IMG/VR virus record: IMGVR_UViG_2585427969_000016
Length of the DNA stretch: 36,412 bases
Origin: a virus
Taxonomy: Duplodnaviria > Heunggongvirae > Uroviricota > Caudoviricetes
Strand: one strand, 5' to 3'
Shown: in pieces, positions 1 through 36,412 of the stretch
How positions within the stretch are numbered: the first letter of the stretch is position 1
How the letters are laid out: the number at the start of each line of letters is the position of its first letter
Translations under genes and position numbers: made by a program
Notes under the pieces: model-generated
What the model was told of the DNA's origin: nothing
The model's database searches: none
Seen by the model: the letters and a program-made list of their open reading frames with translations, nothing else

Positions 1-900
1 TTAACGCAACAATGGGCAATCTGGTGGTAATCGACAACGCAACGCCGCCGGAAGTATTTCAATATGAAAGTTTTGTCCGCTCAACGGTTCGCCATCAAGA
101 TTAAAAGTGATTTCGTGTGGGGCTTGTATATCAAACCACGACGAAGCGCCTTCGATAATATTCGGGTTATCTTCGTCAGATTTTAATGTTGATACGAGAG
201 CCGGAAGAATTTCATCGCCGGTAAAAATGCGCAGTTGCAGCAAGCCATCGTTAATTAACGCGTTCGGGCACAATTGCTGACCGCCACCGGCCTGACGCCC
301 GTTACCAATACCAATGACCAGGGCGTCACCTTGCCAGTGAAAGTTTTCACCGCGGATCTCACAACGGTCCGGTTGCAGAGTATCCATGCGCATTAAGCCA
401 TGAATGATGTAAGAGACGCCACCCAGCGCGGCTTTTAATTTTTCCGGCGTTTCTGTGGTAATACGCGTCCCAAATCCGCCTGTCGCCATATTAATAAAAC
501 AGGTTTGTTTGTTGACCTGCGCCATATCTATCGCAATGGCGTCACCGGCAATTGCCAGTTTCAGCGCCTTATCCAGTGCCTCAGGAATCCTTACACTGGT
601 GGCAAAATCATTGGCGGTTCCTAATGGCAAAATTCCTAGCGCGGGTATGTCATCCCCCTCACACTGAATCAACGCCGTAGAAACTTCATTAATGGTGCCA
701 TCGCCACCACCGGCAATCACCGTTGCGACGCCCAACTTCCGGGCCTCCTCTACATATCGTGCGGCATCGCCTTTCTCCCAGGTGACCCGCACATGGATCG
801 TCATTCCTTCCTCACGCAACAGCATAATTGCTTCGCGCAATGGTAAATTGTCAGTACTTTTGCCATTAAGAATCAGTAAGCTGGCGGGAAATTCTGCCAT
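1..900 (-). CDS. yegS: Lipid kinase YegS (host gene, complete)
   Basis: 299-aa ORF with GGDGT diacylglycerol-kinase-type motif; length and sequence match my recollection of E. coli YegS; GC-rich host-like composition. Confidence 0.9.
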
Positions 901-1314
901 GATCGTATGTGCCTTTATGATTGGTCTGTAGATAGTGTAGAGCAGAAAAGAAAAGGTGGAGTCAGAACAGGATGAAAGTCGGAGGATAAAAAATCAGTTC
1001 AAGTATAGAGGATTCAGTGGTTACCACCAGGAGCTTGCAATGGGGACAGTGAATGTTAACGGTAGCCATAGGTAAATTTCAAAAAAGAGCATATACCTAA
1101 TATTCAACTAAACAGTGGCATCTTCAATATACTATTAAAAATATATTAACCCCCCCATGGGGTTACCCGGAAGGGCCTCCGTGTATGTAATTCCTACTTA
1201 TGTAGGAAATGTTGTACAGAACATTTATTATAATCCTATTCAATTATAATAATCATGCCATTATTATATTTTAACACCAGAGCGTGTCGTTGGTATTTAA
1301 TGGGGGAAGGTAAG

Positions 1315-1632
1315 ATGAAAAAGATAGCTGCTATATCATTAATTAGTGTTTTTCTTATGTCTGGGTGTGCTGTACATAATGATGAGACAAGTATCGGTAA
1401 ATTTGGTCTTGCATATAAAAGTAATATTCAGCGTAAACTCGATAACCAATACTACACCGAAGCCGAAGCTTCTTTAGCCAGGGGCAGAATTTCTGGTGCA
1501 GAAAATATAGTAAAAAATGATGCAGCTCATTTCTGTGTTACTCAGGGCAAAAAAATGCAGATAGTTGACCTGAAGACAGAAGGTGCAGGATTACATGGCG
1601 TCGCTCGTCTGACATTCAAATGTGGAGAGTGA
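1315..1632 (+). CDS. yegR: Small putative lipoprotein (host gene); 105 aa from the internal ATG of the 125-aa ORF
   Basis: MKK start followed by hydrophobic signal peptide and LMSGC lipobox-like cysteine; position next to yegS matches the recalled E. coli yegR. Confidence 0.6.
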   Translation: MKKIAAISLISVFLMSGCAVHNDETSIGKFGLAYKSNIQRKLDNQYYTEAEASLARGRISGAENIVKNDAAHFCVTQGKKMQIVDLKTEGAGLHGVARLTFKCGE

Positions 1633-1789
1633 GAATATTTTTTGGTAAGCGTCAAACATGCGCGTTCTGGTTGTGCGTAGCCGGAATCTGTACGAGCACG
1701 ATGCCGTTACGTGAAAGGCATCGTGTTATGAAGGGGGATTCTATCGATGTGGTCAATGGAAGACGGTGACCAGGATACGGCTTATGCAT

Positions 1790-1816
1790 AAAAAATAAGC
1801 CCGTGTAAGGGAGATT
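1790..1816. repeat. attL core: 27-bp direct repeat AAAAAATAAGCCCGTGTAAGGGAGATT, identical to attR
   Basis: Exact 27-nt identity with 34880..34906; lies immediately outside the 3' end of the integrase gene. Confidence 0.85.
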
Positions 1817-1895
1817 TAGGGTGTCACCAGTAGGGGCTTTCAACGGTACAATGCGGGTTTGAGCGGCATAAATTACCACTGAAAGCCCTTAAACG

Positions 1896-2909
1896 TTACT
1901 CTACTGTGGACACTGTGTGGACACTCTCGGCCTCAGTACCACCTCTTAGCGGATTAAGAGAAATGGCGTCCTGAAGGTACTCTGGCGCAAAATGAGCGTA
2001 AACCATAGTTTGCTCAATCCGCGTGTGACCTAGTATCCGTTGTAGCGTGATAATACTTCCTCCATTAATCATGAAATGAGTGGCAAAGCTGTGCCTTAGT
2101 GCATGTGTGGCTTGCCCCATTGGCAAATCCGGTTTTATTGCTTTCATTGTTCGTCTGAAGCGAGGGTAATCAGCATCAGGGAATAAAAAACCTCGTTTGT
2201 TATCCGCGATCATTTTGGCAACAGCCTCTGAAATCGGGACGGTGCGTGGTTTGTTTGTTTTCGTTTTAACAAACGTGACGCGGTTATGGATGATATTTTC
2301 TGCTTTCAAACGAGCTGCTTCTCCCCAACGTGCTCCTGTACTCAGGCAAAGAATCGCAATCTTTTTATTGTCGCCGTCAAGTGCTGCAAGCAGTAAGGCA
2401 ATTTCTTCCTGTGTGAGATAGCCTGTTTCTGGTTTTTCCTCCTTAAGCCTCTTTGTCCCTCTGATAGGGTGCTCACCAAAGAATAACTCCGCTTCAATCA
2501 GGGCTGTAAACATGCCGCTAATACATGTTAAATCACGATTGATACTCGAAGGTTTAATACCCTGACTTCTTCGGGTGGCGCAGTACTGGCTGATAAGGGA
2601 TTTCGTGATTTGAAATGCGCATGGGTCATTCGTTATTTTTGTGAAGATTTCAATTTTTCCAAGATTAGATTTCCCATGATCTTCGTGTTTACCCTTTAAA
2701 TCCCACCAGATCTGTGTCAGTTCCGACAGACGTCGTTTGTCTGTTGGTTTTGATAGCCATTCTTTATTGTGGTGGTTGTACAACGTGTATTTTTCGAAAG
2801 CGACAGCTTCGCTTTTCTTATCAAACTTCCTACGGATGCGTTTTCCGTTACGTCCAGTAGGGCGGATGTCCACTTCATATCGACCATCATCGAGTTTTTT
2901 GATTGCCAT
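1896..2909 (-). CDS. int: Tyrosine integrase (P2 Int-like, 337 aa)
   Basis: C-terminal R..HxxR..Y tyrosine-recombinase motifs (ALRHSFATH, HTRIEQTMVYAH); 337 aa like P2 Int; adjacent to attL. Confidence 0.95.
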   Translation of the reverse strand: MAIKKLDDGRYEVDIRPTGRNGKRIRRKFDKKSEAVAFEKYTLYNHHNKEWLSKPTDKRRLSELTQIWWDLKGKHEDHGKSNLGKIEIFTKITNDPCAFQITKSLISQYCATRRSQGIKPSSINRDLTCISGMFTALIEAELFFGEHPIRGTKRLKEEKPETGYLTQEEIALLLAALDGDNKKIAILCLSTGARWGEAARLKAENIIHNRVTFVKTKTNKPRTVPISEAVAKMIADNKRGFLFPDADYPRFRRTMKAIKPDLPMGQATHALRHSFATHFMINGGSIITLQRILGHTRIEQTMVYAHFAPEYLQDAISLNPLRGGTEAESVHTVSTVE

Positions 2910-3024
2910 CAGAAAACCCTCCGAGTGGTACTTTTTTTTGCTACTACTAATCGCTTTTTTCGTGGTGGCTGAAATTTAGCCACCAATAGTAGGCACTTGT
3001 GATGAATATATTCACGATAAATTG

Positions 3025-3324
3025 TTAACCAGTCTTTTGACCGGAGTGGGGCGACGTTGTTTCGTTTTGCCCAAAGTGTGCGAGAGCGGGCGCAATTTGC
3101 CCGGCTTCTGGAGCTACCTGATCAGTCATGAACCACAAAGTATATTTAGTAAATCTAGGATGTTGTAAGACCTTCATTATGGCTTCAACTCCAGCGTTTT
3201 TTGACCGGCTCTCATAGCTCGAAAGTGAGCTGTAGGCTACACCAGTTAATTCACTGAATTCTTTACGGTTTAACCTTTCAGATTCACGGATTAGCTTCAA
3301 CTTCTCCGAAACGTCTATTGACAT
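3025..3324 (-). CDS. C: Immunity repressor C (99 aa from internal ATG; the ORF extends to 3396)
   Basis: Divergent from cox; C-terminal half (FTKYTLWFMT..QIAPALAHFGQNETTSPHSGQKTG) matches recalled P2 C, N-terminal DNA-binding half differs, suggesting a different immunity specificity. Confidence 0.8.
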   Translation of the reverse strand: MSIDVSEKLKLIRESERLNRKEFSELTGVAYSSLSSYESRSKNAGVEAIMKVLQHPRFTKYTLWFMTDQVAPEAGQIAPALAHFGQNETTSPHSGQKTG

Positions 3325-3401
3325 AATTACTCCGATTGCGTAATTTCTTGCTGATAGTGTGAAATGTTGTGCTTCTGGAGTTATCCTTTTAGGCAATAAT
3401 T

Positions 3402-3420
3402 AGCCATTAGGAGCCATTAG
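3402..3420. promoter_or_regulatory. Tandem direct repeat AGCCATTAG-G-AGCCATTAG in the C/cox switch region; candidate operator or Cox-box
   Basis: Two 9-bp copies spaced 10 bp centre to centre, 25 bp upstream of the cox start; P2-type repressors bind direct repeats. Confidence 0.35.
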
Positions 3421-3445
3421 AAGCACTAAGGGAGAATCGTAGCAG

Positions 3446-3721
3446 ATGAATAGACAGCTTGTAAGCGTGACTGATGCCGTGCCTTATCAGGAGTTTGCAA
3501 AACTCATTGGTAAAACTCCAAGAGCTGTAAGGGGCATGATTGAGAAAGGGAAATTACCAGTTATTGAGATTACTGACCCTCAGTCAGTATCGGGGCGTGC
3601 TGGTGAATATTGGGTATACCTTCCGGCATGGAATAACGGACTAAAACTGGCTTATGAAAGCCGTCCTAAAGAGATTCGTGACGGCTGGTTGATGTGGTTA
3701 GGTCTCGGTGAACCACGTTAA
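3446..3721 (+). CDS. cox: Cox (excisionase / early-promoter repressor, 91 aa)
   Basis: 91 aa like P2 Cox with conserved DAVPYQEFAKLIGK..GKLPVI..GRAGEYWVYLPAWNNGLKLAYESRPKEIRDGWLMWLGLGEPR. Confidence 0.92.
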   Translation: MNRQLVSVTDAVPYQEFAKLIGKTPRAVRGMIEKGKLPVIEITDPQSVSGRAGEYWVYLPAWNNGLKLAYESRPKEIRDGWLMWLGLGEPR

Positions 3722-3731
3722 GGAGAACCGT

Positions 3732-3902
3732 ATGAATGAGCCTCGTTGTATTGCTCAGTTATTGCGTAACGAAAGCCCCAGGGCGATTGACTTCACCATC
3801 ACCCACGGTAAGGGGCGTAAGGGAATCATTATCCGCACCAAAAAACAGAGTCCGTTAAAAAAGGCTCTGACCTTTCTGAAAAGCCGGAGGGTCTGGAAAT
3901 GA
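3732..3902 (+). CDS. Small early protein of unknown function (P2 orf78 position)
   Basis: ATG preceded by AGGAG Shine-Dalgarno; position between cox and B. Confidence 0.5.
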   Translation: MNEPRCIAQLLRNESPRAIDFTITHGKGRKGIIIRTKKQSPLKKALTFLKSRRVWK

Positions 3903-4399
3903 CAGTGATGACGCTCAATCTCGTCGAAAAACAGCCAGCAGCTATGCGCCGGATAATTGGTAAGCATCTTGCCGTCCCTCGCTGGCAGGATACATGTGAT
4001 TATTATAATCAGATGATGGAGCGCGAACGGCTAACAGTTTGCTTTCATGCGCAGTTAAAACAACGTCACGCAACGATGCGTTTTGAAGAAATGAACGACG
4101 TCGAACGTGAACGGCTGGTTTGTGCAATTGATGAACTGCGTGGGGCATTCTCAAAACGCCGTCAGGTTGGCGCAAGTGAGTATGCATATATTAGTTTTTT
4201 AACCGTCAGTCAGCGCCGTACTTTATTTATGCACGCACGACTGACAGAAAAAGAATTTAACCAGCCATACTGGCGAATTAATGAAGAATCATGTTACTGG
4301 CGTGATGCTTTATTCCGTGCATTACGTGAATTATTCAGCCTGTTTGAGTATGCACCGACAATTCTGACGTCGGTAAAACCAGAGCAATATCTGCATTAA
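3899..4399 (+). CDS. B: Replication protein B (166 aa)
   Basis: 166 aa, position and length as P2 gpB; stop/start overlap with the upstream ORF. Confidence 0.85.
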   Translation: MTVMTLNLVEKQPAAMRRIIGKHLAVPRWQDTCDYYNQMMERERLTVCFHAQLKQRHATMRFEEMNDVERERLVCAIDELRGAFSKRRQVGASEYAYISFLTVSQRRTLFMHARLTEKEFNQPYWRINEESCYWRDALFRALRELFSLFEYAPTILTSVKPEQYLH

Positions 4400-4462
4400 A
4401 TAATTAACCAGAGTTTTTAACGCACTTAATTGTGCGGGGTTTCTTTTTGCCTGGAGAAAGTC

Positions 4463-4687
4463 ATGCATACAGTTTCTGAAAATCAGTGCGGTAAATACGC
4501 ATTACTGCTGCAACAGGCCAGAACCGAAGCACAGGCCGACGCTGCGACGCGCTTTTCTTCTCATCTTGACGCCATGATTCGCCACATCACAAAGGCGGAG
4601 TTATCCCGCGTGGAGATAGTCGAGCTGCTCAGTCAGGAGTCGGAAAAATTTCACAATATCGGATTGTCTCGCGGGGAGGTGCTTTGA
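4463..4687 (+). CDS. Early hypothetical protein (P2 orf80 position)
   Basis: ATG with GGAG Shine-Dalgarno; synteny. Confidence 0.5.
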
Positions 4688-4989
4688 TGTCCTGTTCTCG
4701 TTCAGTTGTATTACTGAATAACGCCTTAAAAATCACCGTTATGAAAAATGGCGATTTATCTCTTATTCAACTTGGTCTTGATAAAGAAAAACGCGAAATA
4801 ACTGAGTCTGTTATCGCGATTTATCAGAACGAATTAAATCTCCTGTCTGATGTGGTCAATTTACTTGTTAAACGCGCTGTATTTCACAAGCAAATCTCCT
4901 CCGTGGATGAACTGACGAAATTAACGACAGAAATTGCCAGCTATTGCGCTGATGAATTTAAAAAACTTAACGACAAAAGGAGCTGGTAA
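4684..4989 (+). CDS. Early hypothetical protein (P2 orf81 position)
   Basis: Overlapping stop/start with neighbours; synteny. Confidence 0.55.
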
Positions 4990-5213
4990 TGCCGGACAAC
5001 GTAGATTTTATTCAGGAACAACAGGCTGAATTACTGGAGCGTCAGATTAACGCGGCAAGGGTAAAACATTGCGGTGCTTCTGCGCTGGTTTGCGAAGAGT
5101 GTGACGCGCCAATACCTGCTGCCCGTCGTGCGGCTTATCCGTCAGCCACGCGTTGTGTTTCCTGCCAGTCAGTCTTTGAAGCAAAAAACAAACATTACCG
5201 GAGAACGGCATGA
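4989..5213 (+). CDS. TraR/DksA-family C4 zinc-finger protein (P2 orf82 position)
   Basis: CxxC..(17)..CxxC motif (CEECDAPIPAARRAAYPSATRCVSC) typical of TraR/DksA-type zinc fingers. Confidence 0.7.
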   Translation: MPDNVDFIQEQQAELLERQINAARVKHCGASALVCEECDAPIPAARRAAYPSATRCVSCQSVFEAKNKHYRRTA

Positions 5214-5485
5214 GTATTCGTATTGAAATTGGCGAACGTTATGTCGTTACCAGTGACAGCTTTCAGTTTATTCTCCACGAGAAAAAGAGAGCGGAAAGCG
5301 GTAAAAACGCCGGTCAGGAATGGCTGGCGGTGGTTGGTTATTATCCGAAATTAAGCCAGCTCGTTTCCGGCCTGATGCATCACGATATTCTGACCGGAAG
5401 CGCAAAGTCTTTTGCTGATTTAAACGCGCAGGTTGAGCAACTCAGCAGGCGTTGTTCAGAGGCTTTTGGCTCATATGGCCGTTAA
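5210..5485 (+). CDS. Early hypothetical protein (P2 orf83 position)
   Basis: Synteny; overlaps the start of A. Confidence 0.55.
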   Translation: MSIRIEIGERYVVTSDSFQFILHEKKRAESGKNAGQEWLAVVGYYPKLSQLVSGLMHHDILTGSAKSFADLNAQVEQLSRRCSEAFGSYGR

Positions 5486-7739
5486 AGCCTCCGGGCGTTT
5501 TGTCCCTCCGTCAGCATTTGCCGCAGGCACCGGTAAGGCGTTTACCGGTGCTTATGCATGGAACGCGCCACGCGAGGCTGTCGGGCGCGAAAGACCCCTT
5601 ACACGTGACGAGATGCGTCAGGTGCAAGGGGTTTTATCCACGATTAACCGTCTGCCTTACTTTTTGCGCTCGCTGTTTACTTCACGCTATGACTACATCC
5701 GGCGCAATAAAAGCCCGGTGCACGGGTTTTATTTCCTCACATCCACTTTTCAGCGTCGTTTATGGCCGCGCATTGAGCGTGTGAATCAGCGCCATGAAAT
5801 GAACACCGACGCGTCGTTGCTGTTTCTGGCAGAGCGCGACCAGTATGCGCGCCTGCCGGGGATGAATGACAAGGAGCTGAAAAAGTTTGCTGCCCGTATC
5901 TCATCGCAGCTTTTCATGATGTATGAGGAACTCTGCGATGCCTGGGTTGATGCACATGGCGAAAAAGAATCGCTGTTTACGGATGAGGTGCAGGCTCACC
6001 TCTATGGTCATGTTGCTGGCGCTGCACGTGCTTTCAATATTTCCCCGCTTTACTGGAAAAAATACCGTAAAGGGCAGATGACCACGAGGCAGGCATATTC
6101 TGCCATTGCCCGCCTGTTTAACGATGAGTGGTGGACTCATCAGCTTAAAGGCCAGCGTATGCGCTGGCATGAGGCGTTACTGATTGCTGTCGGGGAGGTC
6201 AATAAAGACCGTTCTCCTTATGCCAGTAAACATGCCATTCGTGATGTGCGTGCGCGCCGCCAGGCAAATCTGGAATTTCTTAAATCGTGTGACCTCGAAA
6301 ACAGGGAAACCGGCGAGCGCATCGACCTTATCAGTAAGGTGATGGGCAGTATTTCTAATCCTGAAATTCGCCGGATGGAGCTGATGAACACCATTGCCGG
6401 TATTGAGCGTTACGCCGCCGCAGAGGGTGATGTGGGGATGTTTATCACGCTGACCGCGCCGTCAAAGTATCACCCGACACGTCAGGTCAGAAAAGGCGAA
6501 AGTAAAACCGTTCAGCTTAATCACGGCTGGAACGATGAGGCATTTAATCCAAAGGATGCGCAGCGTTATCTCTGCCGCATCTGGAGCCTGATGCGCACGG
6601 CATTCAAGGATAATGATTTACAGGTCTACGGTTTGCGTGTCGTCGAGCCACACCACGACGGAACGCCGCACTGGCATATGATGCTTTTTTGTAATCCACG
6701 CCAGCGTAACCAGATTATCGAAATCATGCGTCGCTACGCGCTCAAAGAGGATGGAGACGAAAGAGGAGCTGCGCGAAACCGTTTTCAGGCAAAACACCTT
6801 AACCGGGGCGGTGCTGCGGGATATATCGCGAAATACATTTCAAAAAACATCGACGGCTATGCACTGGATGGTCAGCTCGATAACGACACCGGCAGGCCGC
6901 TGAAAGACACTGCAGCGGCTGTTACCGCATGGGCGTCAACGTGGCGCATCCCGCAATTTAAAACGGTTGGCCTGCCGACAATGGGGGCTTACCGTGAACT
7001 ACGCAAATTGCCGCGCGGCGTCAGCATTGCTGATGAGTTTGACGAGCGCGTCGAGGCTGCACGCGCCGCCGCAGACAGTGGTGATTTTGCGTTGTATATC
7101 AGCGCGCAGGGTGGGGCAAATGTTCCGCGCGATTGTCAGACTGTCAGAGTCGCCCGTAGCCCGTCGGATGACGTTAACGAGTACGAGGAAGAAGTCGAGA
7201 GAGTGGTCGGCATTTACGCACCGCATCTCGGCGCGCGTCATATTCATATCACCAGAACCACGGATTGGCGCATTGTGCCGAAAGTTCCGGTCGTTGAGCC
7301 TTTGACTTTAAAAAGCGGCATCGCCGCGCCTCGGAGTCCTGTCAATAACTGTGGAAAGCTCAACGGTGGTGATACTTCGTTACCGGCTCCCACACCTTCT
7401 GAGCACGCCGCAGCAGTGCTTAATCTGGTTGATGACGGTGTTATCGAATGGAATGACCCGGAGGTTGTGAGGGCGCTCAGAAGCGCATTAAAACACGGCC
7501 TGAGAAGACCAAACCGTCAGCAAAGAAACGGAAGCCCGTTAAAACCACATGAAATTGCACCATCGGCCAGACTGACCCGGTCGGAAAGAATGCAAATCAC
7601 CCGTATCCGCGTTGACCTTGCTCTGAACGGTATCAGGCCGCAGCGATGGGAACTTGAGGCGCTGGCGCGTGGAGCGACATTGGTATATGGCGAAAAAAAA
7701 TTCACATATCAGCTTGTTGATAAGCAGTTTGGTTTTTAA
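5475..7739 (+). CDS. A: Replication initiation endonuclease A (rolling-circle initiator); start taken at the MAVKAS ATG
   Basis: About 755 aa with HUH-type motif (PHWHMMLF) and tyrosine-containing AGYIAKYISKN; position and size as P2 gpA. Confidence 0.9.
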   Translation: MAVKASGRFVPPSAFAAGTGKAFTGAYAWNAPREAVGRERPLTRDEMRQVQGVLSTINRLPYFLRSLFTSRYDYIRRNKSPVHGFYFLTSTFQRRLWPRIERVNQRHEMNTDASLLFLAERDQYARLPGMNDKELKKFAARISSQLFMMYEELCDAWVDAHGEKESLFTDEVQAHLYGHVAGAARAFNISPLYWKKYRKGQMTTRQAYSAIARLFNDEWWTHQLKGQRMRWHEALLIAVGEVNKDRSPYASKHAIRDVRARRQANLEFLKSCDLENRETGERIDLISKVMGSISNPEIRRMELMNTIAGIERYAAAEGDVGMFITLTAPSKYHPTRQVRKGESKTVQLNHGWNDEAFNPKDAQRYLCRIWSLMRTAFKDNDLQVYGLRVVEPHHDGTPHWHMMLFCNPRQRNQIIEIMRRYALKEDGDERGAARNRFQAKHLNRGGAAGYIAKYISKNIDGYALDGQLDNDTGRPLKDTAAAVTAWASTWRIPQFKTVGLPTMGAYRELRKLPRGVSIADEFDERVEAARAAADSGDFALYISAQGGANVPRDCQTVRVARSPSDDVNEYEEEVERVVGIYAPHLGARHIHITRTTDWRIVPKVPVVEPLTLKSGIAAPRSPVNNCGKLNGGDTSLPAPTPSEHAAAVLNLVDDGVIEWNDPEVVRALRSALKHGLRRPNRQQRNGSPLKPHEIAPSARLTRSERMQITRIRVDLALNGIRPQRWELEALARGATLVYGEKKFTYQLVDKQFGF

Positions 7740-8017
7740 TCAAATAGTGTATTAAATGTACTAAAATGTATCTTTTTATATAAAAAACAAAGTGTTGAAT
7801 TAATTCTCGGCTTTTGTATTTTTTAGATCGTAAACCGATTAGTGTTACCAAGAGTATTCAGTTAATAGGGCTTTAATTTTTTGCTTCCCTGTTTTGGTGG
7901 TTATGTGGTACTGTGTTTTTATACAGTTTTTGAGGTTGCTGAGAAATAGAGAATGATAGAGTTATATGCGAGCCTTAGTTTAATTCGTTGTAATTAGGAT
8001 CGGGTATATCATTCGTG

Positions 8018-8128
8018 CTGTCAGTGGTCCTATACCACTAAGCAAAGCAATAGAATCCTACGAATTATTGTTTAAATAGTAACATTGGCAATTATAACGG
8101 CAGTATCTGTGTTTTGTCTGTCAGTGGT
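8018..8128. promoter_or_regulatory. Two copies of CTGTCAGTGGT exactly 100 bp apart in the AT-rich leader of the cargo operon; first copy sits in a hairpin AGTGGT-N5-ACCACT (8023..8039)
   Basis: Exact 11-bp direct repeat at 8018..8028 and 8118..8128 in a 500-bp non-coding region. Confidence 0.3.
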
Positions 8129-8240
8129 TACATCGAGAGTATGTGATTTGCATTACATAACTAGTTGATGTTCCTTAGTTGTAGATAGAAAGTATTCGAT
8201 TTATTATAAGAGTACAAAAATTTATGCTAAGGATACTAGA

Positions 8241-8432
8241 ATGGAGTGGATTACACATATCATCACTTTCTTTGTCGGACTGGGAGCGGGTTGGTCGATT
8301 CGTGTCGTGTTTTCATCTAGAAAGCAAATTGGTAATTCCAGCGTGAACTCAAACAATCATACAGTTACTCAAACTGGTAACAGTGTTACAAATGGAAGTA
8401 TTGTTGGCGGTAATCAGGATAGGTCACATTAA
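8241..8432 (+). CDS. Cargo gene 1: small membrane protein (N-terminal TM helix, Asn/Ser/Thr/Gly-rich tail)
   Basis: ATG with AAGGA Shine-Dalgarno; hydrophobic segment ITHIITFFVGLGAGWSIRVVF; low-GC DNA. Confidence 0.55.
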   Translation: MEWITHIITFFVGLGAGWSIRVVFSSRKQIGNSSVNSNNHTVTQTGNSVTNGSIVGGNQDRSH

Positions 8433-8443
8433 GAGGTGTTGGT

Positions 8444-9007
8444 GTGTCTATCGAACAGTCAGGAAATACCGTAACAAATGGCAACATAATTTCTGGTGAT
8501 CAGACTAATCATATATTCAATTATCCTGTTAAAGGAACTAACCGGGAGATACAGAAACTTTATGAGTGTTTGAAGAGAGGTGATATAGGGGAAGCGGTTC
8601 CGGGGTTTTGTGCTGAACTAGAGCATTATATGTCCCTTCAGCCTGATATTGATGTTCGGGGGTTAGACGCTAAATTACTCGAGAGTAATAGAAAAGATTT
8701 GTTGTTTTTAGCTAAGCAGATGAAGGAAAAAGCAACAAAAGCCATAATGCGTCGCCAGACGTCAAAAACTGCACAAAGAATATTTGTAATAATTTTAGAT
8801 CAAATTCATTTTGATTTTATAACGAAAGTAACACCACTTATAGAAGCGGATAGCTCCAGAGTGATTGTTGATGAGAAAATCGCTTCAATAATTGATGAAT
8901 TATATTCGTCTTTGGGAGAGAACTTGCTAGAGCTAACAGCAAAAGATCTCTTGGGATTACTATTTTTTCTGGGTGGCAATTGCCATATAAGGTGGGATAA
9001 ATGCTAA
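8444..9007 (+). CDS. Cargo gene 2: helical protein of unknown function (GTG start), possible effector/coupling component
   Basis: GTG start 5 nt after strong AAGAGGTG Shine-Dalgarno; N-terminus repeats the GN(S/T)VTNG motif of gene 1; stop overlaps the gene 3 start. Confidence 0.6.
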   Translation: MSIEQSGNTVTNGNIISGDQTNHIFNYPVKGTNREIQKLYECLKRGDIGEAVPGFCAELEHYMSLQPDIDVRGLDAKLLESNRKDLLFLAKQMKEKATKAIMRRQTSKTAQRIFVIILDQIHFDFITKVTPLIEADSSRVIVDEKIASIIDELYSSLGENLLELTAKDLLGLLFFLGGNCHIRWDKC

Positions 9008-9501
9008 TTTACCATCCAGCATATGATGCATATCATTGTTTATTCAGAATGATTGCTCTTATAGACCATGTAAATGAAATTGAGGTAGATAAGGCCAGGA
9101 TTTTGGACTTCTATCTGCTATTTCCTGCTTTGGTATCTGAAATTAGAATGCCTCATAATTATTCTTCAATGAAGAAAGAAGCGAAGAAGTATTCTAATAT
9201 ATATCGGGATCCTATTAATGTTAGATCTACATTCAGAGATATGTATGAAATTCAAATGGCAGCAATAAGATGTCTTGCAGCTACTGGGTTGGTTGAGATG
9301 GATTGTCTTGAGAAAAACATTATAAAGAGAACAGATAAGTCTGTTCCAGATGGCTTATTACTTTCTATTAATAATTTTATTAATACGAATAAAATTATTA
9401 ATACATTTATCATAGATACACTATCTAAATTCCATTTGGTTGGAAAAGATGGTTTAAAAGATAGAACGAAGTTAATGGAGTTTAGATATGACTATTCTTA
9501 A
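9001..9501 (+). CDS. Cargo gene 3: small helical protein, candidate middle component
   Basis: AGGTGG Shine-Dalgarno; 7-nt overlap with gene 2 and 14-nt overlap with gene 4 (translational coupling). Confidence 0.6.
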   Translation: MLIYHPAYDAYHCLFRMIALIDHVNEIEVDKARILDFYLLFPALVSEIRMPHNYSSMKKEAKKYSNIYRDPINVRSTFRDMYEIQMAAIRCLAATGLVEMDCLEKNIIKRTDKSVPDGLLLSINNFINTNKIINTFIIDTLSKFHLVGKDGLKDRTKLMEFRYDYS

Positions 9502-11425
9502 TCCATCTTTTTTTGTTAGTAAATTAAAAGTTTTCCAAGCTGGGCATGAAGCATTTAGCTGTGTTTTCCATAAAGGGGTAAATGTAATAAGGGGGCGAAA
9601 TAGCTCTGGCAAAACTACTGTTATGGATCTTTTAGCATTTTCACTTGGTGCTGAAAATATTAGCTTGAAACCAACAGCTCTTTTATGTTCATTTACCATG
9701 GTTGAAGTGCTTTTGAATAATAATCTTGCCTGTTTTAAGCGGGAGATAAGTTCAGAATCCATGCGGCCGTTGAGTATTTTTTGGGGCTCGATGGATAAAG
9801 CTCTTAACTCATCACCGAGTCAGTGGCAAACTTATCCTTTTAAGCGTTCAGAAAAATCACTGAGTTTTTCTCAGGTAATCCTAAATGCTTTGGATATGCC
9901 TCTAGCTCAAGGAGAGGGTGCTTCAATTTTAACAATGCATCAAATCCTACGTGTATTATATGCAGATCAGCCATCTCTTCATAGTCCTATATTTAGGAAC
10001 GATAATTTTGATAGAGCTCTAACACGAGAGACTATTGGTGATTATTTATGTGGTATATTTGATGACAAACTTTATAGCTCTTTGATTAGGCTTAAACAGG
10101 TTGATGCTGAACTTTCGACAAAAATTGTTGAGCTGAAAAGCATATTTAAAGTTCTTGGACGCTCTGGGCAATCGCAGCATGTAAGTTTTATTGACGATAA
10201 AATAAAAGAGCTAAGAGAGAAGAAAGAAAAGATCAATGGAGAGCTTATCTCTCTCAAAGAGAGTAATAACTCTTCTGTTAATGATAAAAATGCTGATAAA
10301 ACTAAAACTAACAACCTTCGAAAAAATTTAAATAAAGCGAAGGAAGAAGAAGTAAAAAATATTGACAGTATCCATATGTTAGAAATGGAGATAGCTGACT
10401 CTGAAATGTTCATTAATGAGTTAGAATCCAGATTGCGCTCTCTTAATGAATCAAGTATTGCCAGAGACTATTTTAGCAACGTTAAATTTCAATTTTGTCC
10501 CAGTTGTTTAAGTGAGTTGAATATTTCCTCTGAAAATGAGTGCTCATTATGTAAAAATCACGCGCCAGAGGGTAGTGATGCTCCTCAATTATTAAGGATG
10601 AAAAATGAGATTTCTATCCAATTAAAAGAATCCAGAGATCTTCTTGAGCATAATTATGTAAAACTGAGAGAGCTTAAGAGCCAATCTCCTGCTTTAAAGC
10701 AAAAAGTGCGAGATTTAATTCGTGAATATGAAGAAGTCTCTAAGGTTTGGGAAAATGCCTATGAAATAGAGTTTGAAACTCTTACTAAGGCTCTGGGACG
10801 TGTTGAAGAAGAAATTAAACAGGCTTGTGAATTACAAAAACTTAGTGATGTAATATCTGATTTGCAAAAAGATCGTGATAGTCTGCAGTCAGAGAAGGAG
10901 AGATTGTCCTCTTTAATTGAATCTTTGGAGAGTAAAGAGGAATATAGGAAGAAGGATATTTCTAAAACTATAGAAAACATTATGAAAAGACTTCTTAAAA
11001 AAGATCTTCCATTGCAGACTGAATTTATTGATCCTAGAAAAGTTAATTTTAGCTTTGCCGATAATACTGTTTATGTAAATGGGTCTAAGTATTTTTCAGA
11101 AAGTTCAGCAGTTGTATTAAGACATCTCTTTCATTTAGCATTGTTAACTGCAAGTATTGAAAAAAAATACATGAGATTACCTCGTTTCCTAATGCTTGAT
11201 GGAATTGACGATGGTGGAATGGAGAAAGAGCGCAGTCACAATCTGCAGAAAATAATAGTACAAGAAACTCAATCGTATCAATATGATTTTCAAATAATTT
11301 ATGCGACATCGGAGATTAATCCAGAATATGAAAATACCGATTTGATTGTTGGTCGATATTTTAATCCAGATGATAAATCATTAAAGATAAATTATACCGC
11401 TCTTGATAAAGATTTATTGAACTAA
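9488..11425 (+). CDS. Cargo gene 4: SMC/Rad50-like ABC ATPase with coiled-coil insert and CxxC..CxxC hook
   Basis: Walker A GRNSSGKTT near N-terminus; Walker B/D-loop FLMLDGIDDGG near C-terminus; about 300 aa of K/E/L-rich heptad-like sequence between them with CPSC..CSLC at residues 337-355. Confidence 0.8.
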   Translation: MTILNPSFFVSKLKVFQAGHEAFSCVFHKGVNVIRGRNSSGKTTVMDLLAFSLGAENISLKPTALLCSFTMVEVLLNNNLACFKREISSESMRPLSIFWGSMDKALNSSPSQWQTYPFKRSEKSLSFSQVILNALDMPLAQGEGASILTMHQILRVLYADQPSLHSPIFRNDNFDRALTRETIGDYLCGIFDDKLYSSLIRLKQVDAELSTKIVELKSIFKVLGRSGQSQHVSFIDDKIKELREKKEKINGELISLKESNNSSVNDKNADKTKTNNLRKNLNKAKEEEVKNIDSIHMLEMEIADSEMFINELESRLRSLNESSIARDYFSNVKFQFCPSCLSELNISSENECSLCKNHAPEGSDAPQLLRMKNEISIQLKESRDLLEHNYVKLRELKSQSPALKQKVRDLIREYEEVSKVWENAYEIEFETLTKALGRVEEEIKQACELQKLSDVISDLQKDRDSLQSEKERLSSLIESLESKEEYRKKDISKTIENIMKRLLKKDLPLQTEFIDPRKVNFSFADNTVYVNGSKYFSESSAVVLRHLFHLALLTASIEKKYMRLPRFLMLDGIDDGGMEKERSHNLQKIIVQETQSYQYDFQIIYATSEINPEYENTDLIVGRYFNPDDKSLKINYTALDKDLLN

Positions 11426-11429
11426 CAAC

Positions 11430-11459
11430 CAAAACCATGCATAACCATGCATGGTTTTG
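11430..11459. terminator. Perfect 13-bp stem / 4-nt loop hairpin (CAAAACCATGCAT-AACC-ATGCATGGTTTTG) directly after the cargo operon
   Basis: Inverted repeat read from sequence, 5 bp after the stop of cargo gene 4. Confidence 0.55.
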
Positions 11460-11558
11460 CATTTATATCAGCTTGTTTTTGAATCGGGGCAAGTCCAGGG
11501 GTGGTAAGCTGTTTGGAGAAAACTGCAACTGCATTAAAACCGCCCCGTGAAGCGGGCG

Positions 11559-11577
11559 GGCGAGGCGGGGAAAGCAC
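11559..11577. other. cos cohesive-end site (GGCGAGGCGGGGAAAGCAC)
   Basis: Matches the recalled 19-nt P2 cohesive end; located between the post-A variable region and Q as in P2. Confidence 0.7.
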
Positions 11578-11746
11578 TGCGCGCTGGCGGTGGTGCTGAT
11601 TTTATTTTTTCAGCGTCTGAGCGCGTCGTGACGGCGTTTAGATTGTGCGCCGGGGCGTTGGTGTGTTTGCGGGGTGTTTTGTGCGGTGGTGAGCGTGTGA
11701 GGGCGTGATGACAGGATGTAAAAAAGCCGCCCGCAGGCGGCAATGT

Positions 11747-12781
11747 TCAGTCGTTGTCAGTGTCCAGTGAGTAGTTTTTAAAGCGGATGACCTCCTGACC
11801 GAGCCAGCCGTTTATTTCCCGAATCCTGTCCTGTAACGGGATAAGCTCATTGCGGACAAAGACCTTTGCCACTTTCTCAATATCGCCCAGTGACCCGACG
11901 TTCTCCGGCTTGCCGCCCATCAACTGAAAGGGGATGCGGTGCGCGTCCAGCAGGTCAGCGGCGCTGGCTTTTTTGATATTAAAAAAATCGTCTTTCGTCG
12001 CCACTTCACTGAGCGGGATAATTTTAATGCCGTCGGCTTTTCCCTGCGGGGCGTAGAGAAACAGATTTTTAAAGTTGTTGCGGCCTTTCGACTTAACCAT
12101 GTTTTCGCGAAGCATTTCGATATCGTTGCGATCCTGCACGGCATCGGTGACGTACATGATGTATCCGGCATGTGCGCCGTTTTCGTAATACTTGCGGCGG
12201 AACAGCGTGGCCGATTCATTCAGCCAGGCAGAGTTAAGGGCGCTGAGATATTCCGGCAGGCCGTACAGCTCCTGATTAATATCCGGCTCCAGCAGGTGAA
12301 ACACGGAACCGGGCGCGAAGGCTGTCGGCTCGTTGAAGGACGGCACCCACCAGTAAACATCCTCTTCCACACCACGGCGGGTATATTTTGCCGGTGAGGT
12401 TTCCAGTCTGATGACTTTACCGGTAGTGCTGTAACGCTTTTCCAGAAACGCATTACCGAACACCAGAAAATCCAGCACAAAGCGGCTGAAATCCTGCTGG
12501 GACAGCCACGGGTGCGGGATAAACGTTGAAGCCAGAATATTACGTTTGACGTAAATCGGTGAGCTGTGATGCACGGCAGCACGCAGGCTTTTTGCCAGAC
12601 CGGTAAAGCTGATTGGTGGCTCATACCATCTACCGTTACTGATGCATTCGACGTAATCCAGAATGTCACGGCGGTCGAGTACCGGCACCGGCTCACCAAA
12701 GGTGAATGCCTCCATTTTCGGGGCGCTGGCGGTCATTGTTTTTGCCGCAGGTTGCGGTGTTTTCCCTTTTTTCTTGCTCAT
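11747..12781 (-). CDS. Q: Portal protein Q (344 aa)
   Basis: Length, order and sequence consistent with P2 gpQ. Confidence 0.92.
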   Translation of the reverse strand: MSKKKGKTPQPAAKTMTASAPKMEAFTFGEPVPVLDRRDILDYVECISNGRWYEPPISFTGLAKSLRAAVHHSSPIYVKRNILASTFIPHPWLSQQDFSRFVLDFLVFGNAFLEKRYSTTGKVIRLETSPAKYTRRGVEEDVYWWVPSFNEPTAFAPGSVFHLLEPDINQELYGLPEYLSALNSAWLNESATLFRRKYYENGAHAGYIMYVTDAVQDRNDIEMLRENMVKSKGRNNFKNLFLYAPQGKADGIKIIPLSEVATKDDFFNIKKASAADLLDAHRIPFQLMGGKPENVGSLGDIEKVAKVFVRNELIPLQDRIREINGWLGQEVIRFKNYSLDTDND

Positions 12782-14553
12782 CAGTAAAACTCCAGAATGG
12801 TGGATGTCAGCGGGGTGCTGATACCGGCGGTGAGTGGCTCATTTAACAGGGCGTGCATGGTCGCCCAGGCGAGGTCGGCGTGGCTGGCTTCCTCGCTGCG
12901 GTTGGCCTCATAGGTGGCACTGCGTCCGCTGCTGGTCATGGTCTTGCGGATAGCCATAAACGAGCTGGTGATGTCGGTGGCGCTGACGTCATATTCCAGA
13001 CAGCCACGACGGATAACGTCTTTTGCCTTGAGCACCATTGCGGTTTTCATTTCCGGCGTGTAGCGGATATCGCGCGCGGCGGGATAGAACGAGCGAACGA
13101 GCTGGAACACGCCGACACCGAGGCCGGTGGCATCAATTCCGATGTATTCGACGTTGTATTTTTCGGTGAGTTTGCGGATGGATTCAGCCTGAGTGGCAAA
13201 GTCCATGCCTTTCCACTGGTGACGCTCAAGGATCCTGAATTTGCCACCGGCCACCACCGGCGGTGCCAGTACCACGCATCCGGAGCTGTCGCCACGGTGT
13301 GACGGGTCGTAACCAATCCATACCGGGCGGGAGCCGAACGGATTCGCGGCAAACGGCGCATAGTCTTCCCATTCTTCCAGCGTGTCGACCATGCAGCGTT
13401 GCAGCTCCTCGAACGGGAACACCGATGCCTTGTCGTCAACAAATTCACACATGAACAGGTTTTTAAAATCGTCGGCGCTGTTTTCACGTTTGAGCTGCTC
13501 AATGTCGAACAGCGTGCAGCCGCCTTTCAGGGCATCCTCAATGGTGACAATCTGCCGCCACTGGCCGTCCGCACAGAGAAGACCTCCGGCAAGGGCGTTA
13601 TGACTGACGTCGATTTCCACGCGTTCGGCGGCGCTGGCGCGTCCCCGGTTGAACAGTTCACCCGACCAGAACGGGTAGGCGTCGTGCGCCAGCGTGGACG
13701 GGGTGGAGAAATAGGTCGAGCGCAGGTGACTCTGTGAGGCCATACCTGATGCCACCTTACGCAGTACCTGAAAATTCGGGATCCAGAAAATCTCGTCGAC
13801 GTACAGGTCGCCGTTATGGCTCTGTGCGGTGTTGGAGTTGGTGCCGAGAAAAATCAGTTTTGCGCCGTTATTGCCCAGGACAATCGGGTCACCGGTCAGG
13901 TCAACGTCAACCAGCCGGGCAAAGGCGATGATGTATTCGCGGAACACATACGCCTGCGTTTTACTGGCCGACAGAAAAATCTGGTTATGACCGGTTTTCA
14001 GGGCGCGCAGCAGCGCCTCGCGGGAAAAATAAAACGTCGCGCCAATCTGGCGGGATTTCAGGATATCGCGGATGCGGTGCTCAAGCCCGGCGCGATACCA
14101 GTGCAACTGATAGTCGAAAGACTGCTCAAAGAAAATCTGCTCCAGCTTTTCGATGGCCTCGTCACTGAAAAAATTCTTTTTCGGTTTGCGACGCCCGCCT
14201 TTGTTGCGGTTAGCGACGTTCGGATTAAGGTCTGCCTCGTTGCCGGTCTGACTGTAACGGTTTACCCGTGCCAGTCGTTCAATCTGGCGTCCCAGCAGGT
14301 CAATTTCCTTGAAGTCACCGCCGGTTTTCTGCGGTTTGATGATGAGCTGGGTCAGCCGCGCTTCCAGACTCATTTCGACACGGCTGATGGGGGCAACGCT
14401 GTCCCAGCCGTCGCGCTGTTTCCAGCTCTGCACCGTCGGGCGTTTCATCTGCAACATGGCGGCAATCTGCGGCACGGAAAACCCCTGCCAGTACAGCAGC
14501 GCCGCCTGACGACGCGGGTCGTGTAAAAGAGTGGTGTCTGTGGTGATGGTCAT
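12781..14553 (-). CDS. P: Terminase large (ATPase) subunit P; start taken at the MTITTD ATG
   Basis: About 590 aa; order Q-P divergent from O as in P2. Confidence 0.92.
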   Translation of the reverse strand: MTITTDTTLLHDPRRQAALLYWQGFSVPQIAAMLQMKRPTVQSWKQRDGWDSVAPISRVEMSLEARLTQLIIKPQKTGGDFKEIDLLGRQIERLARVNRYSQTGNEADLNPNVANRNKGGRRKPKKNFFSDEAIEKLEQIFFEQSFDYQLHWYRAGLEHRIRDILKSRQIGATFYFSREALLRALKTGHNQIFLSASKTQAYVFREYIIAFARLVDVDLTGDPIVLGNNGAKLIFLGTNSNTAQSHNGDLYVDEIFWIPNFQVLRKVASGMASQSHLRSTYFSTPSTLAHDAYPFWSGELFNRGRASAAERVEIDVSHNALAGGLLCADGQWRQIVTIEDALKGGCTLFDIEQLKRENSADDFKNLFMCEFVDDKASVFPFEELQRCMVDTLEEWEDYAPFAANPFGSRPVWIGYDPSHRGDSSGCVVLAPPVVAGGKFRILERHQWKGMDFATQAESIRKLTEKYNVEYIGIDATGLGVGVFQLVRSFYPAARDIRYTPEMKTAMVLKAKDVIRRGCLEYDVSATDITSSFMAIRKTMTSSGRSATYEANRSEEASHADLAWATMHALLNEPLTAGISTPLTSTILEFY

Positions 14554-14619
14554 GAATACCTCGCCGTGATGAATACACGGCAAGGCTACTGAGTCGCGCC
14601 CCGCGATTCGCTAAGGTGC

Positions 14620-14629
14620 TGTTGTGTCA
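14620..14629. promoter_or_regulatory. TGTTGTGTCA motif in the divergent P/O intergenic region; candidate Ogr-dependent late-promoter element
   Basis: Same 10-mer class recurs upstream of V (21688..21697) and FI (28083..28092). Confidence 0.35.
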
Positions 14630-14726
14630 GTGATAAGCCATCCGGGACTGATGGCGGAGGATGCGCATCGTCGGGAAACTGATGCCGACATGTGACTCCT
14701 CTAATCACTATTCAGGACTCCTGACA

Positions 14727-15581
14727 ATGGCAAAAAAAGTCTCAAAATTCTTTCGTATCGGCGTTGAGGGTGACACCTGTGACGGGCGTGTCATCAGTGC
14801 GCAGGATATTCAGGAAATGGCCGAAACCTTTGACCCGCGTGTCTATGGTTGCCGCATTAACCTGGAACATCTGCGCGGCATCCTGCCTGACGGTATTTTT
14901 AAGCGTTATGGCGATGTGGCCGAACTGAAGGCGGAAAAGATTGACGACGATTCGGCGCTGAAAGGCAAATGGGCGCTGTTTGCGAAAATCACCCCGACCG
15001 ATGACCTTATCGCGATGAACAAGGCCGCGCAGAAAGTCTACACCTCAATGGAAATTCAGCCGAACTTTGCCAATACCGGCAAATGTTATCTGGTGGGGCT
15101 GGCCGTCACCGATGACCCGGCAAGCCTCGGCACGGAATACCTGGAATTCTGCCGCACGGCAAAACACAACCCCCTGAACCGCTTCAAATTAAGCCCTGAA
15201 AACCTGATTTCAGTGGCAACGCCTGTTGAGCTGGAATTTGAAGACCTGCCTGAAACCGTGTTCACCGCCCTGACCGAAAAGGTGAAATCCATTTTTGGCC
15301 GCAAACAGGCCAGCGATGACGCCCGTCTGAATGACGTGCATGAAGCGGTGACCGCTGTTGCTGAACATGTGCAGGAAAAACTGAGCGCCACTGAGCAGCG
15401 CCTCTCTGAGATGGAAACCGCCTTTTCCGCACTTAAGCAGGAGGTGACTGACAGGGCGGATGAAACCAGCCAGGCATTCACCCGCCTGAAAAACAGTCTC
15501 GACCACACCGAAAGTCTGACCCAGCAGCGCCGCAGCAAGGCCACCGGTGGTGGCGGTGACGCCCTGATGACGAACTGCTGA
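14727..15581 (+). CDS. O: Capsid scaffolding protein O (284 aa from the MAKKVSK start)
   Basis: Synteny and length as P2 gpO. Confidence 0.9.
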   Translation: MAKKVSKFFRIGVEGDTCDGRVISAQDIQEMAETFDPRVYGCRINLEHLRGILPDGIFKRYGDVAELKAEKIDDDSALKGKWALFAKITPTDDLIAMNKAAQKVYTSMEIQPNFANTGKCYLVGLAVTDDPASLGTEYLEFCRTAKHNPLNRFKLSPENLISVATPVELEFEDLPETVFTALTEKVKSIFGRKQASDDARLNDVHEAVTAVAEHVQEKLSATEQRLSEMETAFSALKQEVTDRADETSQAFTRLKNSLDHTESLTQQRRSKATGGGGDALMTNC

Positions 15582-15639
15582 CCGGCGTCAGTCAGTCCGG
15601 GAAAACCTTCACGATTAACCCTTAATTTCAGGAAAAACT

Positions 15640-16713
15640 ATGCGCCAGGAAACCCGCTTTAAATTTAATGCTTACCTGTCCCGTGTTGCCGAACTGAACG
15701 GCATCGACGCCGGTGATGTGTCGAAAAAATTCACCGTTGAACCGTCGGTCACCCAGACCCTGATGAACACCATGCAGGAGTCCTCTGACTTTCTGACCCG
15801 CATCAATATTGTGCCGGTCAGCGAAATGAAAGGGGAAAAAATTGGCATCGGTGTCACCGGCTCCATCGCCAGCACCACCGACACCGCCGGTGGCACCGAG
15901 CGTCAGCCGAAGGACTTCTCGAAGCTGGCGTCTAACAAGTACGAATGCGACCAGATTAACTTCGATTTTTATATCCGCTACAAAACGCTGGACCTGTGGG
16001 CGCGTTATCAGGATTTCCAGCTCCGTGTCCGTAACGCCATTATCAAACGCCAGTCCCTTGATTTCATCATGGCCGGTTTTAACGGCGTGAAGCGTGCAGA
16101 AACCTCTGACCGCAGCAGCAATCCGATGCTGCAGGATGTGGCGGTCGGCTGGCTGCAGAAATACCGCAATGAAGCCCCGGCGCGCGTGATGAGCAAGGTC
16201 ACTGACGAGGAAGGCCGCACCACCTCTGAGGTTATCCGCGTGGGCAAGGGCGGTGATTATGCCAGCCTCGATGCACTGGTGATGGATGCGACCAACAACC
16301 TGATTGAACCGTGGTATCAGGAAGACCCTGACCTTGTGGTGATTGTGGGGCGTCAGCTACTGGCGGACAAGTATTTCCCCATCGTCAACAAGGAGCAGGA
16401 CAACAGCGAAATGCTGGCCGCTGACGTCATCATCAGCCAGAAACGCATCGGTAACCTGCCGGCGGTACGCGTCCCGTACTTCCCGGCGGATGCGATGCTC
16501 ATCACGAAGCTGGAAAACCTGTCCATCTACTACATGGATGACAGCCATCGCCGCGTGATTGTGGAAAACCCGAAACTCGACCGCGTGGAGAACTACGAGT
16601 CAATGAACATTGATTACGTGGTGGAAGACTACGCCGCCGGTTGTCTGGTGGAAAAAATCAAGGTCGGTGACTTCTCCACACCGGCTAAAGCGACCGCAGA
16701 GCCGGGAGCGTAA
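15640..16713 (+). CDS. N: Major capsid protein N (357 aa)
   Basis: 357 aa as P2 gpN; synteny. Confidence 0.93.
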   Translation: MRQETRFKFNAYLSRVAELNGIDAGDVSKKFTVEPSVTQTLMNTMQESSDFLTRINIVPVSEMKGEKIGIGVTGSIASTTDTAGGTERQPKDFSKLASNKYECDQINFDFYIRYKTLDLWARYQDFQLRVRNAIIKRQSLDFIMAGFNGVKRAETSDRSSNPMLQDVAVGWLQKYRNEAPARVMSKVTDEEGRTTSEVIRVGKGGDYASLDALVMDATNNLIEPWYQEDPDLVVIVGRQLLADKYFPIVNKEQDNSEMLAADVIISQKRIGNLPAVRVPYFPADAMLITKLENLSIYYMDDSHRRVIVENPKLDRVENYESMNIDYVVEDYAAGCLVEKIKVGDFSTPAKATAEPGA

Positions 16714-16716
16714 CCG

Positions 16717-17454
16717 ATGACGAGTCCCGCACAGCGCCACATGATGCGGGTCTCGGCAGCGATGACCGCGCAGCGGGAAGCCGCCCCGCTGCGACATGCA
16801 ACTGTCTATGAGCAGATGCTGGTTAAGCTCGCCGCAGACCAGCGCACACTGAAAGCGATTTATTCAAAAGAGCTGAAGGCCGCGAAAAAGCGCGAACTGC
16901 TGCCGTTCTGGTTGCCGTGGGTGAACGGCGTGCTGGAGCAGGGCAAAGGCGCACAGGATGACATTCTGATGACGGTCATGCTGTGGCGTCTGGATACCGG
17001 CGATATTGCCGGTGCGCTGGAGATTGCCCGTTATGCCCTGAAGTACGGTCTGACCATGCCGGGTAAACACCGCCGTACCCCGCCGTACATGTTCACCGAG
17101 GAGGTGGCGCTTGCGGCCATGCGCGCTCACGCTGCCGGTGAATCCGTGGATACCCGCCTGCTGACGGAGACCCTTGAACTGACCGCCACGGCTGACATGC
17201 CTGATGAAGTGCGCGCAAAGCTGCACAAAATCACCGGTCTGTTTCTGCGTGACGCTGGTGATGCCGCCGGTGCGCTGGCGCACCTGCAACGTGCGACACA
17301 GCTCGACTGTCAGGCAGGCGTCAAAAAAGAGATTGAACGACTGGAGCGGGAGCTGAAACCGAAGCCGGAGCCAAAAGCGGCCACCCGCGCCCCGCGTAAG
17401 ACCCGGAGCGTGACACCGGCAAAACGTGGACGCCCGAAAAAGAAAGCCAGTTAA
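16717..17454 (+). CDS. M: Terminase small (endonuclease) subunit M
   Basis: Synteny; basic K/R-rich C-terminus. Confidence 0.88.
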   Translation: MTSPAQRHMMRVSAAMTAQREAAPLRHATVYEQMLVKLAADQRTLKAIYSKELKAAKKRELLPFWLPWVNGVLEQGKGAQDDILMTVMLWRLDTGDIAGALEIARYALKYGLTMPGKHRRTPPYMFTEEVALAAMRAHAAGESVDTRLLTETLELTATADMPDEVRAKLHKITGLFLRDAGDAAGALAHLQRATQLDCQAGVKKEIERLERELKPKPEPKAATRAPRKTRSVTPAKRGRPKKKAS

Positions 17455-17553
17455 CAACCGAATGCGCCCCGCGCCAGGGCGGCACGCCGGTCAGTGAGGG
17501 TGAATCACCTGACACTGCACCGGCGTCCACCGCCCGACTTTTCAGAGGTAGTC

Positions 17554-18063
17554 ATGATGACGCTGATTATTCCGCGAAAGGAGGCTCCTGTATCCGGTGA
17601 GGGTACGGTGGTCATCCCGCAACCGGCAGGCGACGAGCCGGTGATTAAAAACACGTTCTTTTTTCCCGATATCGACCCGAAGCGCGTCCGGGAACGTATG
17701 CGCCTTGAGCAGACCGTCGCCCACGCCCGTCTGCGTGAGGCCATCAAGTCAGGCATGGCGGAAACAAATGCGGAGCTGTACGAGTACCGCGAACAGAAAA
17801 TTGCCGCCGGTTTTACGCGTCTGGCGGACGTTCCGGCGGACGACATCGACGGTGAAAGTATCAAAGTTTTTTACTACGAGCGCGCCGTGTGTGCGATGGC
17901 GACCGCGTCGCTTTATGAGCGTTATCGCGGCGTGGATGCCAGTGCGAAAGGAGACAAGAAGGCCGACAGCATTGACAGCACCATTGATGAACTGTGGCGG
18001 GATATGCGCTGGGCGGTGGCGCGTATCCAGGACAAGCCGCGCTGCATCGTGAGTCAAATCTGA
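17554..18063 (+). CDS. L: Head completion protein L (169 aa from the MMTLIIP start)
   Basis: Synteny and length as P2 gpL. Confidence 0.88.
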   Translation: MMTLIIPRKEAPVSGEGTVVIPQPAGDEPVIKNTFFFPDIDPKRVRERMRLEQTVAHARLREAIKSGMAETNAELYEYREQKIAAGFTRLADVPADDIDGESIKVFYYERAVCAMATASLYERYRGVDASAKGDKKADSIDSTIDELWRDMRWAVARIQDKPRCIVSQI

Positions 18064-18266
18064 TGAAGACCTTTGCGCTACAGGGCGACACGCTCGACGC
18101 CATTTGTGTCCGCTATTACGGGCGCACTGAGGGCGTGGTCGAGGCCGTGCTCGCCGCAAATCCGGGACTGGCTGAACTGGGCGCGGTGCTGCCACACGGC
18201 ACCGCCGTCGAACTGCCCGACGTTCAGACCGCGCCCGTGGCTGAAACTGTCAATCTGTGGGAGTAA
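18063..18266 (+). CDS. X: Tail protein X (67 aa, LysM-like)
   Basis: ATGA start/stop overlap with L; 67 aa as P2 gpX. Confidence 0.85.
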   Translation: MKTFALQGDTLDAICVRYYGRTEGVVEAVLAANPGLAELGAVLPHGTAVELPDVQTAPVAETVNLWE

Positions 18267-18269
18267 CGC

Positions 18270-18551
18270 ATGACAGCAGAAGAAAAAAGCGTCCTGTCGC
18301 TTTTCATGATTGGGGTGCTGATTGTTGTCGGCAAGGTGCTTGCCGGTGGTGAACCCATCACCCCGCGTCTGTTTATCGGGCGCATGTTGCTCGGTGGTTT
18401 TGTCTCGATGGTTGCCGGTGTTGTTCTGGTGCAGTTTCCTGACCTGTCACTGCCTGCGGTGTGCGGCATCGGCTCCATGCTGGGTATCGCCGGTTATCAG
18501 GTGATTGAGATTGCCATTCAGCGCCGCTTTAAAGGCAGGGGGAAACAGTAA
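18270..18551 (+). CDS. Y: Holin Y (93 aa)
   Basis: Several hydrophobic helices; immediately upstream of the endolysin. Confidence 0.88.
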   Translation: MTAEEKSVLSLFMIGVLIVVGKVLAGGEPITPRLFIGRMLLGGFVSMVAGVVLVQFPDLSLPAVCGIGSMLGIAGYQVIEIAIQRRFKGRGKQ

Positions 18552-19048
18552 TGCCGGTAATTAACACGCACCAGAATATCGCCGCCTTTCTCGACATGCT
18601 GGCCGTGTCCGAAGGGACGGCGAACCATCCGCTGACGAAAAACCGGGGCTATGACGTGATAGTCACCGGACTGGACGGGAAGCCGGAAATTTTCACCGAC
18701 TACAGTGACCACCCGTTCGCACATGGCCGACCGGCGAAGGTGTTTAACCGTCGCGGTGAAAAATCCACGGCCTCCGGTCGCTATCAGCAGCTTTACCTGT
18801 TCTGGCCGCATTACCGCAAACAGCTTGCCCTGCCGGATTTCAGTCCGTTGTCACAGGACAGACTTGCCATTCAGTTGATCCGCGAACGCGGTGCACTGGA
18901 TGACATCCGGGCGGGACGCATTGAGCGCGCCATTTCACGCTGTCGCAATATCTGGGCGTCCCTGCCGGGTGCCGGTTACGGTCAGCGTGAGCATTCACTG
19001 GAAAAACTGGTCGCCGTCTGGCGTACCGCCGGCGGCGTACCGGCTTAA
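18551..19048 (+). CDS. K: Endolysin K (lysozyme-like, 165 aa)
   Basis: 165 aa as P2 gpK; follows the holin. Confidence 0.9.
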   Translation: MPVINTHQNIAAFLDMLAVSEGTANHPLTKNRGYDVIVTGLDGKPEIFTDYSDHPFAHGRPAKVFNRRGEKSTASGRYQQLYLFWPHYRKQLALPDFSPLSQDRLAIQLIRERGALDDIRAGRIERAISRCRNIWASLPGAGYGQREHSLEKLVAVWRTAGGVPA

Positions 19049-19062
19049 ACGGAGTAAACACC

Positions 19063-19488
19063 ATGAAGAAATTATCCCTTTCACAGATGCTGAACGTGTC
19101 GCTGGCGCTGATGCTGGCACTGTCCCTGATTTACCCGCAGAGCGTGGCCGTCAATTTTGTCGCCGCCTGGGCGATTCTGGCGACGGTTATCTGTGTGGTT
19201 GCCGGTGGTGTCGGGGTGTATGCCACTGAGTATGTGCTGGAACGCTACGGGCTGGAGCTGCCGCCGGAATCGCTGGCCGTGAAGATTGTCACGTCGCTGT
19301 TTTTGCAGCCGGTGCCGTGGCGCAGACGGGCGGCGGCTCTGGTGGTGATGGTGGCGACGTTTATCGCGCTGGTCGCTGCCGGGTGGATTTTTACCGCGCT
19401 GATTTATCTTGTGGCGTCGGTGTTCTTCCGGCTGATACGTACGGCCTGCCGTCAGCGTTTTGAGGGGCGGGAGCCATGTCAAAGCTGA
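19063..19488 (+). CDS. lysA: Lysis accessory membrane protein LysA (141 aa)
   Basis: Multiple TM segments; P2 lysis cassette order. Confidence 0.8.
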   Translation: MKKLSLSQMLNVSLALMLALSLIYPQSVAVNFVAAWAILATVICVVAGGVGVYATEYVLERYGLELPPESLAVKIVTSLFLQPVPWRRRAAALVVMVATFIALVAAGWIFTALIYLVASVFFRLIRTACRQRFEGREPCQS

Positions 19489-19901
19489 TGATTGTGCTGG
19501 TTGTGTTGTTATCACTGGCGGTGCCGGGGCTGTTTCTGGTGAAGCATGAAAATGCCAGCCTGCGCACCTCACTGGACAGGGCGAACAGCGTCGCCAGCGG
19601 GCAGCAGACGACCATCACCATGCTGAAAAATCAGCTTCATGTTGCACTCACCAGGGCAGACAAAAACGAGCTGGCGCAGGTGGCACTGCGTCAGGAACTG
19701 GAGAACGCCGCGAAGCGTGAAGCACTGCGCGAGAAAACCATCACGAGGTTACTTAATGAAAACGAGGATTTCCGCCGCTGGTATGGCGCTGATCTGCCTG
19801 ATGCTGTGCGCCGGTTGCACCAGCGTCCGGCCTGCACTGACGCCAGTGATTGTCGCCAACGCCTGCCCGAAAGTGAGCCTTTGCCCGATGCCGGGCAGTG
19901 A
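19476..19901 (+). CDS. lysB: LysB, Rz-like inner-membrane spanin (141 aa)
   Basis: N-terminal TM helix followed by charged helical region. Confidence 0.8.
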   Translation: MSKLMIVLVVLLSLAVPGLFLVKHENASLRTSLDRANSVASGQQTTITMLKNQLHVALTRADKNELAQVALRQELENAAKREALREKTITRLLNENEDFRRWYGADLPDAVRRLHQRPACTDASDCRQRLPESEPLPDAGQ

Positions 19902-20046
19902 CCCGCAGAAGAACGGCGATTTAAGTGCCGATATCCGGCAGCTTGAGAACGCGCTGGCACGCTGTGCCAGCCAGGTAAAAATGATTAAACACTGTCAGGA
20001 CGAAAACGATGCTCAAACCCGACAGCCTGCGCAGGGCGCTGACTGA
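19756..20046 (+). CDS. lysC: LysC, Rz1-like outer-membrane lipoprotein spanin, embedded in the +1 frame of lysB and overlapping the R start
   Basis: Internal ATG with GAGG Shine-Dalgarno; signal peptide with cysteine (MALICLMLCAGC); Pro-rich mature part; 96 aa. Confidence 0.65.
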   Translation: MKTRISAAGMALICLMLCAGCTSVRPALTPVIVANACPKVSLCPMPGSDPQKNGDLSADIRQLENALARCASQVKMIKHCQDENDAQTRQPAQGAD

Positions 20047-20476
20047 TGCCGTCACGGTGCTGAAAACTAACCCCGATATGCTGCGGATATTCGTGGATAA
20101 CGGGAGTATTGCCTCCACACTGGCGACGTCGCTGTCATTCGAAAAGCGTTACACGCTCAATGTCATTGTGACCGACTTTACCGGTGATTTTGACCTGCTC
20201 ATCGTGCCGGTGCTGGCGTGGCTGCGGGAAAATCAGCCCGACATCATGACCACCGACGAAGGCCAGAAAAAGGGCTTCACGTTTTATGCGGACATCAACA
20301 ATGACAGCAGCTTTGATATCAGCATCAGCCTGATGCTGACCGAGCGCACGCTGGTCAGTGAGGTGGAAGGCGCGCTGCATGTGAAGAATATCCCTGAACC
20401 TCCGCCGCCGGAGCCGGTTACCCGCCCGATGGAGCTGTATATCAATGGCGAACTGGTGAGCAAGTGGGATGAATGA
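20009..20476 (+). CDS. R: Tail completion protein R (155 aa)
   Basis: Synteny and length as P2 gpR. Confidence 0.88.
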   Translation: MLKPDSLRRALTDAVTVLKTNPDMLRIFVDNGSIASTLATSLSFEKRYTLNVIVTDFTGDFDLLIVPVLAWLRENQPDIMTTDEGQKKGFTFYADINNDSSFDISISLMLTERTLVSEVEGALHVKNIPEPPPPEPVTRPMELYINGELVSKWDE

Positions 20477-20927
20477 GTTTAAGCGTTTTGAAGACCGGCT
20501 GACCGGACTTATTGAATCGCTGTCACCGTCAGGGCGTCGGCGACTGGCGATAGATATTGCGAAGAAACTGCGCCAGCGCCAGCAGCAGCGAATTAAATTA
20601 CAAAAAGGCCCGGATGGTACGCCGTATGTACCGAGAAAAAAACAGCCAGTGCGAAATAAGAAAGGGCGGATAAAGCGGGAAATGTTTGCGAAATTACGCA
20701 CAAACCGATTTATGAAAGCAACAGGTAGCGAGAGTGCGGCTGTGGTGGAGTTTGCCAGCGGAGTACAACGAATTGCGAGAGTACATCAATTAGGGCTTAG
20801 GGATAAGCCGGGGCGTAATAGTGCTGTGGTGGAATATCCTGTTCGTGAGTTATTAGGTTTTGACAAGGAATCTATACAATTGATAGAAAAGGAGTTATTA
20901 GTGATTCTATCGAAAGATGTTATATGA
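20469..20927 (+). CDS. S: Tail completion protein S; its last codons run into the AT-rich cargo island
   Basis: Synteny and length as P2 gpS. Confidence 0.85.
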   Translation: MNEFKRFEDRLTGLIESLSPSGRRRLAIDIAKKLRQRQQQRIKLQKGPDGTPYVPRKKQPVRNKKGRIKREMFAKLRTNRFMKATGSESAAVVEFASGVQRIARVHQLGLRDKPGRNSAVVEYPVRELLGFDKESIQLIEKELLVILSKDVI

Positions 20928-21445
20928 GATGGGTGTTTGTGGATAAAAAGTTTTCCATTTTGAGAAAAAGAGTAAAGCATTCTCAAAAGAAAGTTATGGA
21001 TTGTATTATTGCTGACCATAATGCTGATGTATGTGTGTTATGCGGGAGTTCTGACGATATTACTCGTGAGCACATTATTCCTCAGTGGGCCTTTGAGTCA
21101 AATGCTGAAAAACTTTTAATTAATAAAAAGAATAATCAGTCAACTCATTACATCAAAGCCACTGTACCAGCATGCAGAGTGTGCAATTCTGATTTGCTGG
21201 GAGCGTTTGAGTATAACCTGAAGAAATTTCTTACGGAAAAGAGGGGCGATGAGTTAACAGATTATGAATATGATTGCATCATATGGTGGTTGCAATACAT
21301 GGGCTTTAAGTTGCAATTAATGGATTTACGGACCCGCTTTCTCAGGTATAAAGGGGGGATTATATCCCTTTCCTTGCAAACTTCCCGGTTGCAATGTTTT
21401 GGGGGAATGTCGATACGACACCGGAGGATGTCTCCAGGATTATAA
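20924..21445 (+). CDS. Cargo HNH-family endonuclease (P2 orf30 position); probably frame-disrupted at a G6 run (21353..21358)
   Basis: HNH motif CVLCG..TREHIIPQW..CRVCN; ATGA overlap with the S stop; AT-rich; ORF tail after the G-run looks non-native. Confidence 0.65.
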   Translation: MRWVFVDKKFSILRKRVKHSQKKVMDCIIADHNADVCVLCGSSDDITREHIIPQWAFESNAEKLLINKKNNQSTHYIKATVPACRVCNSDLLGAFEYNLKKFLTEKRGDELTDYEYDCIIWWLQYMGFKLQLMDLRTRFLRYKGGIISLSLQTSRLQCFGGMSIRHRRMSPGL

Positions 21446-21678
21446 GAAAATCGCGACGCAATCTGATGTCGAAATGGAAGGATAAAAAACATAATTCTCT
21501 GATGGTTTTTGAAACATCAAACAAGAGTTTTCATTTCTTTCATAAGGTTGATGAATTTATTTTTATTGAAATGCCTCAGGTTAAGAAGGCGTTTTTCTTC
21601 TTTTTTAATAAAGAATTTGACAGCCATGATTTAGCTCATGAGGAGTGTATGAAGATTATAGAGAAGTGCTACAACTAA
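21394..21678 (+). CDS. Small ORF in the next frame; probably the displaced C-terminal part of the HNH gene
   Basis: Open frame begins right after the G6 run at 21352 and continues to 21678. Confidence 0.4.
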   Translation: MFWGNVDTTPEDVSRIIRKSRRNLMSKWKDKKHNSLMVFETSNKSFHFFHKVDEFIFIEMPQVKKAFFFFFNKEFDSHDLAHEECMKIIEKCYN

Positions 21679-21687
21679 TATTTATTA

Positions 21688-21705
21688 TGTTGTGTCACGG
21701 CTGAC
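21688..21705. promoter_or_regulatory. TGTTGTGTCA motif plus dyad TGTCA-CGGC-TGACA upstream of V; candidate late promoter P_V element
   Basis: Motif shared with the P/O and FI upstream regions; sits at the AT-rich to GC-rich boundary. Confidence 0.35.
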
Positions 21706-21755
21706 AGAGTCCTCCATGATTGCTGCTGGTATCGTCCGGCGGCATCCTTCCCGTC

Positions 21756-22391
21756 ATGAACACTCTCGCAAATATTCAGGAACTCGCGCGCGCACTGCGC
21801 AACATGATTCGTACCGGCCTTGTCGTCGAAACAGACCTTAACGCCGGCCGCTGCCGTGTGCAGACCGGCGGCATGTGCACTGACTGGCTTCAGTGGCTGA
21901 CCCATCGTGCCGGTCGTTCGCGCACATGGTGGGCACCTTCCGTGGGGGAGCAGGTGCTGATTCTGTCCGTGGGCGGTGAACTCGACACGGCGTTCGTTCT
22001 GCCGGGGATTTATTCCGGCGATAACCCCGCGCCGTCTGCGTCGGCGGATGCCCTGCATATCCGTTTCCCTGACGGGGCGGTGATTGAATATGAACCCGAA
22101 ACCAGTGCACTCACGGTAAGCGGAATTAAAACGGCCAGCGTGACGGCTTCTGATTCTGTTACTGCCACGGTGCCGGTGGTCATGGTGAAAGCATCAACCC
22201 GCGTCACCCTGGACACACCGGAGGTGGTCTGCACCAACAGGCTGATTACCGGCACGCTGGAAGTGCAGAAGGGCGGGACGATGCGCGGCAACATTGAACA
22301 CACCGGCGGTGAACTCTCATCAAACGGGAAGGTACTGCATACCCATAAACACCCCGGCGACAGCGGCGGCACAACCGGGGGACCTCTATGA
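21756..22391 (+). CDS. V: Baseplate spike protein V (211 aa from the MNTLANIQ start)
   Basis: Synteny and length as P2 gpV. Confidence 0.9.
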   Translation: MNTLANIQELARALRNMIRTGLVVETDLNAGRCRVQTGGMCTDWLQWLTHRAGRSRTWWAPSVGEQVLILSVGGELDTAFVLPGIYSGDNPAPSASADALHIRFPDGAVIEYEPETSALTVSGIKTASVTASDSVTATVPVVMVKASTRVTLDTPEVVCTNRLITGTLEVQKGGTMRGNIEHTGGELSSNGKVLHTHKHPGDSGGTTGGPL

Positions 22392-22735
22392 CAGCGCGTT
22401 ATCTCGGAATGAATCGCAGTGATGGCCTGACTGTCACTGACCTTGAGCATATCAGCCAGAGTATCGGCGATATCCTGCGCACGCCGGTCGGCTCACGGGT
22501 GATGCGTCGTGATTACGGCTCGTTGCTGGCGTCAATGATTGACCAGCCGCAGACCCCGGCGCTTGAGTTGCAGATTAAGGTCGCCTGTTACATGGCGGTG
22601 CTGAAATGGGAACCCCGCGTCACCCTGTCATCTGTCACCACGGCGCGCAGTTTTGACGGGCGAATGACGGTCACGTTAACCGGCCAGCACAACGACACCG
22701 GCCAGCCACTTTCGTTAACCATCCCTGTGAGTTGA
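22388..22735 (+). CDS. W: Baseplate wedge protein W (115 aa)
   Basis: Synteny and length. Confidence 0.9.
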   Translation: MTARYLGMNRSDGLTVTDLEHISQSIGDILRTPVGSRVMRRDYGSLLASMIDQPQTPALELQIKVACYMAVLKWEPRVTLSSVTTARSFDGRMTVTLTGQHNDTGQPLSLTIPVS

Positions 22736-22739
22736 AACC

Positions 22740-23648
22740 ATGCCGATTATCGACCTGAACCAGCTACCCGCACCGGATGTGGTCGAGGAGCTGGACTTTG
22801 AAACCATTCTTGCCGAACGCAAGGCGACACTGATTTCCCTTTACCCGGAAGACCAGCAGGAGGCGGTCGCCCGTACCCTGACGCTGGAATCCGAACCTCT
22901 CGTCAAACTGCTGGAGGAAAATGCTTATCGTGAGCTTATCTGGCGTCAGCGTGTGAATGAGGCCGCACGGGCGGTGATGCTGGCCTGTGCTGCCGGTAAT
23001 GACCTTGATGTGATTGGTGCCAATTACAACACCACGCGCCTGATTATCACCCCAGCAGATGATTCGACTATCCCGCCGACACCGGCAGTGATGGAATCTG
23101 ACACTGATTATCGTCTGCGTATTCAGCAGGCGTTTGAAGGTTTAAGCGTCGCCGGGTCGGTGGGGGCCTATCAGTATCATGGTCGAAGTGCCGACGGGCG
23201 TGTCGCAGATATCTCTGTCACCAGTCCTTCTCCGGCCTGCGTCACCATCTCTGTGCTGTCACGTGAAAATAACGGTGTGGCATCCGAAGACCTGCTGGCC
23301 ATGGTACGTAACGCCCTGAATGGCGAGGACGTCAGACCGGTGGCCGACCGCGTGACCGTACAGTCTGCCGCCATCGTTGAATACCAGATAAACGCCACGC
23401 TTTACCTTTACCCTGGTCCCGAAAGCGAACCCATCCGCGCTGCCGCCGTGAAAAAACTGGAAGCGTACATCACGGCACAGCACCGGCTGGGGCGCGACAT
23501 CCGTCTGTCTGCCATTTATGCCGCTTTGCATGTGGAAGGCGTGCAGCGTGTCGAGCTGGCCGAACCACTGGCCGACATTGTGCTCAACAGTACGCAGGCG
23601 TCTTTCTGTACCGAATACCGCGTCGTGACCGGAGGCTCGGATGAGTGA
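22740..23648 (+). CDS. J: Baseplate protein J (302 aa)
   Basis: Synteny and length. Confidence 0.92.
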   Translation: MPIIDLNQLPAPDVVEELDFETILAERKATLISLYPEDQQEAVARTLTLESEPLVKLLEENAYRELIWRQRVNEAARAVMLACAAGNDLDVIGANYNTTRLIITPADDSTIPPTPAVMESDTDYRLRIQQAFEGLSVAGSVGAYQYHGRSADGRVADISVTSPSPACVTISVLSRENNGVASEDLLAMVRNALNGEDVRPVADRVTVQSAAIVEYQINATLYLYPGPESEPIRAAAVKKLEAYITAQHRLGRDIRLSAIYAALHVEGVQRVELAEPLADIVLNSTQASFCTEYRVVTGGSDE

Positions 23649-24171
23649 TTCGCGCCTGCTGCCGACCGGCTCATCACCGCTTGAAGTTGCCGCCGCAAAA
23701 GCCTGTGCGGAAATTGAAAAAACGCCGGTCAGGATTCGTGAACTGTGGAACCCGGATACCTGTCCGGCAAATCTGCTGCCGTGGCTGGCGTGGGCGTTTT
23801 CGGTCGACAGGTGGGATGAAAAGTGGCCGGAAGCGACAAAACGCGCCGTTATCCGCGATGCCTATTTCATCCACTGTCATAAGGGCACTATCGGTGCAAT
23901 CCGGCGTGTGGTGGAGCCGCTCGGCTATCTCATCAACGTGACGGAGTGGTGGGAAAACAGTGACCCGCCAGGCACCTTCCGGCTTGATATTGGTGTACTG
24001 GAAAGCGGCATCACAGAGGCAATGTATCAGGAAATGGAACGGCTGATTGCTGATGCCAAACCTGCAAGCCGCCACCTTATCGGCCTGAACATTACCCGGG
24101 ACATTCCCGGCTATCTGTTCGCCGGTGGTGTGGCTTACGACGGCGATGTAATTACGGTTTACCCCGGATAA
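23641..24171 (+). CDS. I: Baseplate protein I (176 aa)
   Basis: Synteny and length. Confidence 0.9.
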   Translation: MSDSRLLPTGSSPLEVAAAKACAEIEKTPVRIRELWNPDTCPANLLPWLAWAFSVDRWDEKWPEATKRAVIRDAYFIHCHKGTIGAIRRVVEPLGYLINVTEWWENSDPPGTFRLDIGVLESGITEAMYQEMERLIADAKPASRHLIGLNITRDIPGYLFAGGVAYDGDVITVYPG

Positions 24172-24181
24172 GTGAGGAATA

Positions 24182-26500
24182 ATGAGCACAAAATTCAGAA
24201 CCGTTATCACCACTGCCGGTGCAGCAAAGCTGGCAGCGGCAACCGCGCCGGGAGGGCGGAAGGTCAACATTACCACGATGGCCGTAGGGGATGGCGGTGG
24301 TAAATTGCCTGTCCCGGATGCCGGACAGACCGGACTTATTCACGAAGTCTGGCGACATACGCTGAACAAAATCAGCCAGGACAAACGAAACAGTAATTAT
24401 ATTATCGCAGAGCTGGTTATTCCGCCGGAGGTGGGCGGTTTCTGGATGCGTGAGCTTGGCCTGTACGATGATGCGGGAACGTTAATTGCCGTGGCGAACA
24501 TGGCCGAAAGTTATAAGCCAGCTCTTGCCGAAGGCTCAGGGCGTTCGCAGACCTGTCGCATGGTCATCATCGTCAGCAGTGTGGCCTCAGTGGCGCTGAC
24601 CATTGACACCACAACGGTGATGGCGACGCAGGATTACGTTGATGACAAAATTGCAGAGCATGAACAGTCACGACGTCACCCGGACGCCTCGCTGACCGCA
24701 AAAGGTTTTACTCAGTTAAGCAATGCGACCAACAGCACGTCTGAAACACTGGCCGCAACGCCGAAAGCGGTTAAGGCCGCATATGACCTGGCTAACGGGA
24801 AATACACTGCGCAGGATGCCACCACAGCGCGAAAAGGCCTTGTCCAGCTCAGTAGCGCCACCAACAGCACGTCTGAAACGCTCGCCGCAACACCAAAAGC
24901 GGTAAAGGCAGCATATGACCTTGCTAACGGGAAATACACTGCACAGGACGCCACCACAGCGCGAAAAGGTCTTGTCCAGCTCAGTAGCGCCACCAACAGC
25001 GATTCTGAAACGCTTGCCGCAACGCCAAAGGCGGTTAAGACAGCGTATGACCTTGCTAACGGGAAATACACTGCACAGGATGCCACCACAGCGCGAAAAG
25101 GTCTTGTCCAGCTCAGTAGCGCCACCAACAGTGATTCTGAAACGCTTGCCGCAACACCAAAAGCGGTGAAGTCTGCCTATGACAATGCTGAAAAACGTCT
25201 TCAGAAAGATCAGAACGGTGCGGATATTCCGGGAAAGGATACCTTCACGAAAAATATCGGTGCCTGTCGTGCTTATAGCGGCGCTTTGAGCACTGAAGCC
25301 GGAAACTGGACAACCGCTCAGTTTATTGAATGGCTGGATTCCCGTGGTGCATTTAATCATCCGTACTGGATGTGCAAAGGCTCCTGGTCATATGCAAATA
25401 ACAAAATCATTACGGATACCGGATGTGGTGATATCAACCTGGCTGGTTGTGTCGTCGAGGTCATGGGAACAAAATCTGCAATCACTATCCGAGTGACCAC
25501 GCCGACAACATCAAGCGGTGGCGGTACAACCAGCGCGCAATTCACTTACATTAATCATGGGGACGGCTACTCCCCCGGCTGGCGTCGTGACTGGAATCGT
25601 CAGGGCGACTCAATGACCGGAACGATTAATCAGGATGGCGGAAGCCAGAATGCCTATATGTCTACGGCCTTATGTTCAGGCACCAGAGGCGGCAAAAAAT
25701 ATCTCAGAAAGTTTCGTGGTGGAGAAGGAGATACTATCTGGCATGAAACAGTACAGGGCGAGGTAATTCGCTGGGCGACAGGTAATACTGATGCTCGGGA
25801 AGAATTATCACTCAGCTCTGTTTATGGTCTTCGTTCAAGAGGTGAAATTACATCGCTCAGTGCTAATGGTCTGCGCGTTGCTTATGGCAATTATGGATTC
25901 TTTATCAGGAATGATGGCGGCAGCACATATTTAATGCTGACGGCCTCTGGCGATAAATTTGGGACATGGAACGGCTTAAGACCGCTGACTATCAATAACG
26001 CCAATGGCGGAGTGTCAATGGGGCATGGCCTGAGTGTTACAGGTGATATTGTCTCAAGTACCAAAGTACGTGCCGGTAGCGGGAAAAAGTTCACGGTCAG
26101 CAGCAGCAATACATCCACGAAGGAAGCCGCATTCAATTTGTGGGGAAACTCAAGTCGTCCTGTGGTGGCTGAATTAGGTGATGATGCAGGCTGGCATTTT
26201 TACAGTCAGAGAAATACAGATAACAGCATCACTTTTGCTGTTAACGGTCAGGTATCACCATCTAACTATGGCAACTTTGATTCACGCTATGTCCGGGATA
26301 TCCGGCTTGGTGGTGCTGCCACATACAAACCTGCGAACAATGGCATGACATGGACACATCAGGCACCGTCCGGGTGTGTATATTCTGGCATTATTGTTCA
26401 GGATACCGGCTCAAACTCTGCCGATAACATTGGTGGCGTATATTACAGACCGGTGCAGAAATACATTAACGGGACATGGTATAACGTGGCACAGGTATAA
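24182..26500 (+). CDS. H: Tail fibre protein H (772 aa) with conserved N-terminus, four internal 44-aa repeats and a variable C-terminal receptor-binding part
   Basis: N-terminus MSTKFRTVITTAGAAKLAAATAPG as recalled for P2 gpH; about 100 aa longer than P2 H. Confidence 0.92.
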   Translation: MSTKFRTVITTAGAAKLAAATAPGGRKVNITTMAVGDGGGKLPVPDAGQTGLIHEVWRHTLNKISQDKRNSNYIIAELVIPPEVGGFWMRELGLYDDAGTLIAVANMAESYKPALAEGSGRSQTCRMVIIVSSVASVALTIDTTTVMATQDYVDDKIAEHEQSRRHPDASLTAKGFTQLSNATNSTSETLAATPKAVKAAYDLANGKYTAQDATTARKGLVQLSSATNSTSETLAATPKAVKAAYDLANGKYTAQDATTARKGLVQLSSATNSDSETLAATPKAVKTAYDLANGKYTAQDATTARKGLVQLSSATNSDSETLAATPKAVKSAYDNAEKRLQKDQNGADIPGKDTFTKNIGACRAYSGALSTEAGNWTTAQFIEWLDSRGAFNHPYWMCKGSWSYANNKIITDTGCGDINLAGCVVEVMGTKSAITIRVTTPTTSSGGGTTSAQFTYINHGDGYSPGWRRDWNRQGDSMTGTINQDGGSQNAYMSTALCSGTRGGKKYLRKFRGGEGDTIWHETVQGEVIRWATGNTDAREELSLSSVYGLRSRGEITSLSANGLRVAYGNYGFFIRNDGGSTYLMLTASGDKFGTWNGLRPLTINNANGGVSMGHGLSVTGDIVSSTKVRAGSGKKFTVSSSNTSTKEAAFNLWGNSSRPVVAELGDDAGWHFYSQRNTDNSITFAVNGQVSPSNYGNFDSRYVRDIRLGGAATYKPANNGMTWTHQAPSGCVYSGIIVQDTGSNSADNIGGVYYRPVQKYINGTWYNVAQV
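24701..25228 (+). repeat. Four tandem 132-bp (44-codon) repeats inside H, each encoding ..KGLVQLSSATNS(T/D)SETLAATPKAVKAAYDLANGKYTAQDATTAR
   Basis: Period of 132 nt read directly from the sequence, with a few synonymous and missense differences between copies. Confidence 0.9.
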
Positions 26501-26503
26501 TTT

Positions 26504-27031
26504 ATGCAGCATTTGATAAATATAACCGCGGGTAATCCAAAAACGGTTGAACAATATCAATTGACAAAGGACTTTGATGTTGTCTGGTTTTTTACAGAAG
26601 ATGGTAAGAACTGGTACGAAGAACAAAAGTATTTTGCTGATGACACGATAAAAATAGCGTACGACAAGGATAATATTATCCGCTATATGGAAAAAGATGT
26701 GACAGCTATCAGACCAGATGGATTAAGTGTGGTTGAAGTGGCGGATATTACTGCTAACCGACGGGCGGACATTTCAGGGAACTGGATGTTTAAGGACGGC
26801 AAAGTGATTAAACGCATTTATACGGCAGAGGAATTGCAGCAGCAGGCAGAAAACCGGAAAGCCAGACTTCTTGCAGATGCTGAATCCGTGATTTTGCCGC
26901 TGGAGCGCGCGGTCAGACTGAACATGGCAACAGATGAGGAGCGTAGCCGACTGGATGCATGGGAGCGTTACAGCGTTCTGGTCAGTCGTGTGGATCCTGC
27001 AAATCCTGAATGGCCGGAAATGCCGCAATAA
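26504..27031 (+). CDS. G: Tail fibre assembly chaperone G (175 aa)
   Basis: Synteny and length as P2 gpG. Confidence 0.9.
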
Positions 27032-27252
27032 GTTGTATGATCTCTGGAGTGAGCAAACGTATCTATGGCACAGAGTAAAGCCTAATCTGACAGGCCGCTC
27101 TGTGTCTGGAGTAGATTTTAGTAAAGCATTATTTTATTAGTGCAAATTCTAATCAATACATTTTATGTATATGATATCCTGCAGACTTTAATGACTTGGT
27201 TTAGGCTAACCAGATAACACTGAAGGAATATTTTTGATAATTAAGGTGCGGT

Positions 27253-27846
27253 ATGTTTACTAAGCGACGATTAAAAAATATTAACTGGGAGGCAAGTTCA
27301 GTGATTCTTGCTATGGTTCTCTTTGTTGGAAATATATTTTATACAAATCATCGTGATGATATAAGCATGGAGGCTGAGAGGGACAGTATCAGAACAATGT
27401 TTGCATATGAAATCGCTAATAACCATCGCGCTCTCACTTTTCTTGATAAAACGAGACATATTGGCTTTGACGAAAATTCGGAGCATTTTGTTGGCGAGCC
27501 TTTTGCCATTAATGTCAAATCATTAGGGGGGCCTCGCTTACAGATTGCATTAAACCAGACTGATAAAGTGTTTAAATCCTACTTCAGCGAATTAAGTAAG
27601 CTTGATAAAGAGGATGTTACTCTTCTTATGGACTATTACCATGAGCAAAGCATCCTGCTGGAGCGTGTAAAATCTACGTTACAGAAGATGAAAAGTGGTA
27701 ATGATATTAAAGTTGATATTGATGGTTACTTATTAGAAGAACACTTCATGAATGAGCTTAATCTTTCTAATATTTTGCTTAAACGCTATAGCCATTTGTT
27801 GTCACAACACGCTAAAGAACATAAAACAAAAGATTTACATAATTGA
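27253..27846 (+). CDS. Cargo gene at the P2 Z/fun position: 197-aa protein with one N-terminal TM helix and a helical cytoplasmic domain; function unknown
   Basis: AAGGTG Shine-Dalgarno; hydrophobic SSVILAMVLFVGNIFY; AT-rich island between G and FI. Confidence 0.65.
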   Translation: MFTKRRLKNINWEASSVILAMVLFVGNIFYTNHRDDISMEAERDSIRTMFAYEIANNHRALTFLDKTRHIGFDENSEHFVGEPFAINVKSLGGPRLQIALNQTDKVFKSYFSELSKLDKEDVTLLMDYYHEQSILLERVKSTLQKMKSGNDIKVDIDGYLLEEHFMNELNLSNILLKRYSHLLSQHAKEHKTKDLHN

Positions 27847-28047
27847 TAATCTGCTAATGGTTATTCATGGGGTAACTATGTTTTATATGTAATCCAACTC
27901 AGATGAATTATTGATTCTGGATAATAACCGCAGAACGGCATATACCCTGACAGGCAAATGTCCGCTTCTTGTTCAAAGCAGACTGTCAGATTTGACAGAA
28001 TTTTGGTTACGTAATTTGTCAGTTGGAAACAGAGAGAGTACAAATCA

Positions 28048-28080
28048 AGGCAGGCAAGCTGATTGCCTGCCTTTTCTTTA
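28048..28080 (+). terminator. Rho-independent terminator-like hairpin (AAGGCAGGCAA-GCTGA-TTGCCTGCCTT followed by TTCTTTA)
   Basis: 11-bp GC-rich stem with T-rich tail, read from sequence. Confidence 0.55.
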
Positions 28081-28082
28081 TC

Positions 28083-28092
28083 TGTTGTTTCA
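28083..28092. promoter_or_regulatory. TGTTGTTTCA motif about 90 bp upstream of FI; candidate late promoter P_F element
   Basis: Third occurrence of the TGTTGT(G/T)TCA class, positioned about where a -55 element would lie. Confidence 0.35.
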
Positions 28093-28175
28093 TCCACTGA
28101 CCAGCCAGGTCAAATAGCGTCTCATGCACTGCCCAACAGAAAATAGTTGCACCCATTAACCACGGAGTTAAACGG

Positions 28176-29366
28176 ATGAGTGACTATCATCACGGCGTGC
28201 AGGTGCTGGAGATTAACGACGGCACCCGCGTCATTTCCACCGTATCCACGGCCATTGTCGGCATGGTCTGCACGGCCAGCGATGCGGATGCGGAAACCTT
28301 CCCCCTCAATAAACCTGTGCTGATTACCAATGTGCAGAGCGCAATTGCAAAGGCCGGTAAAAAAGGCACGCTGGCAGCGTCGTTACAGGCCATCGCTGAC
28401 CAGTCAAAACCGGTCACCGTTGTTGTGCGCGTGGAAGACGGCACCGGCGACGACGAAGAAACGAAACTCGCGCAGACCGTTTCCAATATCATCGGCACCA
28501 CCGACGAAAACGGTCAGTACACCGGACTGAAAGCCCTGCTGGCGGCGGAGTCGGTAACCGGTGTTAAACCGCGTATTCTCGGCGTGCCGGGACTGGATAC
28601 CAAAGAGGTGGCTGTTGCACTGGCATCAGTCTGTCAGAAGCTGCGCGCTTTCGGGTATATCAGCGCATGGGGCTGTAAAACCATTTCCGAGGTGAAAGCC
28701 TGCCGCCAGAATTTCAGCCAGCGTGAGCTGATGGTCATCTGGCCGGATTTCCTCGCATGGGATACGGTCACCAGTACCACCGCCACCGCGTATGCCACCG
28801 CCCGTGCACTGGGGCTGCGTGCCAAAATCGACCAGGAGCAGGGCTGGCATAAAACGCTGTCCAATGTCGGGGTGAACGGTGTTACCGGCATCAGCGCCTC
28901 TGTATTCTGGGATTTGCAGGAGTCCGGCACCGATGCTGACCTGCTTAATGAGTCAGGCGTCACTACGCTGATTCGCCGCGACGGTTTCCGCTTCTGGGGT
29001 AACCGTACCTGCTCTGATGACCCGCTGTTCCTCTTTGAAAACTACACCCGCACCGCGCAGGTGCTGGCCGACACGATGGCTGAGGCGCACATGTGGGCGG
29101 TGGACAAGCCCATCACCGCAACGCTGATTCGCGACATCGTTGACGGCATCAATGCCAAATTCCGTGAGCTGAAAACAAACGGCTATATCGTGGATGCGAC
29201 CTGCTGGTTCAGCGAAGAATCCAACGATGCGGAAACCCTCAAGGCCGGAAAACTGTATATCGACTACGACTATACCCCGGTGCCTCCTCTCGAAAACCTG
29301 ACCCTGCGCCAGCGTATTACCGATAAATACCTGGCAAATCTGGTCACCTCGGTTAACAGCAATTAA
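28176..29366 (+). CDS. FI: Tail sheath protein FI (396 aa)
   Basis: Synteny and length. Confidence 0.93.
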   Translation: MSDYHHGVQVLEINDGTRVISTVSTAIVGMVCTASDADAETFPLNKPVLITNVQSAIAKAGKKGTLAASLQAIADQSKPVTVVVRVEDGTGDDEETKLAQTVSNIIGTTDENGQYTGLKALLAAESVTGVKPRILGVPGLDTKEVAVALASVCQKLRAFGYISAWGCKTISEVKACRQNFSQRELMVIWPDFLAWDTVTSTTATAYATARALGLRAKIDQEQGWHKTLSNVGVNGVTGISASVFWDLQESGTDADLLNESGVTTLIRRDGFRFWGNRTCSDDPLFLFENYTRTAQVLADTMAEAHMWAVDKPITATLIRDIVDGINAKFRELKTNGYIVDATCWFSEESNDAETLKAGKLYIDYDYTPVPPLENLTLRQRITDKYLANLVTSVNSN

Positions 29367-29378
29367 GGAGCCTGACCG

Positions 29379-29897
29379 ATGGCAATGCCGCGCAAACTCA
29401 AGTTAATGAACGTCTTTCTGAACGGCTACAGCTATCAGGGCGTTGCAAAGTCCGTCACGCTGCCAAAACTGACCCGTAAGCTCGAAAACTATCGCGGTGC
29501 GGGGATGAACGGCAGCGCACCGGTAGACCTCGGCCTTGATGACGATGCGCTGTCAATGGAGTGGTCGCTCGGGGGCTTCCCGGATTCGGTTATCTGGGAG
29601 CTTTACGCCGCAACCGGTGTGGATGCCGTGCCGATTCGTTTTGCAGGCTCTTACCAGCGCGACGATACCGGCGAAACGGTGGCCGTCGAAGTGGTCATGC
29701 GTGGACGTCAGAAAGAAATCGACACCGGCGAGGGTAAACAGGGAGAAGACACCGAGTCGAAAATCTCCGTGGTCTGCACCTATTTCCGGCTGACGATGGA
29801 CGGCAAGGAGCTGGTCGAAATCGACACCATCAACATGATTGAGAAGGTGAACGGCGTCGACCGGCTGGAGCAACACCGCCGAAATATCGGCCTGTGA
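29379..29897 (+). CDS. FII: Tail tube protein FII (172 aa)
   Basis: Synteny and length. Confidence 0.93.
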   Translation: MAMPRKLKLMNVFLNGYSYQGVAKSVTLPKLTRKLENYRGAGMNGSAPVDLGLDDDALSMEWSLGGFPDSVIWELYAATGVDAVPIRFAGSYQRDDTGETVAVEVVMRGRQKEIDTGEGKQGEDTESKISVVCTYFRLTMDGKELVEIDTINMIEKVNGVDRLEQHRRNIGL

Positions 29898-29953
29898 TTT
29901 TCATCCGGTCAGCCTGGCTGACCGGTTAACCCCGATTCAGAAGTGAGAAAACC

Positions 29954-30229
29954 ATGAACAAAGAAAATGTGATTACCCTGGACAATCCGGTCAAGCGTGG
30001 TGAGCAGGTTATCGAACAGGTCACGCTGATGAAACCTAATGCCGGGACGCTGCGCGGTGTCAGTCTGGCTGCGGTCGCGAACTCCGAAGTCGATGCACTG
30101 ATTAAGGTGCTGCCGCGCATGACGGCACCGATGCTGACCGAGCAGGAAGTCGCCGCGCTGGAACTGCCTGACCTTGTGGCGCTGGCCGGTAAGGTGGTCG
30201 GTTTTTTGTCGCCGAACTCGGTACAGTAA
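29954..30229 (+). CDS. E: Tail assembly chaperone E (91 aa)
   Basis: Synteny; ends just after a T6G slippery run. Confidence 0.88.
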   Translation: MNKENVITLDNPVKRGEQVIEQVTLMKPNAGTLRGVSLAAVANSEVDALIKVLPRMTAPMLTEQEVAALELPDLVALAGKVVGFLSPNSVQ

Positions 30230-30381
30230 CGTTCCCGAAAAATCTCTCGGTCGATGACCTGATGGCGGATGTGGCAGTGATATTTCACTGGCCGCCATCA
30301 GAACTGTATCCCATGAGCCTGACCGAACTCATCACATGGCGCGAAAAGGCGCTCCGGCGAAGCGGAAACACGAATGAGTAA
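29954..30381 (+). CDS. E+E' extended chaperone made by programmed -1 frameshift at GGTTTTTTG (30201..30209); the -1 frame stays open to a TAA at 30379..30381, overlapping the T start
   Basis: Slippery heptamer read from sequence; -1 frame open for 58 codons; conserved arrangement in P2 (E/E') and lambda (G/GT). Confidence 0.7.
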
Positions 30382-32821
30382 CAATGTAAAATTACAGGTA
30401 TTGCTCAGGGCTGTTGACCAGGCATCCCGCCCGTTTAAATCCATCCGCACAGCGAGTAAGTCGCTGTCGGGGGATATCCGGGAAACACAAAAATCACTGC
30501 GCGAGCTGAACGGTCACGCATCCCGTATTGAGGGATTTCGCAAGACCAGCGCACAGCTTGCCGTGACTGGTCATGCACTTGAAAAGGCACGGCAGGAAGC
30601 CGAAGCCCTTGCCACACAGTTTAAAAACACTGAACGTCCGACCCGTGCTCAGGCGAAAGTGCTGGAATCCGCAAAGCGTGCGGCGGAGGACTTACAGGCG
30701 AAATATAACCGCCTGACAGATTCCATTAAACGCCAGCAGCGGGAACTGGCCGCTGTGGGAATTAATACCCGCAATCTTGCACATGATGAGCAGGGACTGA
30801 AAAACCGTATCAGTGAAACCACCGCACAGCTTAACCGTCAGCGTGATGCGCTGGCGCGTGTCAGTGCGCAACAGGCAAAACTTAACGCAGTCAAACAGCG
30901 TTATCAGGCCGGAAAGGAACTGGCCGGAAATATGGCCTCAGTGGGCGCTGCCGGTGTGGGGATTGCGGCGGCGGGAACGATGGCCGGTGTTAAGCTGCTG
31001 ATGCCAGGTTATGAGTTTGCGCAGAAAAACTCAGAATTGCAGGCCGTGCTCGGTGTGGCAAAAGACTCCGCCGAAATGGCTGCACTACGCAAGCAGGCGC
31101 GCCAGCTCGGCGACAACACCGCCGCTTCGGCGGATGATGCTGCCGGTGCACAGATTATTATCGCGAAAGCCGGTGGGGATGTTGATGCCATTCAGGCGGC
31201 AACGCCGGTCACGCTGAATATGGCGCTGGCGAACCGTCGCACGATGGAAGAAAACGCCGCCCTGCTGATGGGGATGAAATCCGCCTTTCAGCTTTCAAAC
31301 GATAAGGTCGCTCATATCGGGGATGTTCTCTCCATGACGATGAACAAAACCGCCGCCGATTTTGACGGCATGAGCGATGCGCTGACCTATGCCGCACCTG
31401 TGGCAAAAAATGCCGGTGTCAGCATTGAAGAAACCGCCGCAATGGTCGGGGCACTGCATGATGCAAAAATTACCGGTTCAATGGCGGGGACGGGAAGCCG
31501 TGCCGTGTTAAGCCGCCTGCAGGCACCGACGGGAAAAGCATGGGATGCACTCAAAGAGCTTGGCGTGAAAACCTCAGACAGTAAAGGGAATACCCGACCA
31601 GTATTTACCATTCTGAAAGAAATGCAGGCCAGTTTTGAGAAAAACCGGCTCGGTACTGCCCAGCAGGCTGAATACATGAAAACCATTTTCGGGGAGGAGG
31701 CCAGCTCAGCCGCCGCCGTGCTGATGGCTGCCGCCTCAACCGGAAAGCTGGACAAACTGACCGCTGCGTTTAAAGCCTCAGACGGGAAGACCGCCGAGCT
31801 GGTAAATATCATGCAGGACAACCTAGGCGGTGACTTTAAAGAGTTTCAGTCCGCTTATGAGGCGGTGGGGACTGACCTGTTTGACCAGCAGGAAGGCGCG
31901 CTGCGTAAGCTCACACAGACGGCCACAAAGTATGTGTTAAAACTCGACGGCTGGATCCAGAAAAACAAATCACTGGCGTCAACCATCGGCCTCATTGTCG
32001 GTGGCGCACTGGCGCTGACTGGCGTCATCGGTGCCATTGGCCTCGTAGCCTGGCCGGTTATCACCGGCATCAATGCCATTATCGCGGCAGCAGGCGCAAT
32101 GGGGGCAATCTTCACGACGATTGGCAGTGCTGTTATGACGGCCATCGGGGCAATTAGCTGGCCGGTTGTGGCTGTGGTGGCCGCCATTGTCGCCGGGGCG
32201 TTGCTTATTCGTAAATACTGGGAGCCTGTCAGCGCATTCTTTGGCGGTGTGGTGGAAGGGCTGAAAGCGGCATTTGCGCCGGTGGGGGAACTGTTCACGC
32301 CACTTAAGCCGGTGTTTGACTGGCTGGGCGAAAAGTTACAGGCCGCGTGGCAGTGGTTTAAAAACCTGATTGCCCCGGTCAAAGCCACCCAGGACACCCT
32401 GAACCGTTGCCGTGATACTGGCGTCATGTTCGGGCAGGCACTGGCTGACGCGCTGATGCTGCCGCTTAATGCGTTCAACAAACTGCGCAGCGGTATTGAC
32501 TGGGTACTGGAAAAACTCGGCGTCATCAACAAAGAGTCTGACGCACTTGACCAGACTGCCGCCAGAACTCATGCCGCCACGTATGGCACCGGTGGTTATA
32601 TTCCGGCGACCAGCTCTTATGCAGGCTATCAGGCTTATCAGCCGGTCACGGCACCGGCTGGCCGCTCTTATGTGGACCAGAGTAAAAACGAATATCACAT
32701 CAGCCTGACGGGTGGTACTGCGCCGGGGACACAGCTTGACCGCCAGTTACAGGATGCGCTCGAAAAATACGAGCGGGATAAACGTGCGCGCGCCCGTGCC
32801 AGCATGATGCATGACGGTTAA
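30374..32821 (+). CDS. T: Tail tape measure protein T (815 aa)
   Basis: Length, helical/Ala-rich composition, synteny. Confidence 0.93.
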   Translation: MSNNVKLQVLLRAVDQASRPFKSIRTASKSLSGDIRETQKSLRELNGHASRIEGFRKTSAQLAVTGHALEKARQEAEALATQFKNTERPTRAQAKVLESAKRAAEDLQAKYNRLTDSIKRQQRELAAVGINTRNLAHDEQGLKNRISETTAQLNRQRDALARVSAQQAKLNAVKQRYQAGKELAGNMASVGAAGVGIAAAGTMAGVKLLMPGYEFAQKNSELQAVLGVAKDSAEMAALRKQARQLGDNTAASADDAAGAQIIIAKAGGDVDAIQAATPVTLNMALANRRTMEENAALLMGMKSAFQLSNDKVAHIGDVLSMTMNKTAADFDGMSDALTYAAPVAKNAGVSIEETAAMVGALHDAKITGSMAGTGSRAVLSRLQAPTGKAWDALKELGVKTSDSKGNTRPVFTILKEMQASFEKNRLGTAQQAEYMKTIFGEEASSAAAVLMAAASTGKLDKLTAAFKASDGKTAELVNIMQDNLGGDFKEFQSAYEAVGTDLFDQQEGALRKLTQTATKYVLKLDGWIQKNKSLASTIGLIVGGALALTGVIGAIGLVAWPVITGINAIIAAAGAMGAIFTTIGSAVMTAIGAISWPVVAVVAAIVAGALLIRKYWEPVSAFFGGVVEGLKAAFAPVGELFTPLKPVFDWLGEKLQAAWQWFKNLIAPVKATQDTLNRCRDTGVMFGQALADALMLPLNAFNKLRSGIDWVLEKLGVINKESDALDQTAARTHAATYGTGGYIPATSSYAGYQAYQPVTAPAGRSYVDQSKNEYHISLTGGTAPGTQLDRQLQDALEKYERDKRARARASMMHDG

Positions 32822-32835
32822 GGAGGTGACGAAAA

Positions 32836-33315
32836 ATGATGCTCTCGTTAGGTATGTTTGTTTTTATGCGCCAGACGCTGCCACACCAGACCATGCAGCG
32901 TGAATCAGATTATCGCTGGCCGTCAAATTCCCGTATCGGCAAACGGGATGCCTTTCAGTTTCTCGGTGTGGGTGAGGAAAACATTACGCTTGCAGGCGTG
33001 CTTTATCCCGAACTGACCGGCGGGAAGCTGACGATGACCACGCTCAGGCTGATGGCAGAGGAAGGCCGGGCGTGGCCGTTGCTGGATGGCACCGGCATGA
33101 TTTACGGCATGTATGTCATCAGCAGGGTGAGTGAAACAGGGAGTATTTTCTTTGCAGACGGCACACCCAGAAAAATTGATTTTACGCTGTCGCTCACCCG
33201 CGTTGATGAATCACTGGCCGCGCTTTATGGCGATATCGGTAAACAGGCGGAATCGCTCATCGGTAAGGCTGGCAGTATGGCGACCAGATTCACGGGTATG
33301 ACGGGGGCGGGATAA
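32836..33315 (+). CDS. U: Tail protein U (159 aa)
   Basis: Synteny and length. Confidence 0.9.
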   Translation: MMLSLGMFVFMRQTLPHQTMQRESDYRWPSNSRIGKRDAFQFLGVGEENITLAGVLYPELTGGKLTMTTLRLMAEEGRAWPLLDGTGMIYGMYVISRVSETGSIFFADGTPRKIDFTLSLTRVDESLAALYGDIGKQAESLIGKAGSMATRFTGMTGAG

Positions 33316-34478
33316 TGCTGGATGCGCTGACATTTGATGCAGGCAGTACGCTGACGCCGGATTACATGCTGATGCTCGACAGCAGGGATATTACCGGCAA
33401 TATCAGCGACCGTCTGATGAGCATGACCCTGACGGATAACCGGGGCTTTGAGGCTGACCAGCTTGATATTGAACTGAACGACGCCGACGGGCAGGTAGGG
33501 CTACCGGTTCGTGGCGCTGTCCTGACGGTGTATATCGGCTGGAAAGGTTTTGCCCTGGTATGCAAAGGGAAATTTACCGTTGATGAGGTTGAACACCGGG
33601 GCGCACCGGATGTGGTCACCATCCGCGCCCGGAGTGCAGATTTTCGCGGGACGCTCAATTCCCGCCGGGAAGGCTCCTGGCATGACACCACGCTCGGTGC
33701 GATTGTTGAGGCGATAGCCACCCGTAACAGGCTGGAATCCAGTGTCGCTCCGTCACTGGCCGGAATAAAAATTTCACACATCGACCAGTCGCAGGAGTCT
33801 GATGCGAAATTCCTGACCCGTCTTGCAGAACGCAACGGCGGTGAGGTGTCGGTAAAAATGGGAAAACTGTTGTTTCTCAAAGCGGGGCAGGGAGTGACGG
33901 CCAGCGGTAAAAAAATCCCGCAGGTCACCATAACCCGCAGCGACGGCGACCGCCATCATTTTGCGATTGCTGACCGTGGAGCCTACACCGGTGTAACGGC
34001 AAAATGGCTACACACTAAAGACCCGAAGCCGCAAAAGCAGAAGGTAAAACTGAAACGCAAAAAGAAAGAGAAACACCTGCGCGCACTGGAGCACCCGAAA
34101 GCGAAACCGGTCAGGCAGAAGAAAGCGCCTAAAGTACCGGAAGCGCGTGAAGGTGAATACATGGCCGGTGAGGCTGACAACGTTTTTGCACTGACCACGG
34201 TATATGCCACGAAAGCGCAGGCCATGCGCGCCGCTCAGGCGAAGTGGGACAAACTGCAACGGGGCGTCGCGGAGTTTTCCATCAGCCTGGCTACCGGTCG
34301 GGCTGATATTTACACGGAAACACCGGTTAAAGTGTCAGGCTTTAAGCGCGTCATAGACGAGCAGGACTGGACAATCACTAAGGTGACACATTTTCTGAAT
34401 AATAGCGGCTTCACGACGTCCTTAGAGCTTGAGGTCAGGCTTTCTGATGTGGAGTACGAAACAGAAGATGATGAGTGA
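33315..34478 (+). CDS. D: Tail protein D (387 aa)
   Basis: Synteny and length. Confidence 0.92.
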   Translation: MLDALTFDAGSTLTPDYMLMLDSRDITGNISDRLMSMTLTDNRGFEADQLDIELNDADGQVGLPVRGAVLTVYIGWKGFALVCKGKFTVDEVEHRGAPDVVTIRARSADFRGTLNSRREGSWHDTTLGAIVEAIATRNRLESSVAPSLAGIKISHIDQSQESDAKFLTRLAERNGGEVSVKMGKLLFLKAGQGVTASGKKIPQVTITRSDGDRHHFAIADRGAYTGVTAKWLHTKDPKPQKQKVKLKRKKKEKHLRALEHPKAKPVRQKKAPKVPEAREGEYMAGEADNVFALTTVYATKAQAMRAAQAKWDKLQRGVAEFSISLATGRADIYTETPVKVSGFKRVIDEQDWTITKVTHFLNNSGFTTSLELEVRLSDVEYETEDDE

Positions 34479-34559
34479 TGTAATTTATTTATCTGTTTGT
34501 TTTGTAAGGATAAATTAACTAAAATGGCACCATCAACAAAACCGGAAGAGGTGCTCGCG

Positions 34560-34778
34560 ATGTTTCATTGTCCTTTATGCCAGCATGCCGCACATGCGCG
34601 TACAAGTCGCTATATCACTGACACGACAAAAGAGCGTTATCACCAGTGTCAGAACGTGAATTGCAGCGCCACGTTCATCACCTATGAGTCGGTACAGCGA
34701 TACATCGTGAAGCCGGGAGAAGTCCACGCCGTAAGGCCACACCCGTTGCCGTCAGGGCAGCAAATTATGTGGATGTAA
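34560..34778 (+). CDS. ogr: Ogr late-gene transcription activator (72 aa C4 zinc finger); the listed ORF starts earlier at 34497
   Basis: MFHCPLCQHAAHARTSRYITDTTKERYHQCQNVNCSATF.. matches recalled P2 Ogr; GGAAGAGG Shine-Dalgarno before the internal ATG. Confidence 0.9.
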   Translation: MFHCPLCQHAAHARTSRYITDTTKERYHQCQNVNCSATFITYESVQRYIVKPGEVHAVRPHPLPSGQQIMWM

Positions 34779-34790
34779 TTACAAACAGAA

Positions 34791-34816
34791 AGCCCCTCAG
34801 TCGAGGGGCTTTTTTG
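34791..34816 (+). terminator. Rho-independent terminator after ogr (AGCCCCTC-AGTC-GAGGGGCT followed by TTTTTT)
   Basis: 8-bp GC stem and T6 tail read from sequence. Confidence 0.8.
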
Positions 34817-34879
34817 TCGATGTGGTCAATGTGTGGACGTGACCAGAAATAAATCCTTTTATTTCATTGTATTACGCGT

Positions 34880-34906
34880 AAAAAATAAGCCCGTGTAAGG
34901 GAGATT
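34880..34906. repeat. attR core: 27-bp direct repeat identical to attL; also the 3' terminator hairpin of cyaR
   Basis: Exact identity with 1790..1816. Confidence 0.85.
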
Positions 34907-34966
34907 ACACAGGCTAAGGAGGTGGTTCCTGGTACAGCTAGCATTTTATGGGTTATGTTTTTCAGC
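34880..34966 (-). ncRNA. cyaR: CyaR (RyeE) Hfq-dependent sRNA; its 3' end is the phage attachment core
   Basis: Reverse complement reads GCUGAAAAACAUAACCCAUAAAAUGCUAGCUGUACCAGGAACCACCUCCUUAGCCUGUGUAAUCUCCCUUACACGGGCUUAUUUUUU, matching my recollection of E. coli CyaR, with an intrinsic terminator at the 3' end. Confidence 0.8.
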
Positions 34967-35003
34967 GAAACGGATGATAACCTTAATAAATGCAGCTGTA
35001 TGT

Positions 35004-35025
35004 GATCGGTTTCTAAGAATTTTCC
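35004..35025 (-). promoter_or_regulatory. Candidate CRP site in the cyaR promoter region (one consensus TGTGA half-site)
   Basis: TGTGATCGGTTTCTAA about 40-60 bp upstream of the cyaR 5' end; cyaR is known to be cAMP-CRP activated. Confidence 0.4.
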
Positions 35026-35050
35026 ATCCGGGAAAAATAATCGAAATTAA

Positions 35051-36412
35051 TCACTTACCGTGGGGGTTACGCGTGGTTTCCCCGGAGAAATTACGCATCA
35101 GGAGCGCGTAATTTAGCTCAAGATCCTGCGGGACCGGGAGCCACACAGTATAACCATCGCCTGGTGCGACCGGCATAGCTTCACCTTTGGCGTTTTCCAT
35201 GTGCTCAAGGGTAAAGTTAATGTTGCCTTGCGGCGTCATCAGCTCAAGGCTGTCACCAACGGAGAATTTATTTTTCACCGCTACCGCCGCGAGGTCGCCC
35301 TTGCGCTCACCGGTAAACTCACCAACAAACTGCTGGCGGTCAGAAACTGAATAACCGTATTCGTAGTTCTGATAATCGTCGTGAGTATGACGACGCAGGA
35401 AACCTTCGGTATAGCCACGATGCGCCAGACCTTCCAGAGTTTCCAGCAGGCTGGTATCGAATGGTTTTCCCGCAGCTGCGTCATCGATAGCTTTACGGTA
35501 AACCTGCGCGGTGCGTGCGCAATAGTAGAAAGATTTGGTACGGCCTTCGATTTTCAGCGAATGCACTCCCATTTTGGTCAGGCGTTCTACATGGGCGATG
35601 GCGCGCAGATCTTTCGAGTTCATGATGTAAGTGCCGTGCTCATCTTCAAACGCGGTCATATACTCGCCCGGACGCTGGGCCTCTTCGATCATAAACACTT
35701 TGTCGGTTGGTGCGCCGATACCCAGCGTCGGCTCAACATTTTGCACCGGAATCGGCTCGTACTTGTGTACGATGTTGCCAACGTCATCTTCTTTCCCTTC
35801 CTGGACGTTGTATTCCCAGCGGCAGGCGTTGGTGCAGGTGCCCTGGTTCGGGTCGCGCTTGTTGATATAGCCAGAGAGCAGGCAGCGACCGGAGTAGGCC
35901 ATGCACAGCGCGCCGTGAACGAAGATCTCTACCTCCATATCCGGCACCTGATTGCGGATCTCTTCAATCTCTTCCAGCGACAGCTCGCGAGAGAGGATCA
36001 CGCGGGTCAGGCCCATTTGCTGCCAGAATTTCACCGTCGCCCAGTTCACGGCGTTAGCCTGTACCGAGAGATGGATCGGCATTTCAGGGAAGTGCTCACG
36101 CACCAGCATAATCAGCCCTGGATCGGACATAATCAGCGCATCCGGCCCCATTTCCACCACCGGTTTCAGGTCACGGATAAAGGTTTTCAGCTTGGCGTTG
36201 TGCGGTGCAATGTTGACCACGACATAAAACTTTTTCCCCAGCGCGTGGGCTTCATTGATGCCGAGCTGGAGATTTTCGTGGTTAAATTCGTTGTTGCGCA
36301 CACGCAGGGAGTAACGCGGCTGGCCCGCATAAACAGCATCTGCGCCATAAGCGAAAGCGTAACGCATATTTTTCAGCGTTCCCGCCGGGGAAAGGAGTTC
36401 CGGTTTAAACAT
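35051..36412 (-). CDS. yegQ: U32-family peptidase-like protein YegQ (TrhP, tRNA hydroxylation), complete; start codon at the window edge
   Basis: 453-aa ORF; length and sequence match my recollection of E. coli YegQ. Confidence 0.88.
   Translation of the reverse strand: MFKPELLSPAGTLKNMRYAFAYGADAVYAGQPRYSLRVRNNEFNHENLQLGINEAHALGKKFYVVVNIAPHNAKLKTFIRDLKPVVEMGPDALIMSDPGLIMLVREHFPEMPIHLSVQANAVNWATVKFWQQMGLTRVILSRELSLEEIEEIRNQVPDMEVEIFVHGALCMAYSGRCLLSGYINKRDPNQGTCTNACRWEYNVQEGKEDDVGNIVHKYEPIPVQNVEPTLGIGAPTDKVFMIEEAQRPGEYMTAFEDEHGTYIMNSKDLRAIAHVERLTKMGVHSLKIEGRTKSFYYCARTAQVYRKAIDDAAAGKPFDTSLLETLEGLAHRGYTEGFLRRHTHDDYQNYEYGYSVSDRQQFVGEFTGERKGDLAAVAVKNKFSVGDSLELMTPQGNINFTLEHMENAKGEAMPVAPGDGYTVWLPVPQDLELNYALLMRNFSGETTRNPHGK

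Follow-up and report, generated by a model that had tools for sequence, protein, structure and literature searches.

This locus raises the question of why a sequence resembling the P arm of a P2-type attachment site is found in bacterial DNA, just outside the left end of a prophage. The stretch of DNA analysed (hereafter the window) is 36,412 nt long, comes from IMG/VR record IMGVR_UViG_2585427969_000016 and contains a complete P2-type prophage with the cos sequence GGCGAGGCGGGGAAAGCAC at 11559. The resident prophage is bounded by identical 27-bp cores AAAAAATAAGCCCGTGTAAGGGAGATT at 1790–1816 and 34880–34906, and its genes D and ogr end at 34778. The attachment core of P2 is the terminator of the small RNA gene cyaR, and in E. 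coli ryeE/cyaR is already on record as a target of phages (Bobay et al. 2013, PMC3603311). The main features are as follows:

1–900, minus strand: yegS, lipid kinase, host gene (ORF; annotated as yegS in E. coli records)
1315–1632, plus strand: yegR, small lipoprotein gene (PF27694; ORF), lying inside the insert described below
1726–1789, plus strand: putative fossil P arm, the block in question (repeats, alignment, arm profile and P2 record; seen in unoccupied sites)
1790–1816, unstranded: 27-bp att core, attL of the resident prophage, identical to 34880–34906 and to the P2 attP core
1817–2909, minus strand: P' arm and int of the resident prophage (int at 1896–2909)
34497–34778, plus strand: ogr of the resident prophage (homologous to P2 ogr)
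34789–34881, plus strand: true P arm of the resident prophage (protein_bind features of the P2 record transferred by alignment)
34880–34906, unstranded: attR core, the 3' half of the cyaR terminator, identical to the attL core
34883–34968, minus strand: cyaR (RyeE) sRNA gene (Rfam RF00112, 100.7 bits, E = 3.5e-19)
35051–36412, minus strand: yegQ/trhP, host gene, right flank (ORF and empty-site comparison)

The true P arm is composed, in this order, of the ogr/F-operon terminator (34789–34812), the Int P-arm site (34817–34844) and the IHF site (34848–34881). Its Int repeats occupy 34821–34828 and 34832–34839, and the Int arm repeats TGTGGACA of the resident P' arm occupy 1905–1912 and 1916–1923. 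In the P2 GenBank record, the segment 24293–24320, equivalent to window 34817–34844, is annotated as the Int P-arm binding site. The initial annotation had placed a diverged copy of the phage P arm on the chromosomal side of attL, and this is borne out: the block aligned with the annotated Int site, host-side positions 1744–1771 matching it in 22 of 28 positions, with 15 of 15 exact in one run. A repeat search of the window returned two pairs, 1730–1773 with 34803–34846 (44 nt, 73% identity, ungapped) and 1782–1816 with 34872–34906 (35 nt, 94%). The pairs are offset by 17 nt, and therefore one indel lies between the block and the core. The similarity is not confined to the 27-bp core and extends about 64 nt past it.

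The top local alignment, TCGATGTGGTCAATG-GAAGACGGTGACCAG against TCGATGTGGTCAATGTGTGGAC-GTGACCAG, has a score of 38. Shuffled sequences gave 14.8 ± 2.3, and none of the 2000 shuffles reached this value. The 15-mer TCGATGTGGTCAATG is found in the window at 1744 and 34817 only, even with two mismatches allowed (expected number 0.11). Both results speak against a chance resemblance, that is, a 15-mer and an 8-mer that happen to occur in the host flank. However, when gaps are allowed, a score of 38 is reached elsewhere in the 36 kb by 6 of 2921 random 157-nt pieces of the window, which include a coding stretch near 29685 and pieces overlapping the P arm itself. This unrelated coding DNA (about 29685–29720, GTCGAAGTGGTCATGCGTGGACGTCAGAAAGAAATC) scores 43 against the P arm, above the host-flank block; its resemblance is taken as chance and calibrates the trust to be placed in score alone. 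The E-value obtained with an arm profile, built from 13 P arms of P2-like prophages at cyaR, was likewise modest: the profile matches the E. coli flank at 1739–1758 (E = 0.038 in roughly 65 kb of flanking sequence), and this flank ranks third of about 108. Taken by its letters alone, the block would thus be only moderately significant, and its significance rests on position and comparative data, because a gapped score of 38 is not unique. With respect to the core, the match has the expected side and order of elements and almost the expected spacing; it ends an insertion whose start is a copy of the core; and independent remnants in other genera occupy the same site with the same layout (see below). 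With these points against it, coincidence is a very unlikely source of the block.

The order of elements within the block, namely a terminator-like stretch, an Int site, a shortened IHF region, TTAYGCRT and the core, follows that of the true P arm, and 18 nt separate the end of the match from the core, its side and strand being those of the true arm. Int repeat 1, TGTGGTCA, is intact at 1748–1755. Repeat 2, GGAAGACG, is degenerate (5/8) and shifted by 1 nt, which gives a 10-nt spacing, and the IHF region has suffered a 17-nt deletion and retains little identity to the P2 footprint (window 34848–34881). P2-type arms carry at least two direct repeats with the consensus tgTGGaCa, about 11 nt apart (PMC3448106). 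The true arms of the resident prophage possess such pairs (34821/34832 and 1905/1916), whereas the block has one intact repeat of the two. Next to the core, positions 1782–1789 read TTATGCAT, their phage counterpart being TTACGCGT. Hence, the block shares with the P arm of P2 attP the 15-mer with repeat 1, GTGACC(AG) after repeat 2, the orientation and TTAYGCRT, and differs from it in repeat 2, in the IHF deletion, in an unrecognisable terminator and in being host DNA of unoccupied strains.

One more structure adjoins the block on the left:

1697–1725, unstranded: near-perfect 9-bp inverted repeat, CACGATGCC...GGCATCGTG (opposite-strand self-match)

This is possibly a decayed terminator that formerly preceded the P arm; it is followed by no T run and was not called by the terminator scan. 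In strain EC9682 (L002), one change keeps a pair of the inverted repeat as a G–T wobble and another breaks a loop-proximal pair, while in the vB_EcoM-720R8 record (L005) only the wobble change is present.

Comparison with other strains at the locus revealed the block in unoccupied sites. A synthetic empty site of 910 nt was made by joining 1301–1816 to 34907–35300. It was found in one place in 4,565 of 5,426 complete E. coli genomes, a place joining pieces up to about 955 nt apart and the count including short remnants. Genome H1 is 100% identical to the synthetic site over all 910 nt, and the segment 880–1816 is present at a coverage of at least 80% in 5,326 of the 5,426 genomes. The block belongs to the empty site and is not specific to the strain.

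These data bear on the sources proposed in the initial annotation, namely a decayed tandem prophage or an earlier occupancy of the site in this strain, and the ogrK/yegZ remnant of K-12. A recent strain-level event of either kind would agree with the short P2 remnants that strains of the K-12 and A134_1EC types carry at the locus. However, the block resides in the unoccupied attB of thousands of E. coli genomes, which leaves no room for the tandem prophage. The K-12 source does not hold either: in K-12-type strains the order is yegR, block, AAAAAAATAAGCCCGTGTA, 3' end of gene D, ogrK, true P arm, full core and cyaR, so that the block is accompanied by the D'-ogrK remnant, which begins to its right after a partial core and is a separate, younger structure. 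A K-12-type D'/ogrK segment was also sought between yegR and the attL core of the window, where 157 bp were found, containing neither ogr nor D. A tandem (double) P2 lysogen was rejected as well, the left flank being yegS–yegR host DNA identical to that of empty sites. The probability of a recent event is negligible. Of the previous P2-like insertion suggested earlier, the remnant stands, whereas the proposals as to which remnant it is and when it arose do not.

The K-12 remnant at the cyaR locus has long been known; a cryptic P2 remnant of K-12 at locI (yegZ = D', ogrK, attR) was reportedly described by Barreiro and Haggard-Ljungquist in 1992. The composite attB of E. coli corresponds to the site that earlier work on P2 named locI. 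The K-12 remnant is similar to the block in locus and in kind, as a deletion remnant that keeps a P2-like attR end. It is, however, recent, about 630 bp long, near-identical to P2 and present in some strains only, whereas the block is older, far more decayed, devoid of ogr and D and nearly universal in E. coli.

Several variations of the locus were observed in passing. The two short P2 remnants, of the K-12 type (L001 807) and of A134_1EC (L335 6921), have one left breakpoint in common, inside the attL core after AAAAAAATAAGCCCGTGTA (CCCGTGTA). The K-12-type remnant joins it to the 3' part of D (window 34269) and the A134_1EC remnant to a fragment of tail gene I (window 23852). Aligned in register with the 27-bp core, the two right-hand breakpoint sequences of the intact prophage agree with it at 14/27 and 13/27 positions, against about 6.8 ± 2.3 by chance; this is a hint that Int may have produced the deletions, acting on attL and on pseudo-cores inside the prophage. 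In the unoccupied site of strain ESY001 (L139), the 8 nt left of the core read TTACGCGT, as at window 34872–34879, in place of the usual host version TTATGCAT, which may be a footprint of a past integration–excision cycle, or of conversion. IS1 insertions were encountered in the yegS–yegR interval of H83, H84, H123 and strain 30EVA2 (L148). In 30EVA2, IS1 abuts a truncated portal gene, so that this strain has lost yegR together with the left part of a prophage. Some E. coli lineages carry a 170-bp AT-rich insertion right after the yegR stop codon (window 1636/1637). Its sequence was examined in EC9682 (L002 638–807) and in the vB_EcoM-720R8 record (L005), and it appears as two-piece matches in several genomes, e.g., that of an O25b:H4-ST131 strain (H102).

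In order to see the locus beyond E. coli, a cyaR-anchored scan was carried out with one genome per species, giving 120 loci. Homologues of yegS adjoin cyaR in most Enterobacteriaceae, and the yegS start codon marks the beginning of the ancestral yegS–cyaR spacer. In most genera, yegS starts about 80–100 bp from the core and the spacer has no P-arm similarity. The Escherichia outgroup was Escherichia sp. E1V33 (L034) alone. In E1V33, yegS is followed by 86 bp, the core and cyaR, and yegR is absent; its yegQ and yegS share 93% and 85% DNA identity, respectively, with those of the window. The window aligns with the E1V33 spacer from yegS to 987 and into AAAAAATCAG (988–997), and then diverges until the core at 1790. 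The left part of the locus is composed of:

901–987, unstranded: ancestral B arm, host spacer that originally separated yegS from the cyaR terminator (colinear with E1V33)
988–1014, unstranded: decayed left core copy AAAAAATCAGTTCAAGTATAGAGGATT, the putative fossil attL core (19/27 identical to the core)
1015–1314, unstranded: AT-rich interior of the insert (GC 31–40%; absent from E1V33; no homologue detected)

The E1V33 counterpart of 901–987 runs directly into the core, whereas E. coli carries about 775–800 bp of extra AT-rich DNA with yegR before the block and the intact core. The segment 998–1789 is absent from E1V33 and represents an insertion at the core. Core repeats stand at both ends of it, decayed at 988–1014 and intact at 1790–1816. 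In the left copy, the first 10 nt match at 9/10 and the remaining 17 nt at 9/17 (P = 0.02). Positions 11–70 of the left end, placed in register with the resident attL (core and P' arm), match at 28/60 against 15.1 ± 3.3, a value reached by 0.02% of registers (empirical p about 2e-4). When 998–1254 was aligned with the P' arm with gaps, 196 of 1000 shuffles reached the score, and the in-register test is the only significant one. A search of 960–1260 against phage records gave no match at the DNA or protein level; likewise, no phage or element genes were recognised inside the insert, and YegR has no match among phage proteins. The extra DNA at the att core, the left core copy, and the stub with the right core together form a pattern typical of site-specific integration and later decay.

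The layout of a partial left core, an insert and a full core recurs independently in other genera. Their yegS–cyaR inserts are 0.6–4 kb long, with a partial core about 78–93 nt after the yegS start codon; the left core copies are identical to the core at 23/27 positions in L014, L035 and L118, at 18/27 in L098 and at 16/27 in the L013 type. Loci with P2-like prophages have a conserved P arm, TCGATGTGGTCAATGTGTGGACAT...GAAATAAATCCTTTTATTTCA. The inserts of Buttiauxella (L046) and Citrobacter (L021) contain a good P arm without ogr and D, and that of Salmonella diarizonae (L066) contains a decayed one. Inserts in the yegS–cyaR interval were observed at L013, L014, L035, L046, L021, L056, L061, L066, L081, L087, L098, L118 and L120; the majority start with a partial core, and some do not resemble P2-like elements. 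The interval appears as an integration site that has been repeatedly used and repeatedly eroded across Enterobacteriaceae. Small RNA and tRNA genes are integration hot spots with arrays of degraded elements, here with the cyaR terminator as the core. Unlike the remnants at other hot spots, the E. coli remnant is fixed across the species and includes an annotated host gene, yegR.

We consider it likely that an element with a P2-type P arm once integrated at cyaR and that the block is its fossil, now found throughout the species. The notion of a leftover from an earlier insertion at the att site, voiced in the initial annotation, remains the best explanation, as judged from the comparison with the outgroup and of the core copies. 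Some ancestor of E. coli would have received an ancient element with a P2-type attP in the cyaR terminator and would later have lost nearly all of it; a single deletion extending from the attL core to just past ogr would give the present structure. Its remains would be the left core (988–1014), about 710 bp of the interior with yegR (1015–1725), the stub (1726–1789) and the right core (1790–1816), the latter being intact because it is the terminator of cyaR. In unoccupied strains, 1790–1816 is the attB core and, at the same time, would be the right-hand core of the fossil. The resident prophage would have integrated into this right-hand core, and for this reason a diverged P arm would lie just outside attL. 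The host attachment site used by P2 here is thus probably itself a fossil prophage junction. About 64 nt and the geometry of the att site suggest that the element was P2-like.

The same resemblance could have arisen in the reverse direction if an ancestor of P2 had taken up the E. coli flank by aberrant excision, which would make the P arm host-derived. Judging from excision geometry, an aberrantly excised left flank would indeed land at the position of the P arm. However, prophages of Citrobacter, Enterobacter, Buttiauxella and other genera have conserved TGTGGWCR repeats and a conserved IHF region in their P arms, and neither is present in the flanks of these hosts. Moreover, TGTGGWCR repeats recur in the P' arm and represent the P2-type Int arm consensus (PMC3448106), and it is the host copy that is degenerate, with repeat 2 and the IHF site lost. 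This direction is extremely unlikely. As an ordinary molecular fossil, the block would belong to a kind of feature already known, since prophage remnants are common at att sites. In the literature search, the yegR-containing interval was nowhere described as a fossil with a P-arm stub; older P2 papers lay outside the scope of this search, and a prior description is possible.

The position of yegR relative to the fossil P arm is that of the cargo slot between ogr and the P arm in intact prophages elsewhere. P2-like prophages at cyaR in Citrobacter youngae and its relatives have an AT-rich slot of 0.5–1.05 kb there, and P2 and the resident prophage have nothing in it. The slots observed (L058 4688–5737, L070 3312–3902 and L075 7167–7661) have a GC-content of 39–42% and contain small minus-strand ORFs of 201, 143 (with a signal-peptide-like N-terminus) and 60 aa. 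By this analogy, yegR is possibly former cargo that the element carried. The homology of yegR with yegR-like genes elsewhere stops exactly at the ends of the ORF. Distant homologues occur in Enterobacter within an island rich in IS elements, and also beside mug/rpoD or close to glsA, none of these places being in a phage. A search for yegR as demonstrable phage cargo was unsuccessful: tblastn against phages gave flank artefacts only, and a scan of IMG/VR with a YegR profile gave only E. coli flanks among the 80 matches listed.

A phage bearing the host version of the block was also sought, and the only records obtained were those that include host flank. The host version is present in the record of vB_EcoM-720R8, and that of "Phage TP" is the K-12-type remnant. 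An IMG/VR scan for GATGTGGTCAATGGAAGAC gave matches mostly near contig ends, and the contigs checked were E. coli flanks of predicted prophages. A living member of Peduoviridae with a yegR-family gene in the slot between ogr and the P arm, or with the P arm TCGATGTGGTCAATGGAAGACGG, would prove both the cargo and the ancestry.

The DNA following yegR contains one further candidate:

1637–1685, plus strand: segment similar to phage 186 DNA before the right cos end (49 nt, 79.6% identity)

It matches 186 positions 30517–30565 with a weak E-value of 0.01 against 2.3 Gb of phage records. No other viral contig in IMG/VR extends its 16-nt seed, and the segment is missing from the pre-cos region of the resident prophage. 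Given the weak E-value and the lack of corroboration in IMG/VR, it is at most a weak candidate for a cos-proximal remnant.

The present state of the stub was assessed by sequence variation among 13 diverse E. coli sequences. The non-coding insert has 13–30% variable sites, compared with 3.4% in the ancestral arm (3/87 sites at 901–987) and 8.5% in yegR; in the AT-rich interior (1015–1314), 21–24% of sites vary. The polymorphism of 988–1314 is unusually high for E. coli, with 21–30% of sites variable in the 13 strains and length differences of 8–9 nt. The block is variable at 5 of 31 sites and is no more conserved than its neighbours. Its central 25 nt, TCTATCGATGTGGTCAATGGAAGAC, have one variable site in the 13 strains where about four are expected, a deficit that is not significant (Poisson P about 0.07) but may reflect weak constraint.

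The stub is most likely inert now, because only one Int repeat is intact, the other is both degenerate and displaced, and most of the IHF site is gone. A fossil block could still work as a B-arm Int site, affecting integration or excision or giving rise to aberrant deletions. The intact repeat 1, the near-invariance of the central 25 nt and the single breakpoint inside the attL core shared by two different remnants would be in accord with such a function, as would the preference of P2 for locI in E. coli C. On the other hand, the deficit of variation falls short of significance, the block as a whole is as variable as its surroundings, and two components that attP requires, repeat 2 and the IHF site, are lost. 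In addition, it is normally the core by itself that is credited with attB function in this family (PMC3448106). Retained function is unlikely. If P2 Int does still recognise the fossil site, the preferred P2 site would be a hybrid, an "attB with an arm", which could bias site choice or excision efficiency or could have seeded Int-mediated deletions such as those behind the remnants of K-12 and A134_1EC. A corollary would be that yegR, although regarded as a chromosomal gene of E. coli, came in as cargo in the ogr–attP slot of a P2-like phage.

If the block is a fossil, the classic P2 site can be reread, the B arm of E. coli being the stub of an older element with yegR inside rather than a native spacer. 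For phage biology, this would provide a testable case in which a preferred attachment site has, on its bacterial side, a predicted arm-type site for the integrase. For annotation, similarity outside of the att core can mislead the calling of prophage boundaries. At this locus, predicted boundaries routinely run past attL into host DNA; among the IMG/VR contigs L152–L415, many "viral" contigs of P2-like prophages of E. coli begin or end in yegR and the fossil arm. Within the resident prophage, the late region at 24700–25189 contains three tandem copies of a 132-nt unit with 85–87% identity, which are probably situated within a tail-fibre-type gene.

Follow-up and report, generated by a model that had tools for sequence, protein, structure and literature searches.

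About 10-15% of prokaryotic genomes encode a Lamassu system, whose output is regarded as an enzyme that is fused to the LmuA protein. The domains CTD9 and MC5 were reportedly defined by Krishnan et al. in 2020. The C-terminal part of LmuA (C-LmuA) is an oligomerisation domain, which is first sequestered and then liberated (10.1101/2025.03.14.643221; 10.1101/2025.06.23.660979). Oligomerisation on release was published for CTD7 (10.1101/2025.03.14.643221), and cyclic oligomers are predicted for LmuAs of the CTD8 and CTD9 type; for CTD9 these are exclusively AF3 predictions, made on lipase-bearing LmuAs (10.1101/2025.03.14.643221; 10.1101/2025.06.23.660979). In the solved Lamassu complexes the N-terminal part of LmuA has no visible contacts to LmuB or LmuC (10.1101/2025.03.14.643221). 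Haudiquet et al. 2025 described an 'effector-less' Lamassu clade, clade O, whose effector was 'seemingly lost' and for which no explanation was given (10.1101/2025.04.02.646746). Neither an upstream peptide nor a shared motif is mentioned in that paper.

A second group of described systems is relevant here. In the bacterial Bell/NLR pairs BASS1-10 and in the fungal pair HET-S/NWD2 a motif is common to the C-terminus of the effector and the N-terminus of the receptor (Dyrka et al. 2020, 10.1101/2020.01.06.895854). For Bab/Agp (BASS11; Ibarlosa et al.), an Abi system of E. coli, amyloid signalling was demonstrated between the C-terminus of the effector and the N-terminus of the sensor; defence is lost when beta-breaker mutations are placed in either motif copy, and the effector moves to the periphery of the cell (10.1101/2024.11.07.622273).

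Genes of the operon and its prophage setting

The window, which is the whole analysed stretch of 36,412 nucleotides, contains a P2-like prophage in which Phage_GPA, portal and terminase could be assigned. A four-gene Lamassu/ABC-3C operon (genes 1 to 4) is located within its gpA-gpQ hotspot:

5433-7739, one flank of the island: P2 gpA (Phage_GPA assignment)
7800-11400, no strand: AT-rich cargo island with the operon, between P2 gpA and the portal gene gpQ
8241-8432, plus strand: gene 1, an ORF with ATG start for a 63-aa peptide, the proposed effector
8444-9007, plus strand: gene 2, an LmuA-type protein without enzymatic domain, GTG start
9001-9501, plus strand: gene 3, LmuC, ABC-3C middle component 5 (Pfam MC5 at 1.9e-52, full length)
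9488-11425, plus strand: gene 4, LmuB, an SMC/Rad50-like ABC ATPase (PADLOC LmuB at 4.5e-47, residues 6-573)
11747-12781, minus strand: portal gene gpQ, opposite flank of the island

The GC content of the island is 31-38% in comparison to 52-57% in the flanks. The gpA-gpQ region has been documented as a hotspot for defence (PMC9122126), and the location is taken as a circumstantial sign of abortive-infection defence by the operon. The literature searched contained no report of anti-phage activity for this particular operon and no paper linking Lamassu or ABC-3C to amyloid or to a TM peptide.

Gene 3 overlaps gene 2 by 7 nt and is itself overlapped by gene 4 by 14 nt; the LmuC gene is syntenic across all related loci, where it sits between lmuA and lmuB. 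LmuB also matches AAA_23 and SMC_N of Pfam, and its translation contains the Walker A motif GRNSSGKT and two CxxC motifs (CPSC...CSLC). In the PDB neither a relative of LmuB (phmmer, E <= 0.001) nor one from a CTD9 profile search was found, and NCBIfam has no model for genes 1-3. LmuB, LmuC as middle component and the C-terminal docking domain of LmuA, which characterize the short, type II Lamassu systems, are all encoded. The LmuA protein is devoid of the N-terminal enzymatic effector domain (nuclease, lipase, protease, Sir2 or others) and the operon is therefore classed as a Lamassu variant. It is this Lamassu/ABC-3C context, not recognised in the original prediction, which gives the shared motif of genes 1 and 2 its meaning. 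The parts of these two genes are:

8247-8312, plus strand: hydrophobic helix of gene 1, residues 3-24, WITHIITFFVGLGAGWSIRVVF; the helix contains a conserved GLGAGW, and SSRK comes after it
8370-8417, plus strand: motif copy 1, gene 1 residues 44-59, QTGNSVTNGSIVGGNQ, from the alignment with gene 2
8431-8438, plus strand: Shine-Dalgarno sequence of gene 2, AAGAGGTG, read from the sequence
8456-8503, plus strand: motif copy 2, gene 2 residues 5-20, QSGNTVTNGNIISGDQ, from the alignment with gene 1
8660-8995, plus strand: CTD9, the C-terminal docking/oligomerisation domain of LmuA, gene 2 residues 73-184

The gene 1 peptide is composed of the N-terminal hydrophobic helix, a variable S/T/N-rich linker and the C-terminal motif, and its gene ends with ...TQTGNSVTNGSIVGGNQDRSH-TAA. 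In RefSeq it is the hypothetical protein WP_001403151.1, and the exact sequence is present on 732 contigs. The only family match is PHROG 17975 with function unknown; a hit to MP31 of Pfam was far below the cut-off (E = 0.059) and judged spurious. Comparison with the Phytobacter orthologue gave pN = 0.09 and pS = 0.74 (dN/dS ~0.03). Strong purifying selection is seen on the helix (pN = 0.06) and on the motif (pN = 0.04) and not on the linker, which varies with indels among Enterobacterales.

The helix reaches its top Kyte-Doolittle 19-residue mean of 1.64 at residues 7-25 and is placed at residues 2-18 in the AF2 monomer model; across classes, F10, G13 and G17 show little or no variation. Because basic residues come after the helix, the tail of the peptide would be cytoplasmic according to the positive-inside rule. 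The hydrophobicity of the helix is only moderate and R/K is conserved at position 21, and constitutive membrane insertion is therefore uncertain. Neither family searches nor AF2 revealed a Bell/HeLo/Hell-type or other death domain in gene 1, which has a single hydrophobic helix. As a side observation, the N-terminus of the peptide (M-D/E..., central Gly) resembles the conserved N-terminal helix of Bab/Bell, an impression taken from quoted residue numbers.

Gene 2 starts with M-SIEQSGNTVTNGNIISGDQTNH and encodes the second motif copy, a disordered linker and CTD9 (Pfam, 2.4e-29); its RefSeq name is 'ABC-three component system protein'. Its homologues number 114 with lengths of 181-223 aa, with 619 clusters at 50% identity. 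The 72 residues N-terminal of CTD9 gave no match in Pfam, NCBIfam or PADLOC, and in the AF2 model residues 1-30 have a pLDDT below 50, the remainder being helical with a pLDDT of ~90. The GTG proposed as the start of gene 2 is the sole in-frame start codon after the preceding stop and is identical to the start in RefSeq; orthologues with ATG begin 3-5 residues ahead of the motif. The Shine-Dalgarno sequence, whose AAGAGG core is located 7 nt upstream of the GTG at 8444, overlaps the stop TAA of gene 1 (8430-8432), which fits translational coupling of the two genes.

The shared motif in the locus and among its relatives

The last 19 residues of gene 1 match the first 20 residues of gene 2. The original prediction had described this as one peptide unit in two reading frames, separated by a TAA and a Shine-Dalgarno sequence, and re-reading gave exactly the same sequences for both ends. 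The copies lie in different frames and align over 19 residues with a local BLOSUM62 score of 63. Both regions are compositionally biased, as would be expected if two low-complexity Asn/Gly/Thr-rich stretches resembled each other by chance. However, none of 20,000 composition-preserving shuffles reached the observed score (mean 23.4, sd 4.7, maximum 52); to control for composition, shuffling was restricted to the tail of the peptide and the N-terminus of gene 2. Moreover, the motif is conserved and co-varies in ~45 independent loci. Chance resemblance, which the original prediction had named as a possible objection, is refuted and keeps practically no probability.

Since the DNA of the two copies is only 58% identical, with identical third codon positions in 7 of 19 cases, the motif is conserved at the protein level, in agreement with the earlier view that no recent DNA duplication took place. 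Gene conversion was likewise rejected as the cause of matching, because across loci identical codons at aligned identical residues amount to 42% versus a within-locus baseline of 37% (p = 0.11).

The related loci, ~45 in number, belong to three proteobacterial classes (alpha, beta and gamma) and to a single MAG of Bacteroidota. In nearly all of them the CTD9 gene is directly preceded by the peptide gene. The order peptide-CTD9-MC5-LmuB is found in 35 of the 37 loci reached via CTD9 and in 10 of the 11 reached via the peptide. One of the latter (L048, from a narrower peptide alignment) is a false positive in which only the helix matches. The end of the peptide gene varies from 4 nt inside to 11 nt before the CTD9 gene (-4 to +11), in varying frames. 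A fusion of genes 1 and 2 by read-through or frameshift was rejected on account of this variation and of the lack of a slippery heptamer before the TAA.

These loci also bear on the two explanations offered at the outset, an ancestral membrane-anchored protein split in two, or modules which share an interaction motif. According to the first, a membrane-anchored LmuA would have been divided, giving rise to a TM peptide and a separate soluble domain, with the repeat left as a functionless relic. That a TM segment can occupy the slot is illustrated by one cluster representative (P0231), which carries a hydrophobic helix directly N-terminal of CTD9. This protein is without the motif, however, and a simple split does not yield two motif copies. 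A fusion of peptide, motif and CTD9 was found in none of the 261 CTD9 proteins examined, and genes 1 and 2 are never fused in the ~45 loci, where alignment of homologous loci had been suggested as a check. Three long, seemingly 'fused' database proteins (P0136, P0190, P0220) were rejected: they appear to result from over-called starts, by which the peptide gene is translated in a wrong frame, and their arginine-rich N-termini resemble no real domain. Finally, both copies are strongly constrained and co-vary across three proteobacterial classes and Bacteroidota. The split relic is therefore largely refuted and very improbable. The comparative data support the second explanation, since each of the two separately encoded proteins has retained the motif and the copies co-vary.

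In every peptide-bearing locus the motif is present on both proteins, with the consensus x-Q-x-[GN]-N-x-[AV]-G-G-D-[ILM]-[VAI]-G-[GR]-D-x-x-K. In Enterobacterales Q44, N47, V49, S53-G56 and Q59 of copy 1 are invariant; in copy 2, N8 is shared by all of 33 diverse homologues and Q5 and G13 by nearly all of them. Among 34 non-redundant motif pairs, cognate pairs scored 52.0 versus 34.6 for non-cognate pairs (z = 9.8; 0 of 200,000 permutations), and the own partner was the best match for 13 of 34 peptides. Examples of such co-variation are GHM.GRDVNV on both proteins of L035, VHGDM.AGD on both of L041 and GGDQAGG on both of L046, and an otherwise invariant N of the motif is changed to I in both proteins of L011 as well as of L022. 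A second, degenerate motif copy in the gene 1 linker, as known from HET-s or BASS1/6, was looked for and rejected (P = 0.10 for E. coli); the sole nominal match was L035 with P = 0.004, uncorrected.

A possible split effector and competing readings

The most likely role of the shared motif, by analogy to amyloid-signalling immunity, is that it lets the sensor switch on the peptide. We infer, with slightly more than even confidence, that genes 1-4 constitute an abortive-infection system of the Lamassu family (ABC-3C, short type II), that its effector has been split off LmuA, and that amyloid-like pairing of the motifs would lead to membrane killing by the peptide. At rest, LmuB2-LmuC would hold CTD9 as a monomer. 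Phage DNA ends or replication structures would be sensed by LmuB, upon which LmuA would be released and the freed CTD9 would self-associate into a cyclic oligomer. Such an oligomer would set several N-terminal motifs side by side, and these could form a stacked beta-sheet as an amyloid-like nucleus, which in turn would recruit or template the matching motif on the peptide tails. Clustering of the glycine-rich peptide helices in the inner membrane would then permeabilise it and abort the infection. Sequestration, release and CTD-driven oligomerisation are adopted here from published work on other Lamassu systems; the pairing of the motifs, their amyloid character and the membrane damage by the peptide are modelled on Bab/Agp and HET-S/NWD2.

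The architecture of related proteins helps to judge what the peptide does. In the 'all-in-one' relatives an enzyme or other globular domain is located exactly in the slot of the motif: L037 encodes a DUF676 esterase and P0236 an N-terminal globular domain fused to CTD9, and both have neither motif nor peptide. This speaks against a reading in which the peptide tail and the LmuA N-terminus would not bind each other but compete for one site on a common third partner (LmuB, LmuC or a factor of the host, for instance a chaperone or protease); the peptide would then not be an effector but would act in regulation, as inhibitor, decoy or stabiliser. In favour of this reading, the same statistics would result if two ligands co-varied with a single evolving pocket, and the operon lacks nothing else, LmuC and LmuB being full-length. 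Yet the system would then be left without any effector, the strong purifying selection on the helix would be unneeded for a soluble competitor, and the N-terminal part of LmuA is, as mentioned, without visible LmuB/LmuC contacts in the solved complexes. We consider this reading improbable.

In the motif, N (3.2x), G (2.8x), Q (1.8x), D (1.8x) and V (1.4x) are enriched, L (0.2x) and P (0.02x) are depleted, I is not enriched (0.95x) and K is barely depleted (0.83x), over a length of ~18 residues. A composition rich in G, N and Q and depleted of P and L is typical of beta-arch amyloid motifs and not of specific heterodimer interfaces. It is thus a point against a stoichiometric tether, in which the motifs would form a 1:1 (or n:n) heteromeric beta-zipper that does not propagate by templated self-assembly. 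In that case the peptide would merely serve LmuA as a detachable anchor by which the Lamassu complex is placed at the membrane, and oligomerisation of CTD9 would cluster no more helices than there are LmuA subunits. The co-variation and architecture data are equally compatible with a tether; the motif is short, the peptide carries one copy only, with no significant pseudo-repeat, and the LmuA N-terminus makes no contacts in the resting complex and would therefore be free to bind. On the other hand, the near-identical homotypic pair favours like-on-like stacking, and both copies are disordered in the monomer models. The tether seems unlikely, though a serious contender.

The split-effector reading itself has to face several observations. 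Two conserved Asp of the motif speak against an amyloid, since they would come to lie on top of each other in a parallel in-register sheet if the conserved K/R did not pair with them, although BASS11 does contain an essential Asp (10.1101/2024.11.07.622273). Furthermore, the motif is shorter than the ~25 residues of typical BASS motifs, and the peptide has no Bell/HeLo-type globular domain and a helix of moderate hydrophobicity only. We tentatively propose, at somewhat less than even confidence, that unicellular Proteobacteria possess a previously unrecognised family of bacterial amyloid-signalling motifs, which would act downstream of an SMC-type (Lamassu) sensor and by which the CTD9 oligomer would template a 50-70-aa single-helix peptide in a prion-like manner; BASS1-11 were compared by description alone.

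The data suggest that the effector of the 'effector-less' clade was not lost but moved to an upstream mini-gene and re-connected by a matched, co-evolving motif, which would explain the clade of Haudiquet et al. 2025. If true, defence-system detectors should add this fourth gene, and amyloid-type or homotypic-motif signalling, of which Bab/Agp is so far the only case shown in bacteria, would gain an SMC-based sensor and a much broader range of bacterial groups. Amyloid signalling would then be a portable output module untied to NLR or TGP receptors, and a single-helix peptide of 50-70 aa would be the smallest known executioner of its kind. The 18-residue tag and the single helix would provide a tiny swappable two-part switch for studying how oligomerisation leads to membrane killing, for which the natural motif variants (NGSIVGGNQ, GGDIVGGD, GHMSGRDVNV and others) would be a ready specificity series.

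Comparison with known systems

As in Bab/Agp, two adjacent collinear genes are found in a prophage defence hotspot of E. coli, the putative effector is small with an N-terminal hydrophobic helix, and a short motif containing G, N, Q and D is located at the effector C-terminus and the N-terminus on the sensor side. In contrast to Bab, in which a four-helix 'Babybell' domain of ~80 aa cups the hydrophobic helix, the gene 1 peptide has the helix only.

The arrangement of the same motif on the effector C-terminus and the sensor-side N-terminus in adjacent collinear genes, here in ~45 loci, is also that of BASS1-10 and HET-S/NWD2, and in all of them relatives exist with a directly fused ('all-in-one') effector. 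Like most BASS1-10 pairs, the genes lie within 10 bp or overlap (here -4 to +11 nt), and the composition agrees in part with the bias reported for amyloid signalling motifs: Q, N, G and V are increased and P and L decreased in both, whereas the values for I, K and D given above do not fit as well. Unlike BASS1-10, the receptor side is an LmuA CTD without an NB-ARC/NACHT NLR domain, and the effector is not a Bell domain, nor a HeLo domain as in HET-S. The motif has ~18 residues instead of ~25. With regard to hosts, BASS1-10 have been described specifically from multicellular Actinobacteria and Cyanobacteria, in contrast to the unicellular Proteobacteria that carry the present system.

The TM effectors of CBASS (Cap14/Cap15), Pycsar (PycTM), Thoeris and retrons act in abortive infection: oligomerisation of a cytoplasmic domain clusters their TM helices in the inner membrane, and this kills the cell. 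In these effectors a single polypeptide comprises both the TM helices and the domain for sensing or oligomerising, and the trigger is a nucleotide signal; here, in contrast, the link would be a separate matched peptide motif. Homotypic coupling is also shared with the EADs of NTPase conflict systems, for which Kaur, Burroughs, Iyer and Aravind reportedly described in 2020 that the same module on effector and sensor couples separately encoded proteins. EADs are folded, death-domain-like globular modules, whereas the motif described here is short and disordered in the monomer models.

The 'effector-less' clade O, with more than 100 sequences from more than 40 species, likewise has a short LmuA together with full-length LmuC and LmuB (10.1101/2025.04.02.646746); matched by the published description alone, it would be the family studied here. 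With the enzymatic Lamassu/ABC-3C/DdmABC systems (Cap4-CTD7; lipase-CTD8/9, 'Ec-Lipase') the operon has LmuB, LmuC (MC5), CTD9 and the A-C-B gene order in common, and probably also the activation route of sequestration, release and oligomerisation. It differs from them in that the effector domain of LmuA is replaced by a motif of 18-20 residues and that a fourth, upstream gene encodes a hydrophobic peptide with the same motif.

The motif match between genes 1 and 2

The region 7900-9300 was read and its ORFs were listed to check the text of the original prediction, whose sequences, stop/start layout and separate reading frames were borne out.

Features at the junction of genes 1 and 2
8241-8432, plus strand: gene 1, ATG start, 63 aa, C-terminal end ...TVTQTGNSVTNGSIVGGNQDRSH-TAA
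8431-8438, plus strand: Shine-Dalgarno sequence AAGAGGTG, overlapping the gene 1 stop codon
8444-9007, plus strand: gene 2, GTG start, 187 aa, N-terminus MSIEQSGNTVTNGNIISGDQTNH, in a frame different from that of gene 1

The local alignment (BLOSUM62) of the gene 1 tail with the gene 2 N-terminus scores 63. To control for composition, residues were shuffled within the 37-residue tail and the 30-residue N-terminus alone; scores then averaged 23.4 (sd 4.7), with 0 of 20,000 shuffles as high as 63. A chance resemblance of low-complexity stretches is thereby excluded and has practically no probability left. The DNA of the motif is 58% identical with third positions alike in 7 of 19, in agreement with the predicted conservation at protein level on diverged DNA. 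The motif match is thus real and lies in the proteins.

The island and its operon

Both genes belong to an AT-rich island (GC content 31-38% across 7800-11400 vs 52-57% in the flanks), which is filled by four closely packed plus-strand genes. The island lies between gpA and gpQ, where P2-like phages have a documented hotspot for defence genes (PMC9122126).

Features of the island and its surroundings
5433-7739: gpA, P2 replication protein, upstream of the island (Phage_GPA, 7.6e-123)
Gene 2 residues 73-184: CTD9, 'C-terminal domain 9 of ABC-three component systems' (Pfam 2.4e-29)
9001-9501, plus strand: gene 3, ABC-3C middle component 5, MC5 (Pfam 1.9e-52)
9488-11425, plus strand: gene 4, LmuB-type SMC-like ABC ATPase (PADLOC 4.5e-47)
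Downstream of the island, minus strand: portal and terminase genes

The translation of gene 4 shows the Walker A motif GRNSSGKT and two CxxC motifs. Since CTD9, MC5 and an LmuB-type ATPase occur together, the operon is, judged by its domains, a Lamassu system with gene 2 as its LmuA, evidently devoid of the enzymatic N-terminal domain that LmuA carries in described Lamassu systems (PMC10586767). The identical island is found in 19 of 5,426 complete E. coli genomes, where its genes are labelled hypothetical protein, ABC-3C protein, MC5 and AAA ATPase.

A perfect 30-nt palindrome, CAAAACCATGCATAACCATGCATGGTTTTG (11430-11459), starts 5 nt past the lmuB stop codon, where the AT-rich island meets the prophage. 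Because it has no T-tract it is not a typical intrinsic terminator, and it may serve the cargo cassette as a boundary or recombination element. The sequence GGCGAGGCGGGGAAAGCAC (about 11559-11577) appears to match the cohesive-end (cos) sequence of P2, which would put the defence island right next to cos, a placing described for P2/P4 hotspots. Elsewhere in the prophage a 197-aa ORF (27253-27846; no Pfam match; PHROG 3829, function unknown) sits between the sheath gene and a tail-fibre assembly gene (26504-27031), where P2-like phages have their second variable (Z/fun-type) locus, and may be a further accessory or defence gene. The integrase (1896-2909, minus strand) marks the left end, and the chromosomal insertion site is given by the flanking genes (1-900 and 35051-36412) for a YegS-like lipid kinase (DAGK_cat and YegS_C) and a U32 peptidase.

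The peptide, its partner and their co-variation

Gene 1 has no family in Pfam, NCBIfam or PADLOC and falls into PHROG 17975 (function unknown); the exact protein occurs on 732 contigs. Comparison with the Phytobacter orthologue (pS = 0.74, synonymous sites saturated; pN = 0.09) shows it to be a real gene, in which the linker (pN 0.21) is far less constrained than the hydrophobic helix (0.06) or the motif (0.04). The AF2 model shows a helix at residues 2-18 and disorder in the remainder; the Kyte-Doolittle maximum (19-residue window) is a mean of 1.64 at residues 7-25. Within the helix GLGAGW is conserved, and basic residues come after the helix, so that by the positive-inside rule the tail should face the cytoplasm.

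Gene 2 homologues number 114 in the 90%-clustered collection (181-223 aa except fragments) and form 619 clusters at 50% identity, the best 150 of which are almost all 180-200 aa long. All of 33 diverse aligned members share N8, and almost all share Q5 and G13. A scan with the CTD9 signature GNCHIRWD, one genome per species, yielded 37 loci from gamma-, beta- and alphaproteobacteria and one Bacteroidota MAG, all with CTD9-MC5-LmuB in unchanged order. Nearly all have, directly upstream of the CTD9 gene (4 nt overlap to 11 nt gap), an ORF of 50-80 aa whose N-terminus forms a hydrophobic helix and whose C-terminus carries a copy of the motif. In one of three exceptions (L030) the contig begins at the CTD9 gene. 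In Ottowia flava (L018:4729-4993) the C-terminal motif TQNNNQAGRDIIGGD is kept and agrees with AGRDVIGRD of the partner protein, and the helix is out of frame, owing either to a frameshift (pseudogene) or to an assembly error. The Azospirillum tabaci locus has neither motif nor upstream peptide; it encodes a 465-aa 'all-in-one' LmuA (L037:3969-5366) of a DUF676 serine esterase with the nucleophile elbow THSLGG, a Pro/Thr-rich linker and CTD9, with MC5 and LmuB downstream. A peptide-side search of metagenomes gave 11 loci, 10 of them with CTD9-MC5-LmuB downstream; the eleventh was a false positive.

That one ancestral membrane-anchored protein was split in two, the first alternative of the original prediction, is very improbable: a split would not yield two motif copies, and no peptide-CTD9 fusion was found among the CTD9 proteins and related loci examined. 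Long CTD9 database entries appear to include the peptide gene read out of frame, or carry another globular N-terminal domain (cluster representative P0236). The representative P0231 (187 aa) has a hydrophobic helix, TMLLAATWLLGIFIKIITF, directly before CTD9 and no G/N-rich motif; it may be a cis version with a TM effector in the N-terminal slot of LmuA.

The motif consensus is x-Q-x-[GN]-N-x-[AV]-G-G-D-[ILM]-[VAI]-G-[GR]-D-x-x-K, and its variants are common to both proteins of one locus.

Motif variants found in both proteins
Enterobacterales: NGSIVG[GR][DN]Q
Many betaproteobacteria: GGD[IM][VA]GGD
Locus L035: GHM.GRDVNV
Locus L036: GNL.GRDVN
Locus L024 (Bacteroidota MAG): DIAGRD[VI]N
Locus L041: VHGDM.AGD
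Locus L046: GGDQAGG
Loci L011 and L022: I in place of the otherwise invariant N

Scores over 34 non-redundant loci are 52.0 for cognate peptide/CTD9 pairs vs 34.6 for non-cognate ones (z = 9.8; observed sum reached in 0 of 200,000 permutations), and for 13 of the 34 peptides the own partner is the best match. Independent divergence after an old duplication is not expected to leave such an excess. Recent gene conversion is ruled out as its cause, as codons are identical at 42% of aligned identical residues vs a baseline of 37% taken from equal residues at non-aligned sites within the locus (p = 0.11). The matching is therefore kept up by selection on the proteins. This favours the second predicted alternative, two modules with a common interaction motif, and goes beyond it: the gene 1/gene 2 repeat is confirmed and exemplifies a pair of motifs that is conserved and co-evolves across many loci.

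Two seemingly unrelated helix kinds occur with the same C-terminal motif, class A (M[ED][YW]L[ST]H..TF.AGLGAGW.LK) and class B (MDWTEIGKW.LAAIAA.AAVGLVFK), as seen by comparing L015, L020-L023, L025, L029, L047 and L049 with the other loci. This suggests that the helix is exchangeable and the coupling motif is not. The linker of the Bradyrhizobium australiense peptide (L035:4723-4920) may hold a second, degenerate copy of the motif (SANTVSGDSQGK vs SGNTVRGHMSGR, P = 0.004, uncorrected), which is not seen in E. coli or the other loci tested.

Proposed mechanism and known systems

In other Lamassu structures the C-terminal domain of LmuA is an oligomerisation domain, monomeric while held by LmuB2-LmuC; on sensing of DNA ends LmuA is liberated, and oligomerisation activates its N-terminal part (10.1101/2025.03.14.643221; 10.1101/2025.06.23.660979). 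In the complex at rest this part is free of contacts, so that effectors are freely exchangeable, and cyclic oligomers are predicted for CTD8/CTD9 LmuAs (same references). The anatomy of the present system is solid, and its motif pair probably links the Lamassu sensor with a membrane peptide that has its own gene. For the steps beyond anatomy and co-variation we infer, on good grounds, that release and oligomerisation of LmuA-CTD9 would cluster the N-terminal motifs, which would capture or template the peptide tails, whose glycine-rich hydrophobic helices would then assemble into a membrane lesion. CBASS effectors of the Cap15 type are known to kill by clustering TM helices. In monomer models neither motif copy is ordered.

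The same data are accounted for by a non-propagating 1:1 beta-zipper with the peptide as detachable membrane anchor, which differs from templated assembly only in stoichiometry and amplification; we regard it as rather unlikely. A third binding partner common to both motifs would also produce co-variation, but would leave the system without effector and the conserved helix unexplained, and is improbable.

In the literature searched, which did not include Krishnan et al. 2020 (where CTD9 and MC5 are said to have been defined), neither Lamassu nor ABC-3C is tied to amyloid signalling or a TM peptide. By description the family fits the 'effector-less' clade of Haudiquet et al., in whose paper neither peptide nor motif is mentioned (10.1101/2025.04.02.646746). 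The variant is apparently new to Lamassu as well as to amyloid/homotypic-motif signalling.

In fungi, filamentous bacteria and E. coli an oligomerising receptor turns its short N-terminal motif cross-beta. The neighbouring gene encodes a membrane-targeting effector with that motif at its C-terminus, where it is templated by the cross-beta fold of the receptor (10.1101/2024.11.07.622273; 10.1101/2020.01.06.895854). For the E. coli system Bab/Agp abortive infection, motif-dependent assembly after T5 infection and movement of the effector to the cell periphery were shown (10.1101/2024.11.07.622273). The present system has the same genomic signature as these amyloid-signalling pairs, a motif composition that in part resembles theirs (N 3.2x, G 2.8x, Q 1.8x, V 1.4x, L 0.2x, P 0.02x) and, like them, 'all-in-one' relatives.

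What the first reader, a model, noticed from the sequence alone, without database searches (positions are those of the whole stretch)
10496..10552. Zinc-hook-like CxxC-X11-CxxC motif at the midpoint of the ABC ATPase coiled coil
Residues C337/C340 and C352/C355 (FCPSCLSELNISSENECSLCKNH) sit almost exactly halfway between the Walker A and Walker B motifs, within the charged heptad-like region. Rad50 and SbcC place a CxxC hook at the coiled-coil apex for zinc-mediated dimerisation or tethering. Here a single chain carries two CxxC pairs, which could form an intramolecular zinc knuckle at the apex rather than an intermolecular hook.
Basis: partly seen in the sequence, partly recalled or inferred. 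Interest (0 to 1): 0.55.

Follow-up and report, generated by a model that had tools for sequence, protein, structure and literature searches.

The report
Double-CxxC zinc module at Lamassu LmuB apex
The four cysteines are real, almost invariant, and sit at the tip of the coiled coil of LmuB, the SMC-like ATPase of a Lamassu anti-phage system carried by a P2-like prophage, but LmuB proteins with two CxxC copies have already been catalogued, so the feature is ordinary for this family.

Summary
C337/C340 and C352/C355 are encoded at 10496-10552 in a 645-aa ORF (9488-11425). The AlphaFold2 model places them in the 36-residue connector between the ascending and descending coiled-coil helices. The motif CPxC-X11-20-CxxC is present in 261 of 262 full-length homologs (28-100% identity). 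Its cysteines are as conserved as the Walker A lysine.

The protein is not an orphan ABC ATPase. It is LmuB of a short Lamassu / ABC-3C system: PADLOC LmuB 4.5e-47, and the best fold match is Salmonella LmuB 9hqu. LmuC (Pfam MC5) and a short LmuA (CTD9 only) lie upstream. The cassette is AT-rich cargo between gpA and Q of a P2-like E. coli prophage.

Published work (PMC12663957) already reports that short LmuB carries zero, one or two CxxC copies.

It rests on a variable-length spacer, weak zinc-ribbon profile matches and beta-bridges flanking each CxxC. It is not proven: model confidence at the apex is moderate and I could not measure Cys-Cys distances or model a dimer.

The most interesting thing in the locus lies outside the finding. 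A conserved small membrane ORF upstream of LmuA ends in a motif that co-evolves with the N-terminus of LmuA.

The parts
9488..11425 (+). lmuB: SMC-like/Rad50-like ABC ATPase of a short Lamassu (ABC-3C) system, 645 aa
   Evidence: PADLOC LmuB PDLC03862 4.5e-47. Pfam AAA_23. Foldseek best hit 9hqu_A, Salmonella LmuB, 3.1e-16. Profile A3 against PDB gives 9hqu_A at 4e-7. RefSeq name is 'AAA family ATPase'.
9593..9619 (+). Walker A, residues 36-44 (GRNSSGKTT)
   Evidence: Read from the sequence. N38, G41 and K42 are invariant in A3.
10064..10471 (+). Ascending coiled-coil arm, residues about 193-328, with breaks at 227-234 and 259-268
   Evidence: AlphaFold2 DSSP helices 193-226, 235-258 and 269-328.
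10472..10579 (+). Apex connector, residues 329-364, holding both CxxC pairs
   Evidence: Non-helical in both models. Isolated beta-bridges at 336, 343, 351 and 358.
10496..10507 (+). First knuckle, C337-P-S-C340 (family consensus F-x-F-CPxC-[LFY]-x-x-[LIV])
   Evidence: C337, P338 and C340 are 262/262.
10541..10552 (+). Second knuckle, C352-S-L-C355 (family consensus CxLC-K)
   Evidence: C352 262/262, L354 249/262, C355 261/262. In the HMM alignment, the single CPMCG of Salmonella LmuB aligns here (low-confidence region).
10580..11014 (+). Descending coiled-coil arm, residues about 365-509, with a break at 420-423
   Evidence: AlphaFold2 DSSP helices 365-419 and 424-509.
11186..11200 (+). Walker B, residues 567-571 (FLMLD), followed by G572 instead of a catalytic Glu
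   Evidence: D571 262/262. Position 572 is G in 148 and N in 89 of 262. An acidic residue is conserved at 574.
9001..9501 (+). lmuC: ABC-3C middle component 5, 166 aa. Overlaps lmuA by 7 nt and lmuB by 14 nt.
   Evidence: Pfam MC5 1.9e-52. Present upstream of lmuB in every related locus that extends far enough upstream.
8444..9007 (+). lmuA-like gene: 187 aa, CTD9 only, no enzymatic effector domain
   Evidence: Pfam CTD9 2.4e-29 over residues 73-184. All 114 homologs found are 125-223 aa, almost all 172-202.
8456..8503 (+). N-terminal motif of LmuA, Q5-Q20 (QSGNTVTNGNIISGDQ)
   Evidence: Shared with the tail of the upstream ORF.
8241..8432 (+). Small membrane ORF, 63 aa: hydrophobic helix W3-F24, basic linker, C-terminal motif Q44-Q59 (QTGNSVTNGSIVGGNQ, 8370-8417)
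   Evidence: Found at this position in every related locus that has a short LmuA: phmmer hits in L001-L018, L021 and L022, and found by hand in L019, L020, L028-L030, L032 and L034. RefSeq name is 'hypothetical protein'.

Best explanation
The motif is the apex ('hook') module of LmuB, the DNA-sensing SMC-like ATPase of a four-gene short Lamassu system carried as cargo by a P2-like prophage.

In this LmuB clade the Rad50-type half-site (one CxxC per chain, zinc shared between two chains) is replaced by a full set of four cysteines in one chain. These most likely fold as a small C4 zinc ribbon that binds one zinc within the chain and caps the coiled-coil hairpin.

On this reading the zinc does not bridge the LmuB dimer. 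The dimer is held by coiled-coil contacts, as in the hook-less Vibrio LmuB. The zinc-stabilised knob gives the apex a rigid shape where LmuC (MC5) and the LmuA C-terminal domain (CTD9) dock and hold the effector side inactive until LmuB engages DNA ends.

Shown here: identity as LmuB, apex position, near-invariance of the four Cys plus Pro338, and constant association with MC5 and CTD9.

Inferred: zinc binding, intramolecular coordination and the docking role.
For: Family assignment.

Apex position.

Conservation equal to catalytic residues.

The spacer between the pairs varies in length (11, 12 or 13 in 250 of 261 sequences, up to 20) and in sequence. The distance from F308 to C337 is fixed at 29 in 259/262 sequences. 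That is the pattern of two zinc knuckles joined by an exposed loop.

The fragment model with the deeper alignment has no residue below pLDDT 50 and shows beta-bridges at C337-1/C340+3 and C352-1/C355+3.

Sub-threshold Pfam matches favour double zinc ribbons (DZR 24/59, DZR_2 21/59) over Rad50_zn_hook (2/59).

The apex profile aligns both CxxC pairs to the two knuckles of the RpoM zinc ribbon 7oqy_Y (E 0.096, not significant).

A coiled coil joined to a solved intramolecular CxxC-X22-CxxC zinc ribbon exists in MSMEG_4306 (top PDB sequence hit of profile A1, E 0.0015; PMC5947703).

Vibrio LmuB has no hook yet forms the LmuA1B2C1 complex, so a bridging zinc is dispensable in short Lamassu (PMC12663957).

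In Salmonella LmuACB, LmuC and the LmuA C-terminal domain contact the hook-proximal coiled coil (bioRxiv 10.1101/2025.03.14.643221).

MC5 and CTD9 accompany the four-Cys LmuB in all 28 related loci that extend far enough upstream to be checked, including six loci where LmuB is only about 28-32% identical.
Against: Apex confidence is low to moderate: pLDDT 39-55 in the full-length model and 61-74 in the fragment model.

I could not obtain coordinates, so clustering of the four Cys is not verified.

No zinc-ribbon Pfam model reaches its gathering score.

The fold search with the apex fragment gave nothing significant. Prefoldin and the Rad50 hook 1l8d tie at E about 0.9.

A monomer prediction cannot tell an intramolecular ribbon from a domain-swapped one.

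The first knuckle, CPSCLSEL, looks like a classical Rad50 hook (from my memory of the CPxC consensus), so an intermolecular role for it is not excluded.

In Salmonella LmuB the single-CxxC hook is needed for defence.
Confidence: 0.5

Rival explanations
1. Intermolecular double hook. The two CxxC pairs of one LmuB pair with those of the second LmuB, like with like or swapped, so two zinc ions bridge the dimer at the apex and give a stronger or geometry-locked Rad50-type hook.
For: LmuB descends from the CxxC-hook SMC lineage (PMC12663957). Solved LmuB dimers place their hooks side by side, and the Salmonella hook is required for defence. The whole apex profile aligns over its full length with Rad50 hook fragments 6zff and 1l8d (E 0.14-0.34, not significant). 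1l8d is rank 2 in the fragment fold search.
Against: The variable spacer length (11-20) is easier to reconcile with a loop inside one small domain than with two fixed inter-chain sites. Weak profile matches favour intramolecular ribbons. Short Lamassu can dimerise with no hook at all.
Confidence: 0.3
2. The four-Cys module is mainly a nucleic-acid-binding or partner-binding zinc finger that takes part in sensing, for example by touching DNA or a phage protein, rather than a structural cap.
For: Zinc ribbons often bind nucleic acids. One homolog is named 'predicted nucleic acid-binding Zn-ribbon protein' by JGI (P0071). K356 after the second knuckle is common (169/262).
Against: In the solved Lamassu-DNA complexes DNA is bound at the heads by LmuB and LmuC (PMC12663957). 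The loop between the knuckles is acidic and not conserved.
Confidence: 0.1
3. The cysteines do not bind zinc. They form a redox switch through disulfides, or a rubredoxin-like iron site.
For: Four Cys in two CxxC pairs is also the rubredoxin and thioredoxin-like pattern. Two family members weakly match a rubredoxin-like model.
Against: The protein is cytoplasmic and belongs to a lineage with a documented zinc hook. No redox partner is encoded in the operon.
Confidence: 0.05

Closest known systems
Short Lamassu LmuB with two CxxC copies (Haudiquet et al., PNAS 2025, PMC12663957)
   Same: Same protein family, same apex position, same count. That paper states that short LmuB encodes zero, one or two CxxC copies and that this suggests divergent dimerisation strategies. 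Its 'Clade O', whose LmuA seemingly lost the effector domain, fits the CTD9-only LmuA seen here.
   Different: The text I could read gives no structure or experiment for a two-copy LmuB. It does not say whether the site is intra- or intermolecular. It does not contain the words 'membrane' or 'transmembrane'. I could not confirm that this locus belongs to Clade O because the supplement is not held.
Salmonella enterica LmuACB (PDB 9hqu, 9hqx; bioRxiv 10.1101/2025.03.14.643221)
   Same: Best structural match (E 3.1e-16) and best PDB sequence-profile match (4e-7). It has a similar length (660 aa), and its coiled-coil folding point at aa 266-276 and 416-432 is close to the helix breaks at 259-268 and 420-423 here. 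Its hook is required for defence, and LmuC and the LmuA C-terminal domain sit next to the hook.
   Different: About 15% identity. It has one CxxC (CPMCG), a PD-(D/E)xK nuclease LmuA, and a Pfam family (DUF3732) that the window protein does not match.
Rad50 / SbcC zinc hook (for example PDB 1l8d)
   Same: ABC ATPase head, antiparallel coiled coil, and a CPxC at the apex.
   Different: Rad50 has one CxxC per chain and shares the zinc between two chains. It works with the Mre11/SbcD nuclease, which is absent here. Its arms are much longer.
MSMEG_4306 / HP0958 / CT398 (zf-RING_7, PDB 5y05 and 5y06; PMC5947703)
   Same: A long antiparallel coiled coil joined to a C4 zinc ribbon with two CxxC knuckles binding one zinc within the chain. 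It is the top PDB sequence hit of profile A1 (E 0.0015).
   Different: That ribbon follows the coiled coil at the C-terminus rather than sitting at its apex. Its spacer is 22 residues and includes a helix. It has no ATPase. The similarity is borderline and may be compositional.

Membership tests
Lamassu LmuB / ABC-3C ABC ATPase | Matches LmuB profile models | tested here: met
   PADLOC PDLC03862 4.5e-47 over residues 6-573, and ten further LmuB models.
Lamassu LmuB / ABC-3C ABC ATPase | Split ABC head (Walker A at the N-terminus; signature motif and Walker B at the C-terminus) with a coiled-coil insertion of about 300 residues | tested here: met
   Walker A at 36-44, signature-region S539, Walker B D571. 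Helical arms at 193-328 and 365-509.
Lamassu LmuB / ABC-3C ABC ATPase | Fold similarity to solved LmuB | tested here: met
   Foldseek hits 9hqu_A 3.1e-16, 9hqx_B, 9uxh_F, 9nyg_B and 9ux7_A rank above Rad50, SMC and JetC.
Lamassu LmuB / ABC-3C ABC ATPase | Operon with LmuC (middle component) and LmuA (protein with an ABC-3C C-terminal domain) | tested here: met
   MC5 1.9e-52 and CTD9 2.4e-29 in overlapping upstream genes. Conserved in related loci.
Lamassu LmuB / ABC-3C ABC ATPase | Short-Lamassu Walker B hhhhD[Q/S/T/E] (PMC12663957) | tested here: not met
   In this family D571 is followed by G (148) or N (89) of 262 sequences. This is a further variant, like the published ones in lacking the canonical Glu.
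Lamassu LmuB / ABC-3C ABC ATPase | Confers anti-phage or anti-plasmid defence | not testable with these tools
   Context only: AT-rich cargo (33-37% GC against 52-59% in the flanks) in the variable gpA-Q region of a P2-like prophage.
Rad50/SbcC-type zinc hook | CxxC at the coiled-coil apex | tested here: met
Rad50/SbcC-type zinc hook | One CxxC per chain, so that zinc must be completed by a second chain | tested here: not met
   Two CxxC per chain in 261/262 homologs.
Rad50/SbcC-type zinc hook | Matches Pfam Rad50_zn_hook | tested here: not met
   Not matched by the window sequence. Only 2 of 59 family members match, below threshold (best E 0.0025).
Rad50/SbcC-type zinc hook | Zinc-mediated dimerisation | not testable with these tools
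   Needs a dimer model with metal, or biochemistry.
C4 zinc ribbon (two knuckles, one zinc, one chain) | Two CxxC knuckles separated by a loop or hairpin of about 10-25 residues | tested here: met
   Spacer 11-20, variable in sequence.
C4 zinc ribbon (two knuckles, one zinc, one chain) | Each knuckle sits in a beta-hairpin turn and the four Cys cluster | tested here: inconclusive
   Beta-bridges flank each CxxC in the fragment model, at pLDDT 61-74.
C4 zinc ribbon (two knuckles, one zinc, one chain) | Significant match to a curated zinc-ribbon model | tested here: not met
   DZR E 0.014 (16 bits against a cut-off of 27.3) for the window sequence. 24 of 59 members match below threshold.

The most novel reading that the evidence does not exclude
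This LmuB clade has turned the ancestral open, shared-zinc hook into a closed, self-contained zinc ribbon. The apex is then no longer a dimerisation device but a docking knob for MC5 and CTD9.

The clade also belongs to a Lamassu subtype whose killing part is not a domain of LmuA. Instead it is a separate ~60-aa membrane protein, recruited through a short G/N/Q/D-rich motif that it shares with the LmuA N-terminus. That gene-pair logic matches the amyloid-signalling pairs known from fungal and actinobacterial NLRs.
Probability: 0.25. Interest if true: 0.65.

Novelty: already known. Interest (0 to 1): 0.3.

Why it matters
For the motif itself the stakes are modest. If it is a closed zinc ribbon, it would show that the Rad50-type hook can be converted from an inter-chain bridge into an intra-chain structural cap. 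That would help explain why short Lamassu tolerates zero, one or two CxxC copies. It would also mean hook mutants in this clade should be read as folding or docking mutants, not dimerisation mutants.

The locus as a whole matters more. It is a compact, widespread Lamassu subtype with no recognisable enzymatic effector, and a conserved small membrane protein with a co-evolving motif gives a testable candidate for how it kills.

Tried and rejected
- Single-sequence phmmer against PDB sequences gave no hit. Only the broad profile A3 reached Salmonella LmuB.
- The fold search with the 101-residue apex model gave nothing significant. Generic helical hairpins, prefoldin and the Rad50 hook all scored E about 1, so it cannot separate a hook from a ribbon.
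- Pfam scans of the apex gave only sub-threshold zinc-ribbon and RING matches.
- I looked for model coordinates to measure Cys-Cys distances. None are exposed to the script environment.
- Krishnan et al. 2020, the ABC-3C classification, is not held. The supplement of PMC12663957 is not held either. I therefore could not confirm clade membership or check whether the membrane ORF was noted there.
- I considered that the 63-aa ORF and the 187-aa ORF are one gene split by a frameshift. I rejected this because the two-gene layout, each gene with its own copy of the motif, holds across the loci with a short LmuA, and all LmuA homologs are short.
- I considered that the two motif copies are kept alike by DNA-level gene conversion. 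I rejected this because 63% of identical residues use different codons and there is no DNA repeat.

Full report
**Observation.** The window holds a 645-aa ORF at 9488-11425 on the + strand.
- The protein has nine cysteines. Scattering nine cysteines at random over 645 positions gives two CxxC pairs 5-25 residues apart in 0.024% of 200,000 trials.
- The coordinates, the residues and the non-random nature of the motif are therefore confirmed.

**What the protein is.** It is LmuB, the SMC-like ABC ATPase of a Lamassu (ABC-3C) defence system.
- PADLOC's LmuB models match it end to end; the best is 4.5e-47.
- Pfam sees only the generic AAA_23/SMC_N head.
- The AlphaFold2 model's best matches among solved structures are the Lamassu LmuB chains 9hqu, 9hqx, 9uxh, 9nyg and 9ux7, with a best E-value of 3.1e-16. 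Rad50, SMC, JetC and MukB rank below them.
- A profile of 145 family members finds Salmonella LmuB (9hqu_A) as the best PDB sequence match at 4e-7.
- The two upstream genes overlap their neighbours. They are Pfam MC5 (LmuC; 9001-9501, 1.9e-52) and a 187-aa protein that is only an ABC-3C C-terminal domain 9 (LmuA-like; 8444-9007, 2.4e-29).
- RefSeq annotates the identical locus in 19 of 5,426 complete E. coli genomes as 'ABC-three component system' proteins plus an 'AAA family ATPase'.
- The cassette is 33-37% GC between flanks of 52-59%.
- It sits between the replication gene A and the portal and terminase genes of a P2-like prophage. P2-like phage genomes match the flanks at about 97% identity, but none carries this cargo. 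This is a variable cargo site.

**Conservation.**
- The motif is present in 120 of 120 close homologs.
- It is present in 147 of the 148 representatives of 50%-identity clusters that cover the region, down to 28% identity.
- In a joint alignment of 262 full-length sequences, C337, P338, C340 and C352 are invariant, C355 is 261/262 and L354 is 249/262.
- In the 145-sequence alignment only 18 columns are invariant. Four of them are these residues; the others include Walker A, the Q-loop glutamine, the signature serine and the Walker B aspartate.
- The spacer between the two pairs is 11, 12 or 13 residues in 250 of 261 sequences and reaches 20. It has no conserved sequence. The distance from the conserved F308 to C337 is fixed at 29 in 259 of 262 sequences.

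**Position in the fold.**
- The full-length model (mean pLDDT 78.5) has helices at 193-226, 235-258 and 269-328. A non-helical stretch follows at 329-364, then helices at 365-419 and 424-509.
- The motif is therefore at the apex of the antiparallel coiled coil. The coiled coil's midpoint, residue 351, falls inside the motif.
- Apex confidence is low in that model (39-55).
- A second model covered residues 298-398 and used a deeper, more diverse alignment. It gave pLDDT 61-74 at the apex, with no residue below 50. It shows isolated beta-bridges at residues 336, 343, 351 and 358, one residue before and three after each CxxC. That is what two zinc knuckles look like.
- I could not get coordinates, so I could not check that the four sulfurs meet.

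**What is already known.**
- Haudiquet and colleagues (PMC12663957) surveyed 3,829 Lamassu systems. They state that long LmuB always has one CxxC, while short LmuB has zero, one or two, and that short LmuB may therefore use divergent dimerisation strategies. The feature as such is catalogued.
- The Vibrio LmuB they solved has no hook and still forms LmuA1B2C1.
- The Gruber-lab preprint (10.1101/2025.03.14.643221) shows that the hook of Salmonella LmuB is needed for defence. It also shows that LmuC and the LmuA C-terminal domain pack against the hook-proximal coiled coil.
- The Bacillus LmuB has a canonical single CQYC.
- In the texts I could read, no two-CxxC LmuB has been solved or mutated.

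**Mechanism.** I put about 0.9 on a zinc-binding Cys4 site at the LmuB apex.

For that reading:
- The spacer varies in length and is unconserved.
- The connector is symmetric: 8 residues, CxxC, 11 residues, CxxC, 9 residues.
- Hydrophobic positions around the knuckles are conserved (F334, F336, L341, L344, L354).
- The beta-bridges flank each CxxC.
- Weak profile matches prefer double zinc ribbons (24 and 21 of 59 members) to the Rad50 hook model (2 of 59).
- MSMEG_4306 is a precedent for a coiled coil joined to an intramolecular CxxC-X22-CxxC ribbon.

Against it:
- None of these matches is significant.
- The apex fold search is uninformative.
- A monomer model cannot exclude a swapped or doubled intermolecular hook, to which I give about 0.3.
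- Both models predict one zinc per chain, so metal content alone will not decide.

The likely role of the module is structural. It would provide a rigid apex where MC5 and CTD9 dock. I infer this from the Salmonella structure and from the unbroken association of four-Cys LmuB with MC5 and CTD9 in all 28 related loci that extend far enough upstream to be checked.

One detail cuts across a simple story. The HMM alignment places the single CPMCG of Salmonella LmuB on the second knuckle, not the first. The first knuckle, CPSCLSEL, is the one that resembles the Rad50 consensus. Which knuckle is ancestral is therefore unclear.

**Outside the finding.** The LmuA here has no effector domain, and this is the stable state of the family. 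All 114 homologs found are 125-223 aa, almost all 172-202.
- A 63-aa ORF lies directly upstream at 8241-8432. It has an N-terminal hydrophobic helix, a basic linker and a C-terminal G/N/Q/D-rich motif.
- An ORF of this kind is present at that position in every related locus that has a short LmuA, including loci whose LmuB is about 28-32% identical.
- The N-terminus of LmuA carries the same motif.
- The two copies match each other within a locus better than across loci. The summed own-locus score is 1023, against 733 +/- 42 for shuffled pairings, and 0 of 20,000 shuffles reach it. The own partner is the best match in 9 of 20 loci.
- This is not DNA homogenisation. 109 of 173 identical residues use different codons, and no DNA repeat is detected.
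- One distant locus instead has a 410-aa LmuA with an N-terminal domain carrying a lipase-like GxSxG (SYSLGG) fused to CTD9. That LmuA shows no such motif at its N-terminus. I did not scan that locus for a small membrane ORF.
- The layout is a membrane protein with the motif at its C-terminus, next to a sensor-side protein with the motif at its N-terminus. The same logic is described for amyloid-signalling gene pairs of fungal and actinobacterial NLRs (10.1101/2020.01.06.895854).
- No held paper mentions both Lamassu and amyloid signalling. PMC12663957 never uses the word 'membrane'.
- A plausible reading follows. Released LmuA oligomerises through CTD9, clusters its N-terminal motifs and recruits or templates the small membrane protein, which then damages the membrane. 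This is inference only.

**Verdict.** The feature belongs to a known family in which the two-CxxC state is already recorded, so I score the finding itself low to moderate. The membrane ORF and motif pair deserve their own follow-up.

Noticed in passing
window 8241-8432 (ORF), 8370-8417 (tail motif), 8456-8503 (LmuA head motif): A conserved 63-aa membrane ORF upstream of the effector-less LmuA ends in a G/N/Q/D-rich motif that is repeated at the LmuA N-terminus. The two copies co-evolve within loci (own-locus score 1023 against 733 +/- 42 for shuffled pairings, 0 of 20,000 shuffles reach it). They differ at synonymous sites (63% of identical residues use different codons). This is a candidate detached effector, coupled by a shared motif in the manner of amyloid-signalling gene pairs.
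   Followed up: partly
window 11186-11209 (LmuB residues 567-574): In this family the Walker B aspartate D571 is followed by G or N (237 of 262 sequences), not by Glu and not by the Q/S/T/E reported for short Lamassu. An acidic residue is conserved three positions later, at 574.
   Followed up: partly
window about 7800-11600: The four-gene cassette is 33-37% GC, against 52-59% in the flanking P2-like genes gpA, Q and P. P2-like phage genomes match the flanks at about 97% but none carries this cargo, so it sits in a variable cargo site.
   Followed up: partly
window 9001-9007 and 9488-9501: lmuA and lmuC overlap by 7 nt, and lmuC and lmuB overlap by 14 nt. This suggests translational coupling of the three core genes.
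   Followed up: no
L027 3279-4511 (metagenome contig, LmuB 28% identical): A distant four-Cys LmuB with MC5 is paired with a 410-aa LmuA. Its N-terminal domain carries a lipase-like GxSxG (SYSLGG) and is fused to CTD9, and that LmuA has no shared motif at its N-terminus. This is consistent with the small ORF replacing a fused effector elsewhere. I did not scan this locus for a small membrane ORF.
   Followed up: partly
window 10262-10291 and 10745-10756 (LmuB residues 259-268 and 420-423): The helix breaks in the modelled coiled coil fall close to the 'folding point 1' reported for Salmonella LmuB (aa 266-276 and 416-432). This suggests the same elbow.
   Followed up: no

Follow-up and report, generated by a model that had tools for sequence, protein, structure and literature searches.

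In phage P2, the slot between genes S and V holds orf30 (NP_046770), an AT-rich, non-essential cargo gene for a protein of 261 amino acids, which lies on the opposite strand behind an annotated O-operon terminator. In Peduovirus R18C (MN016939), the slot is occupied by ORF16, a 741-nt single ORF that was described as a rare moron of unknown function replacing P2 orf30 (PMC6823313). Surveys of P2 defence hotspots have covered the gpA-gpQ, Z/fun and tail-to-CI slots, but not the S-V slot (PMC9122126; bioRxiv 2024.10.15.618418). Here we analyse the R18C gene in a stretch of viral DNA of 36,412 nucleotides (IMG/VR record IMGVR_UViG_2585427969_000016; the whole stretch is called the window below), in which it is interrupted by a frameshift at a run of six guanines. 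The gene itself is thus already catalogued, as R18C ORF16 and as phrog_10503, and its function is unassigned.

The window contains a P2-like prophage whose insertion site lies between yegR and yegQ. Positions 10939-31445 (20.5 kb) are 100% identical to contig JMJE01000008.1 (GCA_000714995.1). JMJE00000000 is the assembly of the Escherichia coli blood isolate JA69_pb, which was produced in 2014 from PacBio RS reads with HGAP2 at 47x coverage and comprises 27 contigs; strain JA69 was also sequenced on Illumina MiSeq (JFFO00000000) (PMC4271156). The prophage of E. coli FDAARGOS_1289 differs from window positions 1060-36412 by two SNPs and exactly one indel, the G-run base, over 35,354 alignment columns, and E. 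coli AGR6137 is identical to the window over 3.8 kb apart from having seven Gs (G7). With G7 restored, no other run of G or C within the prophage would be as long. The sole private variant of the window is a synonymous A at position 24286.

The S-V slot in the window, P2 and R18C

The gene in the window and R18C ORF16 are the same gene in the same slot and share 96.7% nucleotide identity. At the position of the GGGGGG of the window, R18C reads GGTGGTG and therefore has neither the homopolymer nor the frameshift. P2 orf30 resembles the gene in its position between S and V, in its AT-richness and in being non-essential cargo, but the two proteins are unrelated in sequence (BLASTP E-value 0.87) and the gene in the window follows the orientation of S.

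The preliminary description of this DNA, which was made from the sequence alone, had placed an AT-rich insert at the orf30 position of P2. AT-rich cargo is indeed found in the slot (32-43% GC over positions 20850-21750, compared with 55-62% in the flanks), but the replaced module reaches further upstream. In a blastn comparison with P2, homology spans 19554-20693, stops inside S (at approximately codon 75) and resumes at 21755, at the start of V. The AT-rich segment therefore cannot be described as a plain insertion between the two genes. The variable module comprises the C-terminal half of S (the 3' 234 nt), the cargo gene and the stretch that precedes V (Table 1).

The cargo gene is co-oriented with S, its GTG start lies 11 nt past the S stop codon, and no terminator-like site was detected between the two genes. 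This suggests that it would be co-transcribed with the late O operon by read-through. Past the stop codon of the cargo gene, a candidate site starts with ATGTTGT, as does the annotated P2 activator-binding site ATGTTGTCTGGTAGTTCTACAAATGAAT, and its placement ahead of V is also the same. The region before V lacks an exact TGT-N12-ACA late-promoter element.

Table 1. Features of the S-V region of the window (positions in window coordinates).
Feature	Position	Strand	Remarks
Gene S, tail completion / virion morphogenesis (upstream flank)	20469..20927	+	PF05069 Phage_tail_S
AT-rich module, replaced relative to P2	20694..21754	+	blastn against P2; GC profile
ORF1	20924..21445	+	173 aa, or 168 aa from the GTG; last 28 codons out of frame; the 168-aa PGAP product is the same in USMARC-51408
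Whole cargo gene	20939..21678	+	Intact: 246 aa, 741 nt with G7; in the window: 740 nt, frameshifted
HNH-like (HNH_5-type) motif	21032..21187	+	Invariant residues, weak Pfam HNH_5 match, AF2 model
G6 homopolymer	21353..21358	+	Intact allele has G7, codons AAA GGG GGG GAT (K G G D)
C-terminal 106 codons and stop	21358..21678	+	-1 frame; invariant P149, P155, P167, R175, F206 and H207
Mechanically listed ORF2	ATG 21394 start	+	94 aa, within the -1 frame
Possible Ogr/P_V activator site ATGTTGTGTCACGGCTGACAGA	21686..21707	+	Candidate only, from likeness to the P2 site
Gene V, baseplate spike (downstream flank)	21756..22391	+	Annotated relatives; P2 homology

A vertically maintained single-gene cargo of the S-V slot

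From the reading frames, the preliminary description had taken the two ORFs to be apparently one broken gene. It placed the frame break at the G6 run, held the 28 codons by which the first ORF continues to be in an implausible frame, let the next frame open right after the run and extend for 106 codons to 21678, and expected a single protein of about 250 amino acids if one G were added. Our analysis bears out each of these points, including the coordinates. ORF1 leaves its own frame at the G6 run and its final 28 codons match nothing. The -1 frame is open from 21352, just before the run, to a stop codon at 21676-21678, and a stop-free stretch as long as its 106 codons (counted from the GAT at 21358) occurred in four of 20,000 shuffles of the same composition. 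Inserting one G yields a single ORF of 251 amino acids from the ATG at 20924, or of 246 amino acids from the GTG at 20939.

The protein obtained by restoring one G (the fused protein) matches phrog_10503 over its full length (profile positions 1-251 of 251, E-value 1.2e-180). A search of 5.8 billion proteins returned 44 matches, most of them full-length (245-252 amino acids). They are 55-96% identical and come from six genera of Enterobacterales (E. coli, Yersinia, Klebsiella, Enterobacter, Kosakonia and Erwinia), along with one homologue from Bacteroidota at 40% identity. The E. coli members of the phrog_10503 family are 95-96% identical to the fused protein. In an alignment of 30 homologues the peptide KGGDYIPFL, which is encoded across the G run, is conserved, and the invariant C-terminal residues include, among others, those listed in Table 1. 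The annotations of E. coli AGR6137, E. coli FDAARGOS_1289 and phage R18C each give the gene as one CDS of 741 nt, and it fills the S-V slot as a single ORF both in R18C and in P2-like prophages from E. coli, Klebsiella and Kluyvera. The full-length phrog_10503 match, the single-ORF orthologues and the conserved junction support the reading that the two ORFs are halves of one gene, which one extra G would restore.

Within E. coli, dN/dS is 0.20-0.31 before the G run and 0.08-0.12 after it, and both halves are under purifying selection. The gene is a vertically maintained, single-gene cargo of the S-V slot under purifying selection.

The start of the gene had been placed at the ATG overlapping the S stop codon. 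This overlap (ATGA, with the ATG at 20924 and the TGA of S) is present, but the conserved start is a different one. R18C has an ATG where the window has the GTG at 20939, and the orthologues from Klebsiella and from a metagenomic P2-like element start with MDKKF or MHVK, 12-15 nt past the S stop codon. From these equivalent positions, the GTG at 20939 is the conserved start and the intact protein is more likely to have 246 than 251 amino acids; the ATG at 20924 is probably not the start. In practice the case is a caution for annotation: the locus should be given as one CDS of 246 amino acids, neither as two ORFs nor as a pseudogene.

It is also conceivable that the two-ORF arrangement is itself functional, either because the halves are translated separately or because they are joined by programmed -1 ribosomal frameshifting or transcriptional slippage. 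The downstream frame is the -1 frame, and a -1 slip on GGG GGG would produce exactly KGGDYIPFL, but the orthologues are single ORFs with no frameshift. Furthermore, in the frame of ORF1 the site A GGG GGG departs from the canonical X XXY YYZ heptamer, and the folding of the 92 nt after it does not surpass that of shuffled sequences (z = -0.13). As for separate translation, the ATG of the second listed ORF has no visible ribosome-binding site or Shine-Dalgarno-like sequence, and 12 conserved C-terminal codons (21358-21393) lie upstream of it. We therefore consider a functional two-ORF arrangement to be extremely improbable, and treat the locus as one gene below.

Length of the G run in public assemblies and the cause of the split

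The locus is present in 77 of 5426 complete E. coli genomes. Among the 20 complete E. coli genomes in which it has at least 99% identity, 18 have the G7 span (scored as the expected span of 842 nt, and checked directly in three), one has G6 (USMARC-51408, whose haplotype is ~2% diverged) and one has G8 (DETEC-S792). In exact-sequence counts, the intact G7 allele was found in 493 contigs as the 251-aa product and in 244 contigs as the 246-aa product, the G6 allele in 36 (168 aa) and 29 contigs (173 aa), and the G8 allele in six (187 aa) and one (182 aa). The two product lengths per allele are alternative start calls of one allele, and the contig counts may overlap. The in-frame G7 accounts for ~90% of the exact-allele contigs counted. 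Comparing G-run length among related prophages, which had been proposed as a check, thus shows that G6, G7 and G8 all occur, but the distribution of G6 is confined to particular assemblies.

All 36 NCBI index blocks with the 168-aa G6 product have contigs >1 Mb, compared with one of 120 blocks with intact sister alleles (0/72 for P0001, 0/13 for P0005 and 1/35 for P0024; Fisher p = 1e-34); the baseline for contig size here is these sister alleles and not the exact intact allele. Over 20 kb, two of these G6 assemblies show additional gaps, at 7 positions in L015 and at 21 in L017, which sit in homopolymers of all four bases and at GGCACC/GGTGCC sites. None of the G6 Logan contigs reaches 50 kb. 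Seven of them were compared (L008-L014), which come from the SRA runs ERR15941438, ERR15941439, ERR15941327, SRR27186998, SRR27186991, SRR30896549 and ERR10498433. Four of the seven carry extra single-base deletions, mostly in homopolymers; the other three (L008, L013 and L014) have no other indel over 5-10 kb. These three come from run series that include indel-carrying contigs.

Among the assemblies found, the G6 allele therefore tracks sequencing technology, occurring only in long-read or noisy assemblies. Such patterns are what homopolymer under-calling in long reads produces; a polymorphism that segregates in E. coli would not produce them. Orthologues of the kind that had been named as a refutation, with two ORFs and a G6 run, do exist in USMARC-51408 and in some nanopore-like assemblies. 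They refute nothing, because the G6 assemblies with a reference close enough for counting carry further homopolymer indels. USMARC-51408 is ~2% diverged and its error content cannot be judged from such a comparison.

We infer that the split probably stems from a consensus error, with one base missing from a G7 tract. The locus would be one intact gene between S and V, encoding 246 amino acids (251 from the ATG at 20924), and the true sequence would have seven Gs (AAA GGG GGG GAT) where the deposited consensus has six. The window comes from the 2014 PacBio RS/HGAP2 assembly at 47x, a type of assembly whose residual errors typically consist of single bases lost from homopolymers of G or C, and given this origin and this error type the two-ORF appearance would be an assembly artefact. 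The preliminary description had listed sequencing error, pseudogenisation and phase variation without ranking them; of these, our results favour sequencing error and weigh against phase variation.

Three observations count against an error. Across 35 kb of the window there is neither a second indel nor any further sign of a poor consensus, and the assembly is thus not grossly error-ridden there. Three of the G6 Logan contigs are, as noted, free of other indels over 5-10 kb. In addition, the G6 of USMARC-51408 and the G8 of DETEC-S792 could equally be real, recurrent slippage. An alternative would be a genuine and very recent -1 slipped-strand mutation from G7 to G6 in JA69 that inactivated the gene, leaving a product of 168 or 173 amino acids that keeps the HNH-like region and lacks the C-terminal domain. 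A G7 tract is a plausible site of replication slippage, the G6 and G8 alleles lie on at least three haplotypes, and disruptions outside homopolymers also exist: FDAARGOS_1285 has 2 nt inserted, and ES5 and the pig isolates 1504D004 and 1604D011 have 11 nt deleted. The gene is therefore dispensable and does decay. On the other hand, most copies of the related alleles sit on NCBI contigs of the short-read type, from which G6 is absent, and G6 co-occurs with other homopolymer errors. The C-terminal part in the window is also identical to that of the intact allele, so any real mutation would have to be extremely recent. We regard such a mutation as unlikely.

The three tract lengths in public assemblies, with G7 alone in frame, could also be taken as those of an evolved contingency locus, in which tract lengths of G6, G7 and G8, arising by slippage, turn a prophage nuclease on and off (phase variation). 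Cargo and defence genes can be costly, which makes a switch conceivable. However, the G7 tract is limited to the clade at ≥99% identity, and sister clades encode the same two glycine codons with synonymous changes as GGGGGTG, GGTGGTG, GGGAGGG or GGTAGTG. The repeat is therefore not maintained across orthologues, which makes evolved phase variation unlikely. The predominance of the in-frame G7 among exact-allele contigs and the association of the length variants with error-prone assemblies argue in the same direction. A tract of seven Gs is moreover short for a phase-variable tract, and mismatch repair is active in E. coli. Like the poly-G contingency loci of Neisseria, Haemophilus and Campylobacter, the locus has a G homopolymer in a coding region whose length sets the reading frame, but in contrast to those loci the tract is short, is not conserved among orthologues and has variants that track sequencing technology. 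We consider an evolved contingency locus highly improbable. The broader proposal that real G6/G7/G8 switching controls an undescribed single-gene anti-phage or anti-satellite HNH-like effector in the S-V slot is also very unlikely.

With a consensus error as the preferred explanation, the G7 tract would be one that is miscalled repeatedly in long-read E. coli assemblies, which makes it a useful marker of homopolymer error.

The HNH-like protein and its relatives

The preliminary description had reported a clear HNH motif in the protein. Numbered from the ATG, the motif reads C37-x2-C40-G, T47-x-E49-H50-x2-P53-x-W55, N70-N-Q72 and C84-x2-C87-N88. All of these residues are invariant in the 30 orthologues. 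They include the two CxxC pairs (C37, C40, C84 and C87), a putative structural zinc site that is also invariant in 58 remote homologues, and E49, H50, N70 and N88, which would correspond to the acidic residue before the catalytic His, that His, the downstream Asn and the metal ligand borne on the helix of HNH nucleases. In the 58 remote homologues the invariant positions are C, C, E, P, W, C, C and N, and H is conserved in ≥90%. The protein itself scores below the gathering threshold of Pfam HNH_5 (PF14279; 16.5 bits against a threshold of 27.5, E-value 0.0084), with only profile positions 1-21 of 56 aligned.

A profile search of 1.84 billion representative proteins returned 842 relatives at E≤0.001. 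These include full-length proteins of 245-290 amino acids and many proteins of 300-360 amino acids that share positions 28-130. The 58 remote homologues were taken from the latter group, and 42 of them match HNH_5 at E≤0.01; when ten were scanned singly, one exceeded the HNH_5 threshold (P0162, 30.8 bits). An alignment of the remote homologues matches the cargo family with an hhalign probability of 99.6% (E-value 1.4e-23, positions 30-220).

An AF2 model built on the 30-sequence alignment, of good overall confidence (pLDDT 80, pTM 0.83), begins with two N-terminal helices, followed by a strand at 46-50 that contains E49-H50, a poorly modelled loop at 61-73 that contains N70-N71-Q72, a strand at 80-84 and a long helix at 85-105, which begins at C84-x-x-C87-N88. 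More helices come next, and the model ends in a four-stranded sheet and a terminal helix. In the model the protein falls into three parts: an N-terminal HNH-like region of the zinc-ribbon type, a middle part made up of helices and, at the C terminus, a small beta-sheet domain. The whole model had no significant match in PDB or BFVD, and no HNH structure was recovered, and sequence and profile searches of PDB found nothing. Neither the protein nor ten of its relatives had a match in NCBIfam. In PADLOC-DB 2.0 the protein had no significant match (best hit PDC-M01B, E-value 0.021) and the ten relatives had none.

The invariant motif, the HNH_5 matches of 42 of the 58 remote homologues and the hhalign result together indicate that the protein is HNH-like in its motif and in its profile-profile homology, with putative catalysis. 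The motif is thus less clear-cut than had been reported, given the sub-threshold HNH_5 score and the lack of an HNH structure match, but its four cysteines, E-H pair and C-x-x-C-N are invariant and tie it to HNH-like proteins. Scanning the fused protein against HNH and defence profiles, also proposed at the outset, similarly gave a sub-threshold HNH_5 hit and no PADLOC match for the protein itself, while the remote homologues match HNH_5.

All family members with at least 55% identity are in the S-V slot of P2-like elements. Relatives at ~40% identity, from Vibrio, Photobacterium, Shewanella, Halomonas, Psychromonas and others, are not in P2-like contexts, and no conserved partner gene was found beside these non-P2 relatives. 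Their 91 neighbouring ORFs include five integrases and also match models for PDC-S31, PDC-M02, Mrr-type restriction, Mokosh and AbiZ. Such a neighbourhood is weak, guilt-by-association evidence for a role in conflict. The protein may be a metal-dependent nuclease that acts in phage-phage, phage-satellite or phage-host conflict; with the HNH_5 score below threshold, no structure, PADLOC or NCBIfam match and no conserved partner gene, both the nuclease activity and the conflict role are putative.

A homing endonuclease was considered as well, as the replaced module reaches into S. The protein has no match to a DNA-binding or NUMOD-type domain. Between genera the gene diverges about as much as the flanking genes (55-74% compared with 63-79% identity), and a recent invasion is therefore not suggested.

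In common with HNH_5 and other zinc-ribbon HNH/beta-beta-alpha-Me nucleases, the cargo protein has the pattern C-x2-C-G, E-H-[IV]-[IV]-P and C-x2-C-N, and its modelled strand, strand and helix follow in the right order around the motif. It differs from HNH_5 in having ~29 residues inserted between the two strands, where model confidence is low, and in having N rather than H as the last metal ligand. The biological interest of the locus is modest, and lies in a conserved HNH_5-like protein in a slot outside the surveys of defence hotspots. Compared with the P2 exclusion genes old, tin and Z/fun and with the defence cargo of P2/P4 hotspots, the protein differs in having no homology to any PADLOC model, but its gene shares with them the character of AT-rich accessory cargo and a place in a recognised variable slot.

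Homopolymer runs and apparent base-calling errors

An ORF of 197 aa, for which a PADLOC search returned no match, occupies the Z/fun slot, with the genes for tail-fibre assembly and the sheath on either side. Inside this ORF lies the only G6 run in the window other than the one at the apparent split of the HNH-like gene (21353-21358). In two error-rich assemblies, L015 and L017, the run in the Z/fun ORF reads G5 and the gene is called as two ORFs (99 and 92 aa). It is a second site liable to the homopolymer artefact that is probable at 21353-21358. L017 (JBBLUL010000001.1, which maps to window positions 12346-28928) also contains single-base insertions at GGCACC/GGTGCC-type sites, recurring at 13 or more of them within 20 kb. 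These insertions look like a systematic base-calling error, possibly linked to methylation.

At position 24286, in the tail-fibre gene H, the window and the PacBio contig of E. coli JA69_pb (JMJE01000008.1) have an A, whereas all 10 of the other near-identical prophages examined have a C. The difference is synonymous, and the A represents either a SNP found in JA69 alone or another consensus error. Gene H also contains direct repeats with an offset of 132 nt and 88-91% identity, which were recovered as self-hits of the alignment.

Features of the window and, for the 216-aa ORF, of the Klebsiella contigs
Feature	Position	Strand	Location	Match
Four co-oriented ORFs	8241-11425		gpA-gpQ hotspot	
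ATPase, 645 aa	9488-11425		gpA-gpQ hotspot	Lamassu LmuB model
Replaced end of S	20694-20927		Tail gene S	
Direct repeats	24725-25183		Tail-fibre gene H	
ORF, 197 aa	27253-27846		Z/fun slot	
G6 run	27526-27531		197-aa ORF	
Second cargo ORF, 216 aa	5926-6576	minus	L019-L021	

Boundaries of the AT-rich module and of the prophage

The AT-rich replaced module takes in the last ~78 codons of the tail gene S. From about residue 75 onwards, the S protein of the window differs strongly from its P2 counterpart, which places the recombination junction of the module within S, an essential tail gene.

The prophage is located between yegR and yegQ. The window and the FDAARGOS_1289 prophage (L007) differ upstream of window position 1060 (window 1-1059 versus L007 1-180), where a copy of IS1B adjoins yegR in FDAARGOS_1289.

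Contigs with relatives of the HNH-like gene

In the Klebsiella P2-like prophages L019-L021, the HNH-like gene and V are separated by a second cargo ORF, which lies on the opposite strand and had no match in Pfam. Two further contigs, L026 and L027, are labelled 'Sporobacter termitidis MAG' and 'Chryseobacterium sp. 18061'. Their P2-like tail and lysis genes have 55-82% protein identity to the E. coli window, which suggests mis-binned or contaminating enterobacterial DNA. One remote homologue, P0197 (595 aa), is a fusion of an HNH_5-like N-terminal region with a cysteine protease domain of OTU-like type (E = 1e-08).

The gpA-gpQ hotspot

The gpA-gpQ (old/tin) hotspot of the prophage is occupied by four ORFs, two of which are named 'ABC-three component system' in RefSeq. 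The ATPase encoded in this hotspot matched the LmuB models of Lamassu with an E-value of 4.5e-47.

Follow-up and report, generated by a model that had tools for sequence, protein, structure and literature searches.

Between its tail genes G and FI, phage P2 carries the Z/fun locus, an AT-rich, foreign open reading frame with its own putative promoter set between a left and a right repeat. Nilsson, Karlsson and Haggard-Ljungquist are said to have already proposed, in Mol Biol Evol in 2004, site-specific exchange at these Z-region repeats. Other cassettes bounded by short palindromic recombination sites are integron attC cassettes and Acinetobacter pdif modules. Prophage membrane-anchored superinfection-exclusion (Sie) proteins include T4 Sp/Imm, P22 SieA, HK97 gp15, and lactococcal Sie2009, which are small, single-gene prophage "morons" with an N-terminal membrane anchor, located in or beside tail genes. 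The P2 record (NC_001895) annotates fun(Z) at the G-FI slot as blocking T5, the literature treats the site as a defense hotspot, and according to a review, inverted repeats flank fun in the genomes of both phages and bacteria (PMC8987985). Recent papers on these hotspots state that how defense genes are swapped in those of P2 and P4 has yet to be explained (PMC13586616).

We analyzed a 36,412-nucleotide stretch of viral DNA (IMG/VR record IMGVR_UViG_2585427969_000016), referred to here as the window. The window is a complete P2-like Escherichia coli prophage, and positions 27032-28175 are its Z/fun cargo slot. This slot resembles the P2 locus of Nilsson in its position between G and FI, in its left and right repeats, and in holding an AT-rich foreign gene with its own putative promoter. 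In contrast to P2, the cargo is not Fun(Z) but an unrelated gene, ORF197, and the left repeat arm is partly degenerate. We consider the anatomy of the locus and its noncoding DNA described below to be highly probable, and the complete explanation joining this anatomy to an envelope-exclusion protein, taken as one statement, is the one toward which we lean.

The Z/fun slot holds an AT-rich cassette of foreign base composition

An AT-rich island between G and FI had been predicted from the sequence, and both the GC profile and the domain matches of the flanking genes confirmed it. GC content is 0.32 to 0.38 over positions 27000-28050 versus 0.52 to 0.60 in the flanking tail genes, and the base composition of the cassette is foreign relative to that of the backbone. 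The left backbone neighbor is the tail fiber assembly gene G (26504..27031, plus strand; PF02413, E = 1.2e-34; annotated as GpG in related phages), and the right neighbor is the tail sheath gene FI (28176..29366, plus strand; PF04984, PF17482, and PF22671). The location of ORF197 between these two genes, where P2 has its T5-blocking fun(Z), supports the assignment of the island to the P2 Z/fun position.

Alignment with P2 and Wphi placed the breakpoints at approximately 27107-27119 and 27957. Homology to both phages ends at both edges of the cassette interior (27120..27956, plus strand), which comprises the promoter region, ORF197, and a 3' tail. This discrete cassette of ~0.84 kb (27120-27956) forms the center of a long imperfect palindrome, the arms of which are the left and right inverted repeats of the phage. 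Among 69 Z-slot loci, we counted 36 cargo classes with breakpoints in common, which, along with the literature on this hotspot, supports the earlier view of the site as a variable defense locus.

The noncoding DNA downstream of ORF197

The noncoding stretch 3' of ORF197 (27847-28175) is 329 bp long, most of which can be assigned. The likely order of its elements is the 3' untranslated tail of the cassette (27847..27956, plus strand), which is conserved with cassettes in Pantoea (L011) and on an Enterobacter plasmid (L013), followed by the right repeat, an intrinsic terminator, and the Ogr-activated late promoter P_F with the FI leader. The right repeat would mark the boundary of cassette and slot, and the terminator would insulate the tail sheath operon. 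From 27960 on, the sequence is conserved phage backbone and not cargo, and the DNA after ORF197 is probably no separate gene. A minus-strand open reading frame at 28040-28156, present in some phage records, was rejected because it overlaps the terminator and promoter and because relatives differ by a 1-nt indel that disrupts its frame.

The predicted terminator hairpin was confirmed as a stem-loop and T-run that is kept among relatives. This intrinsic terminator (28047..28081, plus strand), which ends transcription from G and the cargo, has an 11-bp stem and a 5-nt loop, AAGGCAGGCAA-GCTGA-TTGCCTGCCTT at 28047-28073, followed by the T-run TTCTTTATCT. Hairpin and T-run occur in 27 of 27 sequence variants, with dG values of -9 to -20 kcal/mol. 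The Ogr/activator binding site of P_F (28083..28108, plus strand) maps onto the P2 site (NC_001895, 17555-17583) and consists of TGT (28086-88), N12, and CCA (28101-03), centered approximately -56 from the mapped start. The annotated P2 start site was mapped 24 to 26 nt 5' of the FI ATG, corresponding here to 28150-28152, and the region from this start through the FI leader, with GGAG at 28164-28167, occupies 28150..28175 (plus strand). Christie and Calendar reportedly described a partial dyad, TGT-N12-ACA, centered near -55 in P2 late promoters.

The original prediction had emphasized repeated TGACAG/CTGTCA elements in this DNA. These elements are present, with TGACAG at 27948 and 27993 and CTGTCA at 27983, but their enrichment is only modest, since three hexamers in 329 bp compare with ~0.35 expected (39 per 36.4 kb window-wide). 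Likewise, the dyad CTGTCA-GATT-TGACAG is real but had been misplaced at about 28001..28016; it lies ~18 nt to the left, at 27983-27998 (CTGTCAGATTTGACAG), within the right repeat, which also contains TTGTCAG at 28015-28021.

The suggestion that this DNA is an unexplained surplus or a small RNA found no support, as the stretch comprises backbone, an annotated repeat, the terminator, and the P2 activator and start sites. We consider a small or cis-regulatory RNA encoded in 27960-28081 and ending at the terminator to be very improbable. The ~90 bp 5' of the strong terminator are better conserved among P2-like phages than is the adjoining promoter, TTGACA at 27992-27997 and a TAATTT/TAAATT element occur upstream of the hairpin, and the fold of 27960-28085 has a z-score of -2.75. 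However, the -35- and -10-like elements are just 14 nt apart, and the promoter scan called none there. Beyond the terminator, consensus folding of the right repeat revealed no compensatory pairs, and the terminator hairpin is probably responsible for most of the z-score. No Rfam 15 covariance model matched (the best hit reached 22.8 bits, with the gathering score set at 50, and every hit was eukaryotic or at chance level), and single-sequence folding of the cargo 3' tail was not exceptional (z = -0.79). Furthermore, the stretch is already explained as an inverted-repeat arm with its partner left of the cargo, and EC45, PSP3, and vB_YpM_22 keep the promoter without the stretch altogether. Because the slot, repeats, terminator, and late promoter are textbook P2 biology, the noncoding half of the finding is explained.

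Inverted repeats flanking the cassette

Z-region GenBank records from 2003-04 (AJ512676-AJ512685) describe a 113-bp left and a 91-bp right inverted repeat. In the window, the left repeat occupies 27004..27116, overlapping the end of G, and the right repeat occupies 27960..28050; the EC58 left repeat aligns to 27004-27104 and the EC58 right repeat to 27960-28047. The left repeat is conserved across 36 cargo classes, and the right repeat is conserved in 59 phage records and in all 36 cargo classes.

Beside the cargo, these repeats end in 36-bp arms that contain one palindromic unit each. The A unit is AATGTCCGCT-TTGTGCCAGA-AGCGGACATT, and the B unit is AATGTCCGCT-TCTCGCTCAA-AGCAGACATT. By alignment to the family consensus, the left arm (27084..27119) consists of AATCTGACAG and a degenerate A unit that reads GGCCGC...GTAGAT and not GTCCGC...GCGGAC. 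Counted by eye against the alignment, this arm has mismatches to the consensus at 7 of 36 positions, and a unit scan at ≤4 mismatches missed it. The right arm (27957..27992), composed of AAT, the B unit GTCCGCTTCTTGTTCAAAGCAGAC (27960-27983), and TGTCAGATT, is intact, with 2 mismatches in the B unit, and is the sole unit match in the 36-kb window; shuffled sequence gave 0 matches. The right arm repeats the left arm in inverted orientation. The two arms agree at ~0.9 to 1.0 at most of the first 24 positions, with four fixed mismatch positions; agreement falls to 0.4 to 0.9 over positions 25-36 and is at background past position 36.

These repeats might be conserved backbone only, with cargos swapping by homologous recombination between related prophages and the repeats having no role as cassette ends. 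Such exchange among P2 relatives is well documented in the literature, no recombinase is encoded in the slot, and the left and right arms did not covary within loci in a permutation test (0.679 observed versus 0.675 permuted). We nevertheless regard a backbone-only role as unlikely. The start and end points of the 36 unrelated cargos differ by only a few nucleotides, and on a plasmid and in a Pantoea island the ORF197 cassette still has the inner 27 to 30 bp of both arms, while the outer flanks there are unrelated and homology stops at the arms. In addition, A and B units bound other cassettes between ordinary chromosomal genes in many Enterobacterales, some of them in tandem.

Repeat units outside P2-like phages

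The inner ~30 bp of the flanking repeats bound the ORF197 cassette on the plasmid and in the Pantoea island, and the whole cassette interior is shared with these cassettes at ~72 to 74%. The same inner units bound other, partly defense-like cassettes in chromosomal arrays, and tandem arrays of the form [A-cargo-B]~15 nt[A-cargo-B] were found. A genome-wide search of 596 Gb with a motif pattern of ~14 fixed bases returned 120 loci, most of which are chance matches because the pattern is too degenerate. We kept the 21 loci in which unsearched upstream bases also fit the arm. Nineteen of these belong to Enterobacterales; the other two (L154 and L169) were excluded from later steps. Some right arms paired by score, such as those with DAP epimerase or DUF1989 cargo, are weak and could be falsely paired. 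A search for the empty site of the plasmid cassette yielded only IS91 and IS66 fragments on both sides. At loci L102 and L103, the cassettes adjoin IS110-family genes, which are possible co-occurring recombinase genes.

It is possible, if doubtful, that these ~30-bp palindromic units at the inner repeat ends mark the ends of cassettes in an integron-like but recombinase-less system of Enterobacterales, with ORF197 as one such cassette. As with integron attC cassettes and Acinetobacter pdif modules, short imperfect palindromes, here inverted relative to each other, bound the cargo, one and the same cargo is found in different replicons where homology ends at the sites, and tandem arrays exist. 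In contrast to the single attC of each integron cassette, the Z-slot cassette has two inverted units, which contain no RYYYAAC/GTTRRRY core beyond AAY...RTT and do not resemble the XerC/D dif consensus. Whereas integrons have an integrase, none is encoded in the slot or nearby. An integron gene cassette has one attC with R''/R' cores together with an integrase or an attC cluster, and the Z-slot cassette lacks this combination. If such a system is real, it would shuttle single genes and small defense systems among the P2 Z slot, plasmids, ICEs, and tandem chromosomal arrays. Unless described elsewhere, the arrays, their cargo spectrum, and the presence of a single cassette family at P2, plasmid, and chromosomal-island sites would be new, and the repeat units outside phages offer a concrete, testable handle on the swapping of defense genes in hotspots.

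ORF197 encodes a predicted membrane-anchored helical bundle

The island had been predicted to contain a single convincing gene, and ORF197 (27253..27846, plus strand; PHROG 3829, E = 5e-137) bears this out. It starts with ATG, encodes 197 amino acids, is preceded by a Shine-Dalgarno sequence (AAGGTG at 27243-27248), and is under strong purifying selection (dN/dS of 0.05 to 0.24; six homologues). In agreement with the predicted N-terminal transmembrane helix, residues 14-32 form the sole hydrophobic segment, although it is borderline (Kyte-Doolittle, 1.54); its N-flank is rich in K/R, and the rest of the protein is predicted to be helical. A single hydrophobic segment with a positive N-flank was found in 23 of 24 aligned family members, the exception (P0048) being N-terminally truncated. 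An N-terminal segment, NWEASSV..AM.LF..N, is conserved in the family, and the membrane segment is unusually conserved, with polar residues E13, S16, and N27.

In an AlphaFold2 model (pLDDT, 78.3; five models agree), the membrane helix is continuous with helix 1 of a four-helix bundle, as in Tar/Tsr-type domains, and the GEPFA loop of this bundle is invariant. The predicted topology is N-in with a periplasmic bundle. ORF197 would thus be anchored in the inner membrane via its N-terminal helix, with a short basic N-terminus in the cytoplasm and a bundle of ~165 residues facing the periplasm. An oxidizing compartment fits, because three distant family members contain a C-terminal C-x4-C pair.

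The description of the C-terminal domain as helical without a catalytic signature held in our searches, in which no Pfam, PADLOC, or NCBIfam family matched ORF197 and 0 families of PADLOC-DB 2.0 were found at E ≤ 10. The remote homology and structure search that had been proposed for the protein gave no specific match, only generic four-helix bundles. Its natural structural neighbors are the periplasmic sensor bundles of chemoreceptors and kinases, and these matches are generic (best Foldseek E = 0.2). Like the modeled ORF197, the ligand-binding domains of chemoreceptors and sensor kinases (Tar/Tsr, MCP2201, PcaY, and LytS-N) are periplasmic antiparallel four-helix bundles of ~150 residues. 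We found no profile or specific structural match to a 4HB_MCP-type periplasmic sensor domain, and nothing specific among PDB sequences and BFVD structures. ORF197 is also unrelated to P2 Fun(Z) (528 amino acids; best BLASTP E = 3.4). An i-spanin reading was rejected, as there is no partner lipoprotein, the lysis genes are elsewhere, and homologues occur on plasmids and ICEs.

Distribution of the ORF197 family

Because an exhaustive profile search gave only 29 representative clusters, ORF197 has no annotated distant relative. The family is tiny and confined to Enterobacterales, and its members are always lone genes in accessory slots of mobile elements. We observed eight different mobile-element contexts, with neighbors unrelated between them: the P2 Z slot, the primase-att slot of a P4-like satellite, the end of a lambdoid prophage, a moron in a siphophage tail module, an ICE, an IncFII plasmid, an AlpA island, and a SIR2-HerA island. 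Homologues without A/B units were also found in P4-like satellites. The ORF197 island occurs in 201 of 1,015 complete E. coli genomes carrying the conserved flank, which makes ORF197 a common cargo, found at roughly one-fifth of the P2-like Z loci of complete E. coli genomes. The protein is also encoded by phages AC1 and SIDE7, at 96 to 99% identity, and none of the deposited Z-region records contains it. With "lysogenic conversion protein," NCBI uses a label similar in its wording to the Nilsson Z-region records.

Possible functions of ORF197

We tentatively infer an envelope-level exclusion function for ORF197. Its most likely role would be that of a stand-alone lysogenic conversion factor acting at the cell envelope, where it would exclude or disturb incoming competitors, for example by keeping phage DNA from entering or by stopping a step in the periplasm or inner membrane, and it would do so without cytoplasmic sensing of infection. 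ORF197 resembles Sie proteins in the form of a small single-gene moron, in its predicted N-terminal membrane anchor, and in its location in or beside tail genes. Unlike for these proteins, exclusion is only proposed for ORF197, and Pfam, PHROG functional, and PDB sequence searches linked it to none of the described Sie families, by either sequence or profile. To our knowledge, no Sie protein with a periplasmic four-helix bundle and an invariant GEPFA loop has been described. A periplasm-facing factor such as ORF197 would escape screens tuned to cytoplasmic immune systems, and ORF197 is absent from every defense catalog tested.

Published lysogen data mildly weaken a defense role for ORF197. 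Of the AC1 and SIDE7 lysogens, only AC1 protected, against lambda and LF82_P8, with the SIDE7 outcome inferred from the silence of the study (Rousset et al. 2022). A different AC1 locus reproduced the AC1 protection phenotype (Rousset et al. 2022), and therefore no protection is creditable to ORF197. The lysogen panel consisted of lambda, T4, P1, 186, CLB_P2, LF82_P8, AL505_P2, and T7; T5 was not included.

That no AC1 or SIDE7 lysogen protection is attributed to ORF197 also argues against an abortive infection effector, in which the conserved, partly polar membrane helix would, on sensing of infection, oligomerize to form a pore or cause other membrane damage and kill the cell before phage release. 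The unusual conservation of the membrane segment with its polar residues favors such an effector, as do the adjacency of distant homologues to SIR2-HerA and the frequency of single-pass membrane effectors in defense systems (PMC9122126). We nonetheless consider abortive infection improbable. No sensor partner accompanies ORF197, which always occurs as a lone gene, the bulk of the AlphaFold2 model is a well-packed soluble-type bundle, and only ~10 residues are predicted to be cytoplasmic, which leaves little of the protein to sense infection.

ORF197 could also be a lysogenic conversion factor unrelated to phage defense. One example would be an orphan immunity protein that counters a bacteriocin, T6SS effector, or tailocin acting in the periplasm. 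Another, given that its fold resembles the periplasmic domains of chemoreceptors and kinases, would be a protein that modulates a host envelope sensor or serves as its decoy. Immunity proteins of such toxins are usually inner-membrane-anchored periplasmic proteins, the form predicted for ORF197. Consistent with a nondefense factor, the structural neighbors belong to the periplasmic 4HB sensor domains, an Rhs toxin/immunity cluster is located a few kilobases from one homologue, no anti-phage phenotype is attributed to ORF197 in lysogens, and P2 hotspots also carry nondefense cargo (PMC9122126). However, no cognate toxin is linked in any ORF197 context, the fold similarity is generic, and the cargo of the Z slot and of repeat-bounded cassettes elsewhere is often defense-like, so that we view a role outside defense as rather unlikely.

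Transcription of ORF197

ORF197 may have its own promoter, which would be used in the lysogen. The candidate -10 element of this cassette promoter is TATGAT at 27170-27175, within the TATATGATAT block (27165..27179, plus strand). The block is conserved with the upstream region of the Pantoea cassette, and in Nilsson-type records, -35/-10 signals occupy the equivalent relative position. A consensus promoter scan flagged a different site, ATAACA-16-GATAAT at 27214-27241. Late transcripts from G may also run through ORF197, since the only terminator is downstream, at 28047-28081.

Cargo and boundaries of the Z/fun slot

The window contains an entire P2-like prophage flanked by host genes for a yegS-like kinase (1-900) and a U32 peptidase (35051-36412). 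Tail fibre gene H (24182-26500) is followed by the tail-fibre assembly gene G (26504-27031; PF02413), and a 1.14-kb AT-rich gap separates G from the sheath gene FI (28176-29366), after which lies the tube gene FII. The same gap in phage P2 holds fun(Z), which is annotated as blocking T5, confirming the proposed Z/fun position. The predicted cargo gene, ORF197 (27253-27846, plus strand; 197 aa), was present with a Shine-Dalgarno sequence and AT-rich composition. Alignment with P2 and Wphi showed the backbone to be conserved up to ~27107-27119 and to resume from ~27957. Phage records and IMG/VR contigs supplied 69 loci that contain the right-hand core; between near-identical breakpoints, these carry 36 unrelated cargos, 0.7-5.9 kb long, which agrees with the variability that had been claimed. 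The original prediction reads a known hotspot correctly.

A 36-bp arm terminates the backbone on either side of the cargo: the left arm (27084-27119) is AATCTGACAGTCCGCTCTGTGCCAGGAGCGGACATT, and the right arm (27957-27992), as its reverse complement, is AATCTGACAGTCTGCTTTGAGCGAGAAGCGGACATT. Agreement between arms was ~0.9-1.0 at most of positions 1-24, four fixed mismatch positions excepted, and 0.4-0.9 at positions 25-36, falling to background past position 36. In Z regions of natural P2 isolates (AJ512676-85), the annotated 113-bp "left inverted repeat" maps to 27004-27116 of the window and the 91-bp "right inverted repeat" to 27960-28050. According to a review's account of a 2004 paper, inverted repeats flank fun in phage and bacterial genomes and permit site-specific exchange (PMC8987985). 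We did not find covariation between left and right arms, which argues against selection for their pairing; a better fit is that each arm is conserved in its own right, perhaps as a protein-binding site. The left repeat also contains a second possible hairpin at 27067-27108 (GGCACAGAG...CTCTGTG(C/T)C; 9-bp stem, 22-nt loop), which overlaps the palindromic unit of the left arm and is conserved among P2-like phages.

Noncoding DNA between ORF197 and FI

The palindrome predicted in this DNA, CTGTCAGATTTGACAG, exists and lies at 27983-27998, ~18 nt to the left of the position estimated for it (28001-28016). TGACAG/CTGTCA hexamers were found as well, with modest enrichment (3 in 329 bp versus ~0.35 expected). 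The terminator hairpin was located at 28047-28073; with its T-run, it was kept in 27 of 27 sequence variants (dG -9 to -20 kcal/mol). Since no terminator is present between G and ORF197, this hairpin would end both late read-through and cargo transcription. Mapping from P2 placed the activator site at 28083-28108 and the start site of P_F, the FI promoter, at 28150-28152. TGT(28086)-N12-CCA(28103) has its centre near -56, where the site of an Ogr-dependent late promoter would be expected.

With the terminator, promoter, and repeats mapped, every segment of the 329 bp is assigned, and the noncoding half is accounted for by known elements. The suggestion of surplus DNA encoding a small RNA found no support: an Rfam search of the noncoding DNA gave no match, consensus folding gave no compensatory pairs, and the cargo-specific tail folded no better than shuffles. 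Some P2-like phages also lack the right repeat and keep the promoter. Taken together, these comparisons leave a small RNA unsupported. A minus-strand ORF (28040-28156; 38-45 aa), annotated as FIG00643520 in some phage records, is probably spurious, as it overlaps the terminator and P_F and its frame is broken by a 1-nt indel among relatives.

Family and predicted structure of ORF197

Comparison with homologues from five other loci gave dN/dS of 0.05-0.24, so that ORF197 is by sequence criteria a real gene. It matched PHROG 3829 (unknown function), had no match in Pfam, PADLOC, or NCBIfam, and bears no relation to Fun(Z). ORF197 belongs to a very small family, with 38 clusters among 5.8 billion proteins and 29 representatives recovered when 1.84 billion were scanned exhaustively; all named members come from Enterobacterales. 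Some records (phage SIDE7, protein cluster P0002) begin the product at an internal start (27253-27300) and give it 181 aa; because NWEASSV, in the N-terminal part, is conserved throughout the family, the 197-aa form is taken as correct.

ORF197 has a single hydrophobic segment, near its N-terminus. The stretch preceding this segment is rich in K/R in 23 of 24 aligned family members, the exception (P0048) being N-terminally truncated, and the stretch following it is acidic or neutral among the closest relatives, so that an N-in, C-out topology is predicted. Three distant members carry C-x4-C at the C-terminal end, consistent with a putative periplasmic location. AlphaFold2 with a deeper alignment gave five concordant models (pLDDT 78.3), in which helix 12-66 takes in the membrane span and is followed by a low-confidence loop (67-87) and three further long helices. 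The loop contains a GEPFA motif invariant among 17 close homologues, and R47, E53, and N57 are conserved throughout the family.

Distribution and possible functions of ORF197

The island occurs in 201 of 1,015 complete E. coli genomes having the conserved flank. Close and distant relatives of ORF197 are always lone genes with unrelated neighbours. Their contexts are the P2 Z slot in E. coli, the position directly following the primase in P4-like satellites of Pantoea and Kosakonia, the end of a lambdoid prophage of Salmonella with an adjoining methylase, an AlpA island and a SIR2-HerA island, an IncFII plasmid, an ICE, and the inside of a siphophage tail module on the opposite strand. Homologues are thus not widespread beyond accessory slots of mobile elements, unlike the spread outside phage hotspots that would have counted against the original prediction. 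The post-primase slot is a minor satellite hotspot (PMC13586616). We also noted 62%-identity homologues in the primase-att slots of P4-like satellites from Pantoea and Kosakonia (L008, 5402-6001; L012, 6001-6591), indicating one protein family common to P2 and P4 hotspots; at a >85% identity cutoff, P2 and P4 are reported to have scarcely any defence genes in common (PMC13586616).

The gene is present in phages AC1 and SIDE7 at 96-99% identity. Of four lysogens assayed by Rousset et al. (2022), only AC1 was protective, against lambda and LF82_P8 in a panel without T5-like phages, and this protection was reproduced by a TIR system cloned from the other hotspot. ORF197 is evidently an uncharacterised yet mobile, selected cargo. 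Because only ~10 residues would be cytoplasmic, the bundle is predicted to be periplasmic, and many kinds of mobile elements carry the gene alone, ORF197 might most simply be an envelope-level exclusion or conversion factor, a reading we advance tentatively. It is doubtful that the protein has a nonphage function (orphan immunity or modulation of a sensor, for example), and quite unlikely that it is an abortive effector damaging the membrane.

Repeat-bounded cassettes beyond P2

The thread of most interest is the repeat-bounded cassette architecture. The ORF197 cassettes of a Pantoea island (L011) and of an Enterobacter plasmid (L013) retain both arms over their inner 27-30 bp, and homology with the window ends at the arms, the outer flanks being unrelated. 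The mutual homology of these two cassettes (93.7% identity, dS 0.12) also ends there. Each inner arm is a palindromic unit, left unit A being AATGTCCGCT-TTGTGCCAGA-AGCGGACATT and right unit B being AATGTCCGCT-TCTCGCTCAA-AGCAGACATT; in the window, A is degenerate and B alone scores. Removal of [A-cargo-B] in P2 would bring AATCTGACA and TGTCAGATT together as a perfect palindrome of 18 bp.

A loose arm scan of one genome per species, retaining loci where unsearched bases also fit the arm, yielded 21 loci, and the 19 from Enterobacterales were followed up. None of these had P2 G or FI alongside, and a P4 primase fragment adjoined only one arm locus. Flanks read by eye at five loci were ordinary chromosomal genes except at L170, and included aldo-keto reductases, a LysR regulator, and DapE. 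Cargo in arm-bounded loci included SIR2_2, HEPN/Toprim, a zeta-like kinase, ASCH, and a ParA-like ATPase. Tandem arrays of [A-cargo-B], ~15 nt, [A-cargo-B] were found on chromosomes of several Enterobacterales (L193, L160, L215, L202, and L185). P2 and P4 marker genes were absent from the arrays, and no recombinase adjoined either the arrays or the repeat-bounded cassettes generally. A distant ORF197 homologue lies within an A...B pair in a Salmonella ICE. IS110-family elements often target palindromic repeats, and we observed IS110-family transposase genes (L102, 8117-9355; L103, 4640-5662) inside or beside cassettes with distant ORF197 homologues.

Other features of the prophage

Three to four repeats of ~37 residues follow one another in tail fibre H (tandem; ...TAQDATTARKGLVQLSSATNS.SETLAATPKAVK.AYDLANGKY...). 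The other hotspot of the prophage, between replication gene A and portal gene Q (7800-11425; AT-rich, GC 0.31-0.37), carries a three-gene ABC-3C/Lamassu-type system (8444-9007, PF20285 CTD9; 9001-9501, PF20291 MC5; 9488-11425, PADLOC LmuB, E=4.5e-47). The 173-aa protein encoded by a third AT-rich islet (20924-21445; GC 0.38) matched nothing in Pfam or PADLOC; the flanks of the islet lack A or B units, and the islet presumably occupies roughly the position of P2 orf30.

Follow-up and report, generated by a model that had tools for sequence, protein, structure and literature searches.

The window analyzed here, a stretch of DNA that is 36,412 nucleotides long at its full length, carries what we judge with about 95% probability to be a complete temperate Peduovirus phage, integrated by its Int protein at a site whose recombination core is the last 27 nt of the gene for the small RNA CyaR. 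We take this site to be locI, the primary P2 attB of E. coli, which is the site preferred in E. coli C. The Haggard-Ljungquist laboratory (Yu, Bertani, Barreiro, 1989-1992) is said to have identified locI and its 27-nt core. P2 at the cyaR site is already known and common, and this is the canonical attachment site of the phage.

Comparison with P2 (AF063097) by blastn and tblastn delimits a P2-type (Peduovirus) prophage body at positions 1817-34879, with a core-to-core unit of 33,090 bp. All essential P2 genes are present and collinear by tblastn, in the order Q, P, O, N, M, L, X, Y, K, R, S, V, W, J, I, H, G, FI, FII, E, T, U, D, ogr, int, C, cox, B and A, and both lysA and lysB are also found in their P2 order. 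The 30-odd essential genes are full length, and no frameshifts are revealed by tblastn. Also, a 19-nt cohesive-end sequence at 11559-11577 is identical to that of P2 (cosL). An earlier reading of this DNA, made from the sequence only, had described the element as complete, and the essential gene content together with the cos site bears this out. The features shared with P2 therefore include the gene order and cos as well as the 27-bp core and the attP architecture, in which a P arm, an IHF site, the core, Cox sites and a P' arm follow one another. Most essential P2 proteins have counterparts in the element that are 93-100% identical, the exceptions being S, C, G, Cox and H. Among the most conserved products are a 337-aa tyrosine integrase with Pfam Int_N and Phage_integrase matches (int, 1896-2909, minus strand), which is 99.7% identical to P2 Int, and the 72-aa late-gene activator Ogr (34560-34778, plus strand), which is 100% identical to its P2 counterpart. 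The values for gpS and gpG are 56.7% and 73.7%, respectively, and H can be aligned to P2 over its N-terminal 251 aa only. The closest public relatives reach 72-73% coverage at 96-97% identity.

Compared with P2, the element has a diverged C and Cox immunity region, a diverged H C-terminus and a diverged gpG, and other cargo stands in the place of the nonessential P2 genes old, tin, orf91, orf30 and fun(Z). The C repressor gene (3025-3324, minus strand; HTH_3 match) is divergent from cox and encodes a protein 64.6% identical to P2 C. The cox gene (3446-3721, plus strand) encodes the excision directionality factor and Pc repressor, with 83.5% identity to P2 Cox. The immunity and excision switch as a whole (3025-3721) is not that of P2, as there is no nucleotide match over 3155-3467. 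P2 itself is classically noninducible. Despite the 83.5% identity of Cox, the Cox-binding region of attP (1833-1906) remains ~98% P2-like, and the present Cox is assumed, from these sequences, to be compatible with its predicted attP sites.

The cargo regions deserve a brief description in their own right. The slot occupied by old and tin in P2 (8241-11425) contains an ABC-three-component (Lamassu-like) system that consists of a CTD9 protein (8444-9007; PF20285), an MC5 middle component (9001-9501; PF20291) and an SMC-like ATPase (9488-11425; PADLOC LmuB, 4.5e-47). Just upstream of the CTD9 ORF is a 63-aa ORF (8241-8432) with a hydrophobic N-terminus and the terminal motif GNSVTNGSIVGGNQ, which recurs in a different frame at the start of the CTD9 ORF, and the two ORFs could represent a split or frameshifted effector. 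This three-component region is found with at least 80% query coverage in 19 of 5426 E. coli genomes, with 100% identity in the eight matches listed. In the P2 fun(Z) slot, a region of 34% G+C contains a 197-aa ORF (27253-27846, plus strand) with a hydrophobic N-terminal segment; this ORF has no Pfam or PADLOC match and is a candidate for an uncharacterized lysogenic-conversion or defense gene. The P2 orf30 slot (20694-21754) is filled by AT-rich replacement DNA (39% G+C) with a 173-aa ORF at 20924-21445, whose similarity to HNH and endonuclease I proteins is weak (E ~ 0.004), and a 94-aa ORF at 21394-21678. The tail-fiber gene H (24182-26500) includes three tandem 132-nt units at 24700-25189 that are 85-87% identical, and its protein is 772 aa long versus 669 aa in P2.

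The two ends of the prophage carry an exact direct repeat of 28 bp, TAAAAAATAAGCCCGTGTAAGGGAGATT, at 1789-1816 and 34879-34906. Within this repeat, positions 1790-1816 and 34880-34906 correspond to the annotated 27-bp attP core of P2 (AF063097, 24356-24382), and thus the proposal that an identical 27-bp att core lies at both prophage ends is well founded. A 43-nt query, in which the core was extended into the cyaR stem, produced one match only, at the right end, which indicates that the repeat ends at the core. By the lambda/P2 convention, the int-proximal left junction is attL (B-O-P') and the ogr-proximal right junction is attR (P-O-B'), in agreement with the labels used in the sequence-only reading. 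The attR core (34880-34906, with exact identity reaching 34879) constitutes the last 27 nt of cyaR, and the attL core (1790-1816, with exact identity reaching 1789) is an orphan fragment of the cyaR 3' end that lacks the 5' stem arm.

The sites expected around a P2 core are also in place. The segment at 1789-3154 aligns without gaps to P2 24355-25720, and on this basis the P' side of attP (1833-1930) can be assigned a Cox-binding region at 1833-1906 and Int P' arm sites at 1904-1930 (P2 24399-24472 and 24470-24496, respectively). The P side (34789-34881) was assigned by correspondence to the P2 annotation, to which the attP query aligned without net gaps. It includes the ogr/F-operon terminator (34789-34812; P2 24265-24288), which is also detected by a terminator scan, followed by Int P arm sites (34817-34844; P2 24293-24320) and the IHF site (34848-34881; P2 24324-24357).

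Reconstruction of the parental sites shows that the repeat marks the recombination junctions. The host side of attL carries yegR (1315-1632, plus strand), and the host flank of attR carries yegQ/trhP (35051-36412, minus strand), which lies directly upstream of cyaR. When 1316-1816 is joined to 34907-35400, many E. coli chromosomes contain the resulting 995-nt predicted empty site as one uninterrupted stretch with 100% identity, located between yegR and yegQ (trhP). At least 80% of this query is held in one place by 4565 of the 5426 complete E. coli genomes, a number that includes genomes with short remnants of the K-12 type. Similarly, the predicted attP, formed by joining 34400-34906 to 1817-2300, occurs uninterrupted in P2 (98.5%) and in further Peduovirus genomes at up to 99% (P22H1, 99%), and the alignment spans the P2-annotated ogr terminator, Int P arm, IHF site, core, Cox sites and Int P' arm. 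Because the outer flanks yield attB and the inner ends yield attP, with both sites contiguous in nature, the repeat coincides with the recombination junctions. Comparison with an unoccupied yegR-cyaR-yegQ locus had been suggested as a check on the original proposal, and it joins the flanks at 100% identity with the junctions at the repeat.

CyaR is an Hfq-dependent small RNA with targets such as ompX, and its promoter is CRP-dependent according to the literature. When the whole window was searched by cmscan, the RF00112 (CyaR_RyeE) model matched the minus strand at 34883-34968 over its full length (positions 1-85 of 85) with 100.7 bits, compared with a gathering score of 47, and this is the sole Rfam match above gathering score in the entire window. 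A tRNA/tmRNA scan found no tRNA or tmRNA genes in the window, and an att site within a tRNA was ruled out on this basis. The full-length cyaR (ryeE) gene (RF00112; K-12 b4438) lies at the right prophage junction at 34880-34966 on the minus strand, and these limits, which are also the ones originally proposed, equal the annotated cyaR extents of K-12. The 180 nt from 34876 to 35055, which comprise the promoter, cyaR and 4 nt downstream, are 100% identical to K-12 MG1655, and the 89 nt upstream of cyaR, including the promoter region, are thus K-12 sequence. The claim that attR retains a full-length small RNA gene is therefore secure, since the gene there is base-identical to authentic K-12 cyaR; a CyaR-like sequence failing to match cyaR upon alignment had been named as grounds for abandoning the claim, and complete identity was found. 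The position of cyaR downstream of yegQ/trhP is likewise conserved. The cmscan alignment, the MFE structure and the terminator scan together reveal a small hairpin with a C-rich loop (AGGAACCACCUCCU), and then a Rho-independent terminator with its U-tail.

The relationship between the core and this terminator requires some care. RNA folding and the terminator scan place the intrinsic terminator hairpin of CyaR at 34888-34915 on the minus strand, with an 11-bp stem (34915-34905 pairing with 34898-34888), a 6-nt loop and a U-tail at 34887-34880 that reads UAUUUUUU. The terminator fold has a free energy of -15.9 kcal/mol, and the z-score of -4.4 for a 66-nt segment was equaled by none of 200 shuffles. 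On the RNA strand, the core provides the loop, the 3' arm and the U-tail, as well as two nucleotides (34906-34905) of the 11-nt 5' arm. The other nine nucleotides of that arm (34915-34907) belong to the host flank and not to the core, and so the earlier statement that the core forms the terminator hairpin and U-tail stands for all parts except most of this arm. At the left junction, the terminator scan detected no terminator-like hairpin and the fold z-scores were +0.4 to +0.8; the orphan attL core is without a terminator fold because most of the 5' arm lies outside the core. This result fits the description of attL as carrying only an orphan 27-nt terminator fragment, in that the core copy is present and the hairpin is absent. 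Furthermore, the two cores are identical, and which bases of the cyaR 3' end derive from the phage consequently depends on the positions of strand exchange within the core. For this reason, a "phage-supplied" 3' end, as the sequence-only reading had it, is not readable from sequence alone.

A simple mechanism accounts for this arrangement. The phage attP and the host site have the 27 bp in common, and from what is established for heterobivalent tyrosine integrases, Int together with IHF would exchange strands inside this core, and Cox would direct excision. Since phage and host share the core bases, cyaR remains intact after integration: recombination leaves an unchanged gene (promoter, seed, hairpin and U-tail) at the ogr-proximal attR, and the int-proximal attL receives an orphan, nonfolding copy of the core. 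The change is limited to the DNA past the U-tail, which begins with the host sequence ATGCATAAGCC... in the empty site and with the phage P arm sequence ACGCGTAATAC... in the occupied one. Lysogeny would be expected to leave CyaR expression and 3'-end formation unaffected, and the element is presumably viable.

By analogy, this would be the same strategy as that of phages with integration sites at tRNA or tmRNA 3' ends. A review on P2-like integrases describes the core as equal to attB and notes that RNA genes are preserved by long cores, and it gives as sites at the 3' ends of RNA genes tRNA-Ile for 186, tRNA-Leu for HP1, and ssrA for Fels-2 and SopEphi (PMC3448106). For each of these phages, the core likewise overlaps the 3' end of the RNA gene, and the duplicated segment regenerates the gene. 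In contrast, the target in the present case is the terminator of an Hfq-dependent small RNA rather than a tRNA-like fold, and the core is short (27 bp), covering only the 3' half of the terminator.

Other explanations must be weighed against integration of a complete phage at locI. The notion that the direct repeat arose by coincidence or as the target-site duplication of a transposon, and not as an att core, draws on nothing beyond the mere presence of a direct repeat and has a negligible probability. Chance alone would yield only about 9e-9 exact pairs of 28-mers in a sequence of 36 kb, and a gene for a tyrosine integrase as well as arm, IHF and Cox sites flank the repeat; the contiguity of the reconstructed attB and attP in nature, together with the P2 core annotation, refutes this explanation outright. 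It is very improbable, albeit less so, that integration alters CyaR function by way of a new downstream context that changes termination, Hfq loading or read-through. The sequence immediately after the U-tail does differ between occupied and empty sites, the phage contributes its P arm and an antisense ogr terminator there, and any CyaR read-through transcript would be antisense to ogr. However, the promoter and the entire transcribed RNA, including the hairpin and U-tail, have the K-12 sequence, and K-12 has the same phage-derived sequence downstream of cyaR. CyaR has been functionally characterized in K-12, and this makes a functional effect of the altered context unlikely.

A more serious alternative, which we nonetheless regard as unlikely, is that the prophage has become domesticated or defective and is unable to excise or to form plaques even though its ORFs look intact. 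Decay of prophages at the cyaR site is evidenced by the K-12 remnant, and the divergence of C and Cox next to a P2-like Cox-box region could reflect a mismatch between Cox and its sites. The low identity of gpS and the divergence of the H C-terminus and gpG might likewise speak for a defective element. Against these points stand the full-length essential genes without frameshifts, the P2 cos sequence and the nearly unchanged Int, and mosaic immunity and tail-fiber modules are normal among isolated, viable Peduovirus with 96-97% backbone identity. A complete temperate phage integrated by Int at locI remains by far the favored interpretation, and no feature of the sequence contradicts it.

The K-12 chromosome offers an instructive comparison with this complete prophage. 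Its RefSeq record annotates a "cryptic prophage PR-X" at 2167183-2167811 that overlaps the 3' end of cyaR (2167114-2167200) and encloses ogrK and the yegZ pseudogene, where yegZ is D'. The statement in the sequence-only reading that K-12 has only a degraded ogrK-yegZ remnant at this locus is thereby substantiated. Alignment to K-12 identifies PR-X as a deletion derivative of the present arrangement, with a point inside the attL core (~1807) joined to one inside gene D (~34266). From cyaR across the core and the P arm to ogr, the attR junction of PR-X is base-identical to that of the window, but ~0.63 kb is retained there versus the entire 33-kb prophage here. K-12 (L002, 2804-2830) also retains ~18 nt of the second core (TACACGGGCTTATTTTTT), equivalent to 1789-1807 of the window, beside the D' fragment.

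Other P2-type elements have been recorded at the same gene. Table 2 of the E. coli W paper lists "cyaR RNA" as the insertion site of Wphi2 (P2) in strain W, and the same site is given for ogr-D' in K-12 and for P2*B in E. coli B (REL606) (PMC3032704). Wphi2 and P2*B thus resemble the present element by their listed site, and their cargo and immunity may differ. Among the literature consulted, this table was the sole explicit link found between CyaR and the P2 attachment site (PMC3032704). One article initially considered as a source on CyaR concerns sdsR instead (PMC3333887), and two others contained nothing relevant to a CyaR-P2 link (PMC9765468; PMC11795201). Among the 5426 complete E. coli genomes, the yegR-core-int junction is present in 812 (~15%) and the ogr-core-cyaR junction in 1132, and the surplus of ogr-side over int-side junctions is expected to represent remnants of the K-12 type.

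Use of the cyaR 3' end by P2-type phages extends to other bacteria. A cyaR pattern scan with one genome per species returned at least 120 loci, and the last 27 nt of cyaR match the P2 core exactly in at least five of them (E. coli, one Enterobacter hormaechei and three Kluyvera). Among the loci listed, one to three differences from the P2 core are seen in Klebsiella, Citrobacter, Salmonella and most Enterobacter, and five to eight in Serratia, Pectobacterium and Yersinia. P2-style IHF/P-arm sequence lies directly 3' of cyaR in at least eight loci, including two from Citrobacter youngae (L091 and L116) and others from Citrobacter sp. Awk 4, Enterobacteriaceae bacterium G50, E. albertii, a Buttiauxella MAG, an Enterobacter sp. 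and "Bacterium BS0013". At L116, the genes ogr-D-U-T-E-FII-FI-G are arranged antisense downstream of cyaR with 54-81% amino acid identity to P2, and the G50 locus has ogr-D-U-T downstream of cyaR. Only ogr and fragments of D, P and Q are found at L091, which is therefore a remnant. P2-type cores in these other genera match each host's own terminator variant, and in several genera P2-type phages thus have their att site at the cyaR 3' end. Across genera, the distance from cyaR to yegS ranges from ~130 nt to more than 4 kb among the loci listed.

The site that appears empty in most E. coli might have its own phage history. We lean slightly toward the view that "empty" locI represents the attR of an older P2-type prophage, now a fossil that has decayed to ~0.8 kb and become fixed in the species, with yegR as its surviving cargo. 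In Escherichia sp. E1V33, one Kluyvera and one Klebsiella, yegS begins within ~130-170 nt after cyaR and yegR is absent; in E. coli, the corresponding yegS-proximal flank (901-987 of the window) is shifted ~0.8 kb from cyaR. Abutting this ancestral flank, downstream of cyaR and upstream of yegS, is a decayed copy of the core (988-1014) with 18 matches out of 27, which is read here as the fossil attL. The adjoining sequence at 1019-1043 resembles the P2 P' side (17 of 24 positions identical), a likeness that is weak alone, given that 158 of 2000 shuffles score as well, and that gains its weight only from the matching register relative to the core. A P2-type P-arm relic with an Int arm-type site is located in the "host" flank at 1743-1773, 16 nt from the core, and it includes a 15-nt exact run with P2; none of 2000 shuffles equals its local alignment score. 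When the phage collection was searched for a better donor of this relic, only the core and two records with E. coli flank DNA were matched. The G+C content of yegR and of the intergenic region to its left is 37-39%, versus 50-54% for yegS and yegQ.

The distribution of yegR was also considered. An attB query that includes yegR matched 5424 of the 5426 E. coli genomes, and the segment is thus nearly universal in the species. The YegR protein is almost confined to E. coli and Shigella, with rare distant homologs in an IS-rich island of Enterobacter and at an unrelated chromosomal site. This pattern fits mobile accessory cargo and offers no link to P2. Matches to YegR in the phage collection and in IMG/VR were rejected as evidence for phage cargo, as all of them come from predicted E. 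coli prophages that extend past attL into yegR, and this makes the gene seem phage-encoded. In many such records (among L125-L204 from IMG/VR, ON470606.1 and AY639599.1), yegR and host flank stand at a contig end, a systematic overrun of the prophage boundary at this att site.

A fossil prophage at locI is perhaps the most economical account of these observations, and we hold this by the same slight preference. If it is true, the tandem order would be yegS, decayed core, P'-like relic, yegR, P-arm relic, attL core, prophage, attR core and cyaR. An effect of the surviving arm-type Int site, 16 nt away from attB, on the efficiency with which P2 uses locI is much less likely than the existence of the fossil prophage itself.

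The prophage described here leaves the understanding of P2 and of CyaR unchanged, and it serves as a worked example of a phage that attaches at the 3' end of a small RNA gene with the gene undamaged. PGAP records carry no cyaR annotation, and the overlap between gene and prophage is therefore invisible in most genomes. There is also a practical use for annotation, in that IMG/VR prophage calls at the cyaR site overrun into yegR. Taken together, the nested fossil and the P2-type prophages that follow cyaR in genera such as Citrobacter suggest that Enterobacteriaceae have long had an integration hotspot between cyaR and yegS, which may be of interest for the evolution of att sites.
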